A stretch of DNA of 64,000 nt from an uncultured archaeon (GCA_963799775.1 CAWCYD010000003.1:1-64000), one strand, 5' to 3'; numbered from the stretch's first letter, positions 1 to 64,000 are shown. Notes: generated by a model not told the origin, from the letters alone. Numbers and translations are program-made.

Positions 1-885
1 TGGTATCTGACAGTGCATTGTTAGCTGACCAGCATGATGTATTGCTTGGGTCAGATGTGCTCCTTAAGAAAATAGGTTGCATTCTGCCCATTAACTTGCC
101 AGTACAATGGTGGGTTGAAAGTGAGCAAGATAAGTTTTTATTGGGAATCGCTAATAGCGCTCCTACTCCAATATACTCATCTAATAGCCTTGGCAATAAT
201 TGGTAATGATCAGCATTTTGGGAAGAAGAGCTTGGGTAGTAGCTCTATTAGCAATACCAGTGATTTTTCTGTTGAAAATAACACTACATTTGTTCCGCCG
301 GAACGACAGGGTAGGCAAGTCCAAGCTGACATGGGTGTAGAGCTTTCTCAATCTGAGACGTCTCACAGTAAAGACTTCAATCAGTCTAAACATTTGCAGA
401 CACTGCATAAAAATGTTGCTAGAAAGTTATCTAAGCTTAAAAAGGCCAGAAGCACTTACTAGAAATCAACATAAAAGACTTCAGTGCGAAATAAAGTTGC
501 TGTTGAAGCAGTGTAAACGATATTTGCCAGATGTAGAACCTATTGCCCTGGAACATACTGATGACATTATTGCTGCAGTGGTAGATAGTCAGGTAGCATC
601 CCCTTCTGAGAGATCCTCTAATAAAGAGTTCATATCCCCACTTGGGTTCAGATCCCTGCATCCGCAGTCTGATTCTTTCATCAGTGATATAGTCGCAGCT
701 ATCCATACAGTGGCATCTAAACAAGATAATACTGAATTGGAAGTATATGCATTAGGACTCTCTGATCGAAGGAAAACTTCATACATCATAAGCTTAATGA
801 TGACGAAGCCACAGTGCTTCATAATCTAGTTAATAATAATAAGGATAGTCTTTTAACATCTGGACCTATTCTTATGGGACAGGCT
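1..885. other. AT-rich segment of apparently foreign origin (possible chimeric contig end)
   Basis: Clearly lower GC than the rest of the window, with broken overlapping ORFs. Composition switches abruptly near 885-900, inside a membrane-protein gene that lacks a normal 5' end. Confidence 0.55.
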
Positions 886-889
886 AAGG

Positions 890-1860
890 TTGAGCAATTC
901 GATCTGGAGACTATGCATCGAGATGGCGCCCGCGATCCTGGCGCCTCTCCTCACGGTCTCCACATACCTTCTCGTCCTCGAGGGGACGGGCGACCGGTTC
1001 ACCGCGGGCGTCTCGGCGCTGTTCGCGTCCGTATCTCCGGAGATCGTTGCAGGGATAAACGCCGGGTTCATCGCGAACTGGCTGGCGATAGGGGTCGCGT
1101 TCCTCTTCTTTGCGGCGCTGCTCCACGGCCTGAGGACGAGGCGACTCGCGTATCTACTCCTGAGCTACGCCATCTTCGTCGGCTTGTTGCTCATTCACCC
1201 GTGGACGTGGGCCGTGGCGCTCGTCGTCCTCATGGTCTACCTCTCGCTCTCGCTGCTGGAGTCGGCCTGGGCTCGCGACCTCCGTTCGAGGAGGCTCGAG
1301 GCGGTCATGCTCCTCTCGCTGCTCCTGGCGGGCCTCGCGGCGGACGCTCTCAGGAGCTCGCTGCCCATGGGCAGCGGCTTCGCGGCGGCGTACGCCACCC
1401 TCGTTCCCTGAGCTTCAGCTCTCCAACATCCCACTGGCAGTGGCGCACCTCCGCTCGACCTTCGTGATGTTCCTGCTGGGCGGGTTGGCCGACCCCGCCT
1501 GGTTCGTCCTTGGGGCGGTGGGCGTCCTCTCCATTCCAAGCCTCAGGGGGCGGTTCGGGAAGCTGCTCTTCACGTGGGTCGCCGCGATGTCCTTTGCCGT
1601 GATCCTTGTCAGCCCGTCGCCGGACGGCACGCTCCAGGCGCGGCTGATCTACGATGTGCCGCTACAGATCTTCGCAGCGGTGGGGCTTGTGGCCATTCTC
1701 GAGACTCATCGTCGGTCGCCTTGAGGATGGGACCGGCTCGGGCAGGAGGCTGGCAGCCGTCATTGCGGCGCTCACGCTCATTGGAGTGGTGGGCCTGCTG
1801 CTCGGGTTCGCCTTGGACAACGTCGGATTCCTATATCCTCCCGCTTCTACCGCCGTAATC
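890..1860 (+). CDS. Multi-pass membrane protein, 5'-truncated and frameshifted
   Basis: Successive hydrophobic ORFs 890-1411, 1440-1724 and 1654 onward continue one another across frameshifts. End coordinate is approximate. Confidence 0.6.
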
Positions 1861-1871
1861 GGAGAACGAAG

Positions 1872-2575
1872 TCACTTGGCAGGTACGGGCTTGGTCTTCC
1901 CTCGGCCGCGCATCAGCATGAAGCCGGCCGCAACGATAATCACAATCACAATCACGCCTACGGCCAAGAGCCGCCACGTCGGTGGACGACATGCCCGTGC
2001 TCGTGCTGGTGGTGCTGGTCGTACTGGTTGTAGTGGCCTCAGCCGGCACTATCGCCACGTTCGTCCCCGTCAGGGCAGAACAGGGAATGCTTCCCGTGAG
2101 GTGGTGCCGCTTATGGTCACGTCGCTGGCCTAGCCCACGCGCTCCCGGTCCAGTAGTCGAGCGTGTCCGACGAGGTGACGAACGAGTTCGAAATGGTGAT
2201 CGTCGCGCTACACGCTGATGGCGTGGTCGTGCCCGCAGGGAGCGCAATGTTGACGTCGTAATAGAGCACACTGCTGGAGGAAGAGATGGTCAAGACGCCG
2301 GTCGACGGCGAGTTGAGGGTCTCCGTTGTAACATCGACCCCGCCGGTTACGCCCGTCAGCCCTGACACCGAGACGTTGATGCCGGTGGTCGCTTCACTCG
2401 CAGAGACGGTCCCGCTGACGACTGTGACCGTGGTAGATGTTACGGCCGTGACGTTGGGAGCATACGGACTCTGCCCGAAGGACTGCGTAGATGTCAATAA
2501 CACGGGCGCCAGCGTTGAGGCGAGGCAGACGCTGAGCGCGCGACCAAGACCTCTGCTTGACCTAGACCTGAACAA
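1872..2575 (-). CDS. Secreted Ser/Thr-rich surface protein with C-terminal TM anchor (frameshifted)
   Basis: Signal peptide and beta-rich body in ORF 2117-2575. It continues in other frames as TTTSTTSTTSTST, then a hydrophobic VIVIVIIVAAGFMLM segment and a basic tail. Confidence 0.65.
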
Positions 2576-2769
2576 ACTACATCACCGCACCTGACTTTGC
2601 CTGCAGGTGCATAGTTGAAGGGAGGGCGCCCTCGCTATATAAATGCGCCACCTCACCCCTTCTGTGTTTGACGACCCTTTCTCCGCCCGCATGAACCGAA
2701 AAACTTCGGTGCATCCTGTAACGCGCCGCTCCTCAGACTTAAATCAAACCATCGGGAAAACGAATCGCC

Positions 2770-3045
2770 TTGAGCAACGATAAAGCGCTCGGCGCTGCCA
2801 TTCTTGCCGGAAGCATCCTGGGAATAATTGTATATGGAGGGCTCCTGGTTTACTTTCCCCTTCTCGTGCTCGAGATTAGCGCCTTCCTGGCGGTAGCGCT
2901 TCTTGGAGGGATTTTGGGGTGGATAGGCTGGACTATGGCTACGGCGCCTCCTCCCGAACCGGTCCGCGACCTGCAAATTGGCACCGGAGGGCTTGGGGCC
3001 AGCCAGCCTCCAGTAGGAATGGCGAAAAGGGACAACTCTAGCTAG
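2770..3045 (+). CDS. Small conserved archaeal 2-TM membrane protein
   Basis: 91 aa with two TM helices and a WIGWTMATAPPPEP motif. Confidence 0.75.
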   Translation: MSNDKALGAAILAGSILGIIVYGGLLVYFPLLVLEISAFLAVALLGGILGWIGWTMATAPPPEPVRDLQIGTGGLGASQPPVGMAKRDNSS

Positions 3046-3061
3046 TCGGGGTGGCAACCCG

Positions 3062-3680
3062 GTGCATCAGGCCAAAGATCCGGCAGGCCTCAACCAAGGT
3101 CTTGGAGGCTCGCTCCTGCTGTCGGCCAAGAGCGGCCTTCCCTTGTATGGGCTCCTCTGCCTGATTGATGCCGCTGTGGTAGCTCTCTCAGTTGTGACAC
3201 AGCCGGTCCCGCCGGAGACATCCTTCCCTTGGCTGACGTTGCCCTGGTGGAACATCAACTCGATCGAAAGCCAGGTCGTTTTGCACCTTGTTGCCGGGTT
3301 CCTGGTCGGTGCTTCCACATTGAACTTGAGCAAGGCCATCACCGGAGGTTGCCTCGGAGCGTTGATCGACATCGACCATGTGGGCGCCCTGCTGGGACTG
3401 CCGGTAGACGCCCGGTCGGGCCACAGCATAATCGTGCTCGCAATCCTGGTCGTGCTCGTGTGGAAACTCTCCCTCTGGAAATGGGGCGGCGGCGACTTCG
3501 CACTGTTCGCGTCGATGGAATTCGCGGCGCACTTCTTGGTAGCCCCGCCCGGGTTCCCGCTGCTGTCTCCCATATCGACGACGGTGTACTCTTTTCCCAA
3601 CTGGGTGTACCTGCCAGTCGTTCTTCGGCCTCGTAGCTGTTTGCCTGGTCAAATCCATAAAGACGAGGGGCTGCGAGTAA
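3062..3680 (+). CDS. Membrane-bound metal-dependent hydrolase-like protein (YdjM/LexA-binding type); C-terminus frameshifted
   Basis: Hydrophobic protein with HLVAG, LIDIDH, RSGHS and AAHF motifs. The 279-aa ORF runs out of frame into the next gene. Confidence 0.55.
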
Positions 3681-3756
3681 GCGATCATAGCGAGCGAGAG
3701 TTCCTCGAGCTCGGGACCATAAGTGCCCCTTGGCCGTTGCTTGGAACCGAGCCAGT

Positions 3757-4523
3757 TCAGTTCAAGAACCCGAGGTTCTTGTCGACCTCTCGTGCGTCGA
3801 GCCTGTCGTACGCGTCCTGGCTCCCAAGATCGTGCCAGAACCCGTCTACGAAAAATGGAGCCACGTTCATGCGCCGCTCGATCACCTTCGGCACGAAGTG
3901 AGCCATGATGTCCTTGCTCCGTCCTTGGGAAGTGACCTCCTTGAGGATTGCGACGCAGGAGTTCGAGAGCACAAGGCAGCCCATCGTCACGTCGAGACCG
4001 AGGTTGGGTTTCTCGCGGAACCCGGTTACACGGTCGCTCCGAACCTCAGCAACCCCCACGGGGACCACGTAGTTCTTTGAGAGGACAAGCGTCATGTCCG
4101 CGCGGGCCGAGCGGTGCTTGCTCAGGACCGCTCCCACGTCGAGGAAGAGAGCACGTCGCCGTAGTAGACGATGAGCTCATCGAATCTCCCGACCTTGCCG
4201 TCCTCGATGGCGTGCATGAGGGCTTGCGCGCTCCCGCTTACCCCCTCGGGGTCTCTTGAGTAGGCGATGCGTGCCCCCAACCTGGCTCCGTCCCCGAAAT
4301 ACGTCTCGATCACATCGCCCTTGTATCCCGAGAGGAGGACCATGTCGGGAACCCCGTGGTAGACCATCAGCCTCACGACGAACTCCAGGAGAGGCCTCAT
4401 CTTGGGGCCGATAGGTATCATCGTCTTCTGGAAGTATTGGGTGAGCGGCCTGAGCCTCTTCCCTTCGCCCCCGCAGAGAATCGCAGCCTTGGTGATAGAG
4501 CTCTGCGTGGTGGGCAAACCCAA
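3757..4523 (-). CDS. Sugar-phosphate nucleotidyltransferase (NTP transferase family), frameshifted near 4130
   Basis: AAILCGGEGKRLRPLT and YYGD in the N-terminal part; FREKP and WHDLGS in the C-terminal part. Confidence 0.9.
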
Positions 4524-5068
4524 CGGTGGGGCTCCCGGGTCTGCTTATATCGGTTATTCAAGAGTTCATGGAATGTTCTTTCGCTTTGGCTGACTCCGAG
4601 TCGGGAGCGATGCGCTTTGGCGCTGTGAGCGACAGGCTTTGGTAACAGGCCACCAACTATCTGGTGGATTCCAGATTTGCCCGAGGGATACGAAAGCGAT
4701 GACGACTTGCCTGAAGGGGCAATGAAGGCCTTTGTTGTTCGGCAGGAGGAGAGTCCCGAGATCGCACTTTTCATTGACCCCGTCGACAAAATGGTAGACG
4801 CCTGGATGAAATGAAACCAGCATTGGGGTGACCTGAACGTCTTGACTTGTGGCGAGAGACCGGTGGACGAACTTCCGAAGCGAGAATCGTTACCAGAGTG
4901 AATGTTCACTGGTTGTGTTACGCGACTAGCGCGTTAGTCGCAGAGAATCGTACATGAGAAAGGCAAGGGCACTATATTAAGAAAGGTGCGGTGTTGTGCA
5001 GCCCCGAGCAGTCCTGCACAGTCCAGCTCTAGCGCGACAACGGCGAGCTAATGGGAAGATACTCCCAC

Positions 5069-6361
5069 TCACAGGAGCTTTAGGGCAATGTCTAGCGTCT
5101 CCTTGCAAGTCTTATCCGAGGCAGGGTTACCTCCAATCAACACCAGCGGGGTCGTTATCCCCTCGAAATTCTTAGCTTCTTCCGCCGCTATGACCATCGC
5201 CCAAATCCTGCCGTTCGCCAGGTTCAGGATGAAGAGGATTAGGGGTACGCCATACTTGGTCGCGGTCTTGAGCTCCGCCAAGAGCTTCCCCCTGGGTATC
5301 CATCTCTGCCTCGTTCCGGCCTCCGAAAGGGTCAACGCCTTGAAGGCACCAACCGCCTTCACCACATTGTCGGGAGAACCGTAGAAGACGAAGTCTGGTT
5401 CACCTTCCTTCAAGCTTGAGGTATGCATCATCCCCGCATTCCGGAGCGCGTTCTCAGAGAACTGGAGTTGGGCGCGGTTCCCCTTGTCCCTGTTTGCCTT
5501 TCCGGCCTCCCTTGTCAGCTTTCCGCCAGTGGGTGGTGCTGGTGCCGCGGCTTCTGCGGCCGACGCGGGGACGTCCCTGCCTCCCTCCTGTCCCTGAGCG
5601 CCAACGCCTCCCTCGACAGCGTCTTCTGCCCGTTCTTTCGGCGATTCGCGTCCTCGTGCAAGGGAATCAAGGTACTCATCGATTTGTTCCGAAAGTATGG
5701 CGAACTTCTCCAGTATGCCCTCGGTCCCTTTGATTAGCCCAGCGATTGTTCTAGCCGATTCGCCACGCTTCTCGAACCACTCATAGTAATCGGCTATAGT
5801 TCGTTTGTATTCCGACTCCCTGACGCCCTCATCTTTGCTGATCTTTTCTACGGCTTGGGTCTGTGCCCTTACCGCCTTGCCTTGGCTCTCGACGATGGAG
5901 ACCATTTCGCCCGTCTCCTCACCCAACTCGGCGACCCTGCCCGAAAGGTCGGAGACAGATGCCTGCGCGGCCGCGACGGCACCTGTCAGTGGCCCCAGAC
6001 GGGTTTCGAGTTGCTTCAGGGCGTAGTCGACCGCGCTCAACTTGGCTTCCTCGCCACGATTCGAGTGGGCAACGGCCAGGTCATAGAGGTCCAGCGCCCA
6101 CCTGAAATAGAGATAGATCGAAACCAGCCAGATCACGGACAGGCCGGGCCCATCGAACCAGGGCGAAGACACGAGACCTGAAACCTGAGCAAAAAGTGTG
6201 GACAGAGAGAAGGTGGCAAAGACGAACCCCACTGATATCGCAAGGACCCTCCTGCCCATGTCCTCCGCCCTCTTCTTCGTCAGTTGTGTGGTGACTTCCC
6301 ACACCAAGTATGCCAGAAAAGCCCCGAACGTTATCGGGGACAGGAACAGGTCAACAACCAT
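5069..6361 (-). CDS. Membrane-anchored coiled-coil protein with C-terminal PD-(D/E)xK-like (Hjc-like) nuclease fold
   Basis: About three N-terminal TM helices, a long coiled coil, then KGNRAQ...EGEPDFVF...GAFK. Confidence 0.6.
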   Translation of the reverse strand: MVVDLFLSPITFGAFLAYLVWEVTTQLTKKRAEDMGRRVLAISVGFVFATFSLSTLFAQVSGLVSSPWFDGPGLSVIWLVSIYLYFRWALDLYDLAVAHSNRGEEAKLSAVDYALKQLETRLGPLTGAVAAAQASVSDLSGRVAELGEETGEMVSIVESQGKAVRAQTQAVEKISKDEGVRESEYKRTIADYYEWFEKRGESARTIAGLIKGTEGILEKFAILSEQIDEYLDSLARGRESPKERAEDAVEGGVGAQGQEGGRDVPASAAEAAAPAPPTGGKLTREAGKANRDKGNRAQLQFSENALRNAGMMHTSSLKEGEPDFVFYGSPDNVVKAVGAFKALTLSEAGTRQRWIPRGKLLAELKTATKYGVPLILFILNLANGRIWAMVIAAEEAKNFEGITTPLVLIGGNPASDKTCKETLDIALKLL

Positions 6362-6396
6362 CGTTGCTTCGCCCCTTCCCGAGAATGGTCGTCGCT

Positions 6397-6732
6397 CTAG
6401 GGAATCGGTCCGTTGTCACCTGGGCCTCCTTGATTTGCGGCGACTTTCACGAGCCTCCACCTTAACTCTCCGTCGATCACCATGACTCCCACCATCTTCC
6501 CCACGGCGCTCCTGAGCGAGCTCGGCGTTGCTTCCACCGGAATCTCCAACTTGCGGGTGGCTTCGATAACCACGCCGTTCCTGTCTACTGCAACGAGCTT
6601 CCCTACCACCTCCGACAGCTCACGGATGGGGGTAACCTTGAAGCCTGCCGTGAGCTTCTCCGCTTCCGGTGAATCATCGACAGGTTTGGTGACCCGACCG
6701 CCCTCGCCATCTTCCGTTGGCCTGAAGTCCAC
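6397..6732 (-). CDS. Hypothetical protein (small beta-barrel-like)
   Basis: 111-aa ORF directly upstream of and co-oriented with the 430-aa gene. Confidence 0.55.
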   Translation of the reverse strand: MDFRPTEDGEGGRVTKPVDDSPEAEKLTAGFKVTPIRELSEVVGKLVAVDRNGVVIEATRKLEIPVEATPSSLRSAVGKMVGVMVIDGELRWRLVKVAANQGGPGDNGPIP

Positions 6733-6802
6733 TCTACTTTAGCCCTACCCTAAACTATGGCACTCGTGACGCTTATATAGTTTACCCCCCTACTATACTA
6801 CC

Positions 6803-7702
6803 ATGAGAACTACCGCAGGCAATGCCAGGGACAAGATTCTTGAGGCGGCGAAGTCACCTCAACGCTGGACAGACCTGCTCAAAGCAACCGGCGTCACGCC
6901 GAAGAGGCTCCTCGAGCTGCTCAACGACCTGTCGGACAAGGAACTGATTGCAAAGGACACAGAAGGTAGGTACGTGCTGACCGAAAGGGGGCGCGAGGCG
7001 CCCTCTCGCGAAAGGAAGAAGGCGCATTTCGAGACGGTCCTCGAACTGGCGTCGAAGTGTGACCCCACTCAGACCGATGTAAAGAGGTATCTCATTCATC
7101 TGTACCCCGACCTGTCGTGGGTCACGAGCTCGTACAATGCGGAGATCAGTCGGTGGAGGAGGACTGGTCAGTGGAAGAAGCTGGGCGAGTCGTTCGCCGA
7201 ACTGTCCCATCAGTCAGACGCCCTTGTCCAGCTGGATAACGACCTCCATCAATTCCTTGGCGAAGTCTTCGGGCCAGGATGGCGCTACGAGATAAGGTAC
7301 AGGAAAGGGACCGGGTGGAGCCCGCTCGCAGGTTCCGAAAGGGATGCCGAGAGGCTGTCGAAGGAAGGGATGGAGCTGCCCGAGAACGACCCGGAGCTGA
7401 AGTACACGCCCAGAGGGGTGGGCAACTATCCGGAGGATTACCTGATGGAGGCGACTTTGAAGGGCTGGAATGACTCCGTGAATCATGCCCTGAAGATGTA
7501 TGAAGGCGCGATGGGGGTGGTCGACGGGCTTGAGGCTCCAAAGGGCGAACCTTTCAAGGGCGCGCTAAGGTTCATGGAAGTGAAGAGTACCCTGGTGGGA
7601 ACACATGAGATCCTTCGGGAGTGCCTCGGCGCGTTGGCTGGCAAGAAGGAGACGCAGAAGAAGAAAGAAGGGCGAACCGTCGCCAATCAATCACAAAGTT
7701 GA
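6803..7702 (+). CDS. N-terminal winged-helix domain protein
   Basis: RWTDLLKATGVTPKRLLELLNDL...GRYVLTERG is a wHTH signature. Divergent from 6732 with a TATA-like ttatata in between. Confidence 0.75.
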   Translation: MRTTAGNARDKILEAAKSPQRWTDLLKATGVTPKRLLELLNDLSDKELIAKDTEGRYVLTERGREAPSRERKKAHFETVLELASKCDPTQTDVKRYLIHLYPDLSWVTSSYNAEISRWRRTGQWKKLGESFAELSHQSDALVQLDNDLHQFLGEVFGPGWRYEIRYRKGTGWSPLAGSERDAERLSKEGMELPENDPELKYTPRGVGNYPEDYLMEATLKGWNDSVNHALKMYEGAMGVVDGLEAPKGEPFKGALRFMEVKSTLVGTHEILRECLGALAGKKETQKKKEGRTVANQSQS

Positions 7703-7734
7703 CCGCTGTCCGCATTCTTTCTCAGACATTTTCC

Positions 7735-8886
7735 TTACTTGAACAATTCAGCGAGCATCTGGTCAGTCACGCGGTAGGACTCGCCTTCCTTCTCGGCGAA
7801 GCCAGCCTTGACCAGATTGGCCAGGAGCTCTGTAACGTTCCTGTCATTGATGGTCCTGCCTTCAGCGGCTTCGAGGCTCCCTTTTATCGCCGACCATGAC
7901 GAAGAGTGAGCTCTGGCTAAGTGCTGCATGATTGTCTCGTATCGCTGCCCGCCAACCTCCCTACCCTTCAGGAAGTTCTCGAACTCCTGCCTGACGAGCG
8001 ACTTGCCCACCTCGACAGTCTGGTCGATAGCGCTCTCTGACATCGTACCTGCCTTGGTGCTCGTGATTCCGAAGAGTGCCAACCACCCGATTATCCCGCC
8101 CAACCTGTTCACGGCGGCATCCATGATCCTTCCATCAGTCTTCGTCTTTGCCTGCTTGAATCCGCGCACAAGGAAGTCCCTTGCCATTCCTTCCGGGAGA
8201 CGCGAGAGACGTATCTCCACGATGTGCCTTCCATAGAGGGGTGCTTTTGCGTCCTGGCTTCCGATGAAGTCGTAGAGCAGGCCGACTGCAGATCCTGTCA
8301 GGACAACTGTGATGCTGCGGCAGTAGTCGTAGACGTGGGCGAACAGCTTTGCCATGTCGACGCCCGCCACCTTCTTCAGTTCCTGCGCCTCGTCGAAGGC
8401 TATGATCATCCTCGTCTTCTCGTGCTTGGCCCAGGCGTTCAGCTCGTCGAAGAGGGTGGAGAGTTCGGCGGGCTCCTTGCCTCCCCAGCTTATGCTCAAA
8501 CCACTTTGGGAGACGCCGACTCCTCGCACTCGCTTGAGCCAGTTGAAGAGCCTCCTTCCGGAACTGAGGTGTGCCTTGTAGAACTCGTTCAGAGCACGCT
8601 CGATCTCCTGAATCAGATCCCTCTTGGTAGCGTAGGGCTTGCTCGCTAGAGAGCGCATATCCAGCACGATGGAAGGCTGGGCAGTCTGATTCAAGGCTGT
8701 CAGGAGAAGGGAGGTCTTGCCCGTCCTTCTCAGACCGACTATCGTTACCATCGGCGCCCCTGTCCTCAGGGCAGAGATGAGAGACTCTAGCTCGTCCTCC
8801 GCGTCGTACAGGTCTCTTTTGTTGTCCTTTGGTCTCTGGTCGAAGAGCAAGTTACTTGTTCCACCACAAGTTGCTTGCCCTACCAC
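7735..8886 (-). CDS. Archaeal ATPase (ATPase_2/AAA family) with C-terminal wHTH
   Basis: Walker A GLRRTGKTS, Walker B IAFDEAQE and LTGS, with the LFD.RPK N-terminus typical of the family. Confidence 0.9.
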   Translation of the reverse strand: MVGQATCGGTSNLLFDQRPKDNKRDLYDAEDELESLISALRTGAPMVTIVGLRRTGKTSLLLTALNQTAQPSIVLDMRSLASKPYATKRDLIQEIERALNEFYKAHLSSGRRLFNWLKRVRGVGVSQSGLSISWGGKEPAELSTLFDELNAWAKHEKTRMIIAFDEAQELKKVAGVDMAKLFAHVYDYCRSITVVLTGSAVGLLYDFIGSQDAKAPLYGRHIVEIRLSRLPEGMARDFLVRGFKQAKTKTDGRIMDAAVNRLGGIIGWLALFGITSTKAGTMSESAIDQTVEVGKSLVRQEFENFLKGREVGGQRYETIMQHLARAHSSSWSAIKGSLEAAEGRTINDRNVTELLANLVKAGFAEKEGESYRVTDQMLAELFK

Positions 8887-9003
8887 AAGTTAAGGATTGC
8901 GAACAGAAGAACGATCCCCAATCGGAGCGGAAGTAACAGACTTCATAAGCTCTTGCTACATCTGCTACTTTTGTTACTTCTTAAGTTGCAGCGGCTCTAG
9001 ACT

Positions 9004-9966
9004 CTATATGCCGAGCTTTGGCACGCAGGCGAGGTAGCTTCTCCTCAGCTCCTCTTTATCGATGTGGTGGTAGATGTCTACGGCCTCCCTCCTCCTGTCC
9101 CCGCGCAGCTCCTTCACGTACTCTCTCTGCATGCCGTTTCTGAGAAGCCATGTCGTGAAGAAGTGCCTGAAGCAGTGAGGACCGAAGTGGTCCTCGAGCC
9201 GTGGGGAGCTTGAATCATGAAACCCCAGCTTCCTCGCGTATTTCACCACCGCTTCATAGCAACCGTTCCTGTCCAGCCTGTTCAATGATTGGTAGCTCAC
9301 GAAGAGCGCTTTGATCTTTGGATTGAGCTTCTGCCTCACGGTCAACCACCGCCTCAGCGCGATTGCACACTCATCGTCAAAGAACACCACCCTGTTGCTC
9401 CTCTTCGGGTGCGGCTTCAGCGTTATCGAGTAGTCCTTCCAGCTGACATCATGGACGTCAAGACTTAGCAGCTCGTTTCTCCTCATACCAGTCTTCGCAA
9501 ACAGAAGCGCTATCGCTCTGTCCCTCGGGTCAAGTATCGACGAGACGTACCCGCTCATCTCCTCCAAGGTCAGGAGTTTCCTCTGAGAATCGTCGAAATC
9601 ATCCTTGTACCGCCTCAAGTATCTCTTCCTGAAGGGCAGCACGATATTTGAGCTTGCAATGCCCTCGAAGACGAGGTAGTCGAAGAAGGCCGAGATGGCA
9701 GAGAAAAAGTTCTCCGCCGTCTTGTGCTTGGCATGCCTTTCGCATTTGACGTGCTGCAAGAAGTCCTTCAGGGACTGGAGGTCCGTGTCGACCATCTCCT
9801 TAGAATGCCTCGACATGTATTCTGCAAATATGAGCAGGCTCGACCGATACCTTCTCATCGTCTCCGCAGTCAACCCTCTCAAAGTGCAATCTTCGCAGAA
9901 ACTATCAATAATCTTACCGTAGTCCGGAATTTGCTTTAGCATCGTCAACTCTTCTTCCACCTCCAT
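9004..9966 (-). CDS. Tyrosine recombinase/integrase
   Basis: TGMRRNEL, HCFRHFFTT and LRGD...DIYHH catalytic motifs plus an N-terminal SAM-like domain. Confidence 0.92.
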   Translation of the reverse strand: MEVEEELTMLKQIPDYGKIIDSFCEDCTLRGLTAETMRRYRSSLLIFAEYMSRHSKEMVDTDLQSLKDFLQHVKCERHAKHKTAENFFSAISAFFDYLVFEGIASSNIVLPFRKRYLRRYKDDFDDSQRKLLTLEEMSGYVSSILDPRDRAIALLFAKTGMRRNELLSLDVHDVSWKDYSITLKPHPKRSNRVVFFDDECAIALRRWLTVRQKLNPKIKALFVSYQSLNRLDRNGCYEAVVKYARKLGFHDSSSPRLEDHFGPHCFRHFFTTWLLRNGMQREYVKELRGDRRREAVDIYHHIDKEELRRSYLACVPKLGI

Positions 9967-10490
9967 CCCCTCCCTGAATACTCCACGAGCGAGTAGCGTT
10001 CGAGGGCCTCAAGCTGCCTGCTCACAGCCTTGACCGTCTCCACTTCCGACGGGTCCATGTTCAGGTGCGCAAGTATCTCTTCCTGCGAATGTGAGCCCCC
10101 TTCTCTCAGCAGTTCGATGAGGTCCTTGTCGAAACTCCTCCTGCCCTCGAAGCCCTCTTCCGCAAACGGCTTCATCCTGTACCTCTTGAGTTCCTGGTCA
10201 AGGTTCTCCACCAGCCTCTTCAGAAGCCTGTTATCTTCGCTAAGCTTCTTGTTATCCTCCTCAGCAGCTCTGAGTTTCTCGACGAGTTCGAGCCTGCTCA
10301 GGTAACCTTTCTCTTCTCCTTCTTCTCTCTTCAACGAATCTTCGACCCTGTCCATCACGAACTTCGAAATGGAAAGACCAGCCTTCTCAGCCCTTGCCTT
10401 CCAGTCCTCCACCATTTCGGTGGAAGGCAGGTAGACGTAGATCGACCTCTCCTTGATCGTCTCGGTCTTCCCGCTGTTCTGCCTAGCCAT
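9945..10490 (-). CDS. DNA-binding protein (RHH-like N-terminus, coiled coil, C-terminal wHTH) coupled to the integrase
   Basis: SIYVYLPS...AEKAGLSISKFV is RHH-like; the ORF overlaps the integrase start. Confidence 0.7.
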   Translation of the reverse strand: MARQNSGKTETIKERSIYVYLPSTEMVEDWKARAEKAGLSISKFVMDRVEDSLKREEGEEKGYLSRLELVEKLRAAEEDNKKLSEDNRLLKRLVENLDQELKRYRMKPFAEEGFEGRRSFDKDLIELLREGGSHSQEEILAHLNMDPSEVETVKAVSRQLEALERYSLVEYSGRGWRWKKS

Positions 10491-10538
10491 GACTGTAGAA
10501 CACGATCCGAGCGTATTTATTCTTTACCAGTAAAATAG

Positions 10539-10657
10539 TGCGGGGGGTGGGATTCGAACCCACGAACCCCAAAGGGATGGGATCTCTTCATTTGGGGCTT
10601 AAGTCCCACGTCTTCAACACCTCTACGGTGTTTTTGACCAGGCTCAACAACCCCCGC
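10539..10657 (-). tRNA. tRNA-Leu (probably TAA) with two introns (D-arm 23/24 and canonical 37/38)
   Basis: Minus strand has acceptor GCGGGGG/CCCCCGC-A, T-arm GTGGG-TTCGAAT-CCCAC, a long variable arm and anticodon stem TGGGA/TCCCA. Removing 10612-10631 and 10584-10597 gives an 85-nt tRNA-Leu. Confidence 0.88.
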
Positions 10658-10731
10658 GTTCTGGGTCGTCGCGCCATCATGGATAAAGCATTTACATTCA
10701 TGACGCACGTTTTCGTCCGAAACACACACGT

Positions 10732-12423
10732 TCATGAAACGAGCTTGAGCAGCTCGCGAAGCCCCAAGGTGTTCGCCACGTCTTTCGCCTCGAGCCACGC
10801 TCTCCTGGCGACGGCTATGCCAAACTGGACGTTCTCCAGTTCCCCTATCGAGTGAGCGTCCGAGTCCACACAAAGCTTGACGCCCTCCTGCATCGCTCGC
10901 CTCGCCCAGACGTCGTCCAGGTCGAGCCTGTTCGGGGCACCGTCGATTTCAAGAATCTTGCCGTTCTCCTTGGCTGTCTGGATCACCTTGGGGAGGTCAA
11001 GCGCGTGCCCCTCCCTCCTCCCGATGAGCCGGTTCGTAGGGTGGTACATGATGTCCACCGACCTGTTGGTCAGCACTTTGACGGCCCTCTCCATCAGCTT
11101 CTCGGGCGGCTGCCTGTGTCCCTGGTGTATCGACGCCCCCACCATGTCGAAGTTCTCGAAGAACTCGCGGCCAAAGTCGAGGCTGCCGTCGCTACGGACC
11201 TCGGCCTCGACCCCCTTCAGTATCCTGAACGGCTTCATCTTGCCGTTGAGCTCGTCTATCGCCTTCCACTGCTTCCTGAACCGCTCTTCGTTGAGCCCGT
11301 TGGCGATGCCCACCGAGATGGAGTGGTCGCTGATCACCATGTACTCGTAGCCCCTTTCTTTCGCCGCCAGGGCCATCTTCTCAAGCTCCACGGACCCGTC
11401 GCTCCACGTGCTGTGGACGTGCAGGTCTCCTCTCAGTTCCTCCACCTTGACCAGGTCGGGCAGCTTCCCTTTCGCGGCTGCCTCCACCTCGCCCCTGGCC
11501 TCGCGGAGCTCCGGCGGTATGAACTGCAGTCCGAGCTTGCCGTAGACCTCCTCTTCGGTCTTGCTAGCGAGCACCTCCTCGGTCTTCAAGTCGCTGAGCG
11601 CGTATTCGTTGAGCTTCCAGCCCTTCTTGATGGCGAGGGGCCTGAGCTCGACGCCGTGCTCCTTCGACCCCGTGAAATAGATGAGCGCCGCTCCGAACTC
11701 GTCCTTCTTCACGGTGCGGAGGTCCACCTGGACCCCCGACGTCAAGACGACGCTGACCTTCGTCGGGCCTCTCTCGATGACCCGGTCGACTCCTGGGAAC
11801 TCGACAAACGTCTCGTCCGCCCCTGGCTCGGTCGTCAGCAGGTCGATGTCTCCGACGGTTGGGCTCCCCCTCCTCAGGCTCCCGGCGGGCTGCACATCGA
11901 TGCCTTTGTCCTCAAAATATGCGACGAGCTGCCCAGCGAGGTTGAAGGCCTCGACGAGCAGCATCCTCCTCGCGCCCTCCTTCATCTTCGCGAGCTCCTC
12001 GCTCAGCCGCTTGGCCATCACCGGCCCGACGGCCTCGTCGAGCTTGCCCGAGGCCGCGGCCTTCCTCAGGGCGTCGATGCTCTTGACACCGAACTTGACC
12101 GAGAGCTTGTATGCCGTCTTTGGCCCGATGCCTGGCACCCCCATGAGTTCCAAGACGCCCTCGGGGACCTGCTTCTGCAGCCTCTCGAGGAACTCCAGCT
12201 TCCCGGTCCGAAGATACTCGTCGATCTTCTTGGCGATTGCCTCTCCCACATACTGGATCTCCTGTAGCTCGCCCCTCTTCCAGATCTCCTCGACGTCCTC
12301 GTCTAGGTTCCTTACGCTTGTGGATGCTCGCCTGTATGCTATGACCTTGAACCTGTCCTCGCCCACCGCCTCGGACAGCCGGGAGAGCCTGTCGAGGAGT
12401 TCCGCGACCTGGTAGTTCCTCAT
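10732..12423 (-). CDS. polX: DNA polymerase X / PHP-domain 3'-5' exonuclease
   Basis: HhH motifs (GVPGIGPKTA), GSLRR, GDIDLL, QVDLR and YFTGSK, plus PHP motifs DLHVHSTWSDG and DSDAH. Confidence 0.95.
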   Translation of the reverse strand: MRNYQVAELLDRLSRLSEAVGEDRFKVIAYRRASTSVRNLDEDVEEIWKRGELQEIQYVGEAIAKKIDEYLRTGKLEFLERLQKQVPEGVLELMGVPGIGPKTAYKLSVKFGVKSIDALRKAAASGKLDEAVGPVMAKRLSEELAKMKEGARRMLLVEAFNLAGQLVAYFEDKGIDVQPAGSLRRGSPTVGDIDLLTTEPGADETFVEFPGVDRVIERGPTKVSVVLTSGVQVDLRTVKKDEFGAALIYFTGSKEHGVELRPLAIKKGWKLNEYALSDLKTEEVLASKTEEEVYGKLGLQFIPPELREARGEVEAAAKGKLPDLVKVEELRGDLHVHSTWSDGSVELEKMALAAKERGYEYMVISDHSISVGIANGLNEERFRKQWKAIDELNGKMKPFRILKGVEAEVRSDGSLDFGREFFENFDMVGASIHQGHRQPPEKLMERAVKVLTNRSVDIMYHPTNRLIGRREGHALDLPKVIQTAKENGKILEIDGAPNRLDLDDVWARRAMQEGVKLCVDSDAHSIGELENVQFGIAVARRAWLEAKDVANTLGLRELLKLVS

Positions 12424-12427
12424 CGGG

Positions 12428-13529
12428 CTAGCGCCACCATCCAGGCTCCTTTGGGAGCCCGCCCGTCGTGACCTCGCTTCCCTTCGCGGTGGCGATGAGG
12501 TTGTCTTCGATCCTCACACCGAGCTTTTTGGGGATGTACGCGCCGGGCTCGACGGTGAACACCATCCCTGCCTTCAACGTCTCCTTCCCGCCCGGGACGA
12601 TGTATGGTGCTTCGTGGACCTCCAACCCCAGCCCGTGACCGGTCCTGTGGATGAACCTCTCACCCAGGCCGTCCCGCGCCAATGAATCCCGCGCTGCAGC
12701 ATCGACTGCCCCCACCTTGACCCCTTGCGCCGCAACGGCGATGGCCTTCTCTTGTGCGTCCAGGACGCTCGAATAGACCTCCTCGAGCGCAGGGTCCCTC
12801 CCAACAGCGAAGGTCCCTCGTTATGTCGGCCGCGTACCCTTCATAGATGCTGACCGCGTCGACGACGATGCTCTCCCCCCTCGCGATCTTCTTCGAGGAG
12901 GTCTCGGAGTGAGGGTCGGCCGCTCTCGGCCCGGACTGGACCATGCACATCTCCATCGACTCCCCCCCGTTCGCGAGGACGTCCTCCACGACAAGCCGTG
13001 ATAGCTCCCTCTCGGTCATCCCTTCGCGCAGCCATCCTGGGATCTTCAGGTAGGCCCCGACGAGGATCTTGGCGGACCTGCGCACTGCCTCCAGCTCAGA
13101 GGGCTCCTTGATCGCGCGGATGGACTGGAGGATGTAATCGCAAGGCTCGACCTTCATCCCTCTCCTCAGCAGGTGGTCGAGGAAGCCGAAAGGGACCCTC
13201 CCCTCGCACCCCCAGCTTCCTTTCTGGATCCTGGAGAGGAGCTCCTCGAAGGCTCGTCCTGGTCCTTCGGTGTCGTCCCACTCGTGGAACGCGAGGTCAA
13301 GGCCGGTGCCTCTGAAAGGCCCCGCTTCTAGCTTGGGCAAGAGAAGATCCAGGGCGCCATCCCTCCCAACAAAGAGGAGGAACGGCCTCTCCAACAGCTG
13401 GGCCCTCACTCCCGTGTAATAGGTCAGGTTCGGTCCAGGGCAGATTACGACGCCGGCTAGCTCCGACGAATTCAGCTGGCGAGCGAGCTTCGAGATCCTT
13501 CTGTCCTTGGCAAGAGGCTGCCGGGCCAT
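12428..13529 (-). CDS. Xaa-Pro peptidase (M24 family), frameshifted
   Basis: Creatinase-like N-domain, YAADITR, HRTGHGLGLEVHE, TVEPG and GVRIED, spread over several frames. Confidence 0.92.
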
Positions 13530-13585
13530 TTGACGCGACCGAATTCTGAGCGTTAATATCTCCGAATAAAAACGGTTGGCTGAGC

Positions 13586-14434
13586 TTGGGGATCCTGCAG
13601 GCCCTGACGTATGGGGCCGCGAAGCGCTGGATCGCGGGGAAGGACATGAAGACGGCGCTCTCAAAGGCGAAGGAAGCGAACGCCAAGGGCCTCGGGACGA
13701 TCCTCAACTACCTTGGGGAGGATGTGACCGACCCGGCCCTAGCCCAGGCCCATTTCGAGGAATACGTGAAGCTCCAGAGAGAGATCCACGATTCGGGCAT
13801 CGACGGCTGCGCCTCTGTGAAGCTCACGCAGTTCGGGTTGGGAGTCCTCGACGAACCGGTCGTCATCGAACGGGCCACGCATCTGGTCGAAGGGGCGGCC
13901 GCTCTGGGCCAGATGCTCTGGATAGACATGGAGGGCTCATCGGTCACCAGCGCGACGCTCAAGATCTACTCGAAGATGCTGGAGAATCACAAGAACGTCG
14001 GTGTCGCGTTGCAAGCATATCTCAGGCGGAGCGAGGCCGACCTCAAAGCCCTGATGGACATCGGAGGAAAGGTCCGACTGGTCAAGGGGGCCTATCGAGA
14101 ACCATCGGACATCGTCTTCCCCTCCCGAGAACAGGTCACCGAGAACTTCCTGAGGCTGATGAGGGTCCTCTTCGAAAAGGGGGACGGCTTTGCCATAGCG
14201 ACCCACGACTCCAGGCCCATCCAGGAGGCCCAGGAGCTCCATACATCAAACCCCAAGACGAAGTTCGAGTTCGAGATGCTCAGAGGCATAAGGGACGACC
14301 TCAAGCTCGAGCTCGCAAGGAAGGGGTACCGCATGGTGGACTATATGCCCTACGGGGAGGAGTGGTATCCCTACTCTGTCCGGAGGATAAAGGAGCACCC
14401 GAGCAACATCTGGCTCCTCCTGCGGTCCCTCTAG
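13586..14434 (+). CDS. Proline dehydrogenase (monofunctional)
   Basis: SVKLTQFG, IDME, LQAYL, RLVKGAY, ATHD and YMPYG..WYPYSVRRIKE. Confidence 0.93.
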   Translation: MGILQALTYGAAKRWIAGKDMKTALSKAKEANAKGLGTILNYLGEDVTDPALAQAHFEEYVKLQREIHDSGIDGCASVKLTQFGLGVLDEPVVIERATHLVEGAAALGQMLWIDMEGSSVTSATLKIYSKMLENHKNVGVALQAYLRRSEADLKALMDIGGKVRLVKGAYREPSDIVFPSREQVTENFLRLMRVLFEKGDGFAIATHDSRPIQEAQELHTSNPKTKFEFEMLRGIRDDLKLELARKGYRMVDYMPYGEEWYPYSVRRIKEHPSNIWLLLRSL

Positions 14435-14512
14435 TCCGAGCCCTCATCCACTGCCAATGTTAATAAGATACAAACTCGCTCTGTTCACGAAAGTCTCAGG
14501 AGAGCTCTCCCA

Positions 14513-14986
14513 ATGGCCTTAGACCCTCTAGAACTCGGAACAATCGCCGCGATCCTGCTAGTCTTCTTCCTGTGGGGGCCTCAGAAGATCCCCGAACTCG
14601 CGAGGATGGTCGCCCAAGCCAGGAAGGAGTTCGACAACGCCACCAAGGAGTTCCAGAAGGTCTCTCAGAGCATCCAGAACGGGACCAGTCCGCTACTAGC
14701 TCCAAGCACACCCTCGCCAACCACACAGCCTCCCGCCTCGCTCGCATCACCGCCTAGACCAGCGCAGCCGGGTGTTAGATCTGTGCCCCTCCCTCAGCCT
14801 GCCGCACAGGCGCCAGCGGCCAAGACGGGCGACCAGCTGCTCATCGAAGCAGCGAGGAGGTTGGGCATTCCCACCCAAGGAAAGACCAGGGAGCAGATCC
14901 AGGAAGACCTGATCGCGATGGCGCAACGCCCGACAGAGGCCTCAAAGTCCGAAACTCCCCCTCCGCCCGGCGAATCGACCGGCTGA
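14513..14986 (+). CDS. tatA: Twin-arginine translocase TatA/E family subunit
   Basis: TM helix followed by WGPQKIPELAR...ARKEF and the archaeal C-terminal ARRLGIPTQGKTREQI. Confidence 0.88.
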   Translation: MALDPLELGTIAAILLVFFLWGPQKIPELARMVAQARKEFDNATKEFQKVSQSIQNGTSPLLAPSTPSPTTQPPASLASPPRPAQPGVRSVPLPQPAAQAPAAKTGDQLLIEAARRLGIPTQGKTREQIQEDLIAMAQRPTEASKSETPPPPGESTG

Positions 14987-15069
14987 TATTGGTGGACGTT
15001 GTTAGAAGCAACTGCTCAAGTAAGATAGACCCAGATTTCAAAATATCGTGAACTCGATATCGTATCGAC

Positions 15070-15237
15070 GTGAGCACCTACACGACGGGACAGACATGGG
15101 GAGCCCTTCGGAAGGCCTGGAAGGCGTACAAGATCGCAAAGGTCCAGCACGACAATGCCAAGATGAAGGAATACTCTGAGAGGATACGCACCCTCCAGAC
15201 TCAGCTTGGCGTTCCACAGTCAACCTTTCAAGTCTAG
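15070..15237 (+). CDS. Small hypothetical protein (55 aa), below the ORF-track cutoff
   Basis: GTG start; MSTYTTGQTWGALRKAWKAYKIAKVQHDNAKMKEYSERIRTLQTQLGVPQSTFQV. Fills the intergenic gap and is followed by a T-rich tract. Confidence 0.7.
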   Translation: MSTYTTGQTWGALRKAWKAYKIAKVQHDNAKMKEYSERIRTLQTQLGVPQSTFQV

Positions 15238-15300
15238 GCTTCTATCAGAGGGCTAACCCCCTCTCTTTATTTTTGTGGAAAGGCGGGACTCGACGGGGAC

Positions 15301-15978
15301 TCAGAGGTCGCGTTCGAGTTCCGCGAGGATCGTGCGCACCCAGTCGTCGCCCATGTTCAGGCCCTTGAACGTGCTCCGCAGGTTCTTCTCGTTCTCATCA
15401 ACGAGCTGGTTCACGACCCCCCTCTCGCCCCACCCTGACGTCGGTGCCCCTCCGACGGCCTTTGAGACCTCCTTCATCGCGAGGTTCCTCAGGTAGAGAA
15501 GTACCGACCTCTCGTCCTCGATCCCAGCGAGCTTCTTGTCGATCTCCTTGACGAGGGAGGCGAGAGGCCTCAGCTTCCTGTTCTCGTCAGGACGCTGCAT
15601 CACCTCAGCGAGCATCCTGAAGACCTCTCCCGAGGAGCCAGGAAGGTCGAGCTCCGGTATTGGGTCGAACTCCATGACCCTGGCCCTGAAGAGGTTGGGC
15701 GCAAAGTCGATCGTGAGCGATATGCTCCTGTTGAGCAGGTACTCCTTCCTCTTGGGACCGTGCGGACTGGCCTCCATCTGCGACGAGACCACCCCCGAGT
15801 CTTCCATCGAGTCCAGGTGCTTCGCTACGAGCTGCTGGCTGAACCCCAGGCCCTTGGAGATCCTGAGCTGGTAGCTGGGTTCCTTGCTCAACTGCTTGAT
15901 TATCTTCCTCCTCACCGGGTTCTCGACGGTCAAGAGGACCGAGTCGATGCCAGTGTCGTCTTCTTCGATTTCTTTCAT
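15301..15978 (-). CDS. ArsR-family transcriptional regulator (archaeal type)
   Basis: ENPVRRKII..L...PSY.L.IS...SQQLVAKHL...GPKRKEY followed by a coiled coil. Confidence 0.88.
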   Translation of the reverse strand: MKEIEEDDTGIDSVLLTVENPVRRKIIKQLSKEPSYQLRISKGLGFSQQLVAKHLDSMEDSGVVSSQMEASPHGPKRKEYLLNRSISLTIDFAPNLFRARVMEFDPIPELDLPGSSGEVFRMLAEVMQRPDENRKLRPLASLVKEIDKKLAGIEDERSVLLYLRNLAMKEVSKAVGGAPTSGWGERGVVNQLVDENEKNLRSTFKGLNMGDDWVRTILAELERDL

Positions 15979-16148
15979 GTTAGGTTAACTTCTCGTACGC
16001 CTATCCCTTTGCAGGGCCGGAACAAGCTATACGAAGGATTGCAGCGGTTCCTGCGTATAAAGCCTTCTCTGCAGGTTCTTGTCTCCGAGGTCGGGACGTT
16101 CCACGACGCGTCCGGTGGCACATCTTCCCGAATAGCAATAAATACAGA

Positions 16149-17525
16149 GTGAGGGCCCTCCGCTTATCAGCCGTTTTGAGCCCTGTCGACCTGGTGGTCA
16201 TGAACGGGAGGGTCGCCACCCCGTGTTCGCTCCGGAGCTGCGCGGTCGCGGCCAAGGACGGGAAGCTCTCGTGGATCGGTTCGAACTCAAACGCACCTTC
16301 CGCCCGGAGGGTGATTGACGCATCGGGGCTCATAGTCATGCCAGGTGTCATCGACCCGCACGTCCACCTGAGAGACCCAGGAGCCACGTACAAGGAGGAC
16401 TTTCGAACGGGGACCGCTGCCGCCGCGAAGGGCGGGGTCACGTTGGTCTTCGACATGCCCAACAACAACCCGCCGACCAAAGACGTCGAGGCTCTGCGGA
16501 TGAAGATGAAGGAGGCGAGAGAGAAGGCGCTCGTGGACTACTCCTTCTATGGCATGCTCACAGGGGATAACGGGCCTGAGCTCAGGCCTCTCGTGCAGGG
16601 CGGCGTGATAGGATTCAAGTGCTACATGGCAGAGACGACAGGGAGTCCGCCCCCTCCTTCCGATCAGCAGCTGCTGACCGAGCTGGCGATCGTCGCGAAG
16701 TCAGGAAGGAGGGTCTCGTTCCACGCAGAGGACGACGCGCTCATCAAGTCCCGTCTCTCAGGTCTCAGACATGCCGGGAGGACGGACGCGATCGCCCACT
16801 ACGAGTCTCGCCCAGAGTTGGCGGAGAGCAACGCCGTCCGAAGGGCCATCCGTCTCGGGGCCGAGTCAGGCTGCGACGTCCACATCGCTCACCTCAGCAG
16901 CGCCGCCGGCGCACAAGATGTCAGGGCGGGAAAGCGCCAAGGCCGCCGCGTCACCGCCGAGACGTGCCCGCAATACCTCCTTCTGGACAAGGACGACTAC
17001 AAGAGTAAGGGCGCCCTCATGAAGGTCAACCCCTCGATAAAGAGGAGCGAGGACAGGGATGCCTTGTGGCGTGCGCTTACGGACGGGACGATCGACATGC
17101 TGGCTACCGACCATGCTCCCCACGCGCTGAAAGAGAAGGTCTCCGGCGAGTCGATCTTCGACAAGCCGTCCGGCTTCCCGGGCCTGGAGACGGCGGTCGC
17201 TCTCATGCTGACGTGCGTCAACAGGCGCCTCCTCTCGCTCTCGAGATACGTGCAGCTCACGTCTTCTGGGCCCGCCAAGGCCTGGGGCCTCTATCCCAAG
17301 AAGGGGTCGATAGAGGTCGGGTCGGATGCAGACCTCACGATAGTCGATCCCAAGCGCCGATGGAAGATCGACCCAGAAGAGTTCGTCAGCAAGGCGAAGT
17401 ATAGCCCGTTCGACGGCTTCGAGGCCACGGGAGCTCCCGCTTACACGATAGTCCGAGGACACGTCGTGATGGACCAAGGACACATAGACGACCGCTCTAG
17501 GGGAGAGGTGCAGAGCCCGCTTTGA
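16149..17525 (+). CDS. pyrC: Dihydroorotase (cyclic amidohydrolase; allantoinase-like subgroup)
   Basis: IDPHVHLRDPG, DMPNN, HAED, HIAHLS and ATDHAPH. Lies directly upstream of pyrD. Confidence 0.8.
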   Translation: MRALRLSAVLSPVDLVVMNGRVATPCSLRSCAVAAKDGKLSWIGSNSNAPSARRVIDASGLIVMPGVIDPHVHLRDPGATYKEDFRTGTAAAAKGGVTLVFDMPNNNPPTKDVEALRMKMKEAREKALVDYSFYGMLTGDNGPELRPLVQGGVIGFKCYMAETTGSPPPPSDQQLLTELAIVAKSGRRVSFHAEDDALIKSRLSGLRHAGRTDAIAHYESRPELAESNAVRRAIRLGAESGCDVHIAHLSSAAGAQDVRAGKRQGRRVTAETCPQYLLLDKDDYKSKGALMKVNPSIKRSEDRDALWRALTDGTIDMLATDHAPHALKEKVSGESIFDKPSGFPGLETAVALMLTCVNRRLLSLSRYVQLTSSGPAKAWGLYPKKGSIEVGSDADLTIVDPKRRWKIDPEEFVSKAKYSPFDGFEATGAPAYTIVRGHVVMDQGHIDDRSRGEVQSPL

Positions 17526-17557
17526 GGCCCTGGTCGACGCATGGGTGCATGAGATAG

Positions 17558-18578
17558 ATGGACGCTTACTCGATAGCCCGTCCCATCCTCTTCGAGCTGG
17601 ACCCGGAGAGAGCCCACAACGTAGGGCTGAGCCTCATCAAGTTCGCCTCGAAGGTCTCCTACAAGCCCATCCCGACCCGGACGGCTCTCGGCGACCTGGC
17701 AAATCCGATCGGGCTTGCTGCCGGATACGACAAGACCGGAAGATACGTCAGGAGCCTCTCAAAGCTCGGGTTCGGCTACATCGTTGCCGGGACTTTCACC
17801 AAGAACCCCTGGCAGGGAAACCCGAAACCCAGGGTCGCAAGGAACAGGGAGGAGCAGACCCTCGTGAACGCCCTGGGGTTCCCCAACCCCGGGATAGACG
17901 CCTTCATCGCCAGTCTCACGTCTGGTAAACGGGTGGGCGTCCCCGTCGTCGCGAGCATAAGCGGGGGGTCGATTGAGGATATCGTGCTGGTCTACTCAAA
18001 GATCCAGCCCCACGTCGCCGGGGTCGAGCTCAACCTGAGCTCTCCCAACACCCCTATCCTGCATGGACCTCAGGGAGCCCACGTCTTTCGTGGAGCTGGC
18101 GCAGAAGATGGTCCCGGCCAGGTCGAAGCCGGCCTACCTTAAGATCCCGCCCTACGCGGACGACCGCGAGTTCAAGGACACGCTCGAGAACGTGAGGACA
18201 TGGGACCATCTGGGTTTCGCCGGCGTCACGGCCTCGAACTCCCTACGGATACCCGACGAGCGGATGGCCATTGGCACGGGCGGATACAGCGGCCCGCCCC
18301 TGTTCGAGCACACGAAGGAAGCGGTCGCGAGGATAAGGCGCTCGGTGAGCCCTTCCTTCGAGATCAACGCGTGTGGAGGCGTGAGCGGCCCGGCCGATGC
18401 GGTAGCGCTGCTCGAGCTTGGAGCCACGACGGTCCAGGTCTTCACGTCCCTGGTGTATCAAGGCCCCTCGTTGATGAAGAGGATACTCAATGACCCCGCC
18501 TTGAGAAGCGCAGTCGAGGAGAAGGTAGGACGTTCTTGGACTCGGCCTCGCCCGGACGCCGCAACGAATCAGAGCTAG
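17558..18578 (+). CDS. pyrD: Dihydroorotate dehydrogenase, frameshifted near 18060
   Basis: NPIGLAAGYDK, GNPKPR, NALGFPNPG, ELNLSSPNT, GGYSGPP and CGGV. Confidence 0.92.
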
Positions 18579-19249
18579 CTCTCTTCTTCGAGATTACCGC
18601 GGCCGGCGATCCTGCTCGCGAGCCAGATAGCGACCAAGGGAGCAACCCAGACGTAGTATCTGATTGGGTCGCCGTTGCTTAGCTTCACCGCGTAGAATAT
18701 TGGGAGCGCCGAGACGGCGAAGACGAGCCCGCAGATGAACCAGCTTATCCCCTCGAACTTATACTGCCGCGTCAACGACTTTGGGATGAGCTTGCGCTCC
18801 TCGTCCGCTAGCGTAAGGGTGAACCCTCCCAGGATTCCGAACATGGCGCCGAGGTCGAGCGCGTAGAGCGTCGTGGTCGCGTCGCCATACGCCAGCGGGT
18901 TGACCACTTGGGGCATGTGGCGGATCAAGTTGAACAAGAACGGCTCGATGGAGACGCAGAAGAGGAGCATGATGTTGAGGTTCATGACCCGGCGCGTCTC
19001 CAGAGGAAAGACGGACATGATCCTAGTGTAGCGGAGCCACATGGTAATCAAGATGAGGAAGCTGAAGCCGAAGGTCGCGACGTCGTTGTAGATCTCCTGG
19101 ACGCTGGTCGGTGGCGTGCTGACTAGCGAAATGGCCCCGACCGAGAGGGCGAGACCGAAGATCAGGTCGGAGAGCGATTCTATTCTCGGTTTCGGCTTGG
19201 CCTGGCTCTGCTCGGATTCTGTCAGATGAAAGTCTCTCTCGCTCCTCAA
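18575..19249 (-). CDS. TMEM175/DUF1211 family K+ channel-like membrane protein
   Basis: RIESLSDLIFGLALS resembles the RxxxFSD motif; about six TM helices. Confidence 0.8.
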   Translation of the reverse strand: MRSERDFHLTESEQSQAKPKPRIESLSDLIFGLALSVGAISLVSTPPTSVQEIYNDVATFGFSFLILITMWLRYTRIMSVFPLETRRVMNLNIMLLFCVSIEPFLFNLIRHMPQVVNPLAYGDATTTLYALDLGAMFGILGGFTLTLADEERKLIPKSLTRQYKFEGISWFICGLVFAVSALPIFYAVKLSNGDPIRYYVWVAPLVAIWLASRIAGRGNLEEES

Positions 19250-20182
19250 AGCCCAGTCGGCGCTTTAATCTCTTCGAAAGTCTTCGGAACGAATCCCAAA
19301 GTTTCTACTATCTGGCTTATCAATGGGTACGACCCTCACGCGAACGCCTTGGGAGAGATCCGACTGGGAACCTCCGGGTGGTCCTACAAGGACTGGGAGG
19401 GGCCATTCTACCCGAAAGGCGAGAAGAAGAAGCTGACCTATTATTCCAAGTTCTTCGACACCGTGGAGATAGACTCCACCTTCTACGCCTACCCTACCAA
19501 GGGTATGATACTCGGTGCGGGGAAAAGCACGCCGCCCGGGTTCGAGTTCACCGCGAAGCTGCCGAGGTTGATAACGCACGACAAGGCGCTGGACCTCGGG
19601 CAGGGCGTGAAGGACGACCTCTTCAAGTTCCTCCACCTCATGAAGCCGCTCATGGAGGAAGGGAAGCTGGGGCCCCTCCTCGTCCAGCTCCCGCCCAGCT
19701 TCTCTTACTCGACGGGACTGGGGAAGCTCAGCGCGTTCCTCGACGTCCTCCCCGAGGATGTCTCCTTCGCTGTAGAATTCCGCAACAAGTCTTGGCTGGG
19801 TAAGACGGACGCGACAGACCTCCTCCACAAGCATGACGTCGCGATCACGACTGTGGACGAACCCCTTCTCCCTGCGGACACAACGACCACCGCAGACTTC
19901 GCCTTCGTCAGGTGGCACGGCCATGGTGAGCGCCCTTGGTATAACTACAGGTATCGGCAAGAGGAGCTCCGAGGGTGGAGCAAGAAGGTCGAGGCCATCG
20001 CCTCCAAGACAAAGAAGGTCTACGGCTACTTCAACAACCACTTCCACGGATATGCAGTCGAGAACAGCCTTCAGATGAAGGAGCTCGTCGGGACGGCGAA
20101 TGCAGAACAAAGGAAGTTGTTGGCCCAGGTCAGCTCGAGGATCGACGAAAGCTTCAAGAAAAAACAAGAGACGCTCATTTGA
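19226..20182 (+). CDS. DUF72 domain protein (true start probably ~19350)
   Basis: GTSGWSYKDW, VEIDSTFY, QLPPSF, VEFR, RWHG and YFNNH. Confidence 0.92.
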   Translation: MKVSLAPQSPVGALISSKVFGTNPKVSTIWLINGYDPHANALGEIRLGTSGWSYKDWEGPFYPKGEKKKLTYYSKFFDTVEIDSTFYAYPTKGMILGAGKSTPPGFEFTAKLPRLITHDKALDLGQGVKDDLFKFLHLMKPLMEEGKLGPLLVQLPPSFSYSTGLGKLSAFLDVLPEDVSFAVEFRNKSWLGKTDATDLLHKHDVAITTVDEPLLPADTTTTADFAFVRWHGHGERPWYNYRYRQEELRGWSKKVEAIASKTKKVYGYFNNHFHGYAVENSLQMKELVGTANAEQRKLLAQVSSRIDESFKKKQETLI

Positions 20183-20250
20183 GAGGGCCTCAGGATGGTG
20201 ACCGCCAGAAAGAACGCTTAATACTGGCTGGATAAGCCAGCCAGCCTGCC

Positions 20251-20925
20251 TTGGCCAACAAGACAGTCGTCGGAATCAGCATTCTCTTGGTCGCGCTCCT
20301 CTTGGTCAGCGCGACGGCAGCCGCCTACTACTACAACGAATACCAGCAGGAGACGCAGTCGAAGAACACGTATGTGAGCGACCTTACCTCGGAGACGGTC
20401 CAGTACAGCAGCCTGGCCTCAAGCTACAACTCTTCCCTCGCTCTCGACAACTCGACCCTCGCGCTCCTGGTCGGCACGGTGTCTGCGATCAATACCTCGC
20501 TGCCGGCCTACAAGCAAGCAAGCGCGGCGCTTTCGCAGCTCTGGAGCCGCTATCTGAGCCTCAAGCCCGCCTCGAGCTCGCTATACGAGGGCAATTTCTT
20601 GCTCGACTTTGGCAACGGGACTCGGGTCTGGAGCAACAACACCCAGGTCCAGCCTGGCTGGAACGTGTACACCGAGACTGTGGTGCTCACTCACGGAGAA
20701 CTCCAAGCAATCTGGTACCCTCAATACCAGGAGCACCTCATTACGGGAATAGACGGCGTATCCGGCTCGACATCGATGAGCTGGTTCCTGTGGACCTACA
20801 ACGCCACCTCCAGGTGGCAGCCGGCGGCGGTCGGGGCTGACGACCTTCCGATCTACAACGGGTCGACCTTTGCCTGGACCTACTGCGCCGAGTCCGCCTC
20901 GTACTCGGCCGAGTGCACGCCATAG
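20251..20925 (+). CDS. Membrane-anchored extracellular protein with DUF4430-like C-terminal domain
   Basis: Signal anchor and helical region, then LDFGNGT, ITGIDGV, W..WTYN and VGAD. Confidence 0.7.
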   Translation: MANKTVVGISILLVALLLVSATAAAYYYNEYQQETQSKNTYVSDLTSETVQYSSLASSYNSSLALDNSTLALLVGTVSAINTSLPAYKQASAALSQLWSRYLSLKPASSSLYEGNFLLDFGNGTRVWSNNTQVQPGWNVYTETVVLTHGELQAIWYPQYQEHLITGIDGVSGSTSMSWFLWTYNATSRWQPAAVGADDLPIYNGSTFAWTYCAESASYSAECTP

Positions 20926-20975
20926 AGAACCCGGCCATCTTCCGGTGTCTCGTCTGAGCCCCAGCGAGGTTTTAT

Positions 20976-22319
20976 CAGATGCGAGCGAGAAAACCCTCGG
21001 GCTTTATCCTGGGATCGAAAGCGCGCGCGAGCATGGGGGCATAAATATGGTAAGGACGTTCCGTAGAACGGCGTGCCCATAGCTCTCCGCTTCAGACTCT
21101 ATCCTTCGTCCAAGCAAGAGGCGAGAATGCTCCACGTCATCGACGCGACAAGGCACCTCTGGAACGATGCGCTCGCGCACAGGAAGACGAGATGGGAGTT
21201 GGACAGAAAATCAACGTCTTACAACATTCAGGCAGCGATACTCACATCGGCGCGCGAGCAAGAAGCAGAGCTGAGCCGGTTGCACTCTCAGGTCGCCCAG
21301 GACGTCCTGAGGAGGCTCGACAACGCTATGAAATCGTTCTTCGCGCACCGCGCAAAGTATCCGAGGTTCAAGAAGCGCTCCAGCGCTGGGTCTTTCACAT
21401 ACCCGCAGGGCTACAACGGGTCAGCGAAGCCTGACGTGATCAGGCGAAGGCTTTATCTCTCAAAGATCGGCAATGTCAAGACAATCTTCCACAGGCCGCT
21501 CCCAAGGGACGCGCTCCTGAAGACGTGCACCATCGTGAGGGAGCCAGACGGCAAGTGGTTCGCGTCGCTCGTCTTCGAAGACGTCGTGCCGCTTCAGGAC
21601 GTCGTGACGAAGTTCGTCTCGCCAGTCGGCGTTGATCTTGGCTTGACATCACTGATAGTCACTAGCGACGGCATGGAAATACCGCATCCCCGATTTCAGA
21701 GAAGGAGCGAGAAGAAGCTCAGACACCTTCAGCGGGTGTTCTCTTGCAAGAAGAAAGGCTCGAAGAACTGGTTCAAGGCACGTCAGAGGGTGGCGTCGCA
21801 GCACGCCAAGGTCAAGAGGCAGCGTACGGACCTTAACCACAAGCTCTCGACGGGACTCGTGAAGTCGCATGATCTCATCGTGTTCGAGGACCTTCGCATC
21901 AGGAACATGGTCAGGAACCATACGCTGGCGAAATCGATCCACGATGCTGGATGGGGCCAGCTCGTCAGGCTCGCAGAGTACAAGGCGCTCTCAAAGGGGA
22001 AGCGGGTCGTAAGGGTCGATCCCGCTTACTCGACGCAGGAGTGTTCCTATTGTGGCGCGCTCAACAAGGTCTCTCTCGACGTTCGAGAGTTCATCTGCGT
22101 CGCTTGTGGCCGCCACCTGAGACGCGACCACAACTCGTCGTGCATCATTCTGGAGCGGGGACTCGCAAAGGTAGGGCAGGGCATGCCCGAACTCAAGCCT
22201 GTGGAGATCGAGCCCCTACTCGTCCAGACAACTGGGCGAGCAAGCTCTCTCGGTGAAGCAGGAACTATAGGCCCGCAAGGGCTGGAAGCCCACGGTCTTT
22301 GGCCGTGGGAGGATGTCAC
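20976..22319 (+). mobile_element. IS200/IS605-family (IS1341-type) solo tnpB element
   Basis: Left-end hairpin-like region (aaaccctcgggctttatcctggga) after TTTAT; right-end hairpin CCCACGG-tctttgg-CCGTGGG ending GGATGTCAC. No tnpA. Confidence 0.8.
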
Positions 22320-22341
22320 CTGGACTAGGTGCCGAAGATAG
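21073..22341 (+). CDS. tnpB: RNA-guided endonuclease TnpB
   Basis: FRLYP HTH, RuvC residues in VGVDLG / VFEDL / RDHN, and zinc finger CSYC...CVAC. Confidence 0.95.
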   Translation: MPIALRFRLYPSSKQEARMLHVIDATRHLWNDALAHRKTRWELDRKSTSYNIQAAILTSAREQEAELSRLHSQVAQDVLRRLDNAMKSFFAHRAKYPRFKKRSSAGSFTYPQGYNGSAKPDVIRRRLYLSKIGNVKTIFHRPLPRDALLKTCTIVREPDGKWFASLVFEDVVPLQDVVTKFVSPVGVDLGLTSLIVTSDGMEIPHPRFQRRSEKKLRHLQRVFSCKKKGSKNWFKARQRVASQHAKVKRQRTDLNHKLSTGLVKSHDLIVFEDLRIRNMVRNHTLAKSIHDAGWGQLVRLAEYKALSKGKRVVRVDPAYSTQECSYCGALNKVSLDVREFICVACGRHLRRDHNSSCIILERGLAKVGQGMPELKPVEIEPLLVQTTGRASSLGEAGTIGPQGLEAHGLWPWEDVTWTRCRR

Positions 22342-22355
22342 CGGGACGTGGCGCA

Positions 22356-24368
22356 ATGAGTGCCGATGCCCGACCCACACCATCTCTCAAGGCCCTGCTC
22401 TCTCCCCGGAGCATCGCCGTCGTCGGCGCCTCGCACGACAGGATGAAGATAGGCAACGTCGTGCTCAGGAACCTCGCAGCCACGTTCGAGGGGAAGTTAT
22501 GCGCGGTCAACTCCTCCGGCGGCGACGTCGAGGGGAAAAAGGCCTACGCTTCGCTCGCAGACGTAGAAGGCGAAGTAGACCTCGCGGTCGTGGTCGTCCC
22601 CAGAGATGCAGTCCCTGACGTGATGAGAGATGCCGCGAAGAAGCACGTCAAGGCGGCCGTGATCATCACATCTGGTTTCAAGGAAGTGGACGAGCACGGG
22701 GCCGAGCTGGAAGCCGAGGTACGTCATATCGCAGAGACCGGGGGAATCAGGGTCTTCGGCCCCAACACCTTGGGGCTCATCACACCCTCGTTCAACGCCA
22801 CCTTCGCGTTCTCAGAGATCCCTAGGGGGAAGGTCGCCCGGTCGCCCAGAGCGGAGGTCTCGGGATGTACATGCTCGAATGGGCAAAGAGAAGCAGCACT
22901 GGCATCAGCTACTTTGTGAGCCTTGGCAACCAAGCGGACGTCGCGGAATCTGAGGTGATCGATTTCCTCGCCGACGATGCCGAGACGGGTGTGATCTTCG
23001 TCTACCTGGAGAGCGTGAGCGACGGAGCCAGGTTCTTGGAGCGGGTGCCGAACGCGACGAAGAAGAAACCAGTGGTCTTCCTGAAGGGGGGCCGCGGAAA
23101 GAGAGGGTCGGAGGCGGCAAGGGCCACACACAGGCAGCATGGCTGGATCTGCCGACGTGTTCAAGGCGGCGGTGAACGCCGTCGGCGGGATGCTGGCCGA
23201 GAACCTGGAAGACTCCCTGAACCTGGCGAGGCTCTTGACAGGCGAAGAGGCGATCAAGCCAGAGCTCCTCGTGGTCACCAACTCAGGCGGACATGGGGTC
23301 ATCACGACGGACGAGGCCGAGCGCTACTCGCTCCGGCTCCACGCGATTCCGCAGAGCACGATCGACAATCTCTCGGCCATCCTGCCCCCCCACGTGAGGC
23401 CCCGGAACCCGCTGGACTTGTCCGGAGACTCCGGAGTCGAGAGGTATCGAGCGGCGCTCGCTCAGGTGCAAGACCTGGACTGCACGAAGCTCGTCCTTGT
23501 CCAATCCATGCCTCTCCTCAGCTGCACGCTGGTTGCGAATGCGCTTGTCGGATTCAGGGGCAAGAGCCTTGTCGGGGTCATGATGGGGACCGATGAGGAC
23601 GCAGCGGTCAAAGTCCTCGACCTCGCAGGGATCCCTAGCTTCAGGTACCCCGAGGACGCTGTACGGGCCATCCACTACTATGTTGCCCGTCCCCTCCCCA
23701 GGACGAAGGTTCGAGCCTCTAACCCTCCCGACGGGGTCACGGCTCTCATCTCAGGAAGACGGACTCTGACGGACAGAGACGGACTCGCGCTCGTCGAGAA
23801 GTACGGGATCAAGACTCCCAGATATGGATTCGTTGCAACGGCTGCCGAGGCGACGGCTCTTTCAAAGGAAATCGGGTTTCCCGTCGTCATGAAGGTCTCT
23901 CCCGATGCGCCCATCCACAAGACCGAGGTCAACGGGGTGAGGTTGAACCTCGCGCAGGAGGAAGACGTGATCTCGGCGTTCGCCGAGCTCTCCCGAATCA
24001 CTCCCCGGGTGCTGATCCAACAACAGGTCAGCGGCCTCGAAGTGCTGGTGGGAGCGCTCAACGACCCGAATTTCGGTCAGACGGTCATCGTCTCGGCAGG
24101 TGGGATATACGCCGAGGTGGTGGGCACCCCGTCGCACAGGCTCGCCCCCATCTCCAGAGACGAGGCTGAGGAGATGCTGTGGGAGAGCAAGGTCTCTAAC
24201 ATGCTGAATGCGAGAAACAGAGGGTACGACGGGGGTTCACTTATCGAGACCCTCATCCAGGTCTCTAGGATGGTGGTCGACATCCCAATCAAGGAGATGG
24301 ACCTCAACCCCGTCATCGTCAACGCGCAAGGAGCCTTCGCTGTCGACGTCCGGACCATCTTGGAATGA
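22356..24368 (+). CDS. Acetate/acyl-CoA ligase (ADP-forming), alpha-beta fusion, two frameshifts
   Basis: PRSIAVVGAS, GPNTLG, SLGNQAD, TNSGG, NPLDL, and ATP-grasp motifs GFPVVMK, HKTE and MDLNPVI. Confidence 0.92.
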
Positions 24369-24507
24369 GACCGGGACCCTCCTGTGTCGCCCTGAGCTCC
24401 TTCCGAAGCGCAAGCCGGGATTTCAGGCTGCCCTCGTTGTCAAAGTTGAGAATCGTCTGGCCCCTTTTTATTGCAAGGGCTCTATTAGACCAGAGACTGA
24501 AAAGACA

Positions 24508-25107
24508 TTGAATCGCAACAAAAAGAAGACGATAGCCACAGGGATACTCGTCGCGACCTCGCTCGCGCTGTTGCTCGCTCCCGCGTCTCTGGCCGCTGCT
24601 CCCGCCCCCCAGGTCGGGACCACGACGGGACCGCACTCCATCTGGTGGGCGTCCTCGGTCTGGAACAACAGGATACCCGGGGACACGATCCGTTATCTCT
24701 TGCTTGTCTACAACGAGGATCCTGCTAATGCATCCATGACGCTGAAGACTCTGACGCTTCAGACCCCGTGGGGCAACTACAGCGACACCAGTCTGCCGTC
24801 GACTCTTTGTCCGAGCTGCAGATATGCCTGGGCCCAGTACCTCACCATCCCGACTTCGCAGCAAACTCCAGCCAACGTCACTTTCTACACCAGGCTCACC
24901 GGGAACTACGGCTCAGGGTCAGAGCTCTGCACTGACACCGGGAGTGTGTGCGAGGATGTGACCCCGGTCACCATCTCAGCGAACTCATCGTCTCTCCAAA
25001 GCACCCTCAACACCTACACCAATCTCTACCTACCGCTGGGGATTGCGATCCCGAGCCTCATCGCTGTGCTCTTCATCGCCCTCTACGTGAGAAAGCCTTC
25101 CCTCTAG
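24508..25107 (+). CDS. Secreted protein with C-terminal TM anchor
   Basis: Signal peptide (NRNKKKTIATGILV...), Cys pairs and C-terminal LPLGIAIPSLIAVLFIALYVRK. Confidence 0.7.
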   Translation: MNRNKKKTIATGILVATSLALLLAPASLAAAPAPQVGTTTGPHSIWWASSVWNNRIPGDTIRYLLLVYNEDPANASMTLKTLTLQTPWGNYSDTSLPSTLCPSCRYAWAQYLTIPTSQQTPANVTFYTRLTGNYGSGSELCTDTGSVCEDVTPVTISANSSSLQSTLNTYTNLYLPLGIAIPSLIAVLFIALYVRKPSL

Positions 25108-25164
25108 CCTTTGACTGACATCGGGTCGTCGGCGCCCCACCGATGACCCGGTTCACGACCGCCA

Positions 25165-26485
25165 TCACAGCCCGTAGGCAGAGGCATATCCCTTCAGCGC
25201 CTTCTTGAAGAGCTCGAGCGGCAGCGAGACGATCCCCGCCCCTATCTGTCCCACACCAGGTCTCTTGTGCGCGATCCCGGTATTCAGCTTGGGGGTGATC
25301 CCCGTCTCAAGCACCTTGCGTATGTCGATGCCGACCGGGGTCCCCCTCGAATCCAGATAGGGTATGCGGAAGTACTTGTGCTCGGCCTGGGTGATCCTGT
25401 ACATCTGTGTGGTGATATCCACGGCCGAGCTGACGCTCCCGCCAACCCATGAGACTATGGCAGGGGCTGCCGCCATCGCGAACCCACCGTACCCCGCCGT
25501 CTCTGTGATCGCGCTGTCTCCAATGTCAGGATTCGCATCTTCCTTGCCATAGCCCGGGAACCAAACGCCCGTGGGGACAGGAGCCGGGGACGTGTACCAC
25601 TCGTCCTTCGTCCCGCTCACCCAGATCCCAACATCGGTCCCGTTCCTCGAGATGGCAGAGACCACGGTGCTCTTCGTGACCTGATGGCCAGCCAGCGTCA
25701 TCGCCTTGGCCGCCGCCATGACCACGTTGAGCATGGTGAAGTTGTTCTCCCCTAGGAACCTCAAGGCCTCCGCCGCGTCCCTTCTTGCGCCCGTGGCGTT
25801 CACGATGTGCGGGCCAAGCTTCTCCACGAGCAAGGCTGTCGCGGCGTTGCACCTGTTGTGGCAGTCGTCACCCATCGTGAGCGCTTGGGCTATCATGGGC
25901 TTGAGTGATACTCCCCGCCCCTCGCTCTTTCGCAGGTCTCGCAGCGCTTCTTTCATTATCGGGGCGATGGACCTTCTCGATCCACCTCAACCGCTCGATG
26001 ACTTCTGGACCGAAAGCGCCGAACCTGAGCACCTTCCCTATCCCCTCGTTGAAGTTGGAGAAGGTAGACCTCCTTCCAGTGTCGCTGACCTCATACACGG
26101 GCATGCTGGGCGAGATCACGCCTGCCATGGGCCCGACAGCGTTGCGATGGTTGTTGCAGTCCAGTTCCACTTCGCCCGCCTCGACCATCGCTTGGGCTTC
26201 AGCTGTTTTGCGTGCCCAACCTTCGTAGATTATGGAGCCGATGACCGCCCCTCTCATTGGCCCGCTCATCCTCTCCCATGTCAAGGGTGGACCAGCGTGA
26301 AGCAAGGTCTTTCGCATCCCCGAGATTTTTTCCCTCGCCGCACCCACGTCGACGAGCGTCGGTTCCGAGTCCATCATGAGCCGGACGGCTTCTGAGTTCG
26401 CGCTCTCTACCTCCTCTTTGAAGCCTGGCAAGAGGACTCTTGCTCGCCGTGCGCGTTCTAATCTGATAAAAAGTGTTGCAACCAT
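25165..26485 (-). CDS. DUF1116 family protein (YlbE/AllG, YahG-like), paralog 1, frameshifted near 25960
   Basis: LLHAGPP, AVGPMAGVISPSMPV, NEGIGKVLRFGA, MGDDCHNR, RNG, DIGDSAITET and NTGIAHK.PGVGQIGAG. Confidence 0.9.
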
Positions 26486-26522
26486 GAGGGCCGAGTCAGC
26501 TTATTTCTCTCATATACCCAGC

Positions 26523-27973
26523 ATGCCGACGACGCCGTGGCAACGGATGGAGATACCTGCCCACCTCAAGCTCACCATACGAGAACTCGCTCCCCTGATC
26601 AGGGCCGGAGCGGTCTCCCCCGTCGAGCTGGTGGAGAGCCACCTGGGCTGGATAAAGCAGCTCGATCCGACCTTGAACGCGTTCATCTCAGTCCGCGAAC
26701 AGGAGGCTATCGCCGAGGCCAAAGCGTCGCAGCGCCTGCTCCGGCGAGGCGAGTATCTGGGCCCGCTGCACGGCGTGCCGATGGCGGTGAAGGACAACAT
26801 ATGGGTGGAGGGCACGAGATGCACGATGGGCTCGAAGGTGATGGCAGACTTCGTGCCGAAGAGGGACGCTGCCTGCGTCGCGAAGCTTCGAAGGGCGGGA
26901 GCGATTATAGTCGGAAAGACCAACACTCACGAGTTCGCCTCTGGCGTCACGAGCGTCAACCCCCACTACGGCCCGGTGAGGAACCCTTGGGACACTTCCA
27001 GGATGTCCGGCGGGTCGAGCGGCGGGTCTGCTGCCGCGGTCTCGTCATGCATGTCGACCGCTGCCATCGGCACGGAGACCACGGGCTCCGTGAGGATCCC
27101 CGCGAGCCTCTGCGGCCTCGTCGGACTCAAATCGAGCCTCGGGAGAGTGAGCACCTATGGCGTCTTCCCTCTCGCAAAGTCGATGGACTGCGTCGGAGCG
27201 CTGGCGAAGACCACATGGGACGCGGCGGTCGTCCTGAACGCGATGGCGGGCCACGACGACAGGGATAGCGGCACCTCCGGCACGCCCGAACCTTCCGACT
27301 ACGCGGCAGCCTCCGCGAAGCGGACGAAGAAGGAGCTCAAGGTCGGGATACCTCGAGACTACTTCCTGGACATCCTCGACCCAGAAGTAAGGCGGTCCTT
27401 CTTCAGGTTCGTGGAGAAGCTCTCGTCCATCGGGTCCTGACGGCAGACTTCGTCTTTCCGGACGTCTCGAAGGTCCAGGACATCTGGAGGCCGATAAGGT
27501 TCGCCGAGCCGGCCGCCGTCCACTACGACCTCTTCAGAGAGAGGCGGGCCGAATACGGCCAGGACGTCGCGCGGATGCTCGACGAAGGCCTGAAGGTCTC
27601 GGCTGCGACCTACATCCGCGCCCTTGGTGCGAGGGAGAAGATGCTCGCCGGCCTGACCAAGGCAATGAAAGGATTCGACGCCCTCGCCCTCCCGACCACC
27701 ATCTTGCCCGCGCCGAGGATTGAGGAGACGACCGTCACGGTGGGTGAAGATAAGATGGACGTATACATCGCCCTCGGACGACTCACTCTCGCGACGAGCG
27801 TGCTGGGACTTCCCAGCGTAAGCTTCCCGATAGGGCTCTCAAGCGGAGGGCTCCCCATGGGCGCACAGCTGGTGGGCCTGCCCTTCACCGAGGGCACGAT
27901 CCTCAGGATCGCCAGCCTCTACGAATCGAGCGTCGACGGGGGCTTCGCGTCCTTCACCCCGAGCTTTCGTTGA
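26523..27973 (+). CDS. Amidase-signature family enzyme (Ser-cisSer-Lys), frameshifted near 27440
   Basis: LHGVPMAVKDN, GKTNTHEFA, GGSSGGSAAAV and GTETTGSVRIPASLCG. Confidence 0.92.
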
Positions 27974-27976
27974 ACG

Positions 27977-28918
27977 TCACTTGGTTATCGACGTGCCGCT
28001 CTTCCCCTCAAGGGCCTGGATCGCGCTTCCGAGCTTCGCGATGACAGCGAGCGACCCGCCCCTCTCCACGAACCTGGTGCACGCGACCACCTTGGGTAGC
28101 ATGCTGCCCGAGAGGAACTGACCTTCGGCGGCCCACTTCTTTGCCTGCGCGACCGTCATCGTCGTGATGTCTGACTCGGTGGGCTTGCCGAAATCGTGTT
28201 TGACGTGGTCTATGTCGGTCAGGATGAGGAGGCCAGCGGCGTCGACGTCCTCGGCGACCCTCTCCGCGGCGAGGTCCTTGTCAATCACCGCGTCGACCCC
28301 TTCGAGCTCTCCTCTTTCGTTCAAGGCTACGGGGACGCCGCCCCCTCCGGAGCAGATCAGGGAGATGCCCGAGTCGACGAGCTGCCTGATCACCGCCGAC
28401 TCGACTATCCGGACTGGCTCAGGAGACGGCACCACGCGGCGGAAGGCCTTGCGCCCCGTCGGCTTCACCTTGACGACCGACATGCCCTTCGCTGCCAGCC
28501 TCTGGGCAGTCTCGGAGTCGTAGAAGCTGCCCACGGGCTTTGATGGAGCGCCGAACGCGGGGTCCTTGCGGTCGACGATGGTGTGCGTTATCACGGAGAT
28601 GACAGGGAAAGTCCTCGACTTTTCCGAGAGGAGGTCGATCATCGTCCGTTGGATCATCGAGCCGATCTCGCCCTGGGTCATCGCCCCTAGGAGGTGGAGC
28701 GGCTTCTCAGGGACCTGCTCTCTGGCCTCCTCCTGTTGGAGGAGCAGGTCCCCGACCTGGGGCCCGTTGCCGTGGGTTATGATCGGTTGGTGGCCGTGCT
28801 TGATCAGCTCGACCAGGTCCTTGCAGGCGACGCGGATGTTGCCCATCTGCGCTGCGTAGCCTCTGTCTCCCTCCTCAGACTCGAGCGCGTTGCCGCCGAG
28901 GGCGACGACCACCTTCAA
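27977..28918 (-). CDS. arcC: Carbamate kinase
   Basis: VVALGGNAL, THGNGPQVG, KPVG, RRVVPSPEP, GGGGVPV, AVIDKD and GSMLPKV. Confidence 0.96.
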   Translation of the reverse strand: MKVVVALGGNALESEEGDRGYAAQMGNIRVACKDLVELIKHGHQPIITHGNGPQVGDLLLQQEEAREQVPEKPLHLLGAMTQGEIGSMIQRTMIDLLSEKSRTFPVISVITHTIVDRKDPAFGAPSKPVGSFYDSETAQRLAAKGMSVVKVKPTGRKAFRRVVPSPEPVRIVESAVIRQLVDSGISLICSGGGGVPVALNERGELEGVDAVIDKDLAAERVAEDVDAAGLLILTDIDHVKHDFGKPTESDITTMTVAQAKKWAAEGQFLSGSMLPKVVACTRFVERGGSLAVIAKLGSAIQALEGKSGTSITK

Positions 28919-29003
28919 GATTTAGAATTCTCCGATTGGAAAATATAAGGTTTCAAGCGGAGAACCGCTAAATAGGTTCTAGGACAACGACGGCGGTCGC
29001 GTA

Positions 29004-30260
29004 GTGTCGTCCTCTCTCGGCTCTGAAATCGACAAGGCCAACGCGAAGGCGGTCGAGAAGGTAATCGCGGCCGAGGCAGTCCTCACCGAGATCAGCCCAG
29101 CCGGCAAGGTCATCCCCGGGTTCAAGTCAGACCTCGTCACGTACGCAGGTCCTCCGATCGCTTGGGAGAGGATGGTAAAGCCCCAGAAGCTCGCCATCAT
29201 GGGCGTGATGGTCCACGAAGGCCTCGCGAGCAGCCTGAAGGAGGCGGAGAAGAAGGCGAACAGGGGGGACGTCAGGCTGGAACACAATCACAAGTACGGG
29301 AACACGAGCGGGATGTGCGGGGTCACCTCGGCCTCCCTTCCCGTGATGGTCGTCATGAACAAGGTCAATGGGAACAAGGCCTACAACTGGCAGCAGGCTG
29401 ACCTGACCGCCTTTGGGGACGAGTACAAGAGGGCCATCAAGGAGATCGAGTTCGTCGAGAAGATACTCTCGCCTGTCATCACGGCCGCCCTGAAGGAGGC
29501 CGGCGGGTTCAACGTCAAGGACATGCTGGCGAAGGGTCTTGGGATGGGCGACGAGCTGCACGGCAACTTCGACGCCTGCCGGGGCGTCTTCCTGAACGCG
29601 ATGCTCCCTCACCTCGAGCGGACCGGCTTCTCGAAGAGCGTCCTTGCGAAGGTAGGAGACTACTTTGTCTCCAACCAGGGACGCTGGTATTGCGGCAACA
29701 TGATGATGGCCGCGTGCAAGGCGATGATGGACGTCGCGAGGGACACAAAGTACAGCACGGTCGTCGTGGCCATGGCGAGGAACGGGGTAGAGTTCGGCAT
29801 CCAGGTCAGCGGCTTGGGGAACGAATGGTTCACCGGCCCCGCCGGCGTCATCAAGGGTTTCGCCTTCCCCGGCTTCAAGGCGGAGGACTCGACGCTCGAC
29901 ATCGGCGACAGCGCGATATCGGAGACCCGCGGGCTCGGAGGGACGGCCTCCGCGGCGTCGCCCGGGCACTCGAGGTTCGTCGGCAAGAGCTGGAGCGACG
30001 TCCTCGCGCACACGGAGAAGATGCGCGAGGCATCCGTCTCGGAGGATCCCCTCTTCAGGATCCCATATCTCGATTTTCGTGGTGTCCCAGTGGGCCTGGA
30101 CATCCGGAAGGTCCTGGAGCTCCAAGCCCCGCCAAAGATCAACACGGCGATGTGCGACAAGGACGGAGGGCACGGGTTGATAGGGGCAGGTGCGGCGGAC
30201 GCGCCGCTCGAACCATTCAAGAAGGGCGTCAAGGCCTTTGTTGAGAAATACGGAAAGTGA
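29004..30260 (+). CDS. DUF1116 family protein, divergent paralog 2
   Basis: YAGPP, MGDELHGN, MARNG, DIGDSAISET and INTAM...IGAG. Confidence 0.88.
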   Translation: MSSSLGSEIDKANAKAVEKVIAAEAVLTEISPAGKVIPGFKSDLVTYAGPPIAWERMVKPQKLAIMGVMVHEGLASSLKEAEKKANRGDVRLEHNHKYGNTSGMCGVTSASLPVMVVMNKVNGNKAYNWQQADLTAFGDEYKRAIKEIEFVEKILSPVITAALKEAGGFNVKDMLAKGLGMGDELHGNFDACRGVFLNAMLPHLERTGFSKSVLAKVGDYFVSNQGRWYCGNMMMAACKAMMDVARDTKYSTVVVAMARNGVEFGIQVSGLGNEWFTGPAGVIKGFAFPGFKAEDSTLDIGDSAISETRGLGGTASAASPGHSRFVGKSWSDVLAHTEKMREASVSEDPLFRIPYLDFRGVPVGLDIRKVLELQAPPKINTAMCDKDGGHGLIGAGAADAPLEPFKKGVKAFVEKYGK

Positions 30261-30316
30261 ATTCAGGAGCCCGCGTCCGATGAGCTTCGGGGAGACCCTC
30301 TAGCTGGGGTTGCTGG

Positions 30317-31354
30317 ATGCAGGCTTCGTCTCGGCTGAGGGACTCTCTCTCCTACGTGCTGGGGGTGGTCGTCTCGCTTGCGATATTCTCGGTCATCCTG
30401 CTGTCTTTCGGGTACGAGCCGCTGCCCAACCTTGAGGGGCTCGTCACGGGGTCGTTCGGTTCTGTCTTCCTCGCCTCCGAGACTTTCGTCCTGATGGCCC
30501 CTCTGCTCCTGGCCGCTCTTGCCTTCCTCGTTCCCTTCAGGGCGAGATTCTACAACATAGGCGTCGAAGGTCAGATCTACGTTGGGGCGCTCGCGACCTA
30601 TCTGGCCGGGTCCCAGGTCGGGGGCCTGCCCAGCGCGCTGGCGATCCCTGTGGTCGTCCTCGCGGCTGCCGCCGGAGGGACGCTGTGGTTGGCCCTACCG
30701 CTCGTGATGAGGGTCAAGCTCAACGTCAACGAGATCTTTCCCACGCTCGTGATGAACTTCGTGGCAATCGACCTTGTGAACTGGCTCACAGCGGGCCCGA
30801 TAAAGGCCCCGGGCTCGGCGAACCTGGAGACGCCCTTCCTCCCGATCTCCACGTGGCTCCCTGTCGTCCCCGGGACCGAGGTCGACCTGGGGGTCTTCAT
30901 CGCAGCGGCAGCCGCCGTCATCGTCTACTTCGTGATCTACAGGACCGTCCTGGGCTTTGAGATCAGGGCGTCGGGGGCGAACCCTCGGGCAGCCAAGGGC
31001 GGGGGAATCGACGTCTCGAGGAGCATTCTCGTCGTGGGCGTGATGAGCGGCGCGCTGGCCGGTCTCGCCGGGATGGTCGTGGTCGCGGGCCAGGAGCATC
31101 TCCTCGCCCAGAACTTCTCGCCGGGGTATGGATACAACGGGATCTCTGTGTCCGCGCTTGGTGCCTTCCATCCCTTGGGCTCGGTCGTCTCCGCTGTGCT
31201 CTACTCTGCCCTCTGGATAGGCGGCGAAGGGCTCCAAAGAAGCTCCGAAGCCGTCCCGATCCAGCTCGTCTTCGCCCTCCAAGCGATCATCGTCCTCTCT
31301 GTGCTTGTCGTCAAGAAGGCGCTCGACGACAGGAGAAGCGGGGGTAGTCGCTGA
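30317..31354 (+). CDS. ABC transporter permease (nucleoside/BMP type)
   Basis: FYNIGVEGQ, NEI..TLVMN, G.EIRASGANP.AA and SGALAGLAG. Confidence 0.92.
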   Translation: MQASSRLRDSLSYVLGVVVSLAIFSVILLSFGYEPLPNLEGLVTGSFGSVFLASETFVLMAPLLLAALAFLVPFRARFYNIGVEGQIYVGALATYLAGSQVGGLPSALAIPVVVLAAAAGGTLWLALPLVMRVKLNVNEIFPTLVMNFVAIDLVNWLTAGPIKAPGSANLETPFLPISTWLPVVPGTEVDLGVFIAAAAAVIVYFVIYRTVLGFEIRASGANPRAAKGGGIDVSRSILVVGVMSGALAGLAGMVVVAGQEHLLAQNFSPGYGYNGISVSALGAFHPLGSVVSAVLYSALWIGGEGLQRSSEAVPIQLVFALQAIIVLSVLVVKKALDDRRSGGSR

Positions 31355-31357
31355 GCG

Positions 31358-32305
31358 ATGGCCATCGCATACCCGGAACTGGTTGTCTCCATCCTTGCCA
31401 CCAGTCTCACCCTGACGATGCCAATCCTCTACGCGTCGGTCGGGGAGGTCTACGCGGAGAGGTCCGGGGCCCTCAACATGAGCATCGAGGGTATCATGAC
31501 CCTTTCGGCCCTTGTCTCTCTGTGGGTCGCCTACTCGACCGGTTCCTATCTCGATGGGTTCCTCGCGGCCATGGGCGCGGCGGCTGCTGTCGGGCTCTTG
31601 TTTTCGTTCGTGACCGTCAAGGTAGGGATAAACCAGCTCATCGTGGGCCTGCTAATCTACAGCCTGGCGGGGGCCATCGCTGACTTCGGCTACCAGCTCC
31701 TGACCCAGAAGACCTTCCCCATAATCCACCCCATCCTTCCGATCCACATCTCCGGGCTCAGCGACCTGCCGGTCGTCGGACCGATCCTCTTCAGCCAGAA
31801 CTACCTGGTGTACGGCTCCTTCGCCGTCGCGCTGGTCCTCGGCCTTGTCTTGCACAAGACCACCTGGGGGCTCAAGATAAGGGCCGTGGGCGAGAACCCG
31901 GAGGCCGCCGACGCTGCCGGGATAAACGTGAACCTCGTGCGCCACCTTTGCGTGATTCTCGGAGCCGTCTTGGCGGGTGTCGCGGGCGCTTCCCTTGTCA
32001 TAGGCTACCTCGGTCTCTACAACGCGGGAGACACGCTGGTGGCGGGCCGTGGCTGGATTGCGATAGTGGTCGTCATCTTCGCGAGGTGGAGCCCCTACAA
32101 AGCGATCGCCGGAAGCTGGCTCTTTGGTCTCGGGTATGCGATAGCAGCCATATTCATCGGTTCGAACATCTTCTCCGCCCTTGGGGCAGGGACGGGCTAC
32201 TTCCTGCTGACCATTCCTTACATCTTCGCCATAGTCTTCATCCTTATCTTCCACAGAGGGACGAGACCGCCGTCTTCTCTTACGGTCCCTTACAAGCGAA
32301 AGTGA
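31358..32305 (+). CDS. ABC transporter permease (nucleoside/BMP type)
   Basis: ERSGALNMSIEG, RAVGENPEAADAAGINV and AGRGWIA. Confidence 0.92.
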   Translation: MAIAYPELVVSILATSLTLTMPILYASVGEVYAERSGALNMSIEGIMTLSALVSLWVAYSTGSYLDGFLAAMGAAAAVGLLFSFVTVKVGINQLIVGLLIYSLAGAIADFGYQLLTQKTFPIIHPILPIHISGLSDLPVVGPILFSQNYLVYGSFAVALVLGLVLHKTTWGLKIRAVGENPEAADAAGINVNLVRHLCVILGAVLAGVAGASLVIGYLGLYNAGDTLVAGRGWIAIVVVIFARWSPYKAIAGSWLFGLGYAIAAIFIGSNIFSALGAGTGYFLLTIPYIFAIVFILIFHRGTRPPSSLTVPYKRK

Positions 32306-32465
32306 CCCACCGTCTGACCAGTAATTTCTATCTGAAGTTTACACGTGGATGGTAATTTCTACGATTTACAGACAACCATTCTTATATTCTGAAACGAGCT
32401 TCATCGTTCTCACTCTTGAGAACCGCCTCCTGCACTTATATCCCTGCATCGGAGTTTGTTAAGCC

Positions 32466-33584
32466 ATGAGAACTGATCGGAGAGGAGTGTCAACTTCTGT
32501 AATAGCAGCAGTCGTAGTCGTAGTTCTGATTCTGGTCGTAGCAGCCGCGGTCTATTCGTCTTCGGGTTCCAAGACAGTCACGTCGACGATAACGACCGGC
32601 GCAGGCTCGTCTAGCTCGACTGTGACGACCTCAACCGCTCCGCAATCCAACATCAAGATGGCCGTCGTCCTAGGCGGTGACGCGACCGACGACGGATTCA
32701 ACGACAACGGGATTCAGGTAGCAAACTGGGTCCACGACACCTACGGCTGGAACGTCTCCATCTCTCAGGACGTCCAATACGCTGACCAGAACACGGTCAT
32801 TACCAGCTACGCCCAAGAAGGTTACAACGTCATCTGGACTGACGGCAACCAGTTCATCGGGGCCACCGAGGCAATTGCGGCCCAGTATCCCAAGGTCGAC
32901 TTCGTGATGACTCCGACCTACACGGGAGACAACGTCACGAAGAACCTAGTAGCTGTCAGCGCCGGCTATCAGGCCACAGGCTACTATCTTGCTGGCGTCC
33001 TCGCAGGCAAGATGACAAAGACCGGCGCCACTGGCGTCATACTCGGACAATGGGTGGCAGCAACGGCGCTCGAGTTCTACGCTTACGCTGCCGGGGTCAA
33101 CTCATCGAACCCGCAAGCTCAGGTCTACCTCACCGTCCCCGGGACTTGGTCCGACCCAACTATCGGTTACACGGATGCGACGACCATGATCAGCACCGAC
33201 CATGTGGACATCCTCGTTCCAATCGCTGACGCGACGGGTCGAGGCGTAATCGCCGCGGCCACTGTCGCCAATGCTACCCTCATAGGGACAGTAGAGGACC
33301 AAGTGGACCTGGCTCCTAGCAACATGATGACCAGCGTCTTGCTCAACACGACGGCGTTCATCCAGATGGTCGTCCAGCACGTCAACGCCGGCACCTTCAG
33401 CCAGATAGGGGGTCAGATCATCAACATGAACCTCGGCTATCTGTCTCCATACCACTCGTACTCGACCATAATCCCGACCTCAGTTCAGCAACTCGTCAAC
33501 CAGACAGCCGCCGGAATAAACTCCGGCAAGGTCAACGTCCCGTTCACCTACACAGCGAACCCACCAACGACACCGATGCCTTAG
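32466..33584 (+). CDS. BMP-family ABC substrate-binding protein
   Basis: Archaeal pilin-like signal (RRGVST...), Ser/Thr linker, D.GFN, YLAGVLAGKMTKTG and GTWSDP. Confidence 0.9.
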   Translation: MRTDRRGVSTSVIAAVVVVVLILVVAAAVYSSSGSKTVTSTITTGAGSSSSTVTTSTAPQSNIKMAVVLGGDATDDGFNDNGIQVANWVHDTYGWNVSISQDVQYADQNTVITSYAQEGYNVIWTDGNQFIGATEAIAAQYPKVDFVMTPTYTGDNVTKNLVAVSAGYQATGYYLAGVLAGKMTKTGATGVILGQWVAATALEFYAYAAGVNSSNPQAQVYLTVPGTWSDPTIGYTDATTMISTDHVDILVPIADATGRGVIAAATVANATLIGTVEDQVDLAPSNMMTSVLLNTTAFIQMVVQHVNAGTFSQIGGQIINMNLGYLSPYHSYSTIIPTSVQQLVNQTAAGINSGKVNVPFTYTANPPTTPMP

Positions 33585-33658
33585 CCTGATTCGAAGGGGC
33601 ACCTTTTTGGGGCATCTTCGTTCTCCACTTTGTTGCTCGGGATAATCGTTGCTGAACA

Positions 33659-35213
33659 GTGACCGTGAACACTGAATTGCAACCCGCCGCTTCGCCGACC
33701 CCGCTCGTCGAGATGAGGGGGATATCGAAGAATTTCGGCCGGGTCGTCGCGAACGACGCGGTCAATCTCAAGATCTATCCTGGAGAGGTGCACGCGCTGC
33801 TTGGCGAGAACGGGGCGGGCAAGACCACCCTCATGAACATCCTCTACGGCCTTTACAGGGCAGATTCTGGCGAGATCCTGATCCGCGGCAAACCGGTCTC
33901 TATCCGTTCTCCAAAGGACGCGATAGCCTCCAAGATAGCGATGGTCCACCAGCATTTCGAATTGGTCACGACACTGACGGTGGCGGAGAATATCGGTCTT
34001 GGACTGCGCGCTAGAAGGGAACCACTACTCGACCTCGGCACCGTCGCCCAAAGAACGAGCCAGCTCGCCAAAGAATACGGGCTGAGCGTAAATCCCGAGG
34101 CAAAAGTGGAGCAACTCTCTGTCGGAGAGAGACAGAGGGTGGAGATAATCAAGGCACTCTATCGCGACGCCGATGTCCTGATCCTAGACGAGCCGACGTC
34201 GGTCCTCACGCCCCAAGAAGCCGAAGGCCTCTTCAAGTTCATCAGGTCCATGGCAGCAGAGGGAAGGGCTGTCGTCGTCATCACACACAAGCTCCCCGAA
34301 GTGATGCAGGTGAGCGACAGGGTGACAGTTCTCCGCCACGGGGCGGTCGTCGCCGACCTGGACACCAGGCTCACGAACCCAGACGAACTTGCCGGGATGA
34401 TGGTCGGGAGGGAGCTTCACAGCGGCTCCAGTGGCGGGGCAACTTCACCCGAGGGCACGGAGGCCGTCCTAGAGTTCATCGACGTATCGGCCTACAACGA
34501 CAAGGGCTCGCTCGCCTTGGACCACATTTCTTTCGCGGTGCGCAGCGGCGAGATCCTGGGGATAGCGGGCGTGGCGGGGAACGGTCAGACCGAGCTAGAG
34601 GAGGTCTTGGCCGGGATGAGGCGTGTGAGAGGCGGGAAGATAACAATCAGGGGCAAAGACATGACCAATGCCTCCCCCCGCGAGTTCATAGAGATGGGAG
34701 TAGGTTGCATCCCAGAAGACAGGATGGGGACCGCGCTCGTCCTGGACATGTCGATAGCGGAGAACTTGATCCTGGAGACGAGGAACGACCCTCGATTCAA
34801 GTCTAGAGAGATGCTAAATTCTCAAGGCATCCGGGAGAACGCGACGAAAATCGTCGACCAGTATTCCATCGCATGTGGGAGCATAGACTCACCTGCAAGA
34901 ACCCTCTCTGGCGGAAACATGCAGAAGCTGGTCCTCGCCAAGCGTCCTATCCAGGGATCCGAGAGTCTTGGTCGCCGCTCAGCCAACAGCGGGCCTGGAC
35001 GTGGGAGCGGCAAACTTCATCACCGAGAAGCTGAGGGAGCAAAGGAGAAACGGCGTCGGCGTGCTCCTGATCTCGGGAGACCTGGCAGAGATCACCTCTC
35101 TCAGTGACCGGGTGGCTTGTATCTACGAGGGGAAGATAATGGGGATACTCCCCGCTGACAAGGCAGAGACGAAGGAGCTGGGACTCATGATGGGTGGAGT
35201 GGCCAGGCAATGA
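33659..35213 (+). CDS. ABC transporter ATP-binding protein (two NBDs), frameshifted near 34945
   Basis: GENGAGKT, LSVGERQRVEI, LDEPT, GVAGNGQ and LSGGNMQK. Confidence 0.93.
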
Positions 35214-36175
35214 TGCAAGGAGCACTGGATTCACAAGCGCTCACCCTCGACGCCCTCTCTATAGGGACCTCGGCCGAAGGGATGCTCCGAAAAGGGCGGG
35301 TCGGAAAGATACACAGCGTCTTCCCGCGTGCACTGAACGTGATCTCCGAGGTGGGGATGTTCTGCATCGTGAGAAGAGACGTAGGCGGCGGTCCCATGAA
35401 CGTCGTCGTCGCCCTCGAGAAGAGAGGGCTTGACGAGACGTGCTCCCCTGGCATGGACGTTCGCAACGACGCAGGCGTCCTCAACATAGGCGCAGGCGCC
35501 CTGTCCATCCGTCTGAACACAGCACACCGTCATCCGAAGAAGAGCGCGCGAAGAGTCCTGCTCGGGCCTCTAGCGATAACAAGGAACCTGGCGATCCTTG
35601 CAGACCAGATCTCCTCAGCGGGAGACCCCGAAGGCCTGGGTGGACTACTGCCCTTTCTGAAGGGCAGCACAGATGCGATTGGCCGCGACCTAGGCGTGAG
35701 CCGGGCCGGGGCGATGGCACTGGGGCCATTGTCGTCGCTCGTCAGAGCGCTCGTCACGGGTCAAGCTCAGAGCGTGGGCAAGGCCGCACGCGGTCTTATC
35801 GGCTTGGGTCCGGGACTCACCCCCGCAGCGGACGACCTGCTGGCGGGTTTGATGATAGCCTTTCAGCACACGGCAAATGCTCTCGAAGACGACGATGACC
35901 CGTTCGTGAGAGACTCCAACCTTACCATCTCGTTGATGGCAGAAGGAAGAACAACGTTGCTCAGCAAGGAATTCCTCTTGAATGCAGCCCAAGGGCTAGG
36001 AAGCGAGCACGTCGAGGCGTTGGTCGGCGCTGTGCTCTTCGGGAGCGCGAAGGAGGTCGAACGCGCCGCGCTCAAGGAGATCGCCGTGGGCGCCACTTCC
36101 GGGACGGATACGGCTCTCGGCGTCTATCTGGGTGTGGGAATCGGCTTGGACAGGCATCGGAGGCGGCGGCAGTGA
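35210..36175 (+). CDS. DUF2877 family protein (YlbF/AllH, YahE-like)
   Basis: HSVF, LIGLGPGLTPAADDLLAG, TT.LS and GATSGTD. Confidence 0.9.
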   Translation: MMQGALDSQALTLDALSIGTSAEGMLRKGRVGKIHSVFPRALNVISEVGMFCIVRRDVGGGPMNVVVALEKRGLDETCSPGMDVRNDAGVLNIGAGALSIRLNTAHRHPKKSARRVLLGPLAITRNLAILADQISSAGDPEGLGGLLPFLKGSTDAIGRDLGVSRAGAMALGPLSSLVRALVTGQAQSVGKAARGLIGLGPGLTPAADDLLAGLMIAFQHTANALEDDDDPFVRDSNLTISLMAEGRTTLLSKEFLLNAAQGLGSEHVEALVGAVLFGSAKEVERAALKEIAVGATSGTDTALGVYLGVGIGLDRHRRRRQ

Positions 36176-37980
36176 GCTTGAGACAGGTCGTAGTGGAGAA
36201 AGGGAGTTACAGAGACTCGATCACCCTCATGAAGATCTCGAATGAGGTAGCCGTGCTGAAGGGGATCAAGCAAGCCGCAGCTGCGATGGCGACTCCACTC
36301 AACAAGCGCCTTCTTGGAGACATCGGATTCAAGGGGAAGGAAGTCCAAGAAGCGGCGCCTGAAGACCTCATCCTCGCGGTCGAAGCAGAGGATTCCTCCA
36401 GCCTCAAGGCCGGGATGCAGAGAATCCAGGAGCTTCTCGAGGCCAAAGATACGGCCCCACACGAGGCGAACGCGGTGATGCCCACGACCTTGGACGAGGC
36501 CCTGGCGCAGATGAAGGACGCCAACCTGGCGCTCATCTCGGTCCCCGGCGAGTTCGCGGGAAGAGAGGCCTCGAGGGCATTGGAGAGGGGATTGAACGTG
36601 TTCCTGTTCAGCAGCAATGTGCCCGTCGAAAAGGAGGTCGAGCTGAAGAAGAGCGCAGCCGAGAAGGGGCTTCTGATGATGGGACCTGACTGCGGGACCG
36701 CTATCGTAAACGGGATCGTCCTAGGGTTCGGAAACGTTGTGAAGGGCGGCTCAGTGGGACTCATCTCTGCCTCTGGGACCGGTCTTCAGCAGGTCTCGAC
36801 CCTCGTCGACGAGGCGGGCTTGGGAGTCTCGCAAGCAATCGGGACAGGCGGGAGGGGCACTGTCTGACGAGGTCGGCGCGGCGACGACCATCCAAGCATT
36901 GAGACTCCTTGCCTCGGACCCGAAGACAAAGACGATCGTCATGATCTCGAAACCCCCGGCCGAGAAGACGATGGCCAAGGTTCCTCGTTAACGCTGGAAA
37001 GGCGGGGAAGCCGGTCGTCATCAACTTTCTTGGAGGGAAGCCGGATTCAGTGCCCAAGAACGCCACCGTGGCGTCAACCCTGGAGGAAGCAGCGATTATC
37101 GCTAGCTACATGAGCTCTCAAAAGTCTCAGCTTGCCTTGACCATCGCAAGGGCGCGGAAGGAAGCGCCCGTACTGGCCGCCAAAGAAGCTGCAGAGCTCT
37201 CGCCCTCGCAGAGGTTCGTAAGGGGCCTCTTCTCGGGTGGTACGCTATGCTACGAGGCGCAAGTGGTCATGCGCCCGATCCTGGGAGACATCGCCTCGAA
37301 TGCCCCTCTCTCGTCCGACTCGAAGCTCAAGAGCGCCGATAGGAGCGTGGGGCACACGTGCGTCGACCTTGGGGCCGAGGAGTTCGTAGTTGGCCGCGCC
37401 CACCCGATGATGGACTACACGGTGCGCAAACTGCGAATACTCCAAGAAGCTAGGGACTCTGGCACAGCGGTAATCCTGTTGGACGTCGTTCTCGGTTACG
37501 GCTCGAACCCCGACCCTGCCGGACAGCTCATTCCCGCCATCAAGGAAGCGTTCTCCATCGCTTCCAAGACAAGAAGAAAGCTATGTTTCGTGGCAAGCAT
37601 CGTCGGGACGGAGGGGGCACCCGCAGCGTATCGAGGAGCAGTCAAGGCGGTTGACGGAGGCTGGGGTGACTCTGCTTCCGACCAACGCCCAGGCGTCCCT
37701 CCTCTCCGCGCTCATCGCCACAAGAGGCAAAGGGGCCGAACGCGTCGAATCTGACTCCAGGTCTTTCGCGGCCGAGCCCTCTCAGCAGAGGTCCGGTTCC
37801 ACTCTGGGGCCTGCGCCCAAGTCCAGCCTGCTCGGAAGACCACTGAAGGTTATCAACTTGGGTGTTGGGACATTCGCCGATGACCTCAGGACCCAGAACG
37901 TCCCCGTTCTCAGCGTCGACTGGAGGCCTCCAGCCGGAGGAGACGTCGAAGTGATGGACCTTCTTGACAAGCTCCGATGA
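36172..37980 (+). CDS. fdrA: FdrA family protein (AllF/YahF-like), several frameshifts
   Basis: YRDSITLM, ISVPG, MMGPDCGTA, SASGTGLQ, GTGGR, RGLFSGGTLCYEA, GRAHPM and DVVLGYG, plus C-terminal DWRPPAGG. Confidence 0.9.
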
Positions 37981-38885
37981 GAAAGGCCCTGCATTCACGA
38001 TCTAGAGGCATGAGTCAAGTGCGACGCACGCGAATGAAGACGGTCCCGAGAGACCAGCAGGGCCGTTCTGAAGTCTCGGCCCGCCTTGAGCGGGACTACA
38101 CGGATTTCAAGAAGTCTCGGACTTTCCGCTTCCCCGAGTGGCTCTACGGCAAACCGAAAGGGAAGATCATCGCCCTGAGGGTGGAAGACTGTCCTCGTCC
38201 CGGGGAGACGGCATACTTGGAGATGGACTCGGGGAGGACAGCTTTCCTTAGCGTTGACATGCAGACAGACTTCTGTGGCCCCGGTGGCTACGTCGAGGTA
38301 ATGGGCTACGACCTTCGTCTCACCGCGGCTCCAATACCGCGGATTTCAGCCATGATGGGATACCTGCGAAAAGAGACGGACGTCAAGATAATCCACACGA
38401 GGGAGGGCCACGTCCCAGACCTTGCCGACGCCCCCTACAACAAGCTGCTGAGGAGCAAGGTCGTAGGAGATGGCGTAGGCATAGGCGACGTCCCTCCCAA
38501 GGGGATGGGGAGGCTGCTCGTAAGAGGACAGGAGAACTGGGAGATCGTCGACGCGCTCCGCCCTAGACCAGGGGAGGCCGTGATTGACAAGCCCACTAAG
38601 GGAGCCTTCGGCTCCAGCTCCATCGAGACGGTGCTGGCAGATTCAGACATCAGATACCTCATCATCGGCGGAGTGACGACCGACGTCTGCGTCCACAGCG
38701 TGATGAGGGAGGCGAACGACAGAGGATATTGGTGTGTCCTCCTGAAGGACTGCACCGCTGCGACGGACAGAGGAAACTATCTGGCTGCCATCAAGCAGAT
38801 CAAGATGTCAGGAGGGATTTTCGGCTGGGTGTCGGATTCGAAGGAGTTCATCCGCGCAGCCAAGCGCGCGTTCGCGTCGTCCTGA
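37977..38885 (+). CDS. Isochorismatase-family cysteine hydrolase, biuret hydrolase (BiuH)-like (true start probably 38010-38034)
   Basis: DMQTDFCGPGGYV..MGYDL, HTREGH.PDLAD, IDKPTKGAF, TTDVCV..MREANDRGY and KMSGGIFG. Confidence 0.82.
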   Translation: MRKALHSRSRGMSQVRRTRMKTVPRDQQGRSEVSARLERDYTDFKKSRTFRFPEWLYGKPKGKIIALRVEDCPRPGETAYLEMDSGRTAFLSVDMQTDFCGPGGYVEVMGYDLRLTAAPIPRISAMMGYLRKETDVKIIHTREGHVPDLADAPYNKLLRSKVVGDGVGIGDVPPKGMGRLLVRGQENWEIVDALRPRPGEAVIDKPTKGAFGSSSIETVLADSDIRYLIIGGVTTDVCVHSVMREANDRGYWCVLLKDCTAATDRGNYLAAIKQIKMSGGIFGWVSDSKEFIRAAKRAFASS

Positions 38886-39197
38886 CTCGCTCTTCACATC
38901 CTCTCTTGCATCAGCCTGCAATTGGGGCGAAATGGGAGAAGCGCCGCTAATTTCACCGAAATCGAAGCGGTCAACGGCTCCGGAGATTCGGGTCAGCGCC
39001 CCTTAGCGAGCTTCCCAGAGTCTGACTTCCAGGCGTCCAAACAGCCGATTGATGGAATAAACAACAATTCCAACTCGCGAATCCAAGATAATTCCCGAAT
39101 TCCAATCAAAAACGAAGGAATTCCAATTCCACGAACCGCGTCTAGATTAGCGGTCACAGACCAACCTGAAACCCAGGAAAGGGGGTGAAACTGACAC

Positions 39198-39632
39198 TTG
39201 AAAATTGAAAGGATCGCCGGGATCGCTGCCTTGGCGGCCGTGCTCCTCATGGCCGGGTCATCTGCGGTTCCCTTGTACGCCGACACTGCCTCTATCGCAT
39301 CGACCGGGGGAGCATCTCCCCGGGTCAGCATGGTCGGACAGGCCTGGATGAACTACACAGGCCCAGCGCCCACCCTGCTCGCCACCTATACCGACCAATC
39401 CAGCAACCAGACAGCCCCAATGAACGCCACCGCAATAGCCACAGTCCACAACGTCATCGGCCAGACCATCGCGATCGAGTCGGTCTCGATCATAGGCCTC
39501 AGCGATGGCCAGAATGCGACAATCGGGTTCGCCCTGAACCTCCCCTACGACGCGTACACAGTGAACCTGTTCGTCGTTGACGCCTCGGGCGCAGCGGTCT
39601 CGGCAAACACCAACAGCACGGTGATAGCTTGA
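39198..39632 (+). CDS. Secreted protein with an Ig-like domain of thaumarchaeal surface-protein type
   Basis: Signal peptide followed by VHNVIGQT...YTVNLFVVDASGAAVS. Confidence 0.65.
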   Translation: MKIERIAGIAALAAVLLMAGSSAVPLYADTASIASTGGASPRVSMVGQAWMNYTGPAPTLLATYTDQSSNQTAPMNATAIATVHNVIGQTIAIESVSIIGLSDGQNATIGFALNLPYDAYTVNLFVVDASGAAVSANTNSTVIA

Positions 39633-39886
39633 ACCCCAAGACGGCCGGAGGCGAGACGCGAGCGGAGAGCAGAGGAAACTGTGACACAGAATCTGCTCCC
39701 CTCGTGGCTTTTCTGCCTTGCAGGCTGAGGGACCTGGGCGATAATCAACGATCGCGCTCGCTCTCCGTGGAAGGGCTAGACGAGTTCCGACTCTGCGGTA
39801 ACTATAGTCATTCTGTCAACTCTTTACGAATTGGTCTAGAACTCTAGAGTTCGATGTCTCTCTACTCACTTCTGCTCCTCTTCGTA

Positions 39887-40934
39887 ATGTCCAGGAGAAT
39901 CACACTAATCAGGCACATGTCAAGGGAGGACCTCGAGTCGAGGTGCCGGAAGGAGAAGGACGGGCGGGTGAAGGAGAGGGCGCTGGCAATACTCCGGCTC
40001 TACGATGGCGTCACTGAGGAGGAGACAGCGAAAGCCGTCGCGAGATGCGAGAAGTCCGTCAGGAACTGGCTCAAGAGGTGGAACGAGAAGAGGTACGTCG
40101 GCCTCGCACCAGAGTTCGACGGAGGGCCGAAGCCCAAGATGGATAGCGGCGAGTGGGACAAGATAGTCAAGGAGATCGAGGGCAAGGGCATGACCATCAA
40201 GGATGTCGAGGTCTACGTCAAGGACACCAGGGGGGTCCACTACGCCTACAAGACCGTCTGGGAGGTCACTCAGGAAGGAAAAGAAGGTGAGGTACGGGAA
40301 GGCGTACAAGATGAACGCGAAGAGGCCTCCCGACGCAGAAGGGATTCTGAAAAAAACCTAGACGAGGCTCTCTCTGAGATCAAGGACGAGTACGGCGACG
40401 CCGTCAAACCGATAATGGGGTTCACCGACGAGAGCTCGCTCAGGGTCGACCCGACGAAGAGAAGGGTCATCAACACGCCCGTCATCCGCTTCAAAGACAA
40501 GGGCGAGAGGTATGCCGCGCGCTCGATGACAATCTTCGGCTTCATGTCGCTGAACGGGAAGGACGTCGTCATGGCATCGCAGCAGGCCAAGGCCGTCGAT
40601 ATGGTTTCCTTCCTCGAGGCGGTGAGAGATGCGAACGGCAGAAGGAGGCCGATGCTCATCGTCGTCGACAACGCGAGGATCCACACTGCGAGGGTCAAAA
40701 GATGACTGCCGGCGACCTCTCCATCTACCTCGTGTTCCTCCCGCCGTACTCACCAGACCTCCAGCCCATCGAGTTCGGCTGGAAGGACCTCAAGAGGGAG
40801 CTGGCAGCGAGGCTGGACTTCGATGGCATGATAGATGCGAGCGGCCCGACAGCGCTGAGACTCTTCGAGGAGAGGAAGAGGCAGCCTATTCGGCAAGCTG
40901 GATCAAGTCATTCATTATGAAAAGAAGTACATAG
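39887..40934 (+). CDS. IS630-family transposase (frameshifted)
   Basis: HTH (VRNWLKRWN), DDE residues in FTDES / VDNARIH / PIE, and LPPYSPDLQPIE. Confidence 0.92.
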
Positions 40935-41074
40935 CGGTGAAGCAGAATAATTTTGGGTAACGCACTGCCTGAGTTCTTTAATACTTCTCTAGAACATTTG
41001 AATATCAGGTCGTTTTTTGGGCAAGTCAAGAATCGGAATCGTAGGAGTCGTCGTGCCTTATCCTCCTGATATCG

Positions 41075-41704
41075 ATGAGGGTCTCTTCCACCCAAGCTTG
41101 GCAGCTGGGATGGCAAACAAGCGACTCGGATTGGGGATATGGAGTGGAGAGTTGGCAAGAAGTTGTGGGCGAGGCCAATTTCGCCGCCGTCACTGGTTTC
41201 ACCGATTACCCAAACGGGTGCTGGAATACGATAGAAACGGCACTCTACGACGATGGGTCGTATGGATACATCGCCTTTGAGAACATATGTAGTACCTACC
41301 AAGTTACTGGAAATCTTTGCAACACAGCCTCTCAATGGACGTCGTATGCGCAATCGATCTACTGGGGTGGTTACGGCGGCTGGACTTTCTCTAGCGGCTG
41401 CGGAGGCTCATACACACCATCTGAGACCCCTGGAGAATCCGAAAATGGTGCCATGAGCGTTGACATGATGGAGGCAGGCAGCGGCGACTTCGGAAGTGGC
41501 AAAGCCTTCGTTGAGTTTAACCCGTCCTTACACTATCTCGATACCTCCTGGGCCTGGGAACCTGCGGAGTACGTAGTGACCTACAACAATGGCTACGCAG
41601 CCCCTTCAACACTGGGAGCAGACTACTCTTGCTCTACCCCCTGGCTAGCCATCGACTCGGACTACGCGCCGCCTTGGTACTCTGGGAGCTGGGTATGCCC
41701 GTGA
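41075..41704 (+). CDS. Trp/Tyr/Gly-rich extracellular-type protein, possible glutamic-peptidase-like fold; N-terminus uncertain
   Basis: 209-aa lower-GC ORF with NTIETALY, several Cys residues and C-terminal WVCP. Confidence 0.55.
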   Translation: MRVSSTQAWQLGWQTSDSDWGYGVESWQEVVGEANFAAVTGFTDYPNGCWNTIETALYDDGSYGYIAFENICSTYQVTGNLCNTASQWTSYAQSIYWGGYGGWTFSSGCGGSYTPSETPGESENGAMSVDMMEAGSGDFGSGKAFVEFNPSLHYLDTSWAWEPAEYVVTYNNGYAAPSTLGADYSCSTPWLAIDSDYAPPWYSGSWVCP

Positions 41705-41714
41705 CGGTGAGACA

Positions 41715-42377
41715 ATGAAGAGCATCGTTCTAGCTGTGTTTGTAATCGCTATAGTTGGAGTCGCGGCGTTCTCCATCTACAGTCTGTCCAATTCGGCAAA
41801 TCCAGCAAGCACTAGCACTGCTCCCTTGACTGCATCTGAGACCATGTCGAATACCGCGTCAGGGCCTGGTTTGACCTTCAATTCGACCAGTCATCTGCCT
41901 AACGGGTGCAATGCTGCAGCCCAAACATCCTCAAGTGACGGTTACGCATTGACCATCTACATCAACTCAACCGCTGTCAAGCTCGGCAACACGATGTGCA
42001 TCACCGCCTACCTCAAGAACATGAATTCAACCGTTACTCTAGATCAAGCCACCGCCTACAAGGCGAACTTCAACTTCAGCGTGATTGACTCCTCAGGAAG
42101 GACCGTCCTCGTGGTATTCTGCACAGGTACGCAACCACCACCGGCCTCAGTTTCCGGATCGGAGTTTACCAAGCCTGTGACGAATTTCATATGTTCGGAC
42201 CTATGGAACACTAGGGCATCTTATGTGACCTCGCCTAACACGACGCCTAGCCCAGGAGCGTACCAGATCATTGCATTAGCAAGCTTTCCGACTTGGAACG
42301 GGGTCACACAGCAAAACTCAACCGGACACATCACAATGACGACCAACGTTCAGGTACAGGCTGCAGCCTCTGGCTGA
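41715..42377 (+). CDS. Membrane-anchored extracellular Ig-like protein (BsuPI-like pattern)
   Basis: Signal anchor and Ser/Thr linker, then ITAYLKN, FNFSVIDSSG, LWN and PGAYQIIA. Confidence 0.6.
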   Translation: MKSIVLAVFVIAIVGVAAFSIYSLSNSANPASTSTAPLTASETMSNTASGPGLTFNSTSHLPNGCNAAAQTSSSDGYALTIYINSTAVKLGNTMCITAYLKNMNSTVTLDQATAYKANFNFSVIDSSGRTVLVVFCTGTQPPPASVSGSEFTKPVTNFICSDLWNTRASYVTSPNTTPSPGAYQIIALASFPTWNGVTQQNSTGHITMTTNVQVQAAASG

Positions 42378-42695
42378 GGGATGGTTGCTGACTTTGAGAT
42401 ATTTGGTTGTGTCAGGCCAAATTGCAGCAAACTGCGCATCCTTGTTGGTTTGTTAGTACGGGGACCAGAAGATTGCACGACGGCAACTGACATTCGCACG
42501 TCAGAGCTTCGCTTCTGGGTTCCAGCATCTCAACCCCATTCGTCAGCGGGGGCTCGTCCCAGAGGGAGTGGCAGTAGGTTGTTCTTGTCGAGTTTGAGGT
42601 CAGGCGACGGACAAGGAAGATGGGGCAGTTCACCTGACCATTCATAACGGAAAGAAGTTGACAGAATGACTATAGTTACTGCGTGCAGCGGCTGG

Positions 42696-43514
42696 TCATC
42701 GCAGGGCCCGTCTGCTCAAGAACGCCGGCCCGTACTTTTCCGCAAGGACCGCGAGAAGCTCATCCTTGTGCTCGCGCATGACATGCTCAAGGAACTGCTC
42801 GGCGACCGCCGCGCCCTTGGTGGCACCCAACTCGAACGCCTTGTCCGCTAGGTCTATGCACATGGGACACTCGGGTATCGTGTCGCCCTTGGCTGCGCTC
42901 TTCAGGTCGCCTAGCTGCTTCTCAAAGAGCTTGTTGATCTTCCCCAGCCTCTCGTTGGGGTCTAGCGTCCTCAAGAGGTCCAACCTCTCCTGAAGAGTGA
43001 GAAACGGCGAGTAGGCGCACATGTCCGCAAGCCTGCCCGGGGTCTCTATCGTCTTCAGGAAGCTGATGATCTCGACCGGCACCCCCGGGAGGAGCCTACC
43101 GAACTCGTCGATTTGCTGAAGGACAGTTTCCATTATCGTGGACTTGTCCGCCGAATCCGATTCTGCGCCTCCCGCCCGCGTGAACCTGACGCGCATGTAC
43201 GGTTGCTCCTGCGTTACTTGCTGTATTCGAACCCTCCAGAGGCCTCTCGAGAAAGATTCCCCGACCTTCCCCGACGGTTGTGCGGCGCGGACCATCGCCA
43301 GAGTCCCGACCGAGCCGACCAGCCCCTCAGGTCCCGGCACTGGGACGAGCACGGCGAGGCTCTTCTCCTTGAAGGCTTGCGCGAGCGCCGCGATGTTCTT
43401 GGAGTCCCTCACGGTGATGTTGACCTCCATCTCGGGGAACACTATCGCGTCCTCCGCTATCAGTGCGGGAGCCTCGAACGACTCATCTCCCTCGGAGGCA
43501 GGCGCTTTTGTCAT
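42696..43514 (-). CDS. Stand-alone Lon N-terminal (substrate-binding) domain protein with C-terminal CxxC...HxxxH motif
   Basis: IVFPEM, GSVGTLA, PGRLADM and QERLDLLRTLDPNERL; no AAA or protease domain follows. Confidence 0.8.
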   Translation of the reverse strand: MTKAPASEGDESFEAPALIAEDAIVFPEMEVNITVRDSKNIAALAQAFKEKSLAVLVPVPGPEGLVGSVGTLAMVRAAQPSGKVGESFSRGLWRVRIQQVTQEQPYMRVRFTRAGGAESDSADKSTIMETVLQQIDEFGRLLPGVPVEIISFLKTIETPGRLADMCAYSPFLTLQERLDLLRTLDPNERLGKINKLFEKQLGDLKSAAKGDTIPECPMCIDLADKAFELGATKGAAVAEQFLEHVMREHKDELLAVLAEKYGPAFLSRRALR

Positions 43515-43563
43515 CGAATCATCATGCCCCTTGCGGAATCCCGTGGACGGCATCTGGCGATAA

Positions 43564-43903
43564 TCACGCTCTCCCTCTTCGGCTCTCTTGCACTGTAAGG
43601 GTCGAGTCGAAGATCTCGCCGAAGGCCTTCTTGAAGTAGACAAGCGCCTCCTCGAGGCCGGCGCTCCCGCGCTGGGTGAGGCGATAGACGCTGTTGCGAC
43701 CTTCCAGATGCGACTCGATTATCCCGCGGCTTGCCAGGCTCCTTCAGAGCCGGATAAATGGTGCCAGGGTTGGGCTTGTCCCCTCGACGTTTTCCTATCT
43801 CGACTGCAAGCTCCTGCCCGTACATGGGGCGCTTTGACAGCAGCCAAAGAATCATGAAAGATAGCATCCCACGCATGTCACAGGCTCCGCCCTCTTCTTC
43901 CAA
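43564..43903 (-). CDS. PadR-family transcriptional regulator (frameshifted)
   Basis: RGMLSFMILWLL..PMYGQEL...PNPGTIYPALK. End coordinate is approximate. Confidence 0.88.
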
Positions 43904-44033
43904 GCTTGGACGACAGTCGTTCGGCCCGGCCTATAAGAATATCGGGCGCCCAATACCATCCTGCTGGTGAAAATCGTCCCTTTCTATTTGAAAGACGACT
44001 TAGGAATTAAATACGCAACAGCGACGGGCAGTT

Positions 44034-45665
44034 TTGATGGCTGAAAGGTCGAGCTCACATACCCTTGAAGGACAGGCGCCGACTCCATCGAAGCCTCCGA
44101 GCGCGCGGTTCGAGCTGCTCGTCTCCGTCGGGATTCTGCTCGCGCTCCTCATGGGGGCGCTGGACAATTTCGTCGCCCTGACCGCCCTCCCGGTCATCCT
44201 GAAGCAGTTCGGCCAACCGAACAGCGGCACATTCGTGATCAGCGCGTATGTGATCGCCTCGACGGCGAGCATCCCGATCTTCGCGAAGCTCTCGGACCTC
44301 TGGAGCCGAAGAAACGTCTTCCTCGGGGGCCTAGTGGTTTTCATGATTGGTTCCGCCCTCTCAGGCCAGAGCCAGAACCTCACAGAGCTCATCCTCTTCC
44401 GCGCCATCCAGGGCTTTGGGAGCGGAGGCTTCTTCCCAGTCGGCATCGCGATAGTTGCGGTCGTCTTCCCGCCAAAGACCAGGGCGAGGGTAATCGGCGC
44501 GCTCTCGGGAGTCTTCGGCATCGCGGTCGTCGCCGGGCCGCTCATCGGGAGCGCCATCGTCCAGTTCACGACCTGGCGCTGGGTCTTCTACGTCAACATT
44601 CCCGTAGGCATCGCGGGCTTCGCGCTCATTGCGAGCACCCTCGGGCCGCTGCGGCCTGAACACGTGCGCAAGTTCGACCTCCCGGGTGCAGGGCTTCTGG
44701 TCGGGTGGGTAGCCTCGATAATGTACCCGCTCTACCAGATAGTCGACAGCGGGTGGGCGTGGACGGACTCTCGAACGCTGGGATTCCTCGGCGTCGGGGT
44801 TGCTCTCGTGGTCGTCTTCATACTTTGGGAACTCAGGGCCGAGAACGCCCTGGTTCCGATTCGTCTCTTCAAAATTCGAGTCATGGCTGCCGGCGGGGGC
44901 GCGACCTTCTTCATCGGAATGGTCTTCTTCCCCGTCGCGACGTTCTTAGCTTTGGTAGTGGGCGTAGTCTTGGCCCCAGGGTCCGGCGGGTCTTCGAACA
45001 CTGTGAGAGACATCCTTTACTTCCTGGTCATCCCACTTGTGATTGGGGCCGCGCTGGGAGGCCAGATGCTCACCCGTCGGTCCTACAGGTTTGTCACGGT
45101 CATTGGTCTCATCGTCGGCAGCATCGGGATGGCCGTCCTGAGCGGACTTTCGACCACGACTCCCCTTTGGAAGTTCGCGTTCGGCGTCATCCCTGTCGGT
45201 GGCATCATTCTGCCCTTGATCCCATTGGGCTTTGGAATAGGTCTGACATTCCCGGTCTTCCTCCTCGCCGCCCAGAACCAAGTGAGCACGGAGGATGTGG
45301 GCGAGGCCGGAGGGTTGATCCAATTCCTCCAATCCCTTGGAGGTGCGATCGGACTCTCCGTACTTGCATCCTTCCAGGCTACGCGGTTCGCGGCACTCGA
45401 CCCGCCTCCAAACGCTGCCTGCCTCTCCGCCACTCCGCCCATGCCGACATGCGCGTCGTACCTTGGCTCTCTTGAAACCTCACTGGTCAGCTCCTATGAC
45501 CAGACGTTCATGGTGATGCTTGGGCTACTTGCGGTGGCATTTGTCTTCGTGTTGTTCCTAAGAGGACGCCTACCGAAGGGAACCCCACAGGCTCAAGGCG
45601 GCTCGGAGGTCGTCACTCAGGAAAATACCTCCATTCCCAATGCCTCGACGACGCGACCTCTCTAG
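44034..45665 (+). CDS. MFS drug-efflux transporter (DHA2, 14 TM)
   Basis: ALDNF..TALP, KLSDLWSRR, RAIQG.G and WRWVFYVNIPVG. Divergent from the PadR gene. Confidence 0.92.
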   Translation: MMAERSSSHTLEGQAPTPSKPPSARFELLVSVGILLALLMGALDNFVALTALPVILKQFGQPNSGTFVISAYVIASTASIPIFAKLSDLWSRRNVFLGGLVVFMIGSALSGQSQNLTELILFRAIQGFGSGGFFPVGIAIVAVVFPPKTRARVIGALSGVFGIAVVAGPLIGSAIVQFTTWRWVFYVNIPVGIAGFALIASTLGPLRPEHVRKFDLPGAGLLVGWVASIMYPLYQIVDSGWAWTDSRTLGFLGVGVALVVVFILWELRAENALVPIRLFKIRVMAAGGGATFFIGMVFFPVATFLALVVGVVLAPGSGGSSNTVRDILYFLVIPLVIGAALGGQMLTRRSYRFVTVIGLIVGSIGMAVLSGLSTTTPLWKFAFGVIPVGGIILPLIPLGFGIGLTFPVFLLAAQNQVSTEDVGEAGGLIQFLQSLGGAIGLSVLASFQATRFAALDPPPNAACLSATPPMPTCASYLGSLETSLVSSYDQTFMVMLGLLAVAFVFVLFLRGRLPKGTPQAQGGSEVVTQENTSIPNASTTRPL

Positions 45666-46010
45666 TCAGGGCTGTTGCCGTCTCTTCGCCCCAAACGCTC
45701 TGCGAGACCGAAGAAATCGAAATGAGGAGTGCCCTCTAGCGAAGAAATAACTCCTTCTTCTAGGTGAGCTTGCCGTGAATGTAGCAAGCCGTAAGATAAG
45801 CTATGATCGCGATGCACCAACCTACCGCGATGGCTTGCTGAATGTCCAAGCTGACCTTTCCAGCGCTTATTTGCGGTAATCGGGAATTAAACCTTACGAA
45901 CCTCTCATGCATGGCTGCTGTTAGTCTGAGTTAGCCTCGAAGACAATCCCTGTCCGCGAATTGCCGTTTACTCCTACGAACACATCCTCAGGTGAATGAC
46001 CGCTGAAGAG

Positions 46011-46037
46011 GTTTGGCGAGCCCGGTGGGATGTGAAC
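46011..46037 (-). repeat. Degenerate copy of the tRNA-Arg 3' end (att-like)
   Basis: gtttggcgagcccggtgggatgtgaac matches 51614-51640 with 2 mismatches. Confidence 0.75.
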
Positions 46038-46178
46038 ACCGTAGAAATGTACGAATTGGCGAGGCGAAAATCGACTTTGCAAGCATGAATCCGGATGAAA
46101 TCGTCGACCTCAATGGCAAAGAAGGCTAGTCATCGCACGCAGGATCTGAGACCTGTGCAGCGCAAATCCGAGTCGCAT

Positions 46179-46886
46179 TCAAGCGTTTAGTTTTGCAATT
46201 TCGCCGTCCCAAGTCGCGGTGAGCGATCCCTCTCTGCTCAAGCAAAAAACTATGCCGTCTAGATATGGTATCCACTTGATCTCCTTGAATCGTCCGCCAA
46301 AAATGGTCTCTATCAGGAGTATCAGCCCGTAGTCGTGCCCCACCCACAACCGCAGGAGCGGGGCTCGACGGGCCTTCAAGTCCGTGCTAACGCTCCTCAC
46401 GACGAACTGCTTTACCTCCGAAGGGGATTTCATCATCCCGACAGGAAGACTCCCGTCCAGCCACTCTCTCAGGAATGGCAGTCCTCCCACCTTTTCCCTG
46501 TATGACTCCATCGCATTTCTGTCCTTCGCGAAAAAGTGGGTCACGGCCAAGGAGTCGTCTATTCCAATATCTGATATGCTACCAGAATTCACGTGTGAGT
46601 AGCCGTTCATGATGCCGGTCGCCGTCTCTACACAGCGGGGGACGGGACTATAGCCCACGACGAGGTTGAAGCCTCTAGGGAGCGACTGGCCAAACCTTTT
46701 CGATTCGCCGTGCCCGTGAGGGGTCAACCCTGCGACCATATTCGGATTGGCGACCTCGCCTCTTAGACCTTGATCCCTGACGGAGTGTCTGAGGATGACT
46801 CCAATCCGATCACACTCCATGGATTTGATGACGCCAATAAGTCGGTCTCCGTAAGAGATTTCTTCCCCGGGCTTCTCAGGTTCCAA
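46179..46886 (-). CDS. Histidine phosphatase superfamily protein
   Basis: LRHS, LTPHG, SPVPRCVETA and VGHD. Confidence 0.82.
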   Translation of the reverse strand: MEPEKPGEEISYGDRLIGVIKSMECDRIGVILRHSVRDQGLRGEVANPNMVAGLTPHGHGESKRFGQSLPRGFNLVVGYSPVPRCVETATGIMNGYSHVNSGSISDIGIDDSLAVTHFFAKDRNAMESYREKVGGLPFLREWLDGSLPVGMMKSPSEVKQFVVRSVSTDLKARRAPLLRLWVGHDYGLILLIETIFGGRFKEIKWIPYLDGIVFCLSREGSLTATWDGEIAKLNA

Positions 46887-46979
46887 CTCTCAAACGTCCG
46901 ATAGGGCATGAATATGAATCATGTTCAATTTCCTCTACCATGCTCAAGAAGTTCGAATCCATTTCTGGGGAAGTGTCGG

Positions 46980-46996
46980 TGGCGGGCCCGGTGGGA
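46980..46996 (-). repeat. Exact 17-bp copy of the tRNA-Arg 3' end (att-like)
   Basis: tggcgggcccggtggga is identical to 51617-51633. Confidence 0.8.
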
Positions 46997-47111
46997 CTCG
47001 CCCACTGGCTGGCGCACACCAAACAACTTTGGAGCCACAGGCTGGACAATCTCGACAAATTGTTAAAAGCGGAAAGAGAGAAAGAACGCTGAAACGAAAC
47101 TGGGTGACATT

Positions 47112-47810
47112 ATGGCAACAGCAAAAGCAACATTAGAAAGGAAAAGAAATGAATTAGGATTTCATGAAATTGGAAAGGCCCATGGAATACCAATATACAT
47201 TTTAAATGAAAAAGCAAGTGCTTCACAGTCGGCAAAGCGCATAGTAGAGCCTAAATTGGCGCTGCCTGCTTACCAGTTTATGCTTTCTGCTTTTGGCTCA
47301 GAAAGTTCACTCAAAGACAAATTCAATGACACTGGAAAAAGCGATTACTCTTTTTGGATTGCGGGCATCGGTAAAGACACAAATCATCTAATAGACGAAT
47401 CCCAAGAGTCAGAAATTACACCTGCTCAGGAAGCAGAGGCCATGAAGCTTGCCGAATCAGGCATGAATTATAGGGATATAGCTAAGAAGTTAGGCGTGAC
47501 TGCTTTGAGCGTATATTACGCACTGAAGAAAAAAGGGAAAACCAAAGCAAAAAAGTCAATAAAGCCAAGAAGCTCGGCTCTTTGCACTTTTGATAAGAAA
47601 GGAAATCTTAACGTAGGTAAAGGAGCCTCCTTAGAAAGTACAGTTCGTGTTTCCAGAGGCTCGGATGACATGCCTCTTCTATTCTTCGTTCTTCGTGACA
47701 GCTACTCCAGGATTGGCGGTGCGCGTTTCGTCATTACTGCATGCAATGGCAGACAGTTTACTCCTCTTACTGCTGCTAGGGTGGTAGTAGAAGTAGAAGT
47801 GAACCCTTGA
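47112..47810 (+). CDS. AT-rich hypothetical protein with an internal HTH
   Basis: GMNYRDIAKKLGVTALSVYYAL; codon usage differs from the host. Confidence 0.7.
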   Translation: MATAKATLERKRNELGFHEIGKAHGIPIYILNEKASASQSAKRIVEPKLALPAYQFMLSAFGSESSLKDKFNDTGKSDYSFWIAGIGKDTNHLIDESQESEITPAQEAEAMKLAESGMNYRDIAKKLGVTALSVYYALKKKGKTKAKKSIKPRSSALCTFDKKGNLNVGKGASLESTVRVSRGSDDMPLLFFVLRDSYSRIGGARFVITACNGRQFTPLTAARVVVEVEVNP

Positions 47811-47913
47811 ATTTCAAGCCCTAGTCCAACACCAAGAATGGTGCGAATCCCTTCCGGCCCACTTAAACTCTTAAGAGAATCCCTTATTAGAAGCGTTCTC
47901 CCGAGGCAGAAAC

Positions 47914-49203
47914 ATGCCCTTTGGGAACAAGTACAGACACCTTCTCGACGACCAGGACGTCCGCAGATGGTTTGAGAACCTCGAAGCCAAGTCGATCATA
48001 ACCGCCACCGTCTATCTCCGGACGATGGGGCTCTATTGCGCTCTCGAGGGGACGACCCCAAAGAAGATACTCGCTGAAGCCAAGTCCAAGAGATTTCGCG
48101 ACGAGTTCACGGACTTTATCCGGAGGATGGAGAAAGAGGGGAAGGCAGGCTCCTACATCGAGCGGTTCAAGAAGGTCGTCCTCTCCTGGGCCTTCTACAA
48201 CAACCTCGACGTGAAGCTGAAGGTGAACATCAAGGGCACGTCCGAGACCCCCACAATAGCCAACGAAAGGGTGCCGAGCAAGGACGAGCTTTCGAGGATC
48301 CTCCGGATGGCGTCGCCTCGTGGAAGGGTCTCCGTCGCGATGATGGCGTTCAGCGGTCTTAGGCCGGAGAGCCTTGGCGACTACCTCGGAACTGACGGCA
48401 TCAGGCTCGCGGACTTTACGGAGGCGAAGATATCGAGCGGTCGAGTGGAATTCGAGAAGGTTCCCACAGCCCTCCTCGTAAGGAGAGCGCTGAGCAAGGC
48501 GAGGCACCCATACCTCTCGTTCGTGGGTGAAGAGGCGATAACCTACATCCAGGAGCATATCCAAGATAGAGTGAAGTCGGGAGAGAAGCTATCACCTCAG
48601 AGCCCGATGCTGGCCTTCGACCCCAGGGGAGTGAGGAAGAACGCCTTCCTCAGGACCATCCTTGTGACCCGGGACATCAAGGAGGCGATAACCAAGGCAG
48701 GGTTTACGTGGAGGCCCTACGTCCTCAGGGCGTACTGCGACACAGGAATGATCGTGGCCGAGTCCAAAGGCTTGATCTCTCACCCATACCTGCAGTTCCT
48801 GATGGGGCACAAGGGAGACATCGAGGCTAGGTATTCGACCAACAAAGGCAGGCTCCCACCAACGATGATTGAGGAGCTGAGGGGCGCCTACAAGAAATGC
48901 GAGCCCCTTCTCTCGACGAAGGCAGAGACGGCGAGCGAGGAGCAGATCAAGAAGGCGTTGAGGGAGCAGTTCCTCGCGGTCGCAGGCTTCAAGAAGGATG
49001 AGGTCGAGAAGATGAACCTCGACGAGATGGGCGACGAGGAGCTCCAGAACGCTGTGAGGCAGAGGCTGGTCGGCATGATGACGGGCAACGGCTCAAGGCA
49101 GAAGGTCATCCCGATCCAAGAGGTCAAGTCGTATATCGGTCAAGGCTACGAATACGTCGCCTCTCTTCCCGACGCGGAGGCCATAGTCAAGATCCCATTC
49201 TGA
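47914..49203 (+). CDS. Site-specific tyrosine integrase (archaeal type)
   Basis: SGLRPE, RPYVLRAY and MGHKGDIEARY catalytic motifs. Confidence 0.92.
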   Translation: MPFGNKYRHLLDDQDVRRWFENLEAKSIITATVYLRTMGLYCALEGTTPKKILAEAKSKRFRDEFTDFIRRMEKEGKAGSYIERFKKVVLSWAFYNNLDVKLKVNIKGTSETPTIANERVPSKDELSRILRMASPRGRVSVAMMAFSGLRPESLGDYLGTDGIRLADFTEAKISSGRVEFEKVPTALLVRRALSKARHPYLSFVGEEAITYIQEHIQDRVKSGEKLSPQSPMLAFDPRGVRKNAFLRTILVTRDIKEAITKAGFTWRPYVLRAYCDTGMIVAESKGLISHPYLQFLMGHKGDIEARYSTNKGRLPPTMIEELRGAYKKCEPLLSTKAETASEEQIKKALREQFLAVAGFKKDEVEKMNLDEMGDEELQNAVRQRLVGMMTGNGSRQKVIPIQEVKSYIGQGYEYVASLPDAEAIVKIPF

Positions 49204-49212
49204 GTGTCGCTC

Positions 49213-49456
49213 GCCCATAGCATGCAACCCCCTTCAGGCTCGCCCTTCGCTCCGAGCAAAATTCACCCCCTCGCTTCGCTCGCCGCGTCCGTCGCTCCCT
49301 TCGGTCGCTTCTCGCGGCCTTGCGCCCCTTCGGGGCTCCCTCCCCCCTCTTTTGCTCTCCGCTCGGTCTTCGCCTTCACCCCGCCTTGAAGCGGGGCCGC
49401 GCAACTTCGCTCCTCCGAAAGGAGCTCGTTTCGCGGGGGTGTTGCATGCTATGGGC
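49213..49456. other. Highly structured non-coding segment closed by a 16-bp inverted repeat
   Basis: GCCCATAGCATGCAAC (49213-49228) pairs with GTTGCATGCTATGGGC (49441-49456); several internal hairpins. Confidence 0.7.
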
Positions 49457-49683
49457 TCGCGTGAAGGGGGAGGGAAAGGGGGAAGAATTGAACTGATTTG
49501 GAGAAAAGAGGGTTGATCCCCCTTATACCCTTCAAAGGGGTGCCCCACAATCCTGTCGAATCAACGAAAAAGTTTCTGAAACCATCGTACGGAAGCTTCG
49601 CACCCAGGGTTCAAATACATGAAAGTCGCCTAACAAAAGCAATGAGAAGTGGTCGCGCCTCGCTCCTGCTTAGTGTGGCGACC

Positions 49684-50502
49684 ATGTTGAAATTGCCTTC
49701 CGCGTCACCCAAGTGGTCTGTTCAATATTATACTCGGTTTCAATCGAGAAGCGGAATCGGCCGAGTAGTCGCTGTCTCTGTAGTTCTTGCTGTAGTGGCA
49801 ATCGCCGCCGTGTCTTCGCTTTTCCTTCTTTCGTCATCGCCGTCTCCAAGCAACGGGAGTGCTAGTGAGCCTTCGATTACGACATGTGCTTCGGCCACCC
49901 CGGTAGCCAACTACCGTTTTCTTTCACCTCCGCCTAACAAGCAAGTGTTGCTGCTACAGCCTGGCAAGACCGTTGAGGTCTGCGTGACCTACACGACAGA
50001 ATGGAACTCAACAAGCTTCCAGACCTACAAGAGCTCGTTCTTTGACAACGGTACACTGACTATCCCAGTCCAAATACTAAACGATGTACCGATACAGTCG
50101 AATTACTCCGATCAGACTCCAAGCGGGAGCGGTAGCAATTCTACATCAGCCGCTTCTTCAACGACGGTCACATACACGACCGGTACGGCTTATCACGCGA
50201 AGGCATACACCGGTTCGTTCGACACAGCGGTTCTGCCAAGTTCTATCACGCCCACCCCTACTGTCTCCTCTTTCACGATTCTCTACACAATCACCCCACT
50301 GAGCAACTCGACAGGTTTCTACAGTGAGTTCGATCCTGCCCCGGGATTGCTGCTGGCTGTAGGTTACACTGCGTCTCAAGTCCAAGCCTCTGACTTTCCC
50401 GCCGCCGGCCTCGTCCATGGCACTTTCGCATCTCCTTACACCGCCAGCAGTGTGAGCGTTATTGGTGGCACGGTAGTTGATTTGACGATTTCGGGGCGAT
50501 AG
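49684..50502 (+). CDS. Membrane-anchored extracellular Ser/Thr-rich protein
   Basis: RSGIG followed by a hydrophobic segment, then a beta-rich domain with a Cys pair. Confidence 0.65.
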   Translation: MLKLPSASPKWSVQYYTRFQSRSGIGRVVAVSVVLAVVAIAAVSSLFLLSSSPSPSNGSASEPSITTCASATPVANYRFLSPPPNKQVLLLQPGKTVEVCVTYTTEWNSTSFQTYKSSFFDNGTLTIPVQILNDVPIQSNYSDQTPSGSGSNSTSAASSTTVTYTTGTAYHAKAYTGSFDTAVLPSSITPTPTVSSFTILYTITPLSNSTGFYSEFDPAPGLLLAVGYTASQVQASDFPAAGLVHGTFASPYTASSVSVIGGTVVDLTISGR

Positions 50503-50503
50503 A

Positions 50504-51317
50504 ATGAGACAGAGTCGAGGCAGGAGTCTTTCAAAAATTATCATTGCATCGTCACTATTTGCATTGCTTTTGGCTGCTCCTATTCACGTCATCTTTGCAA
50601 CAACATACGACTCAACCATTACGATTTCGCCTTCCGACACTGGTGCTCTCACGTGGTTCAGGTTCGACGAACTCGGTGATGTCAACGATTCCACTGGTGA
50701 CTGCGGCGTAGAATCGCCATGTTTCTCTTTTCAGTTGAACACCGATACGTCCACAACAAGCGGTGCTAACTTCTATCAGGCGCTAATGTACGTGTACCCT
50801 GATCACGTCTATTGGAACTGGGCCATTGGCTGTGATCCGACTTGCAGTTACGAAGGAAGCGGCAGCTCAAACTTCAATCCATCACTCCTCAACAACAGCG
50901 AGAATGTCTTCATTATGGCCATTAACGACGGCTCAAGTTCAATCGGATGGGGTGCGACTTCCTGCGACACGTCGATAGACGAAGCAGCCTATTCGTTCCA
51001 ATTTCTAGTGGTGAACCTATCTTCATGCGGTACATCAGATGGCTGGAGCGGTAATCCTGGTTCTAGTGAGATGGCCGCAGGTGCACCTCAGCTATATTCA
51101 GAGCGTCCCGGTTTCTCAGTGTTGCGGCGACAATTCAACCTTTCATGGAACGCAGGTCAGTGGAGAGCTATTCAACGGAAACCTTGGAACCTACGGTAGC
51201 AACGCGGGGAGCCTAACAAAGGAGGAAAACAACATGGATCTCAATTTCGGGACATACGGAACCGTTGTCCCTCTCTGCTACCACTCTCCAGATGTGAGCG
51301 AGCCTTCCTGCCCGTAG
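50504..51317 (+). CDS. Secreted protein, thermopsin/glutamic-peptidase-like pattern (frameshifted near 51090)
   Basis: Signal peptide, FSFQLNT...FYQA, then SLTKEENNM...EPSCP in the second frame. Confidence 0.55.
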
Positions 51318-51616
51318 TATAAATTGTGGCATATGTTCGCCTAGAGTAATTCGCGCAAGGCCCCCTACCGTAGACAAACCAACCTGAAGTCGAATTTTTC
51401 GCCTCGAGCTATTTTATATAGGATTCGCTTAAATAATTAATTGCATCCCTCATGGCCCATCCCAAGATCCGTTTGGAACCTGCTATTCTTGTGCACACAG
51501 CCTTGATTAACGCAATGATTTCGGGGAGTTACATCCAAAGACCCGTAATCGAGGCATGTGGGGTGGACACGCCATTCTGACGAAGATTCGGGTGAAACGG
51601 AGTCGAAATTGAAGTT

Positions 51617-51694
51617 TGGCGGGCCCGGTGGGATTTGAACCCTCGGCCTAACGCTTAGGAGGCGTTCGCTCTGTCCATACTGAGCTACGGGCCC
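51617..51694 (-). tRNA. tRNA-Arg(CCT)
   Basis: GGGCCCGTAGCTCAGTATGGACAGAGCG-AACGC-CTCCTAA-GCGTT-AGGCC-GAGGGTTCAAATCCCAC-CGGGCCC-GCCA. Confidence 0.95.
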
Positions 51695-51751
51695 GAATCC
51701 AAGGGCGTCTGAGTCACCAATATACTGTTTTGGTCGGAGATTCCTGGTTCG

Positions 51752-52190
51752 TCAGAGCAAGTGGAACTTGAGCTCCAGCTCTTTCGCCTTCTCGTCGAAG
51801 GAACACGCGTCGACCCTAATCGCCCCTATCGACCCTGTGCTCTCTGTGTGCGATTTGTCGCAGCAACTCGCCCCCCAATCAGGGATCCTCACTATCCTGA
51901 GAAGGGTTTCGTTCTGCGGCGCAGGGCAGAGGTCGTAGATACCTGTCCCGAAGTGCCCCTCCGCCTCCCCCTTGTCCATACTGAACTCCACAATCTCCGC
52001 GTCCTCTTCGACTTTTCTGTTGGCGGCGGCCTCTATCTTGCCGACCTCCTGCGCTGACAGAGGGGCCTCGCTCCTGAACTTCAGCACCCGTGCGTTAGCG
52101 AACGTGAACCTTCGCGGGCCCAGGACGTTGGTGACCGCCCCAGTGAGCACATGGATCGCTGAGTGGGCGCGAGATTCGCCCGAGTTCCCC
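51752..52190 (-). CDS. Free-standing alanyl-tRNA editing domain protein (AlaX-S-like); start uncertain
   Basis: HSAIHVL (HxxxH), IEAAANRKV, and CDKSHTESTGSIG (CxxxH). Confidence 0.8.
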
Positions 52191-52193
52191 GGT

Positions 52194-53411
52194 TTAGACG
52201 TTGACGACCTTGAGGATGTCCCTGAGATGGGTCTCGAGGCCATATCTCCTTTCATTGGTCCTCATGTGCCAGTAGATAGACCAGAGGTCAGGGAACTGGC
52301 TGAGCATCGAAAAGCTGCCGTCAATCTTCGCCTTGATGAACCTGTAGACCTTCGCGTAGATGTCATAGTGCTTGAGGACGGCCTGAGAGTACGCCTCCAT
52401 GTCGTCCATGTGCTCGACGAACATGTTCACGCACTGCATGCTCGGGATTATCCCCTCTCCGAGGAGAGGGTAGACTGTCCCAATGCTCTCACCCACGCCG
52501 ACCACCAGCGGTCCGTCTGGCCTCGGCGTCGAGCACGCGCACGAGCCGTGACCGTTGGTCGGAGAGGCTCCGCTCGCTCCCGAGATGCCTCTCTCAGCGA
52601 ACGTGGTGGCCTGAGCCTTCGAACTCATGTTTGCGTTTGCGGTCTGGACTGCTCCTTCCTTGATGCTCCCCAAGAGCTTCCTCTGGTTGACCGTGCCTCC
52701 GCACGCGAGGCACTTGGGCTCCTTGTAGAACGGTCCCATGTACGCCGGAGCGAGAATCCTCACGGGCCTTCCAATACGCCTCACGACCTTCCAGTCGTAC
52801 TTCTTGACCATCGCCTCTATCTCCCCCCTGTACTGGGCCTTGAAGTCGCCCGCCCCAACGTGCCCCCTGCCAGGGCCGAGCGGGAAGTACCAGAAGTAGC
52901 CGCTCAGGCCGGGATACGGTCTGATGTAGAAATCGTCCCACGGGAACTTCCCCTCCACCTCCACCTCGAAGCAAGGTATCGCCGCATCGTGCTCCAGCTT
53001 GCCCAGCATCGACCTATGGAACCCGGTCGCGTCGATGACCATGTCAAACCCCTTGAGGTCGTTCACGTCTGTGATATGGGAGCCCCACTGCACGTTCTTC
53101 CCCTTCTTCATGTCCCCGAACAGCCTCGTCTTGTCGAACGTGACCAGCCCGTTGAGCTTGATGTTGAAGGCCTCTTTCCCGTTGCCAGGGTCGACTATCA
53201 TGCTCTTGCCGCGGAAGAGGATGTAGTCCTCGAAGTTCAACCCGGCCTTGCTCACCAACTCAGAGATGAACGGGGCGCTCGTCCCCCACGCGCAGACGGC
53301 CCACCATTTTTCCTTCTCTCGCATCTCGAACGCCGTTACCTCGTGCTCCGGAGGAATCCTGTTCAGCAGGTATGATCCCGCCACGCCCGTTCCGACTATC
53401 GCGATGCGCAT
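52194..53411 (-). CDS. FAD-dependent oxidoreductase, geranylgeranyl-reductase-like
   Basis: IVGTGVAG, CAWG, IDATG, GYFWYFP and VGESIGTVYPLLGEGI. Confidence 0.88.
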   Translation of the reverse strand: MRIAIVGTGVAGSYLLNRIPPEHEVTAFEMREKEKWWAVCAWGTSAPFISELVSKAGLNFEDYILFRGKSMIVDPGNGKEAFNIKLNGLVTFDKTRLFGDMKKGKNVQWGSHITDVNDLKGFDMVIDATGFHRSMLGKLEHDAAIPCFEVEVEGKFPWDDFYIRPYPGLSGYFWYFPLGPGRGHVGAGDFKAQYRGEIEAMVKKYDWKVVRRIGRPVRILAPAYMGPFYKEPKCLACGGTVNQRKLLGSIKEGAVQTANANMSSKAQATTFAERGISGASGASPTNGHGSCACSTPRPDGPLVVGVGESIGTVYPLLGEGIIPSMQCVNMFVEHMDDMEAYSQAVLKHYDIYAKVYRFIKAKIDGSFSMLSQFPDLWSIYWHMRTNERRYGLETHLRDILKVVNV

Positions 53412-53556
53412 TCTGTCTTGTGGCGAGCGGAGGCGTTTCTAAATGTGTTTCGCTTCGCCCTTGGGGGGCCTCGCCCGGACGCCCTGGACTTGTTTTTCGC
53501 TCCTCAAGCTTTAATACGCGCATTCGGTCGCGAAAATTCTGCGAGGCCATACAGGG

Positions 53557-53928
53557 TTGGCAATCTTTGGCGACGTCGCATCCGTCTTCATGATGGGTGT
53601 GGTGGGTGTTCTCTTCACCTCGATAATGCTCATCGTGCCCCGCATCCTGGGCCCTAAGCACCCCAACCCCATCAAGGGCCTTCCTTTCGAGGCCGGGCAG
53701 GTGCCAAGAGGCAGGGGCAAGATGCATTTCATGATGCAATACTACGCCTACCTCCTCATGTTCGTCGTCTTCGACGTCATGGCGATGTTCCTCTTCGCAT
53801 GGGCCGCCGCGTATCAGCCGCTCGCGCTCGGACCGTTGTCCAGTTGGATGATCCTGATCTTCGTGGGGGCGCTCCTCGTCCCGATGGGCCTCACGGTGCA
53901 CATGGCGGGGAAGAGAGAGATTTGGTAG
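53557..53928 (+). CDS. nuoA: NADH-quinone oxidoreductase subunit A
   Basis: PFEAGQ.P, QYYAYLLMFVVFDV and three TM helices. Confidence 0.95.
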   Translation: MAIFGDVASVFMMGVVGVLFTSIMLIVPRILGPKHPNPIKGLPFEAGQVPRGRGKMHFMMQYYAYLLMFVVFDVMAMFLFAWAAAYQPLALGPLSSWMILIFVGALLVPMGLTVHMAGKREIW

Positions 53929-55679
53929 CGGCCGCGCCCGTTCCGAAGACCGGCGAGACCAACGTCCTCGTCGGCAAGGTCAATGAGATCCTCCAAGATG
54001 CCATAGGGGCGCCGCTGCGCTACGTGGCGAACTGGGGGCGCCTCTACAGCCTGTGGCCCGTGCACCTTGAAACTGCATGCTGTAGTGTTGAAGTCGGGGC
54101 CGCCGCTGGCTCGAGGTTCGACGCCGAGCGCTTCGGGGTCTTGGAGGCTTTTGGTTCCCTCCGGCAGTGCGACCTGATCATTGTGATGGGGACCGTGACC
54201 AGGAAGCTCGCTCCCAGGCTCAAGCTGATCTACGACCAGATGGCTGAACCGAAGTGGGTAGTGGCAATGGGAGCTTGTAAACGGGGTGACTCGATGGTCT
54301 ACACGCCTACGGGCCTACGCAGAATTGACGAGATTCAACCCGGTGAGACGGTCTTCTCATACGATGAAGCCGCGAAGCAAGTAGTCAATGCAAAAGTCGC
54401 AGCCAGAAAGGACCAGGGAGTGCGACCGGTCTTCAGAGTCCGCGCTGGTTCTTATGAATCGGTGGCTACAGAAAATCATCCGTTCGCCGTATACGAGCGA
54501 ACTTTGTCGAGGAAATGGGTGGCCTACAAGTCAATGCTCGGCATGGTCGAAGAAGGCTTTACCCTGAAAGAGCTCTCGCCTCTTCTAGGAATTGGTGCAA
54601 GGAGTCTCTCCTATTGGAAGAAACACCCACCTTCAATGTATGGACTAGATCTAAACTGGAAGCACGTTTGCGAACTCAAGGAAGGAGACCTTCTTGTTAC
54701 CTATTCTCAAGCAGTGGAGGGAGCGCCGTTTCCGATTCAATATCACCACGAAGGCAGGTTTCGAAAGCATGTCAGAATACCCGATTCCGTTGATGACGCT
54801 CTCGCATGGCTAGTCGGTCTTTATCTTGGAGATGGCTGGAAGGACAGTCATCGAATAGGCTTCTCGCTCATGGAGAAGGATCCTTCGAGAGCTGAGCTTG
54901 TTAGGGTAATCAAGGAACTCTTCGGGATATCGCCTCACGAAGGCAGACAAGTGTCCGTTTGGTCAAGTGTGATTGCGGGGATGTTCAGAGAATCGCTCCA
55001 ACTCGAAGGTGATGTTTACACAAAGAGAATACCGAGTTGGGTCTATACCTTACCATTGTCATCTGTCTTGAGTTTCCTCACTGGTATGATCGAGTCAGAC
55101 GGGTATGTTCAAGAGCAAGGTTTCGCCCAAATCTCGTCTGCCAACAAAGAGTTGATGCTTGATTTGGTGGAGCTTTGTCATTATCGTGGACTCCACGTTG
55201 GCGGTGTCTTCGAGAAAGAAAAGGAGAACGTCTTAGAAGGAAGACAACTAAAGACGGTCGAATATGTCGTGAGCTTCCCGATGTCGCTGATTGCACGACT
55301 TCCTCTTCATAGGTCTGACTACCTGCGGAGGGTTAAGACTGCGGTTCGGGTATTCGACGGAACATCCTTGCTTAAGACAAGTCATGCGGGAATTGGACTG
55401 CGACGTCTAACGTCAATAGTCCCGAGAGGGCGCGATTCAGTCTATGACATAGAAGTCGAGGGCCATCACAACTTCTTCGCCAACGGACAGCTCGTCCACA
55501 ATTGCGCCATCACCGGCGGACTATACTACGACTCGTACAACGTCCTGAGGGGCATAGACGACATCATCCCCGTCGACGTCTACGTGCCCGGTTGCCCTCC
55601 GCGCGCAGAGGCCCTGATGCAGGGCATCGCGCTGCTCCAAGAGAAGATCCGGCACTCGACGAGCCTCCGCGGGACATGA
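53922..55679 (+). CDS. nuoB: NADH-quinone oxidoreductase subunit B containing an intein
   Basis: TACCSVE, RQCDL..MGT and PKWVVAMGA[intein]CAITGG...PVDVYVPGCPP. Confidence 0.95.
   Translation: MVAAAPVPKTGETNVLVGKVNEILQDAIGAPLRYVANWGRLYSLWPVHLETACCSVEVGAAAGSRFDAERFGVLEAFGSLRQCDLIIVMGTVTRKLAPRLKLIYDQMAEPKWVVAMGACKRGDSMVYTPTGLRRIDEIQPGETVFSYDEAAKQVVNAKVAARKDQGVRPVFRVRAGSYESVATENHPFAVYERTLSRKWVAYKSMLGMVEEGFTLKELSPLLGIGARSLSYWKKHPPSMYGLDLNWKHVCELKEGDLLVTYSQAVEGAPFPIQYHHEGRFRKHVRIPDSVDDALAWLVGLYLGDGWKDSHRIGFSLMEKDPSRAELVRVIKELFGISPHEGRQVSVWSSVIAGMFRESLQLEGDVYTKRIPSWVYTLPLSSVLSFLTGMIESDGYVQEQGFAQISSANKELMLDLVELCHYRGLHVGGVFEKEKENVLEGRQLKTVEYVVSFPMSLIARLPLHRSDYLRRVKTAVRVFDGTSLLKTSHAGIGLRRLTSIVPRGRDSVYDIEVEGHHNFFANGQLVHNCAITGGLYYDSYNVLRGIDDIIPVDVYVPGCPPRAEALMQGIALLQEKIRHSTSLRGT
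54276..55502 (+). mobile_element. Intein (409 aa) with LAGLIDADG homing endonuclease
   Basis: Block A CKRGDSMV, block B ATENHPF, LAGLIDADG motifs LVGLYLGDG and FLTGMIESDG, blocks F/G VYDIEVEGHHNFFANGQLVHN, then +1 Cys. Confidence 0.95.
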
Positions 55680-55709
55680 TCGCCCGACCGTCAAGGGAGA
55701 GAATCTCTA

Positions 55710-56300
55710 TTGCAGCCCAATAACTCCGAGAAGAAGGATAGCGCCCTAGACAAGCAGCCCGTCCCGCGCGCCTCGTCACCGATCGGTGCGAGCACAGCCA
55801 TCCCAGCCAGGGGGGCGGCACCTGCGCAACCCGAAAACAGCAGGGCCTTGGACTTGGCCGACGAGATCGCCGCCAGGTTCCTGCTCGCGAAGGTCGACTA
55901 CGCGAGGCCACGAAGGGTCAAGGTGACCGTCCCACCGGACAAGATAAAGGCGGTCGCGCTCTACGTCAGGGACGTCCTCGGCTTCGACCACATCGAGGTC
56001 GTCGGAGGGACCGACTATCCGCAGCAGAACGAGTTCGAGGTGATCTACTTCGTCGGATGCGTCTCCAACCCCGGGCAAGAAGACATCGTGCTCCAAATCG
56101 CAGAGCGCGTGAAGAAGGACGACGCCGTCGTGCCTTCGCTCGTCGACGTCTGGACCGGGACAGAGTACCACGAGCGTGAGACGTTCGAGATGCTCGGGAT
56201 CAGATTCGAGGGCCACCCTGACCTTAGGAAGATACTCCTGCCGGAGGACTGGAACGACATCCCTCCCCTGCGGAAGGACTACACGAACCCGGGTCATTGA
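55710..56300 (+). CDS. nuoC: NADH-quinone oxidoreductase subunit C
   Basis: ERETFEMLGIRFEGHPDLRKILLPEDW...PLRKD. Confidence 0.95.
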   Translation: MQPNNSEKKDSALDKQPVPRASSPIGASTAIPARGAAPAQPENSRALDLADEIAARFLLAKVDYARPRRVKVTVPPDKIKAVALYVRDVLGFDHIEVVGGTDYPQQNEFEVIYFVGCVSNPGQEDIVLQIAERVKKDDAVVPSLVDVWTGTEYHERETFEMLGIRFEGHPDLRKILLPEDWNDIPPLRKDYTNPGH

Positions 56301-56362
56301 TTGGGTGAGGTAATAGACAAACGTCAGCCACTTACGAGTACTCTCCCGACTCCGACCGGGTC

Positions 56363-57439
56363 ATGGCCGTCTCGCTGGGCCCTCAGCATCCGGGCGCGGG
56401 GCACTTCCGGATCAGGCTCTGGCTGGACGGCGACTACTGCGTGAAGGCCGACCCCGATCCCGGCTATGTCCACAGGGGCGAAGAGAAGATGTGCGAGTAC
56501 AAGAACTACATCCAGAACGTCCCGCACCTGGAGAGGCCCGTCATCCTCGACAGCTCGGGCATCTTGTTCGCCTACTCCCTCGCGGTCGACCAGCTCATGA
56601 ACAACAAGCTCCCCCCTCGGGCGGAGTACCTTCGCGTCATCGCCGCGGAGCTGGACAGGATAATCTCCCACGAGTACTACCTCGGGATCCTGGGGCTCTT
56701 CGCGGGCCACACGACTATGATCACTTGGGCCATGGGCGACAGAGACTTCTTCATCGACATCGCGGAGAGGCTCACCGGGGCGCGCGTCACCCACGCCTAC
56801 ATCATCCCCGGCGGGGTCAGGAACGACATGCCAGAGCACCTCCCGGAGAAGGCATTCCAGACCTTCGACTGGTTCGAGAAGAGGATGGACGACTACGAGA
56901 AGATCTTCTTCAGGAACCCGATCTGGGAGGAGAGGTCGAAAGGGATCGGCGTCCTGACCAAGGAAGACGCGATAAGGCTGGGAGCCACCGGGGTCGTTCT
57001 GCGGGCGTCGGGGGTCGCCCACGACACGAGGCGAGCCGAGCCATACAGCGCGTATCCGGACTTTGACTTTGGGGTCGCCTCTCTGAAGGAGGGAGACGTC
57101 TGGTCGAGAGCGTACACGGCTCTCACTGAGATGAGGGAGTCGGTGAAGATACTGAGGCAGGCCTTCAAGAACCTGCCCCCGGGGCCGGTGAGGTTGAAGC
57201 TGGGGCCCCAGCCGCGCGTCCCCCCAGGTGAGACTTACGCGCGCACAGAAGCCGCCCACGGCGCGATGAGCTTCTTCGTTGTCAGCGACGGCACCCCGCG
57301 GCCTTACCGGGTGAAGATAGGGACCGGCTCCTTCAGGAACATGCGGGTGATCCCCCACCTGCTCAAGGGCGTCCACATCGCGGACATCCCTGTCGTCTAT
57401 TGGGGCCTGAATTATTGGCCAGTCGAAGCGGACCACTAA
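56363..57439 (+). CDS. nuoD: NADH-quinone oxidoreductase subunit D
   Basis: GPQHP, GYVHRGEEK, ELDRIISH, LRASG and PYRVK. No NiFe CxxC motifs. The true start may lie ~60 bp upstream. Confidence 0.95.
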   Translation: MAVSLGPQHPGAGHFRIRLWLDGDYCVKADPDPGYVHRGEEKMCEYKNYIQNVPHLERPVILDSSGILFAYSLAVDQLMNNKLPPRAEYLRVIAAELDRIISHEYYLGILGLFAGHTTMITWAMGDRDFFIDIAERLTGARVTHAYIIPGGVRNDMPEHLPEKAFQTFDWFEKRMDDYEKIFFRNPIWEERSKGIGVLTKEDAIRLGATGVVLRASGVAHDTRRAEPYSAYPDFDFGVASLKEGDVWSRAYTALTEMRESVKILRQAFKNLPPGPVRLKLGPQPRVPPGETYARTEAAHGAMSFFVVSDGTPRPYRVKIGTGSFRNMRVIPHLLKGVHIADIPVVYWGLNYWPVEADH

Positions 57440-57465
57440 ATGAGCTTCATTCAGCAATCAATACC

Positions 57466-58647
57466 CTAATCAGGCTCTAAATGTAATTTAAGGTCTGCTT
57501 TGACCTCGTAAGCCGCTTTTGCCTGCGATATATATCTGTCCCTTTCGTCGCGAATTCGTCTAACAAGCTTGTCCCATTTCACTATTACGTCATATCGTCG
57601 CCTATGGCCAAAAAGCGAGTCGTACTTGAGCGCGAGCACAACCTTCCGCACTTTCTCGGGGTGCCTCAGCCGCATGAACTGCATCATTCGTTTACGTCAT
57701 CGAATCTCCAGACTGCTATTCGCCAAATGTGTTCGCCAGAATTGTACACACCTCTTTTGAGCGCATCTTCTCGGTTTACCTTCGTTCTCTGGAGATTTAC
57801 GGAGAATCCATACTGAGAGAGGCTGTGAGCGATTTGAGACAGCAAATTGAAATTTGTATTCGGAATCAGGCAGTTCAAATTCATCCGCATGCCGCTTTCG
57901 ATGCAAGTAAACGGTTCCCTCAGCATCGAAAAATCCGGCAAGAAAATCGAAGAACAAATCCTCATCTGCAATCATTTCCGTCGAGAGTCTGTTGACCTCC
58001 AGGAGGAACGAGTAAGTGTCATCCAGGTCACAGTCGAGAGCCCATTCAAATCCGGTCAGGGGTGACTTTCTGGGGTATTCATAGATTGGACCATGGGAAG
58101 CGAACAAGGTTCGGAACAACCTGCTCATTGAGGGGTGAGTTGTGCTCAGCCGAACCCTCACTGCGCGTCCATGCCTGATCGACCAAATGTCCCCTACGGC
58201 AAGACCAATTATGTAGGCCATCTCGTGCCGGTCACCGGAGAACGGCACCTTCTGGAATTTCGATACCGCCTTGATCTGAGCTTCCACCTTGTCCCTGATC
58301 TCGACCCGTCGCTCGCGAAGGTGGGCGAGGACAGTGTTTGGAGTCACTTTGCCTCCTGCAACTTTTTTCAGCGACTCGCCGTTCTGATATCTCCTTACCC
58401 ATTCGTCCACCATCGATGGCGTGACCTTCCTCACGTGCTCCGCGGGGTCCCTTCGAGCGATCCCGTTCCTCTTGAGATGATAGAGGACCGTCGATTCCGC
58501 GGTCTTCGGGCTCGAATATCTCAGTCCGTACACAACCGCTATCTTCGCCGCGGAGAGCTTCTGATCGACATAGAGGCGCTGCAAGTCTTCTCTGTTCGGC
58601 GGCCAACCCAGCGAAGTGCCGCCGCTTCCTTCGTCCCAATCGGCCAC
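57466..58647 (-). CDS. Free-standing LAGLIDADG endonuclease-like protein with N-terminal HTH repeats (frameshifted)
   Basis: AYIIGLAVGD and FLAGFFDAEG; continues in other frames to LRHPEK. Confidence 0.85.
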
Positions 58648-58944
58648 AAGAAACTAGCTGCATCGGCTATAAGAGCGTCAACATCTTAGCACAGGCTGAC
58701 GACGAATCTCGGAAAGTTCGGCGACCGACTATTTCCGAAAACCGAGCATCTCGCGGATCACTAGGCCGATCTTGGGCTCCGCTCGCTAATCAATGGTCAT
58801 CTTTGCCAGAGAGCCGGGCAGTCTTGGACGCGACGAAGGACCTTGCCATGAACCGATATCCTCCCCTGCTTGTGATCGGCCGTGCGGCCGGACCCCGGCC
58901 CGCGACGCAGCCTCCTCTTTAACCCCCTGCTTCGGGACAGATGA

Positions 58945-60440
58945 ATGTTGATTCCCCCGCAGCGGGCGACAGGAGTTCTGATGAGCATCACATCCCTCCC
59001 GTCGAAGTTCGGCATAGGCGACCTCGGACCGTCCGCGCTCAGGTTCGCCGACCTCCTCTCAGAGTCAAGACAGCGTTACTGGCAGGTTCTCCCCCTGACC
59101 CCGACGGGCCCGGGCAACTCTCCCTACAACCCGACGTCCGCGTTCGCGGGGAACACGCTCCTCATAAGCCCCGAGGTGCTCTACGCGGAGAGCCTCCTCG
59201 AGGAACTCCCTGGGGCACCAAGGAGCGAACAAGAACAGAGCCGGGTAGATTACACGGAAGTAATCGCCTTCAAGAGAGAGGTCTTGGACAGAGCATTCGA
59301 GCGATTCAAGGAGGCTCGGTCCAGCCAGTTCGAAGAGTTCTGCGCATTGAACTCCGGTTGGCTGGAATCCCACTCGCTCTACGTCGCCGTCAAGGAAGAA
59401 AGAGGTGGGAAGCCGTGGTACGAGTGGCCTCAGGGCCTTCGGGACGGGGAACAAGACGCCGTCGCGGAGGCGAGGTCGAGGCTTTCGGATCCCGTTGAAA
59501 GGGAGAAGTTCGCCCAGTTCGAGTTCTTCAAACAGTGGCAGGGACTGAAGGAATACTGTTCCGGACTCGGAATAAGGCTCGTGGGTGACGTCTCATTCTA
59601 CGTCGCCCTCGACAGCTCTGACGTCTGGTCGAACAGGCGCCTGTTCAAGCTCGGGAGCGAGGGTCGTCCTTCATTCGTTGGAGGCGTCCCCCCTGACTAC
59701 TTCAGCGAGACGGGCCAGCTTTGGGGGAACCCCGTCTATGACTGGGAGCGGCTGGAGGGCGAGGGCTTCGACTGGTGGATGAGGCGCCTGCAGCACACGC
59801 TCGACCTCTTCGACATCACCCGTCTAGACCACTTCAGGGGTTTCGTCGCCTTCTGGGAGGTACCTGGAGACGCGAAGACGGCGATTTCAGGACGATGGGT
59901 GGATGCGCCTACCGACGCGTTCTTCGAGAAGGTCAAGGCCCGCTTCCCTTCGATGCCGTTCATCGCCGAGCCAACCTGGGCGTCATCACCCCTGACGTGA
60001 GGGCCGTGATGAGAAGGCTGGACCTTCCTGGGATGTACGTGCTGCTCATGGCCTTCGACTCAGGCCCTGACAACCCGTACTTGCCCCGCAACTACTCCCC
60101 GAACTCCGTGGTCTACACAGGAACCCACGACACGAACACCGTCAGAGGTTGGTTCAGGGACGAAGCGAACGCCAGACAAAAGAAGAGGCTCCTCGAGGTC
60201 ATGGGGAGGGAACTCTTTGAGGAAGAAGCCAGCTGGGAGTTCATCTGCCTGGCGTTGAACTCCGCGGCAACACTGAGCATCGTCCCCACTCAGGACATCC
60301 TCTCGCTCGGATCCGAGGCGAGGATGAACCTTCCATCGACCTCCGAAGGCAACTGGGAATGGAAGGTGACGACGGATCAACTCTCGCCTGACGCCTTTCG
60401 AAAGCTGGGCGAAGAGACGCAGGCCGCCGGACGCCGTTGA
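58945..60440 (+). CDS. malQ: 4-alpha-glucanotransferase (GH77), frameshifted near 59970
   Basis: WQVLPL, SPY, GVPPDYFSETGQLWGNP, RLDHFRG, YTGTHD and RMNLP. Confidence 0.96.
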
Positions 60441-60452
60441 GTTGGTACCCGC

Positions 60453-63002
60453 ATGAGCCGAGATAGCCGCGTGAGCCGACACCCCATCTACGGGCTCCTG
60501 CCCACCGACGTCGAGGGGTTCGACTCTCTTGCAGAGCTCGCACTGGACATGCGCTGGTCATGGAACCACGCCACAGACAAGGTCTGGCGAACGCTAGATC
60601 CAGCCCTGTGGCGCCTCACCCAGAACCCCTGGCTGATTCTCCAGACTGTCTCGCGAGACCTTCTGGAGCGCGTGCTCGCCGACCCCGATTTCCGGGAGAG
60701 CGTGGAAGACCTTCTGGAGGCGGAGCGCAAATCATCCACCCGCCAGGGTTGGTTCCAGAGTGCGCATCCGCAGAATCAAGTTTCATGCGTCGCATACTTC
60801 AGCATGGAGTTCATGCTGAGCGAAGCGCTCCCGATCTATTCCGGAGGGCTTGGGAACGTGGCGGGCGATCAGCTCAAGGCGGCGAGCGACCTCGGCGTGC
60901 CCGTCATCGGCGTGGGCTTGCTCTACCAGCAGGGCTATTTTCGGCAGACCCTCAACGAGGACGGGACGCAGGAGGCCCTGTACCCTTTCAACGACCCCGA
61001 CCAGCTCCCGATACTCCCCTTGCGCAAGCCTAGCGGGGACTGGCTGCGACTCGAGGTCGAGCTCCCGGGCCGCTCGATTTGGCTCCGCGCGTGGGAGGCC
61101 AAGGTAGGTCGAGCCAAGCTCTACCTCCTTGACAGCAACGATCCCGCGAACCTCCCGGTGGACAGGGCGAAAATCGGCGAGCTCTACGGAGGAGGGCCGG
61201 AGCTGCGCCTGCAGCAGGAGATCCTTCTCGGCCTCGGCGGCTGGCGTCTGCTACGCGCCTTGGGGATTAGGCCGGAGGTCTGCCACATGAACGAGGGGCA
61301 CGCCGCCTTCGCAGCCTTGGAGCGTGCCGGGGACTTCATGGAGGACACTGGACAGCCCTTCGCTGTCGCGCTCGCCGCGACCAGGGTCGGGAACGTCTTC
61401 ACCACGCACACGGCGGTGGAGGCGGGGTTCGACCGCTTCCTTCCTTCCTTGATACAAAGGTACCTGGGAGACTACGCCCAAAGACGGCTCGGTCTTGCGG
61501 CTCACGAACTGCTGGCGCTCGGCCGCGCCAACCCTGACGACTCTTCTGAGAGCTTCAACATGGCGTATATGGCCATCCGAGGCAGTGGGTCCACGAACGG
61601 GGTGAGCCGCCTGCACGGGAGGGTCAGCCGAGAACTCTTCGAGCCCCTCTTCCAGAGGTGGCCCCTGGAACAGATACCAATCGGGCACGTCTCCAACGGC
61701 GTCCACGTGCCGAGCTGGGAGTCGGACGAGGCTGACCTCCTGTGGACCGAAGCCTGCGGGACCGATCGCTGGAACGGACCGATGGACGCTCTGGAGAAGG
61801 GGCTCAGAGGTCTACCTGACTCGAGGCTCTGGAAGTTCCGCGCGGACGCGCGCAGATTGCTCGTAGAGTATGCGCGCGCACGGCTGTCGAGGCAGCTCGC
61901 TACGGCTGGGGCCCCGCCGGAGGAGGTAGCCCGGGCGAGGCATGTCCTCGACCCGGAGGCGTTGACGTTGGGCTTCGCACGACGCTTCGCGACCTACAAG
62001 AGGCCGAACCTGCTCCTGCACGATCCCGAGCGCCTGCTCAGGCTGTTGACTACGTCGGAGCGTCCGGTCCAGCTGATTCTCGCGGGCAAGGCCCATCCGG
62101 ACGACAGAGCGGGACAGGAACTGATCAAGGAATGGGTGAACTTCGTCCGCAGACCCGAGGCTCGCGCACACGCGATATTTCTCAGCGACTATGATGTGGT
62201 CCTCAGCGAGCGATTGGTCCAGGGCGTCGACCTCTGGATCAACACGCCTCGCCGCCCATGGGAGGCGTGCGGGACCAGCGGGATGAAGGTCCATCGCCAA
62301 CGGGGGGATCAACCTCTCGGAATTGGACGGCTGGTGGGCGGAGGCATACACCCCCGAAGTAGGCTGGGCCCTGGGGATGGGCGGGGGCACGCTGATGACT
62401 CGGGGTGGGACGGCGTCGAGGCAGCCAGCCTCTACGATCACCTCGAGAGCGAAGTTGTGCCCGAGTTCTACGCGCGGGGGCACGACGGGGTTCCCACGGC
62501 GTGGGTCGCCCGGATGCGGGAGAGCATGGCGAGGTTGACGGCGCGATATTCCGCCCACCGGGCCGTACGCGAGTACACTGAGAAGCACTACCTGCCCGCC
62601 GCCATCGCGTCCCGTTCCCGCGCCGCCGACGGGGGTGCCGAGAGCAAGGACATGCTCGAGTGGCGAGGAAACCTGGTAGAGAAATGGGGGAAGATCCGGT
62701 TCGGCCCCATGAAGTACGAGACAAGTGGCAAGAGATACGCTTTCGAGGTTCTGGTCACCCTTGAGGACGTAGGCCCTGAGTCCGTCCGCGTAGAGCTATA
62801 CGCTGGGGCTCCTGAAGGTGGTCATCCTGTGCTGCAGGAGATGAAGCGCGTTGGAAACGCGGCGACCGGCAACGGCGGATACCTCTACGCCGCGACCGTC
62901 CCTGCCGGAAGGCCCGCTTCGGATTACACCGCCCGGGTGATACCTTCCCGCCCAGGCGTCTCGGTCCCGCTTGAGCTCGACCTCATACTGTGGCAAAAGT
63001 GA
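60453..63002 (+). CDS. glgP: Alpha-glucan phosphorylase (compensating frameshifts near 62290-62380)
   Basis: YFSMEF, YSGGLG, NEGH, ARRFATYKR and EACGTSGMK; DGWWAE lies in an alternate frame. Confidence 0.96.
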   Translation: MSRDSRVSRHPIYGLLPTDVEGFDSLAELALDMRWSWNHATDKVWRTLDPALWRLTQNPWLILQTVSRDLLERVLADPDFRESVEDLLEAERKSSTRQGWFQSAHPQNQVSCVAYFSMEFMLSEALPIYSGGLGNVAGDQLKAASDLGVPVIGVGLLYQQGYFRQTLNEDGTQEALYPFNDPDQLPILPLRKPSGDWLRLEVELPGRSIWLRAWEAKVGRAKLYLLDSNDPANLPVDRAKIGELYGGGPELRLQQEILLGLGGWRLLRALGIRPEVCHMNEGHAAFAALERAGDFMEDTGQPFAVALAATRVGNVFTTHTAVEAGFDRFLPSLIQRYLGDYAQRRLGLAAHELLALGRANPDDSSESFNMAYMAIRGSGSTNGVSRLHGRVSRELFEPLFQRWPLEQIPIGHVSNGVHVPSWESDEADLLWTEACGTDRWNGPMDALEKGLRGLPDSRLWKFRADARRLLVEYARARLSRQLATAGAPPEEVARARHVLDPEALTLGFARRFATYKRPNLLLHDPERLLRLLTTSERPVQLILAGKAHPDDRAGQELIKEWVNFVRRPEARAHAIFLSDYDVVLSERLVQGVDLWINTPRRPWEACGTSGMKVHRQRGDQPLGIGRLVGGGIHPRSRLGPGDGRGHADDSGWDGVEAASLYDHLESEVVPEFYARGHDGVPTAWVARMRESMARLTARYSAHRAVREYTEKHYLPAAIASRSRAADGGAESKDMLEWRGNLVEKWGKIRFGPMKYETSGKRYAFEVLVTLEDVGPESVRVELYAGAPEGGHPVLQEMKRVGNAATGNGGYLYAATVPAGRPASDYTARVIPSRPGVSVPLELDLILWQK

Positions 63003-63007
63003 ACGCG

Positions 63008-64000
63008 ATGGCCGCCGGCTCCACCTCCCACCCGCGCACTCCGCCGTCGGAGTTGAACGAGGTTCGAACCGGAGCGCCATCGCCTCTCGGTGCCCGCCCG
63101 CTCAAAGGAGGGGTAAACTTCGCGCTCTTCAGCAAGCATTCGACGAAGGTACGCCTTGAGCTCTTCGACCGTTCCGAAGACACCGAGGCCGCGTGGGCGA
63201 TCAATCTGGACCCAATGCGGAATCGCACCGGAGACGTATGGCACGTGTGGGTCGGAGGTCTCGGTCACGGTCAACTCTACGCCTATCGAGTCGATGGACC
63301 GTACCAGCCTAAGGAGGGACATCGATTCAACGTCAACAGACTTCTCCTCGATCCCATGGCGCTCGCCGTCTCTCCCAGACCTTCCTTGGATTTCGCCTCG
63401 GCGAGGGGTTACGACCCTTCCGAGGAGAGAGATCTGGAGAGATCGAACCAGGACGATTCAGCCTATGTGCGAAAATGCATCACCTCAGACGACCGATTCG
63501 ACTGGGGCGAGGACGAGCGACCGCACCATCGACTGTCGGAGACGGTGGTCTACGAGGTCCATGTCAGAGGATTCACCGCCCATTCGAGCTCTGGAGTGGC
63601 CCATCCAGGCAGTTACAGAGGACTGACGGAAAAGATCCCCTACCTGAAGACCCTGGGAGTCACCGCGGTGGAGCTTCTCCCAGTGCAGGAATTCAACGAG
63701 ACCTCTGTCACCCACAGGAAAGGCTTGGCGTGGACGGGGCGCCCCGTGAGGGATTACTGGGGATATAATCCCCTGGCACTGCTCGCGCCAAAGGCGTCCT
63801 ACTCCAGCGACGGAGGGCTCGGCGGCCAGGTGAGGGAGTTCAAGGAGATGGTCAGGGAGTTCCACGGCGCTGGAATGGAGGTCATCCTAGACCTCGTCTT
63901 GAATCACAGCGGAGAGGGCGACGAGCTCGGCCCGACCCTCAGCTTCCGAGGGGTGGACAACGCCTCTTATTACATCCTGCAGGAAGATGGCCGGTACTAC
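63008..64000 (+). CDS. glgX: Glycogen debranching enzyme (GH13), runs off the window end
   Basis: PLGA..GGVNFALFS, GDVWH, YAYRVDGP, YEVHVRGFT, VELLPV, YWGYNP and DLVLNHSGEG. Absent from the ORF track because there is no stop codon in the window. Confidence 0.95.
   Translation, partial: MAAGSTSHPRTPPSELNEVRTGAPSPLGARPLKGGVNFALFSKHSTKVRLELFDRSEDTEAAWAINLDPMRNRTGDVWHVWVGGLGHGQLYAYRVDGPYQPKEGHRFNVNRLLLDPMALAVSPRPSLDFASARGYDPSEERDLERSNQDDSAYVRKCITSDDRFDWGEDERPHHRLSETVVYEVHVRGFTAHSSSGVAHPGSYRGLTEKIPYLKTLGVTAVELLPVQEFNETSVTHRKGLAWTGRPVRDYWGYNPLALLAPKASYSSDGGLGGQVREFKEMVREFHGAGMEVILDLVLNHSGEGDELGPTLSFRGVDNASYYILQEDGRYY

What the first reader, a model, noticed from the sequence alone, without database searches (positions are those of the whole stretch)
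25165..38885. Archaeal AllFGH/carbamate-kinase cluster linked to a biuret-hydrolase-like enzyme, an amidase and a BMP transporter: candidate undescribed ATP-yielding ureide pathway
Seen: FdrA, DUF2877, two DUF1116 genes, carbamate kinase, an amidase, a cysteine hydrolase and a BMP ABC system within ~14 kb. Known: in E. coli FdrA-YlbE-YlbF (AllFGH) form oxamic transcarbamylase, making carbamoyl phosphate from oxalurate, and the adjacent carbamate kinase turns it into ATP. No ureidoglycolate dehydrogenase or allantoate amidohydrolase is in this cluster. Inference: the archaeon imports a ureide or N-heterocycle (biuret/triuret/allophanate-like, or a purine/pyrimidine product) and cleaves it by phosphorolysis for substrate-level ATP and ammonia. 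The substrate may differ from the E. coli one.
Basis: partly seen in the sequence, partly recalled or inferred. Interest (0 to 1): 0.78.

Follow-up and report, generated by a model that had tools for sequence, protein, structure and literature searches.

The report
Archaeal carbamoyl-compound breakdown gene cluster
A soil archaeon that does not oxidise ammonia carries a transporter, two amide-cutting enzymes, an E. coli-like three-part carbamoyl-transfer enzyme and a carbamate kinase side by side, a gene set already reported in 2025 in its ammonia-oxidising relatives and still untested at the bench.

Summary
Six frameshifts break four of the eleven genes. Short contigs of a public run correct the only one they call, so the breaks are probably assembly errors.

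The host is a Nitrososphaerales archaeon in which AmoA was not found. The conserved core is allG, a BMP-type ABC importer, allH and allF, usually followed by carbamate kinase. It occurs in 6 of 22 other genomes of the genus. The biuH-like gene, the amidase and a second allG are additions in this genome.

The same gene set occurs in ammonia-oxidising relatives and in two Dehalococcoidia MAGs, as one run of genes on a single strand in one of them. It was published for ammonia oxidisers in 2025 (PMC12625717), so it is not undescribed.

Carbamoyl phosphate formation followed by ATP and ammonia release is the likeliest chemistry: 33 of 35 AllG-positive genomes also hold carbamate kinase. The substrate is open. 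No allantoin genes were found. The archaeal proteins are no closer to E. coli AllFGH than to its uncharacterised paralogues YahEFG.

The parts
25165..26485 (-). allG1, a second DUF1116/AllG paralogue, read in two frames because of one frameshift near 25919-25968
   Evidence: PF06545: 166.3 bits (profile 79-215) and 81.4 bits (profile 1-71). E. coli AllG aligns over residues 5-169 and 155-418 of 419 in two frames. It falls in a 100-supported clade with a Desulfurococcales MAG and other families of the class. The best database hit is 76% identical and is an intact 422-aa protein.
26376..27973 (+). Amidase-signature hydrolase (gatA-like / AtzE-like). The likely start is the Met at 26550. There is one frameshift at about 27431.
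   Evidence: PF01425: 317.7 and 52.3 bits in two ORFs. A contig of run X1 carries one extra G after 27431. With that base the frame reads 474 aa and aligns over 7-461 with the 480-aa G271 amidase at 46% identity. The intact G271 relative scores best against the AtzE family, 374.6 bits against a cut-off of 461.
27977..28918 (-). Carbamate kinase (allK/arcC type), transcribed divergently from allG2 across an 85-bp spacer
   Evidence: TIGR00746 363.4 bits against a cut-off of 358.25. It is the only carbamate kinase found in the genome by tblastn. It is 44-46% identical to the carbamate kinases of the genus relatives and of the ammonia oxidisers alike.
29004..30260 (+). allG2, the genus-typical DUF1116/AllG and first gene of the long plus-strand gene run
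   Evidence: PF06545 194.8 bits over the full profile. It is 60-63% identical to genus relatives and 36% to E. coli AllG against 39% to YahG.
30317..31354 (+). ABC permease (nupB-like)
   Evidence: PF02653 115.9 bits; 70-74% identical in relatives.
31358..32305 (+). ABC permease (nupC-like)
   Evidence: PF02653 106.2 bits; 73-75% identical in relatives.
32466..33584 (+). BMP/PnrA-family substrate-binding protein with an N-terminal membrane anchor and a Ser/Thr-rich linker
   Evidence: PF02608 142.5 bits; sequence. Solved relatives bind varied ligands and include an 'atrazine periplasmic binding protein', 6pi5.
33659..35210 (+). ABC ATPase with two ABC domains and one frameshift near 34943
   Evidence: PF00005 172.4 bits. 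The G013 ATPase aligns over 8-418 in frame 2 and 419-506 in frame 3.
35210..36175 (+). allH (DUF2877)
   Evidence: PF11392 79.5 bits. It is the only copy found in the genome. Its end overlaps the allF start by 4 nt.
36172..37980 (+). allF (FdrA-like) with three frameshifts, near 36841, 36990 and 37615, each beside a run of 4-5 G. The roughly 50-aa C-terminal tail is fused here.
   Evidence: NF004760 pieces cover profile 4-230, 225-271, 277-468 and 455-554. The G013 protein aligns in frames 1, 2, 3, 1. The TGA stop overlaps the ATG of the next gene.
37977..38885 (+). biuH-like cysteine hydrolase. Its start codon overlaps the allF stop (ATGA).
   Evidence: PF00857 104.6 bits. BiuH equivalog 266.3 bits against a cut-off of 370. 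Solved BiuH 6azo scores 232 bits, a 'cysteine hydrolase' 6xix 161 bits and RutB 87 bits. It is 62-65% identical to the clade of the ammonia oxidisers. Asp, Lys, Lys and Cys are kept. The Gln215 position reads Ser.

Best explanation
The locus is a catabolic island for small carbamoyl or ureido nitrogen compounds. The host is a Nitrososphaerales archaeon in which the ammonia monooxygenase gene was not found.

Shown:
- A run of eight plus-strand genes (allG2, two permeases, BMP binding protein, ATPase, allH, allF, biuH-like) with short gaps and two 4-nt overlaps.
- A divergently transcribed carbamate kinase, a gatA/AtzE-like amidase and a second allG paralogue beside it.
- The core (allG, importer, allH, allF, usually carbamate kinase) is the conserved unit of the genus. 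The two hydrolases and allG1 are accessory.

Inferred:
1. The BMP-type importer brings in a stable N-carbamoyl compound. Oxalurate is the first candidate, only because it is the substrate of the single characterised family member.
2. The AllF-AllG-AllH complex transfers the carbamoyl group to phosphate.
3. Carbamate kinase turns carbamoyl phosphate plus ADP into ATP, ammonia and CO2.
4. The biuH-like hydrolase and the amidase remove further amide nitrogens from related compounds (biuret or triuret type, or oxamate). They either feed the core or finish its product.

The frameshifts are most likely assembly errors, so the genes are intact in the organism.
For: - Gene identities.
- Operon signs: the allH end overlaps the allF start, and the allF stop overlaps the biuH start.
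- Core conservation: PF06545 in 6 of 22 other genus genomes. The order is the same in 5 of 5 loci examined, with carbamate kinase after allF in 4 of 5. The ORFs are intact in G013 and G018. The same order occurs in G334 and in a named Nitrososphaerales MAG, L094.
- Link to carbamate kinase in the class sample: 33 of 35 AllG-positive genomes have it, against 25 of 266 AllG-negative ones.
- Accessory status: no close biuH relative in 22 of 22 other genus genomes. In the class sample AllG occurs without biuH in 29 of 35 genomes, and biuH without AllG in 5 of 11.
- Recurrence of the full set: G271 has biuH, amidase, BMP, permeases and ATPase next to allF, allH, carbamate kinase and allG. Dehalococcoidia L103 has ATPase, two permeases, biuH, amidase, allH, allG, allF and carbamate kinase on one strand; a 1.4-kb gap sits where L120 has its BMP gene. 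L120 has the transporter with BMP, both hydrolases and allG.
- E. coli AllFGH is a purified oxalurate/oxamate carbamoyltransferase encoded in one operon with a catabolic carbamate kinase (PMC11326118: abstract and discussion read).
- Assembly errors: two indel calls from run X1 sit exactly at two frameshifts, 23126 and 27431. The second restores a 474-aa amidase. The three allF breaks lie beside G runs. The assembly has 3 contigs but only 81.67% completeness. Few-contig relatives show the same breakage.
Against: - No activity has been measured for any archaeal member.
- Membership of the oxalurate-specific group is not shown. Archaeal AllF, AllG and carbamate kinase score equally or better against E. 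coli YahF, YahG and YahI, whose function is unknown. In the tree E. coli AllG groups only with one Clostridium row.
- No gene that would make oxalurate was found, so oxalurate would have to come from outside the cell.
- BMP-family proteins are best known as nucleoside binders. The ligand here is unknown.
- Five of the six cluster frameshifts received no call from run X1. The bins holding them had mean depth 0 to 0.7, so those breaks are not individually shown to be errors. X1 may also be the source sample.
- The biuH-like protein reads Ser where BiuH and TrtA need a glutamine.
- Related genomes are not independent, so the co-occurrence counts overstate the support.
Confidence: 0.6

Rival explanations
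1. One integrated pathway with a new substrate. The AllFGH-type complex does not use oxalurate. It phosphorolyses the product of the neighbouring hydrolases: allophanate made from biuret by the biuH-like enzyme, or from carboxybiuret through the AtzE-like amidase. It thereby replaces allophanate hydrolase (AtzF) and yields ATP. The two AllG paralogues could give one AllF-AllH pair two specificities.
For: - allF and biuH are translationally coupled here.
- The two hydrolases sit next to allH/allG on one strand in two Dehalococcoidia MAGs. A biuH-like gene lies within 10 kb of allG in 8 of 80 loci from several phyla.
- The amidase relative scores best against AtzE, 374.6 bits, not against allophanate hydrolase, 239.6 bits.
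- PMC12625717 states that ammonia-oxidising archaea with biuH have no co-located atzF.
- Two AllG but a single AllH and a single AllF were found in this genome. No other genome among the 301 of the class sample or the 41 relatives showed two AllG genes.
Against: - The core occurs without biuH in 29 of 35 AllG-positive genomes. biuH occurs without AllG in 5 of 11. Neither needs the other.
- Allophanate is an unlikely imported nutrient for the many genomes that have only the core plus importer. This is my own chemical reasoning, not a tool result.
- No enzyme of this family is known to act on allophanate.
Confidence: 0.25
2. Other chemistry. The BMP-type importer takes up nucleosides as in bacteria, and the FdrA-like protein acts as an acyl-CoA-synthetase-type enzyme. 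Or the carbamate kinase works towards carbamoyl phosphate for biosynthesis. In either case the cluster is not an ATP-yielding ureide pathway.
For: - FdrA carries CoA-ligase-type domains (PF00549; succinyl-CoA ligase alpha matches).
- Solved BMP relatives include nucleoside-binding lipoproteins such as 2fqw. The nucleoside-binding role of 2fqw is recalled, not shown by a call.
- pyrC and pyrD lie 9-12 kb upstream.
Against: - The E. coli homologues, once annotated the same way, proved to be a carbamoyltransferase (PMC11326118).
- AllG and carbamate kinase co-occur in 33 of 35 genomes.
- No nucleoside phosphorylase, nucleoside hydrolase or pyrimidine-ring-opening gene was seen in the cluster.
Confidence: 0.1
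3. A decaying relic. The frameshifts are real, and the cluster is being lost in this lineage after insertion-sequence activity nearby.
For: - Six frameshifts in 13.7 kb.
- Transposase genes lie on both sides, at 21073-22341 and 39854-40705.
- Five of the six frameshifts were not resolved by the reads.
Against: - The two frameshifts that drew an indel call are both corrected by the short contigs.
- Housekeeping genes in the window (ACD, pyrD) are broken in the same way.
- There are no nonsense codons or deletions, and each broken gene aligns over its full length.
- The allF breaks sit at G runs.
- Completeness is low for a 3-contig assembly.
Confidence: 0.05

Closest known systems
biuH / gatA-like amidase / allFGHK / bmpA-nupABC clusters of ammonia-oxidising archaea and comammox Nitrospira (PMC12625717, mSystems 2025)
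   Same: The same six components. The biuH-like protein is 62-65% identical and the amidase about 46-51% identical to those of ammonia-oxidising genomes. The paper also lists allFGHK plus bmpA-nupABC in one Nitrososphaerales MAG that is not an ammonia oxidiser.
   Different: - The host is a different, non-ammonia-oxidising genus.
- The importer sits inside the allG...allH-allF run rather than beside it.
- There is a second allG.
- The carbamate kinase is a plain 313-aa protein, whereas genus g44 has a 636-aa kinase with a Bmp domain inserted.
- codB, purE and FAH genes accompany the G271 cluster; none was seen among the ORFs of 20-42 kb scanned here.
- The paper reads the cluster as two separate pathways that supply ammonia for nitrification.
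E. coli AllF-AllG-AllH oxamic transcarbamylase with AllK carbamate kinase (PMC11326118)
   Same: Three-subunit family set plus a carbamate kinase. Identities are 36-41% (AllF), 36% (AllG2), 43-46% (AllG1), 28% (AllH) and 40% (AllK), over nearly full length.
   Different: - No allB, allC, allD or allE genes.
- Gene order differs, and an importer is embedded.
- No specific tree affinity to E. coli AllG.
E. coli YahE-YahF-YahG-YahI-YahJ (uncharacterised paralogous cluster)
   Same: The same families. Scores are equal or higher than against the All proteins. For the intact G013 allF: YahF 393 bits against AllF 271. For AllG2: YahG 288 against AllG 241. For the carbamate kinase: YahI 201 against AllK 164. 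The DUF2877-then-FdrA order is shared. A hydrolase gene (yahJ) is attached.
   Different: YahG sits in its own Pseudomonadota/Bacillota clade, away from both archaeal clades. YahJ is an amidohydrolase-family protein, not an isochorismatase or an amidase-signature enzyme.
Biuret hydrolase BiuH and triuret hydrolase TrtA (PMC5806882, PMC7948467)
   Same: Isochorismatase-like cysteine hydrolase. It is closest to solved BiuH at 232 bits. Asp36, Lys142, Lys145, Cys175, Phe41 and Tyr47 equivalents are kept.
   Different: - Below the NCBIfam BiuH cut-off.
- An N-terminal extension of about 80 aa is shared with the clade of the ammonia oxidisers.
- The Gln215 equivalent reads Ser, against Gln in 10 of 10 homologues from ammonia oxidisers and 8 of 9 allG-linked homologues; the ninth, L135, is gapped there.
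Arginine deiminase / agmatine deiminase pathways
   Same: The same logic: a ureido compound is cleaved by phosphate to carbamoyl phosphate, and carbamate kinase then makes ATP. This is established knowledge, recalled. Two genus relatives carry an ADI-family gene just upstream of allG.
   Different: The carbamoyltransferase here belongs to the unrelated three-subunit FdrA/DUF1116/DUF2877 type.

Membership tests
AllFGH-type three-subunit carbamoyltransferase (Pfam/NCBIfam families) | DUF1116/AllG domain above the Pfam cut-off | tested here: met
   194.8 bits (allG2); 166.3 and 81.4 bits (allG1 pieces); cut-off 27.
AllFGH-type three-subunit carbamoyltransferase (Pfam/NCBIfam families) | DUF2877/AllH domain above the cut-off | tested here: met
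   79.5 bits against a cut-off of 25.
AllFGH-type three-subunit carbamoyltransferase (Pfam/NCBIfam families) | FdrA (NF004760) above the cut-off of 433 bits | tested here: inconclusive
   The window copy is in pieces of 235.8, 131.9, 49.8 and 34 bits. Intact genus relatives reach 464.8, 458.2 and 437.5 bits and 438.3 bits.
Oxamic transcarbamylase proper (orthologue of E. coli AllFGH acting on oxalurate) | Closer to E. coli AllF/AllG/AllH than to the paralogous YahF/YahG/YahE | tested here: not met
   Bit scores are equal or higher against the Yah proteins. In a 103-row tree both archaeal AllG clades are separate from E. coli AllG and from YahG. The tree is unrooted, and its loci were chosen by likeness to the archaeal query.
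Oxamic transcarbamylase proper (orthologue of E. coli AllFGH acting on oxalurate) | Genomic link to the allantoin genes allB, allC, allD, allE | tested here: not met
   PF02615 matched 0 of 5 genomes. TIGR03176 had no hit in G000. The TIGR03178 hit at 16188-17507 is dihydroorotase, lying next to pyrD. Among 52 allG loci of 15 kb or more, E. coli AllB, AllC, AllD and AllE found 0, 1, 0 and 0.
Oxamic transcarbamylase proper (orthologue of E. coli AllFGH acting on oxalurate) | Carbamoyl phosphate formation from oxalurate | not testable with these tools
   Needs an enzyme assay.
Catabolic carbamate kinase | TIGR00746 equivalog cut-off, and adjacency to a carbamoyl-phosphate-forming enzyme | tested here: met
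   363.4 bits against 358.25. It is divergent from allG2 across 85 bp. Carbamate kinase is present in 33 of 35 AllG-positive genomes.
Biuret hydrolase BiuH | NCBIfam equivalog NF050097 cut-off of 370 bits | tested here: not met
   266.3 bits. The G271 homologue also scores below it, at 280.1 bits.
Biuret hydrolase BiuH | Catalytic Asp-Lys-Cys triad and the substrate lysine Lys145 | tested here: met
   D94, K205, K208 and C238 align with chain positions 56, 162, 165 and 195 of 6azo. I took these as Asp36, Lys142, Lys145 and Cys175 by subtracting the 20-residue tag described in PMC5806882.
Biuret hydrolase BiuH | Gln215, which binds the distal amide and is also needed in TrtA as Gln202 | tested here: not met
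   It reads Ser278, codon TCA. Gln is present in 10 of 10 homologues from ammonia oxidisers and 8 of 9 allG-linked homologues. Caveat: one inserted T plus one lost G in a G run would turn CAG-GGA into TCA-GGA, so an assembly error is possible.
AtzE / AtzF / GatA amidases | NCBIfam cut-offs (AtzE 461, allophanate hydrolase 511, GatA 481) | tested here: not met
   Window pieces: AtzE 250.4 + 55.6, GatA 259 + 46.5. Intact G271 relative: AtzE 374.6, GatA 341.5, allophanate hydrolase (TIGR02713) 227.5. The amidase-signature domain itself is met.
BMP/PnrA-type ABC importer | Bmp binding protein, two BPD_transp_2 permeases and a double ABC ATPase in one gene run | tested here: met
   The ligand was not tested.

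The most novel reading that the evidence does not exclude
The FdrA/DUF1116/DUF2877 complexes of the Nitrososphaerales-Chloroflexota clade are not oxalurate enzymes. They are phosphorolytic 'allophanate-type' carbamoyltransferases. Together with a BiuH-like hydrolase and an AtzE-like amidase they turn biuret, triuret or cyanuric-acid-derived compounds into carbamoyl phosphate and hence ATP, in place of the hydrolytic AtzF step. The two AllG paralogues would give this archaeon two substrate specificities on one AllF-AllH scaffold.
Probability: 0.22. Interest if true: 0.75.

Novelty: new member of a known kind. Interest (0 to 1): 0.4.

Why it matters
Only one member of the FdrA/DUF1116/DUF2877 family has a measured activity. 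Yet the family matched at least 597 stretches of the species-level genome collection, and the loci examined almost never have allantoin genes beside them.

This locus, the published clusters of the ammonia oxidisers and the Dehalococcoidia loci found here point to one concrete experiment. Test which carbamoyl compound (oxalurate, allophanate, or a biuret or triuret product) gives carbamoyl phosphate.

The answer would show whether soil archaea gain ATP as well as ammonia from fertiliser impurities and purine oxidation products. It would also show whether the 'allFGH = oxalurate' label now spreading through annotations is safe. For this window on its own, the result is mainly a correction: the cluster is real, is already described in relatives, and looks broken only because of assembly errors.

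Tried and rejected
- Allantoinase. TIGR03178 hit 16188-17507 just above its cut-off. NCBIfam shows equal dihydroorotase scores, and pyrD is the next gene. I rejected it as an allantoin gene.
- Urease. Not found in G000 or three genus relatives; found in G271.
- First AmoA search. The control genomes could not ring, so I repeated it with G271 as a positive control.
- RNA elements. Rfam at gathering threshold over the whole window gave only one tRNA.
- Flanking ORFs 24208-25107, 38922-39188 and 39198-39632. No Pfam family matched. The first is a conserved surface or membrane protein that also lies downstream of ACD in G018, so it is not part of the pathway.
- An AtzG-like or GatC-like partner of the amidase. 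No candidate was seen. The 120-aa ORF before the G271 amidase has no Pfam family.
- Runs X2 and X3. They matched only short conserved stretches at 90-95% likeness with many loose ends, and they are other organisms. I did not use them.
- Run X1 gave no call at five of the six cluster frameshifts (bin depths 0 to 0.7). This is no evidence either way.
- The BMP ligand cannot be read from sequence matches to solved structures.
- I ran no fold, complex, atlas or representative-library search. None would have settled the substrate.
- Supplements of PMC12625717 (Figs S9-S16) were not available. They may show the gene map of the non-ammonia-oxidising MAG and the trees for the amidase and biuH, and may overlap with what I report.

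Full report
WHAT IS THERE

The window is the first 64 kb of the largest of three contigs of a 2.47-Mb genome. That genome is 59% G+C and 81.67% complete by marker genes.

In map order:

| Coordinates | Strand | Gene | Note |
|---|---|---|---|
| 25165-26485 | - | allG1 (DUF1116) | two ORFs |
| 26376-27973 | + | amidase-signature enzyme | two ORFs; likely start 26550 |
| 27977-28918 | - | carbamate kinase | TIGR00746 363.4 bits, cut-off 358.25 |
| 29004-30260 | + | allG2 | intact |
| 30317-31354 | + | permease | |
| 31358-32305 | + | permease | |
| 32466-33584 | + | BMP-family binding protein | |
| 33659-35210 | + | ABC ATPase | one frameshift |
| 35210-36175 | + | allH (DUF2877) | |
| 36172-37980 | + | allF (FdrA-like) | three frameshifts |
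| 37977-38885 | + | BiuH-like cysteine hydrolase | |

The allH end overlaps the allF start by 4 nt. The allF TGA overlaps the ATG of the hydrolase gene. The last three genes of this plus-strand run are therefore packed as an operon.

Transposase-type genes flank the region at 21073-22341 (IS605 OrfB/TnpB type) and 39854-40705 (DDE_3).

THE BREAKS

I used intact proteins of a short-read relative (G013) and of E. coli as probes. The cluster holds six frameshifts and no internal stop:
- one in allG1, near 25919-25968;
- one in the amidase, near 27431;
- one in the ATPase, near 34943;
- three in allF, near 36841, 36990 and 37615, each beside a run of 4-5 G.

Upstream housekeeping genes are broken in the same way: the ADP-forming acetyl-CoA synthetase (two shifts) and pyrD (one).

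One public soil run, X1, holds 29% of the sampled words of 25100-29000. Its short contigs differ from the window by only three indels:
- one base left out at 23126, exactly at an ACD frameshift;
- one G put in after 27431, exactly at the amidase frameshift;
- one base at 33601, in a spacer next to several mismatches near a contig end.

With the extra G the amidase reads as one 474-aa frame. It aligns over residues 7-461 with the 480-aa amidase of G271.

The other five cluster frameshifts lie in bins of mean depth 0 to 0.7 and drew no call. X1 may also be the source sample.

Two further points fit the same reading. Completeness is low for a three-contig assembly. Other few-contig genomes of the genus show the same kind of breakage (L014, L015). 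I read the frameshifts as assembly errors with about 85% confidence.

THE HOST

- Named database relatives of allG2 are 'Nitrososphaerales archaeon' MAGs.
- A relative's flanks carry archaeal aRF1-type and PheRS genes.
- The genome holds many cupredoxin genes.
- Archaeal AmoA was found in G271, the positive control. It was not found in G000 or in three other genomes of the genus, one of them a single contig at 95% completeness.

The host is therefore a Nitrososphaerales lineage in which ammonia oxidation genes were not found.

CORE AND ACCESSORY PARTS

PF06545 matches 6 of 22 other genomes of the genus. All five loci long enough to read have the order allG, permease, permease, BMP, ATPase, allH, allF. 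Carbamate kinase follows directly in four of them. None has an amidase or isochorismatase hit in 20 kb.

The ORFs are intact in G013 and G018. The same order is seen in G334 (another genus of the family) and in a named Nitrososphaerales MAG, L094.

A close relative of the biuH-like gene was found in none of the 22 other genus genomes. The only hit there is 28% identical. The amidase has 50-53% relatives in only four of the 40 other relatives searched. The remaining hits are GatA-like at about 36-46%.

The carbamate kinase of G000 is only 44-46% identical to those of its genus relatives, whereas the transporter proteins are 65-75% identical.

ACD and the gene after it are syntenic with G018. 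There, an ADI-family gene and others occupy the place of allG1, amidase and carbamate kinase.

The region 25165-28918 and the terminal biuH-like gene are therefore additions to a conserved core, at a variable spot of the chromosome.

WIDER DISTRIBUTION

Three searches of a class sample of 301 genomes gave identical family sizes, so I treat them as the same sample:
- AllG matches 35 genomes.
- Carbamate kinase matches 58.
- The close biuH clade matches 11.

33 of 35 AllG-positive genomes have carbamate kinase, against 25 of 266 AllG-negative ones. 6 of 11 biuH-positive genomes have AllG, and 29 of 35 AllG-positive genomes lack biuH. Related genomes are not independent, so these are descriptions, not tests.

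In G271, a complete ammonia-oxidiser genome of genus g44, about 25 kb hold these genes in order:
- FAH, a citrate-type transporter, biuH, a codB-like permease, purE and the amidase;
- BMP, two permeases and the ATPase;
- then, divergently, allF, a 59-aa tail ORF, allH, carbamate kinase and allG.

A scan of the species-level genome collection found at least 597 AllG-encoding stretches. The best 80, chosen by likeness to the archaeal query, were fetched. Among the 52 loci of 15 kb or more, tblastn (E up to 1e-8, at least half of the query covered) found:

| Query | Loci with a hit, of 52 |
|---|---|
| FdrA | 51 |
| carbamate kinase | 20 |
| ABC ATPase of this type | 10 |
| biuH-like | 6 (8 of all 80) |
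| amidase | 6 |
| BMP | 2 |
| E. coli AllB / AllC / AllD / AllE | 0 / 1 / 0 / 0 |

Two Dehalococcoidia MAGs carry nearly the whole set:
- L103 has ATPase, two permeases, biuH, amidase, allH, allG, allF and carbamate kinase on one strand.
- L120 has the transporter with BMP, both hydrolases and allG.

A Nitrospira contig (L155) has allH, allF, allG, carbamate kinase, permeases and two biuH/trtA-like genes.

RELATION TO THE CHARACTERISED ENZYME

E. coli AllF-AllG-AllH was purified and shown to interconvert oxalurate plus phosphate with oxamate plus carbamoyl phosphate. Its genes form an operon with a catabolic carbamate kinase, next to allECD (PMC11326118; abstract and discussion read).

E. coli K-12 also carries the uncharacterised paralogues yahE (DUF2877), yahF, yahG (DUF1116), yahI (carbamate-kinase-like) and yahJ (amidohydrolase).

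The archaeal proteins are about as far from one set as from the other:

| Archaeal protein | vs All protein | vs Yah protein |
|---|---|---|
| allG2 | AllG 36% (241 bits) | YahG 39% (288 bits) |
| allG1 | AllG 43-46% | YahG 38-46% |
| intact G013 allF | AllF 271 bits | YahF 393 bits |
| carbamate kinase | AllK 164 bits | YahI 201 bits |
| allH | AllH 28% | YahE 24% |

I built a quick maximum-likelihood tree of 103 DUF1116 rows. One hundred loci were tried and one was dropped because its alignment was under 350 aa. The tree is unrooted. It shows:
- allG2 and its genus relatives form a 100-supported clade. That clade joins the clade of the ammonia oxidisers and a Chloroflexota clade with support 98.
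- allG1 sits in a separate 100-supported clade with a Desulfurococcales MAG and other families of the class.
- E. coli AllG groups only with one Clostridium row.
- YahG sits in a Pseudomonadota/Bacillota clade.

Family membership is therefore secure. Orthology to the oxalurate enzyme is not.

THE TWO HYDROLASES

The cysteine hydrolase is closest to solved BiuH (232 bits). A 'cysteine hydrolase' 6xix scores 161 bits and RutB 87 bits. It keeps the catalytic Asp, Lys and Cys, plus Lys145, Phe41 and Tyr47.

Its N-terminal extension of about 80 aa is shared with the clade of the ammonia oxidisers, as the 2025 paper also notes.

The glutamine that binds the distal amide in BiuH (Gln215) and in TrtA (Gln202) reads Ser here (PMC5806882 and PMC7948467, passages read). 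It is Gln in 10 of 10 homologues from ammonia oxidisers and in 8 of 9 allG-linked homologues of other phyla. The ninth, L135, is gapped there. The codons ATG-TCA-GGA could arise from ATG-CAG-GGA by one inserted T and one lost G. I give this difference little weight.

The amidase belongs to the clade the paper calls 'gatA-like'. Its intact G271 relative scores best against the AtzE family (374.6 bits, cut-off 461). GatA follows at 341.5 and allophanate hydrolase at 239.6.

PRIOR DESCRIPTION

PMC12625717 (abstract, section 8 part 1 and find passages read; supplements not available) reports the following:
- biuH with a neighbouring gatA-like amidase, bmpA-nupABC and often allFGHK in ammonia-oxidising archaea;
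- the same together with atzF and trtA in comammox bacteria;
- allFGHK plus bmpA-nupABC in one non-ammonia-oxidising Nitrososphaerales MAG of family JACPRH01;
- no upstream purine genes in the ammonia-oxidising archaeal MAGs.

The paper proposes biuret or triuret degradation through allophanate, with the amidase as allophanate hydrolase, and separate oxalurate degradation by AllFGHK.

Two literature searches found no other paper that links these genes in archaea.

HOW IT MOST LIKELY WORKS

Shown:
- gene content, gene order and packing;
- conservation of the core;
- co-occurrence with carbamate kinase;
- recurrence of the full set in distant lineages.

Inferred:
- import of a stable N-carbamoyl compound;
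- transfer of its carbamoyl group to phosphate by the AllFGH-type complex;
- ATP, ammonia and CO2 from carbamate kinase;
- extra amide hydrolysis by the two accessory enzymes.

In a host without ammonia oxidation the gain would be nitrogen and some ATP, not fuel for nitrification.

Oxalurate is the default substrate only by analogy. An integrated route in which the complex acts on allophanate or another hydrolase product stays open, and I put it at about one in four.

VERDICT

Novelty: a new member of a recently described kind of cluster, in a new host lineage, with a second allG and an embedded importer. Interest is moderate, and it rests on the untested substrate question rather than on this locus.

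Noticed in passing
L046:7411-9321 (G271); also L054 and L055: In ammonia-oxidiser genomes of genus g44, the carbamate kinase next to allG is one 636-aa ORF. A Bmp (PnrA-like) domain of 184 bits, in two stretches, is inserted inside the amino-acid-kinase domain. It could be a built-in ligand sensor for the pathway's substrate.
   Followed up: partly
L046:6164-6343; window 37825-37974; L011:17724-17867: The last roughly 50 residues of E. coli FdrA match the first roughly 55 residues of E. coli YahG. In G271 this segment is a separate 59-aa ORF after a TGATGA double stop. In G018, G011 and G013 it lies in a different frame or ORF from the body of allF. In this window it is fused in frame to allF.
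   Followed up: partly
L011:7614-8918 (G018) and L014:10571-11876 (G011): An arginine-deiminase-family gene (PF02274, 120 bits) lies directly upstream of allG in two genus relatives, where G000 has allG1, amidase and carbamate kinase. This hints that guanidino compounds may also feed carbamoyl phosphate formation there.
   Followed up: no
L103:1182-13270 and L120:2796-11236 (Dehalococcoidia MAGs): Bacterial loci carry the transporter, biuH-like gene, amidase and allG on one strand. L103 continues with allH, allF and carbamate kinase, and L120 also has the BMP gene. Their AllG proteins fall in the sister clade of the Nitrososphaerales AllG proteins.
   Followed up: partly
window 38808-38810: The codon at the BiuH Gln215 position reads TCA (Ser). 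Close homologues have Gln. The difference could be a compensated pair of indel errors.
   Followed up: partly
window 22329-24368 and 17558-18578: The ADP-forming acetyl-CoA synthetase (two frameshifts) and quinone-dependent dihydroorotate dehydrogenase (one frameshift) are broken like the cluster genes. That makes about nine frameshifts in 22 kb.
   Followed up: partly
window 53799-55679: A 626-aa ORF joins a NADH-quinone oxidoreductase 20-kDa subunit domain (PF01058, two stretches) with an intein and a LAGLIDADG homing endonuclease domain. This looks like an intein inside NuoB.
   Followed up: no
window 21073-22341 and 39854-40705: An IS605 OrfB/TnpB-type gene and a DDE_3 (IS630-like) transposase gene lie on either side of the region.
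   Followed up: no
window 51620-51694: A single tRNA gene on the minus strand is the only Rfam match in the window at gathering threshold.
   Followed up: no
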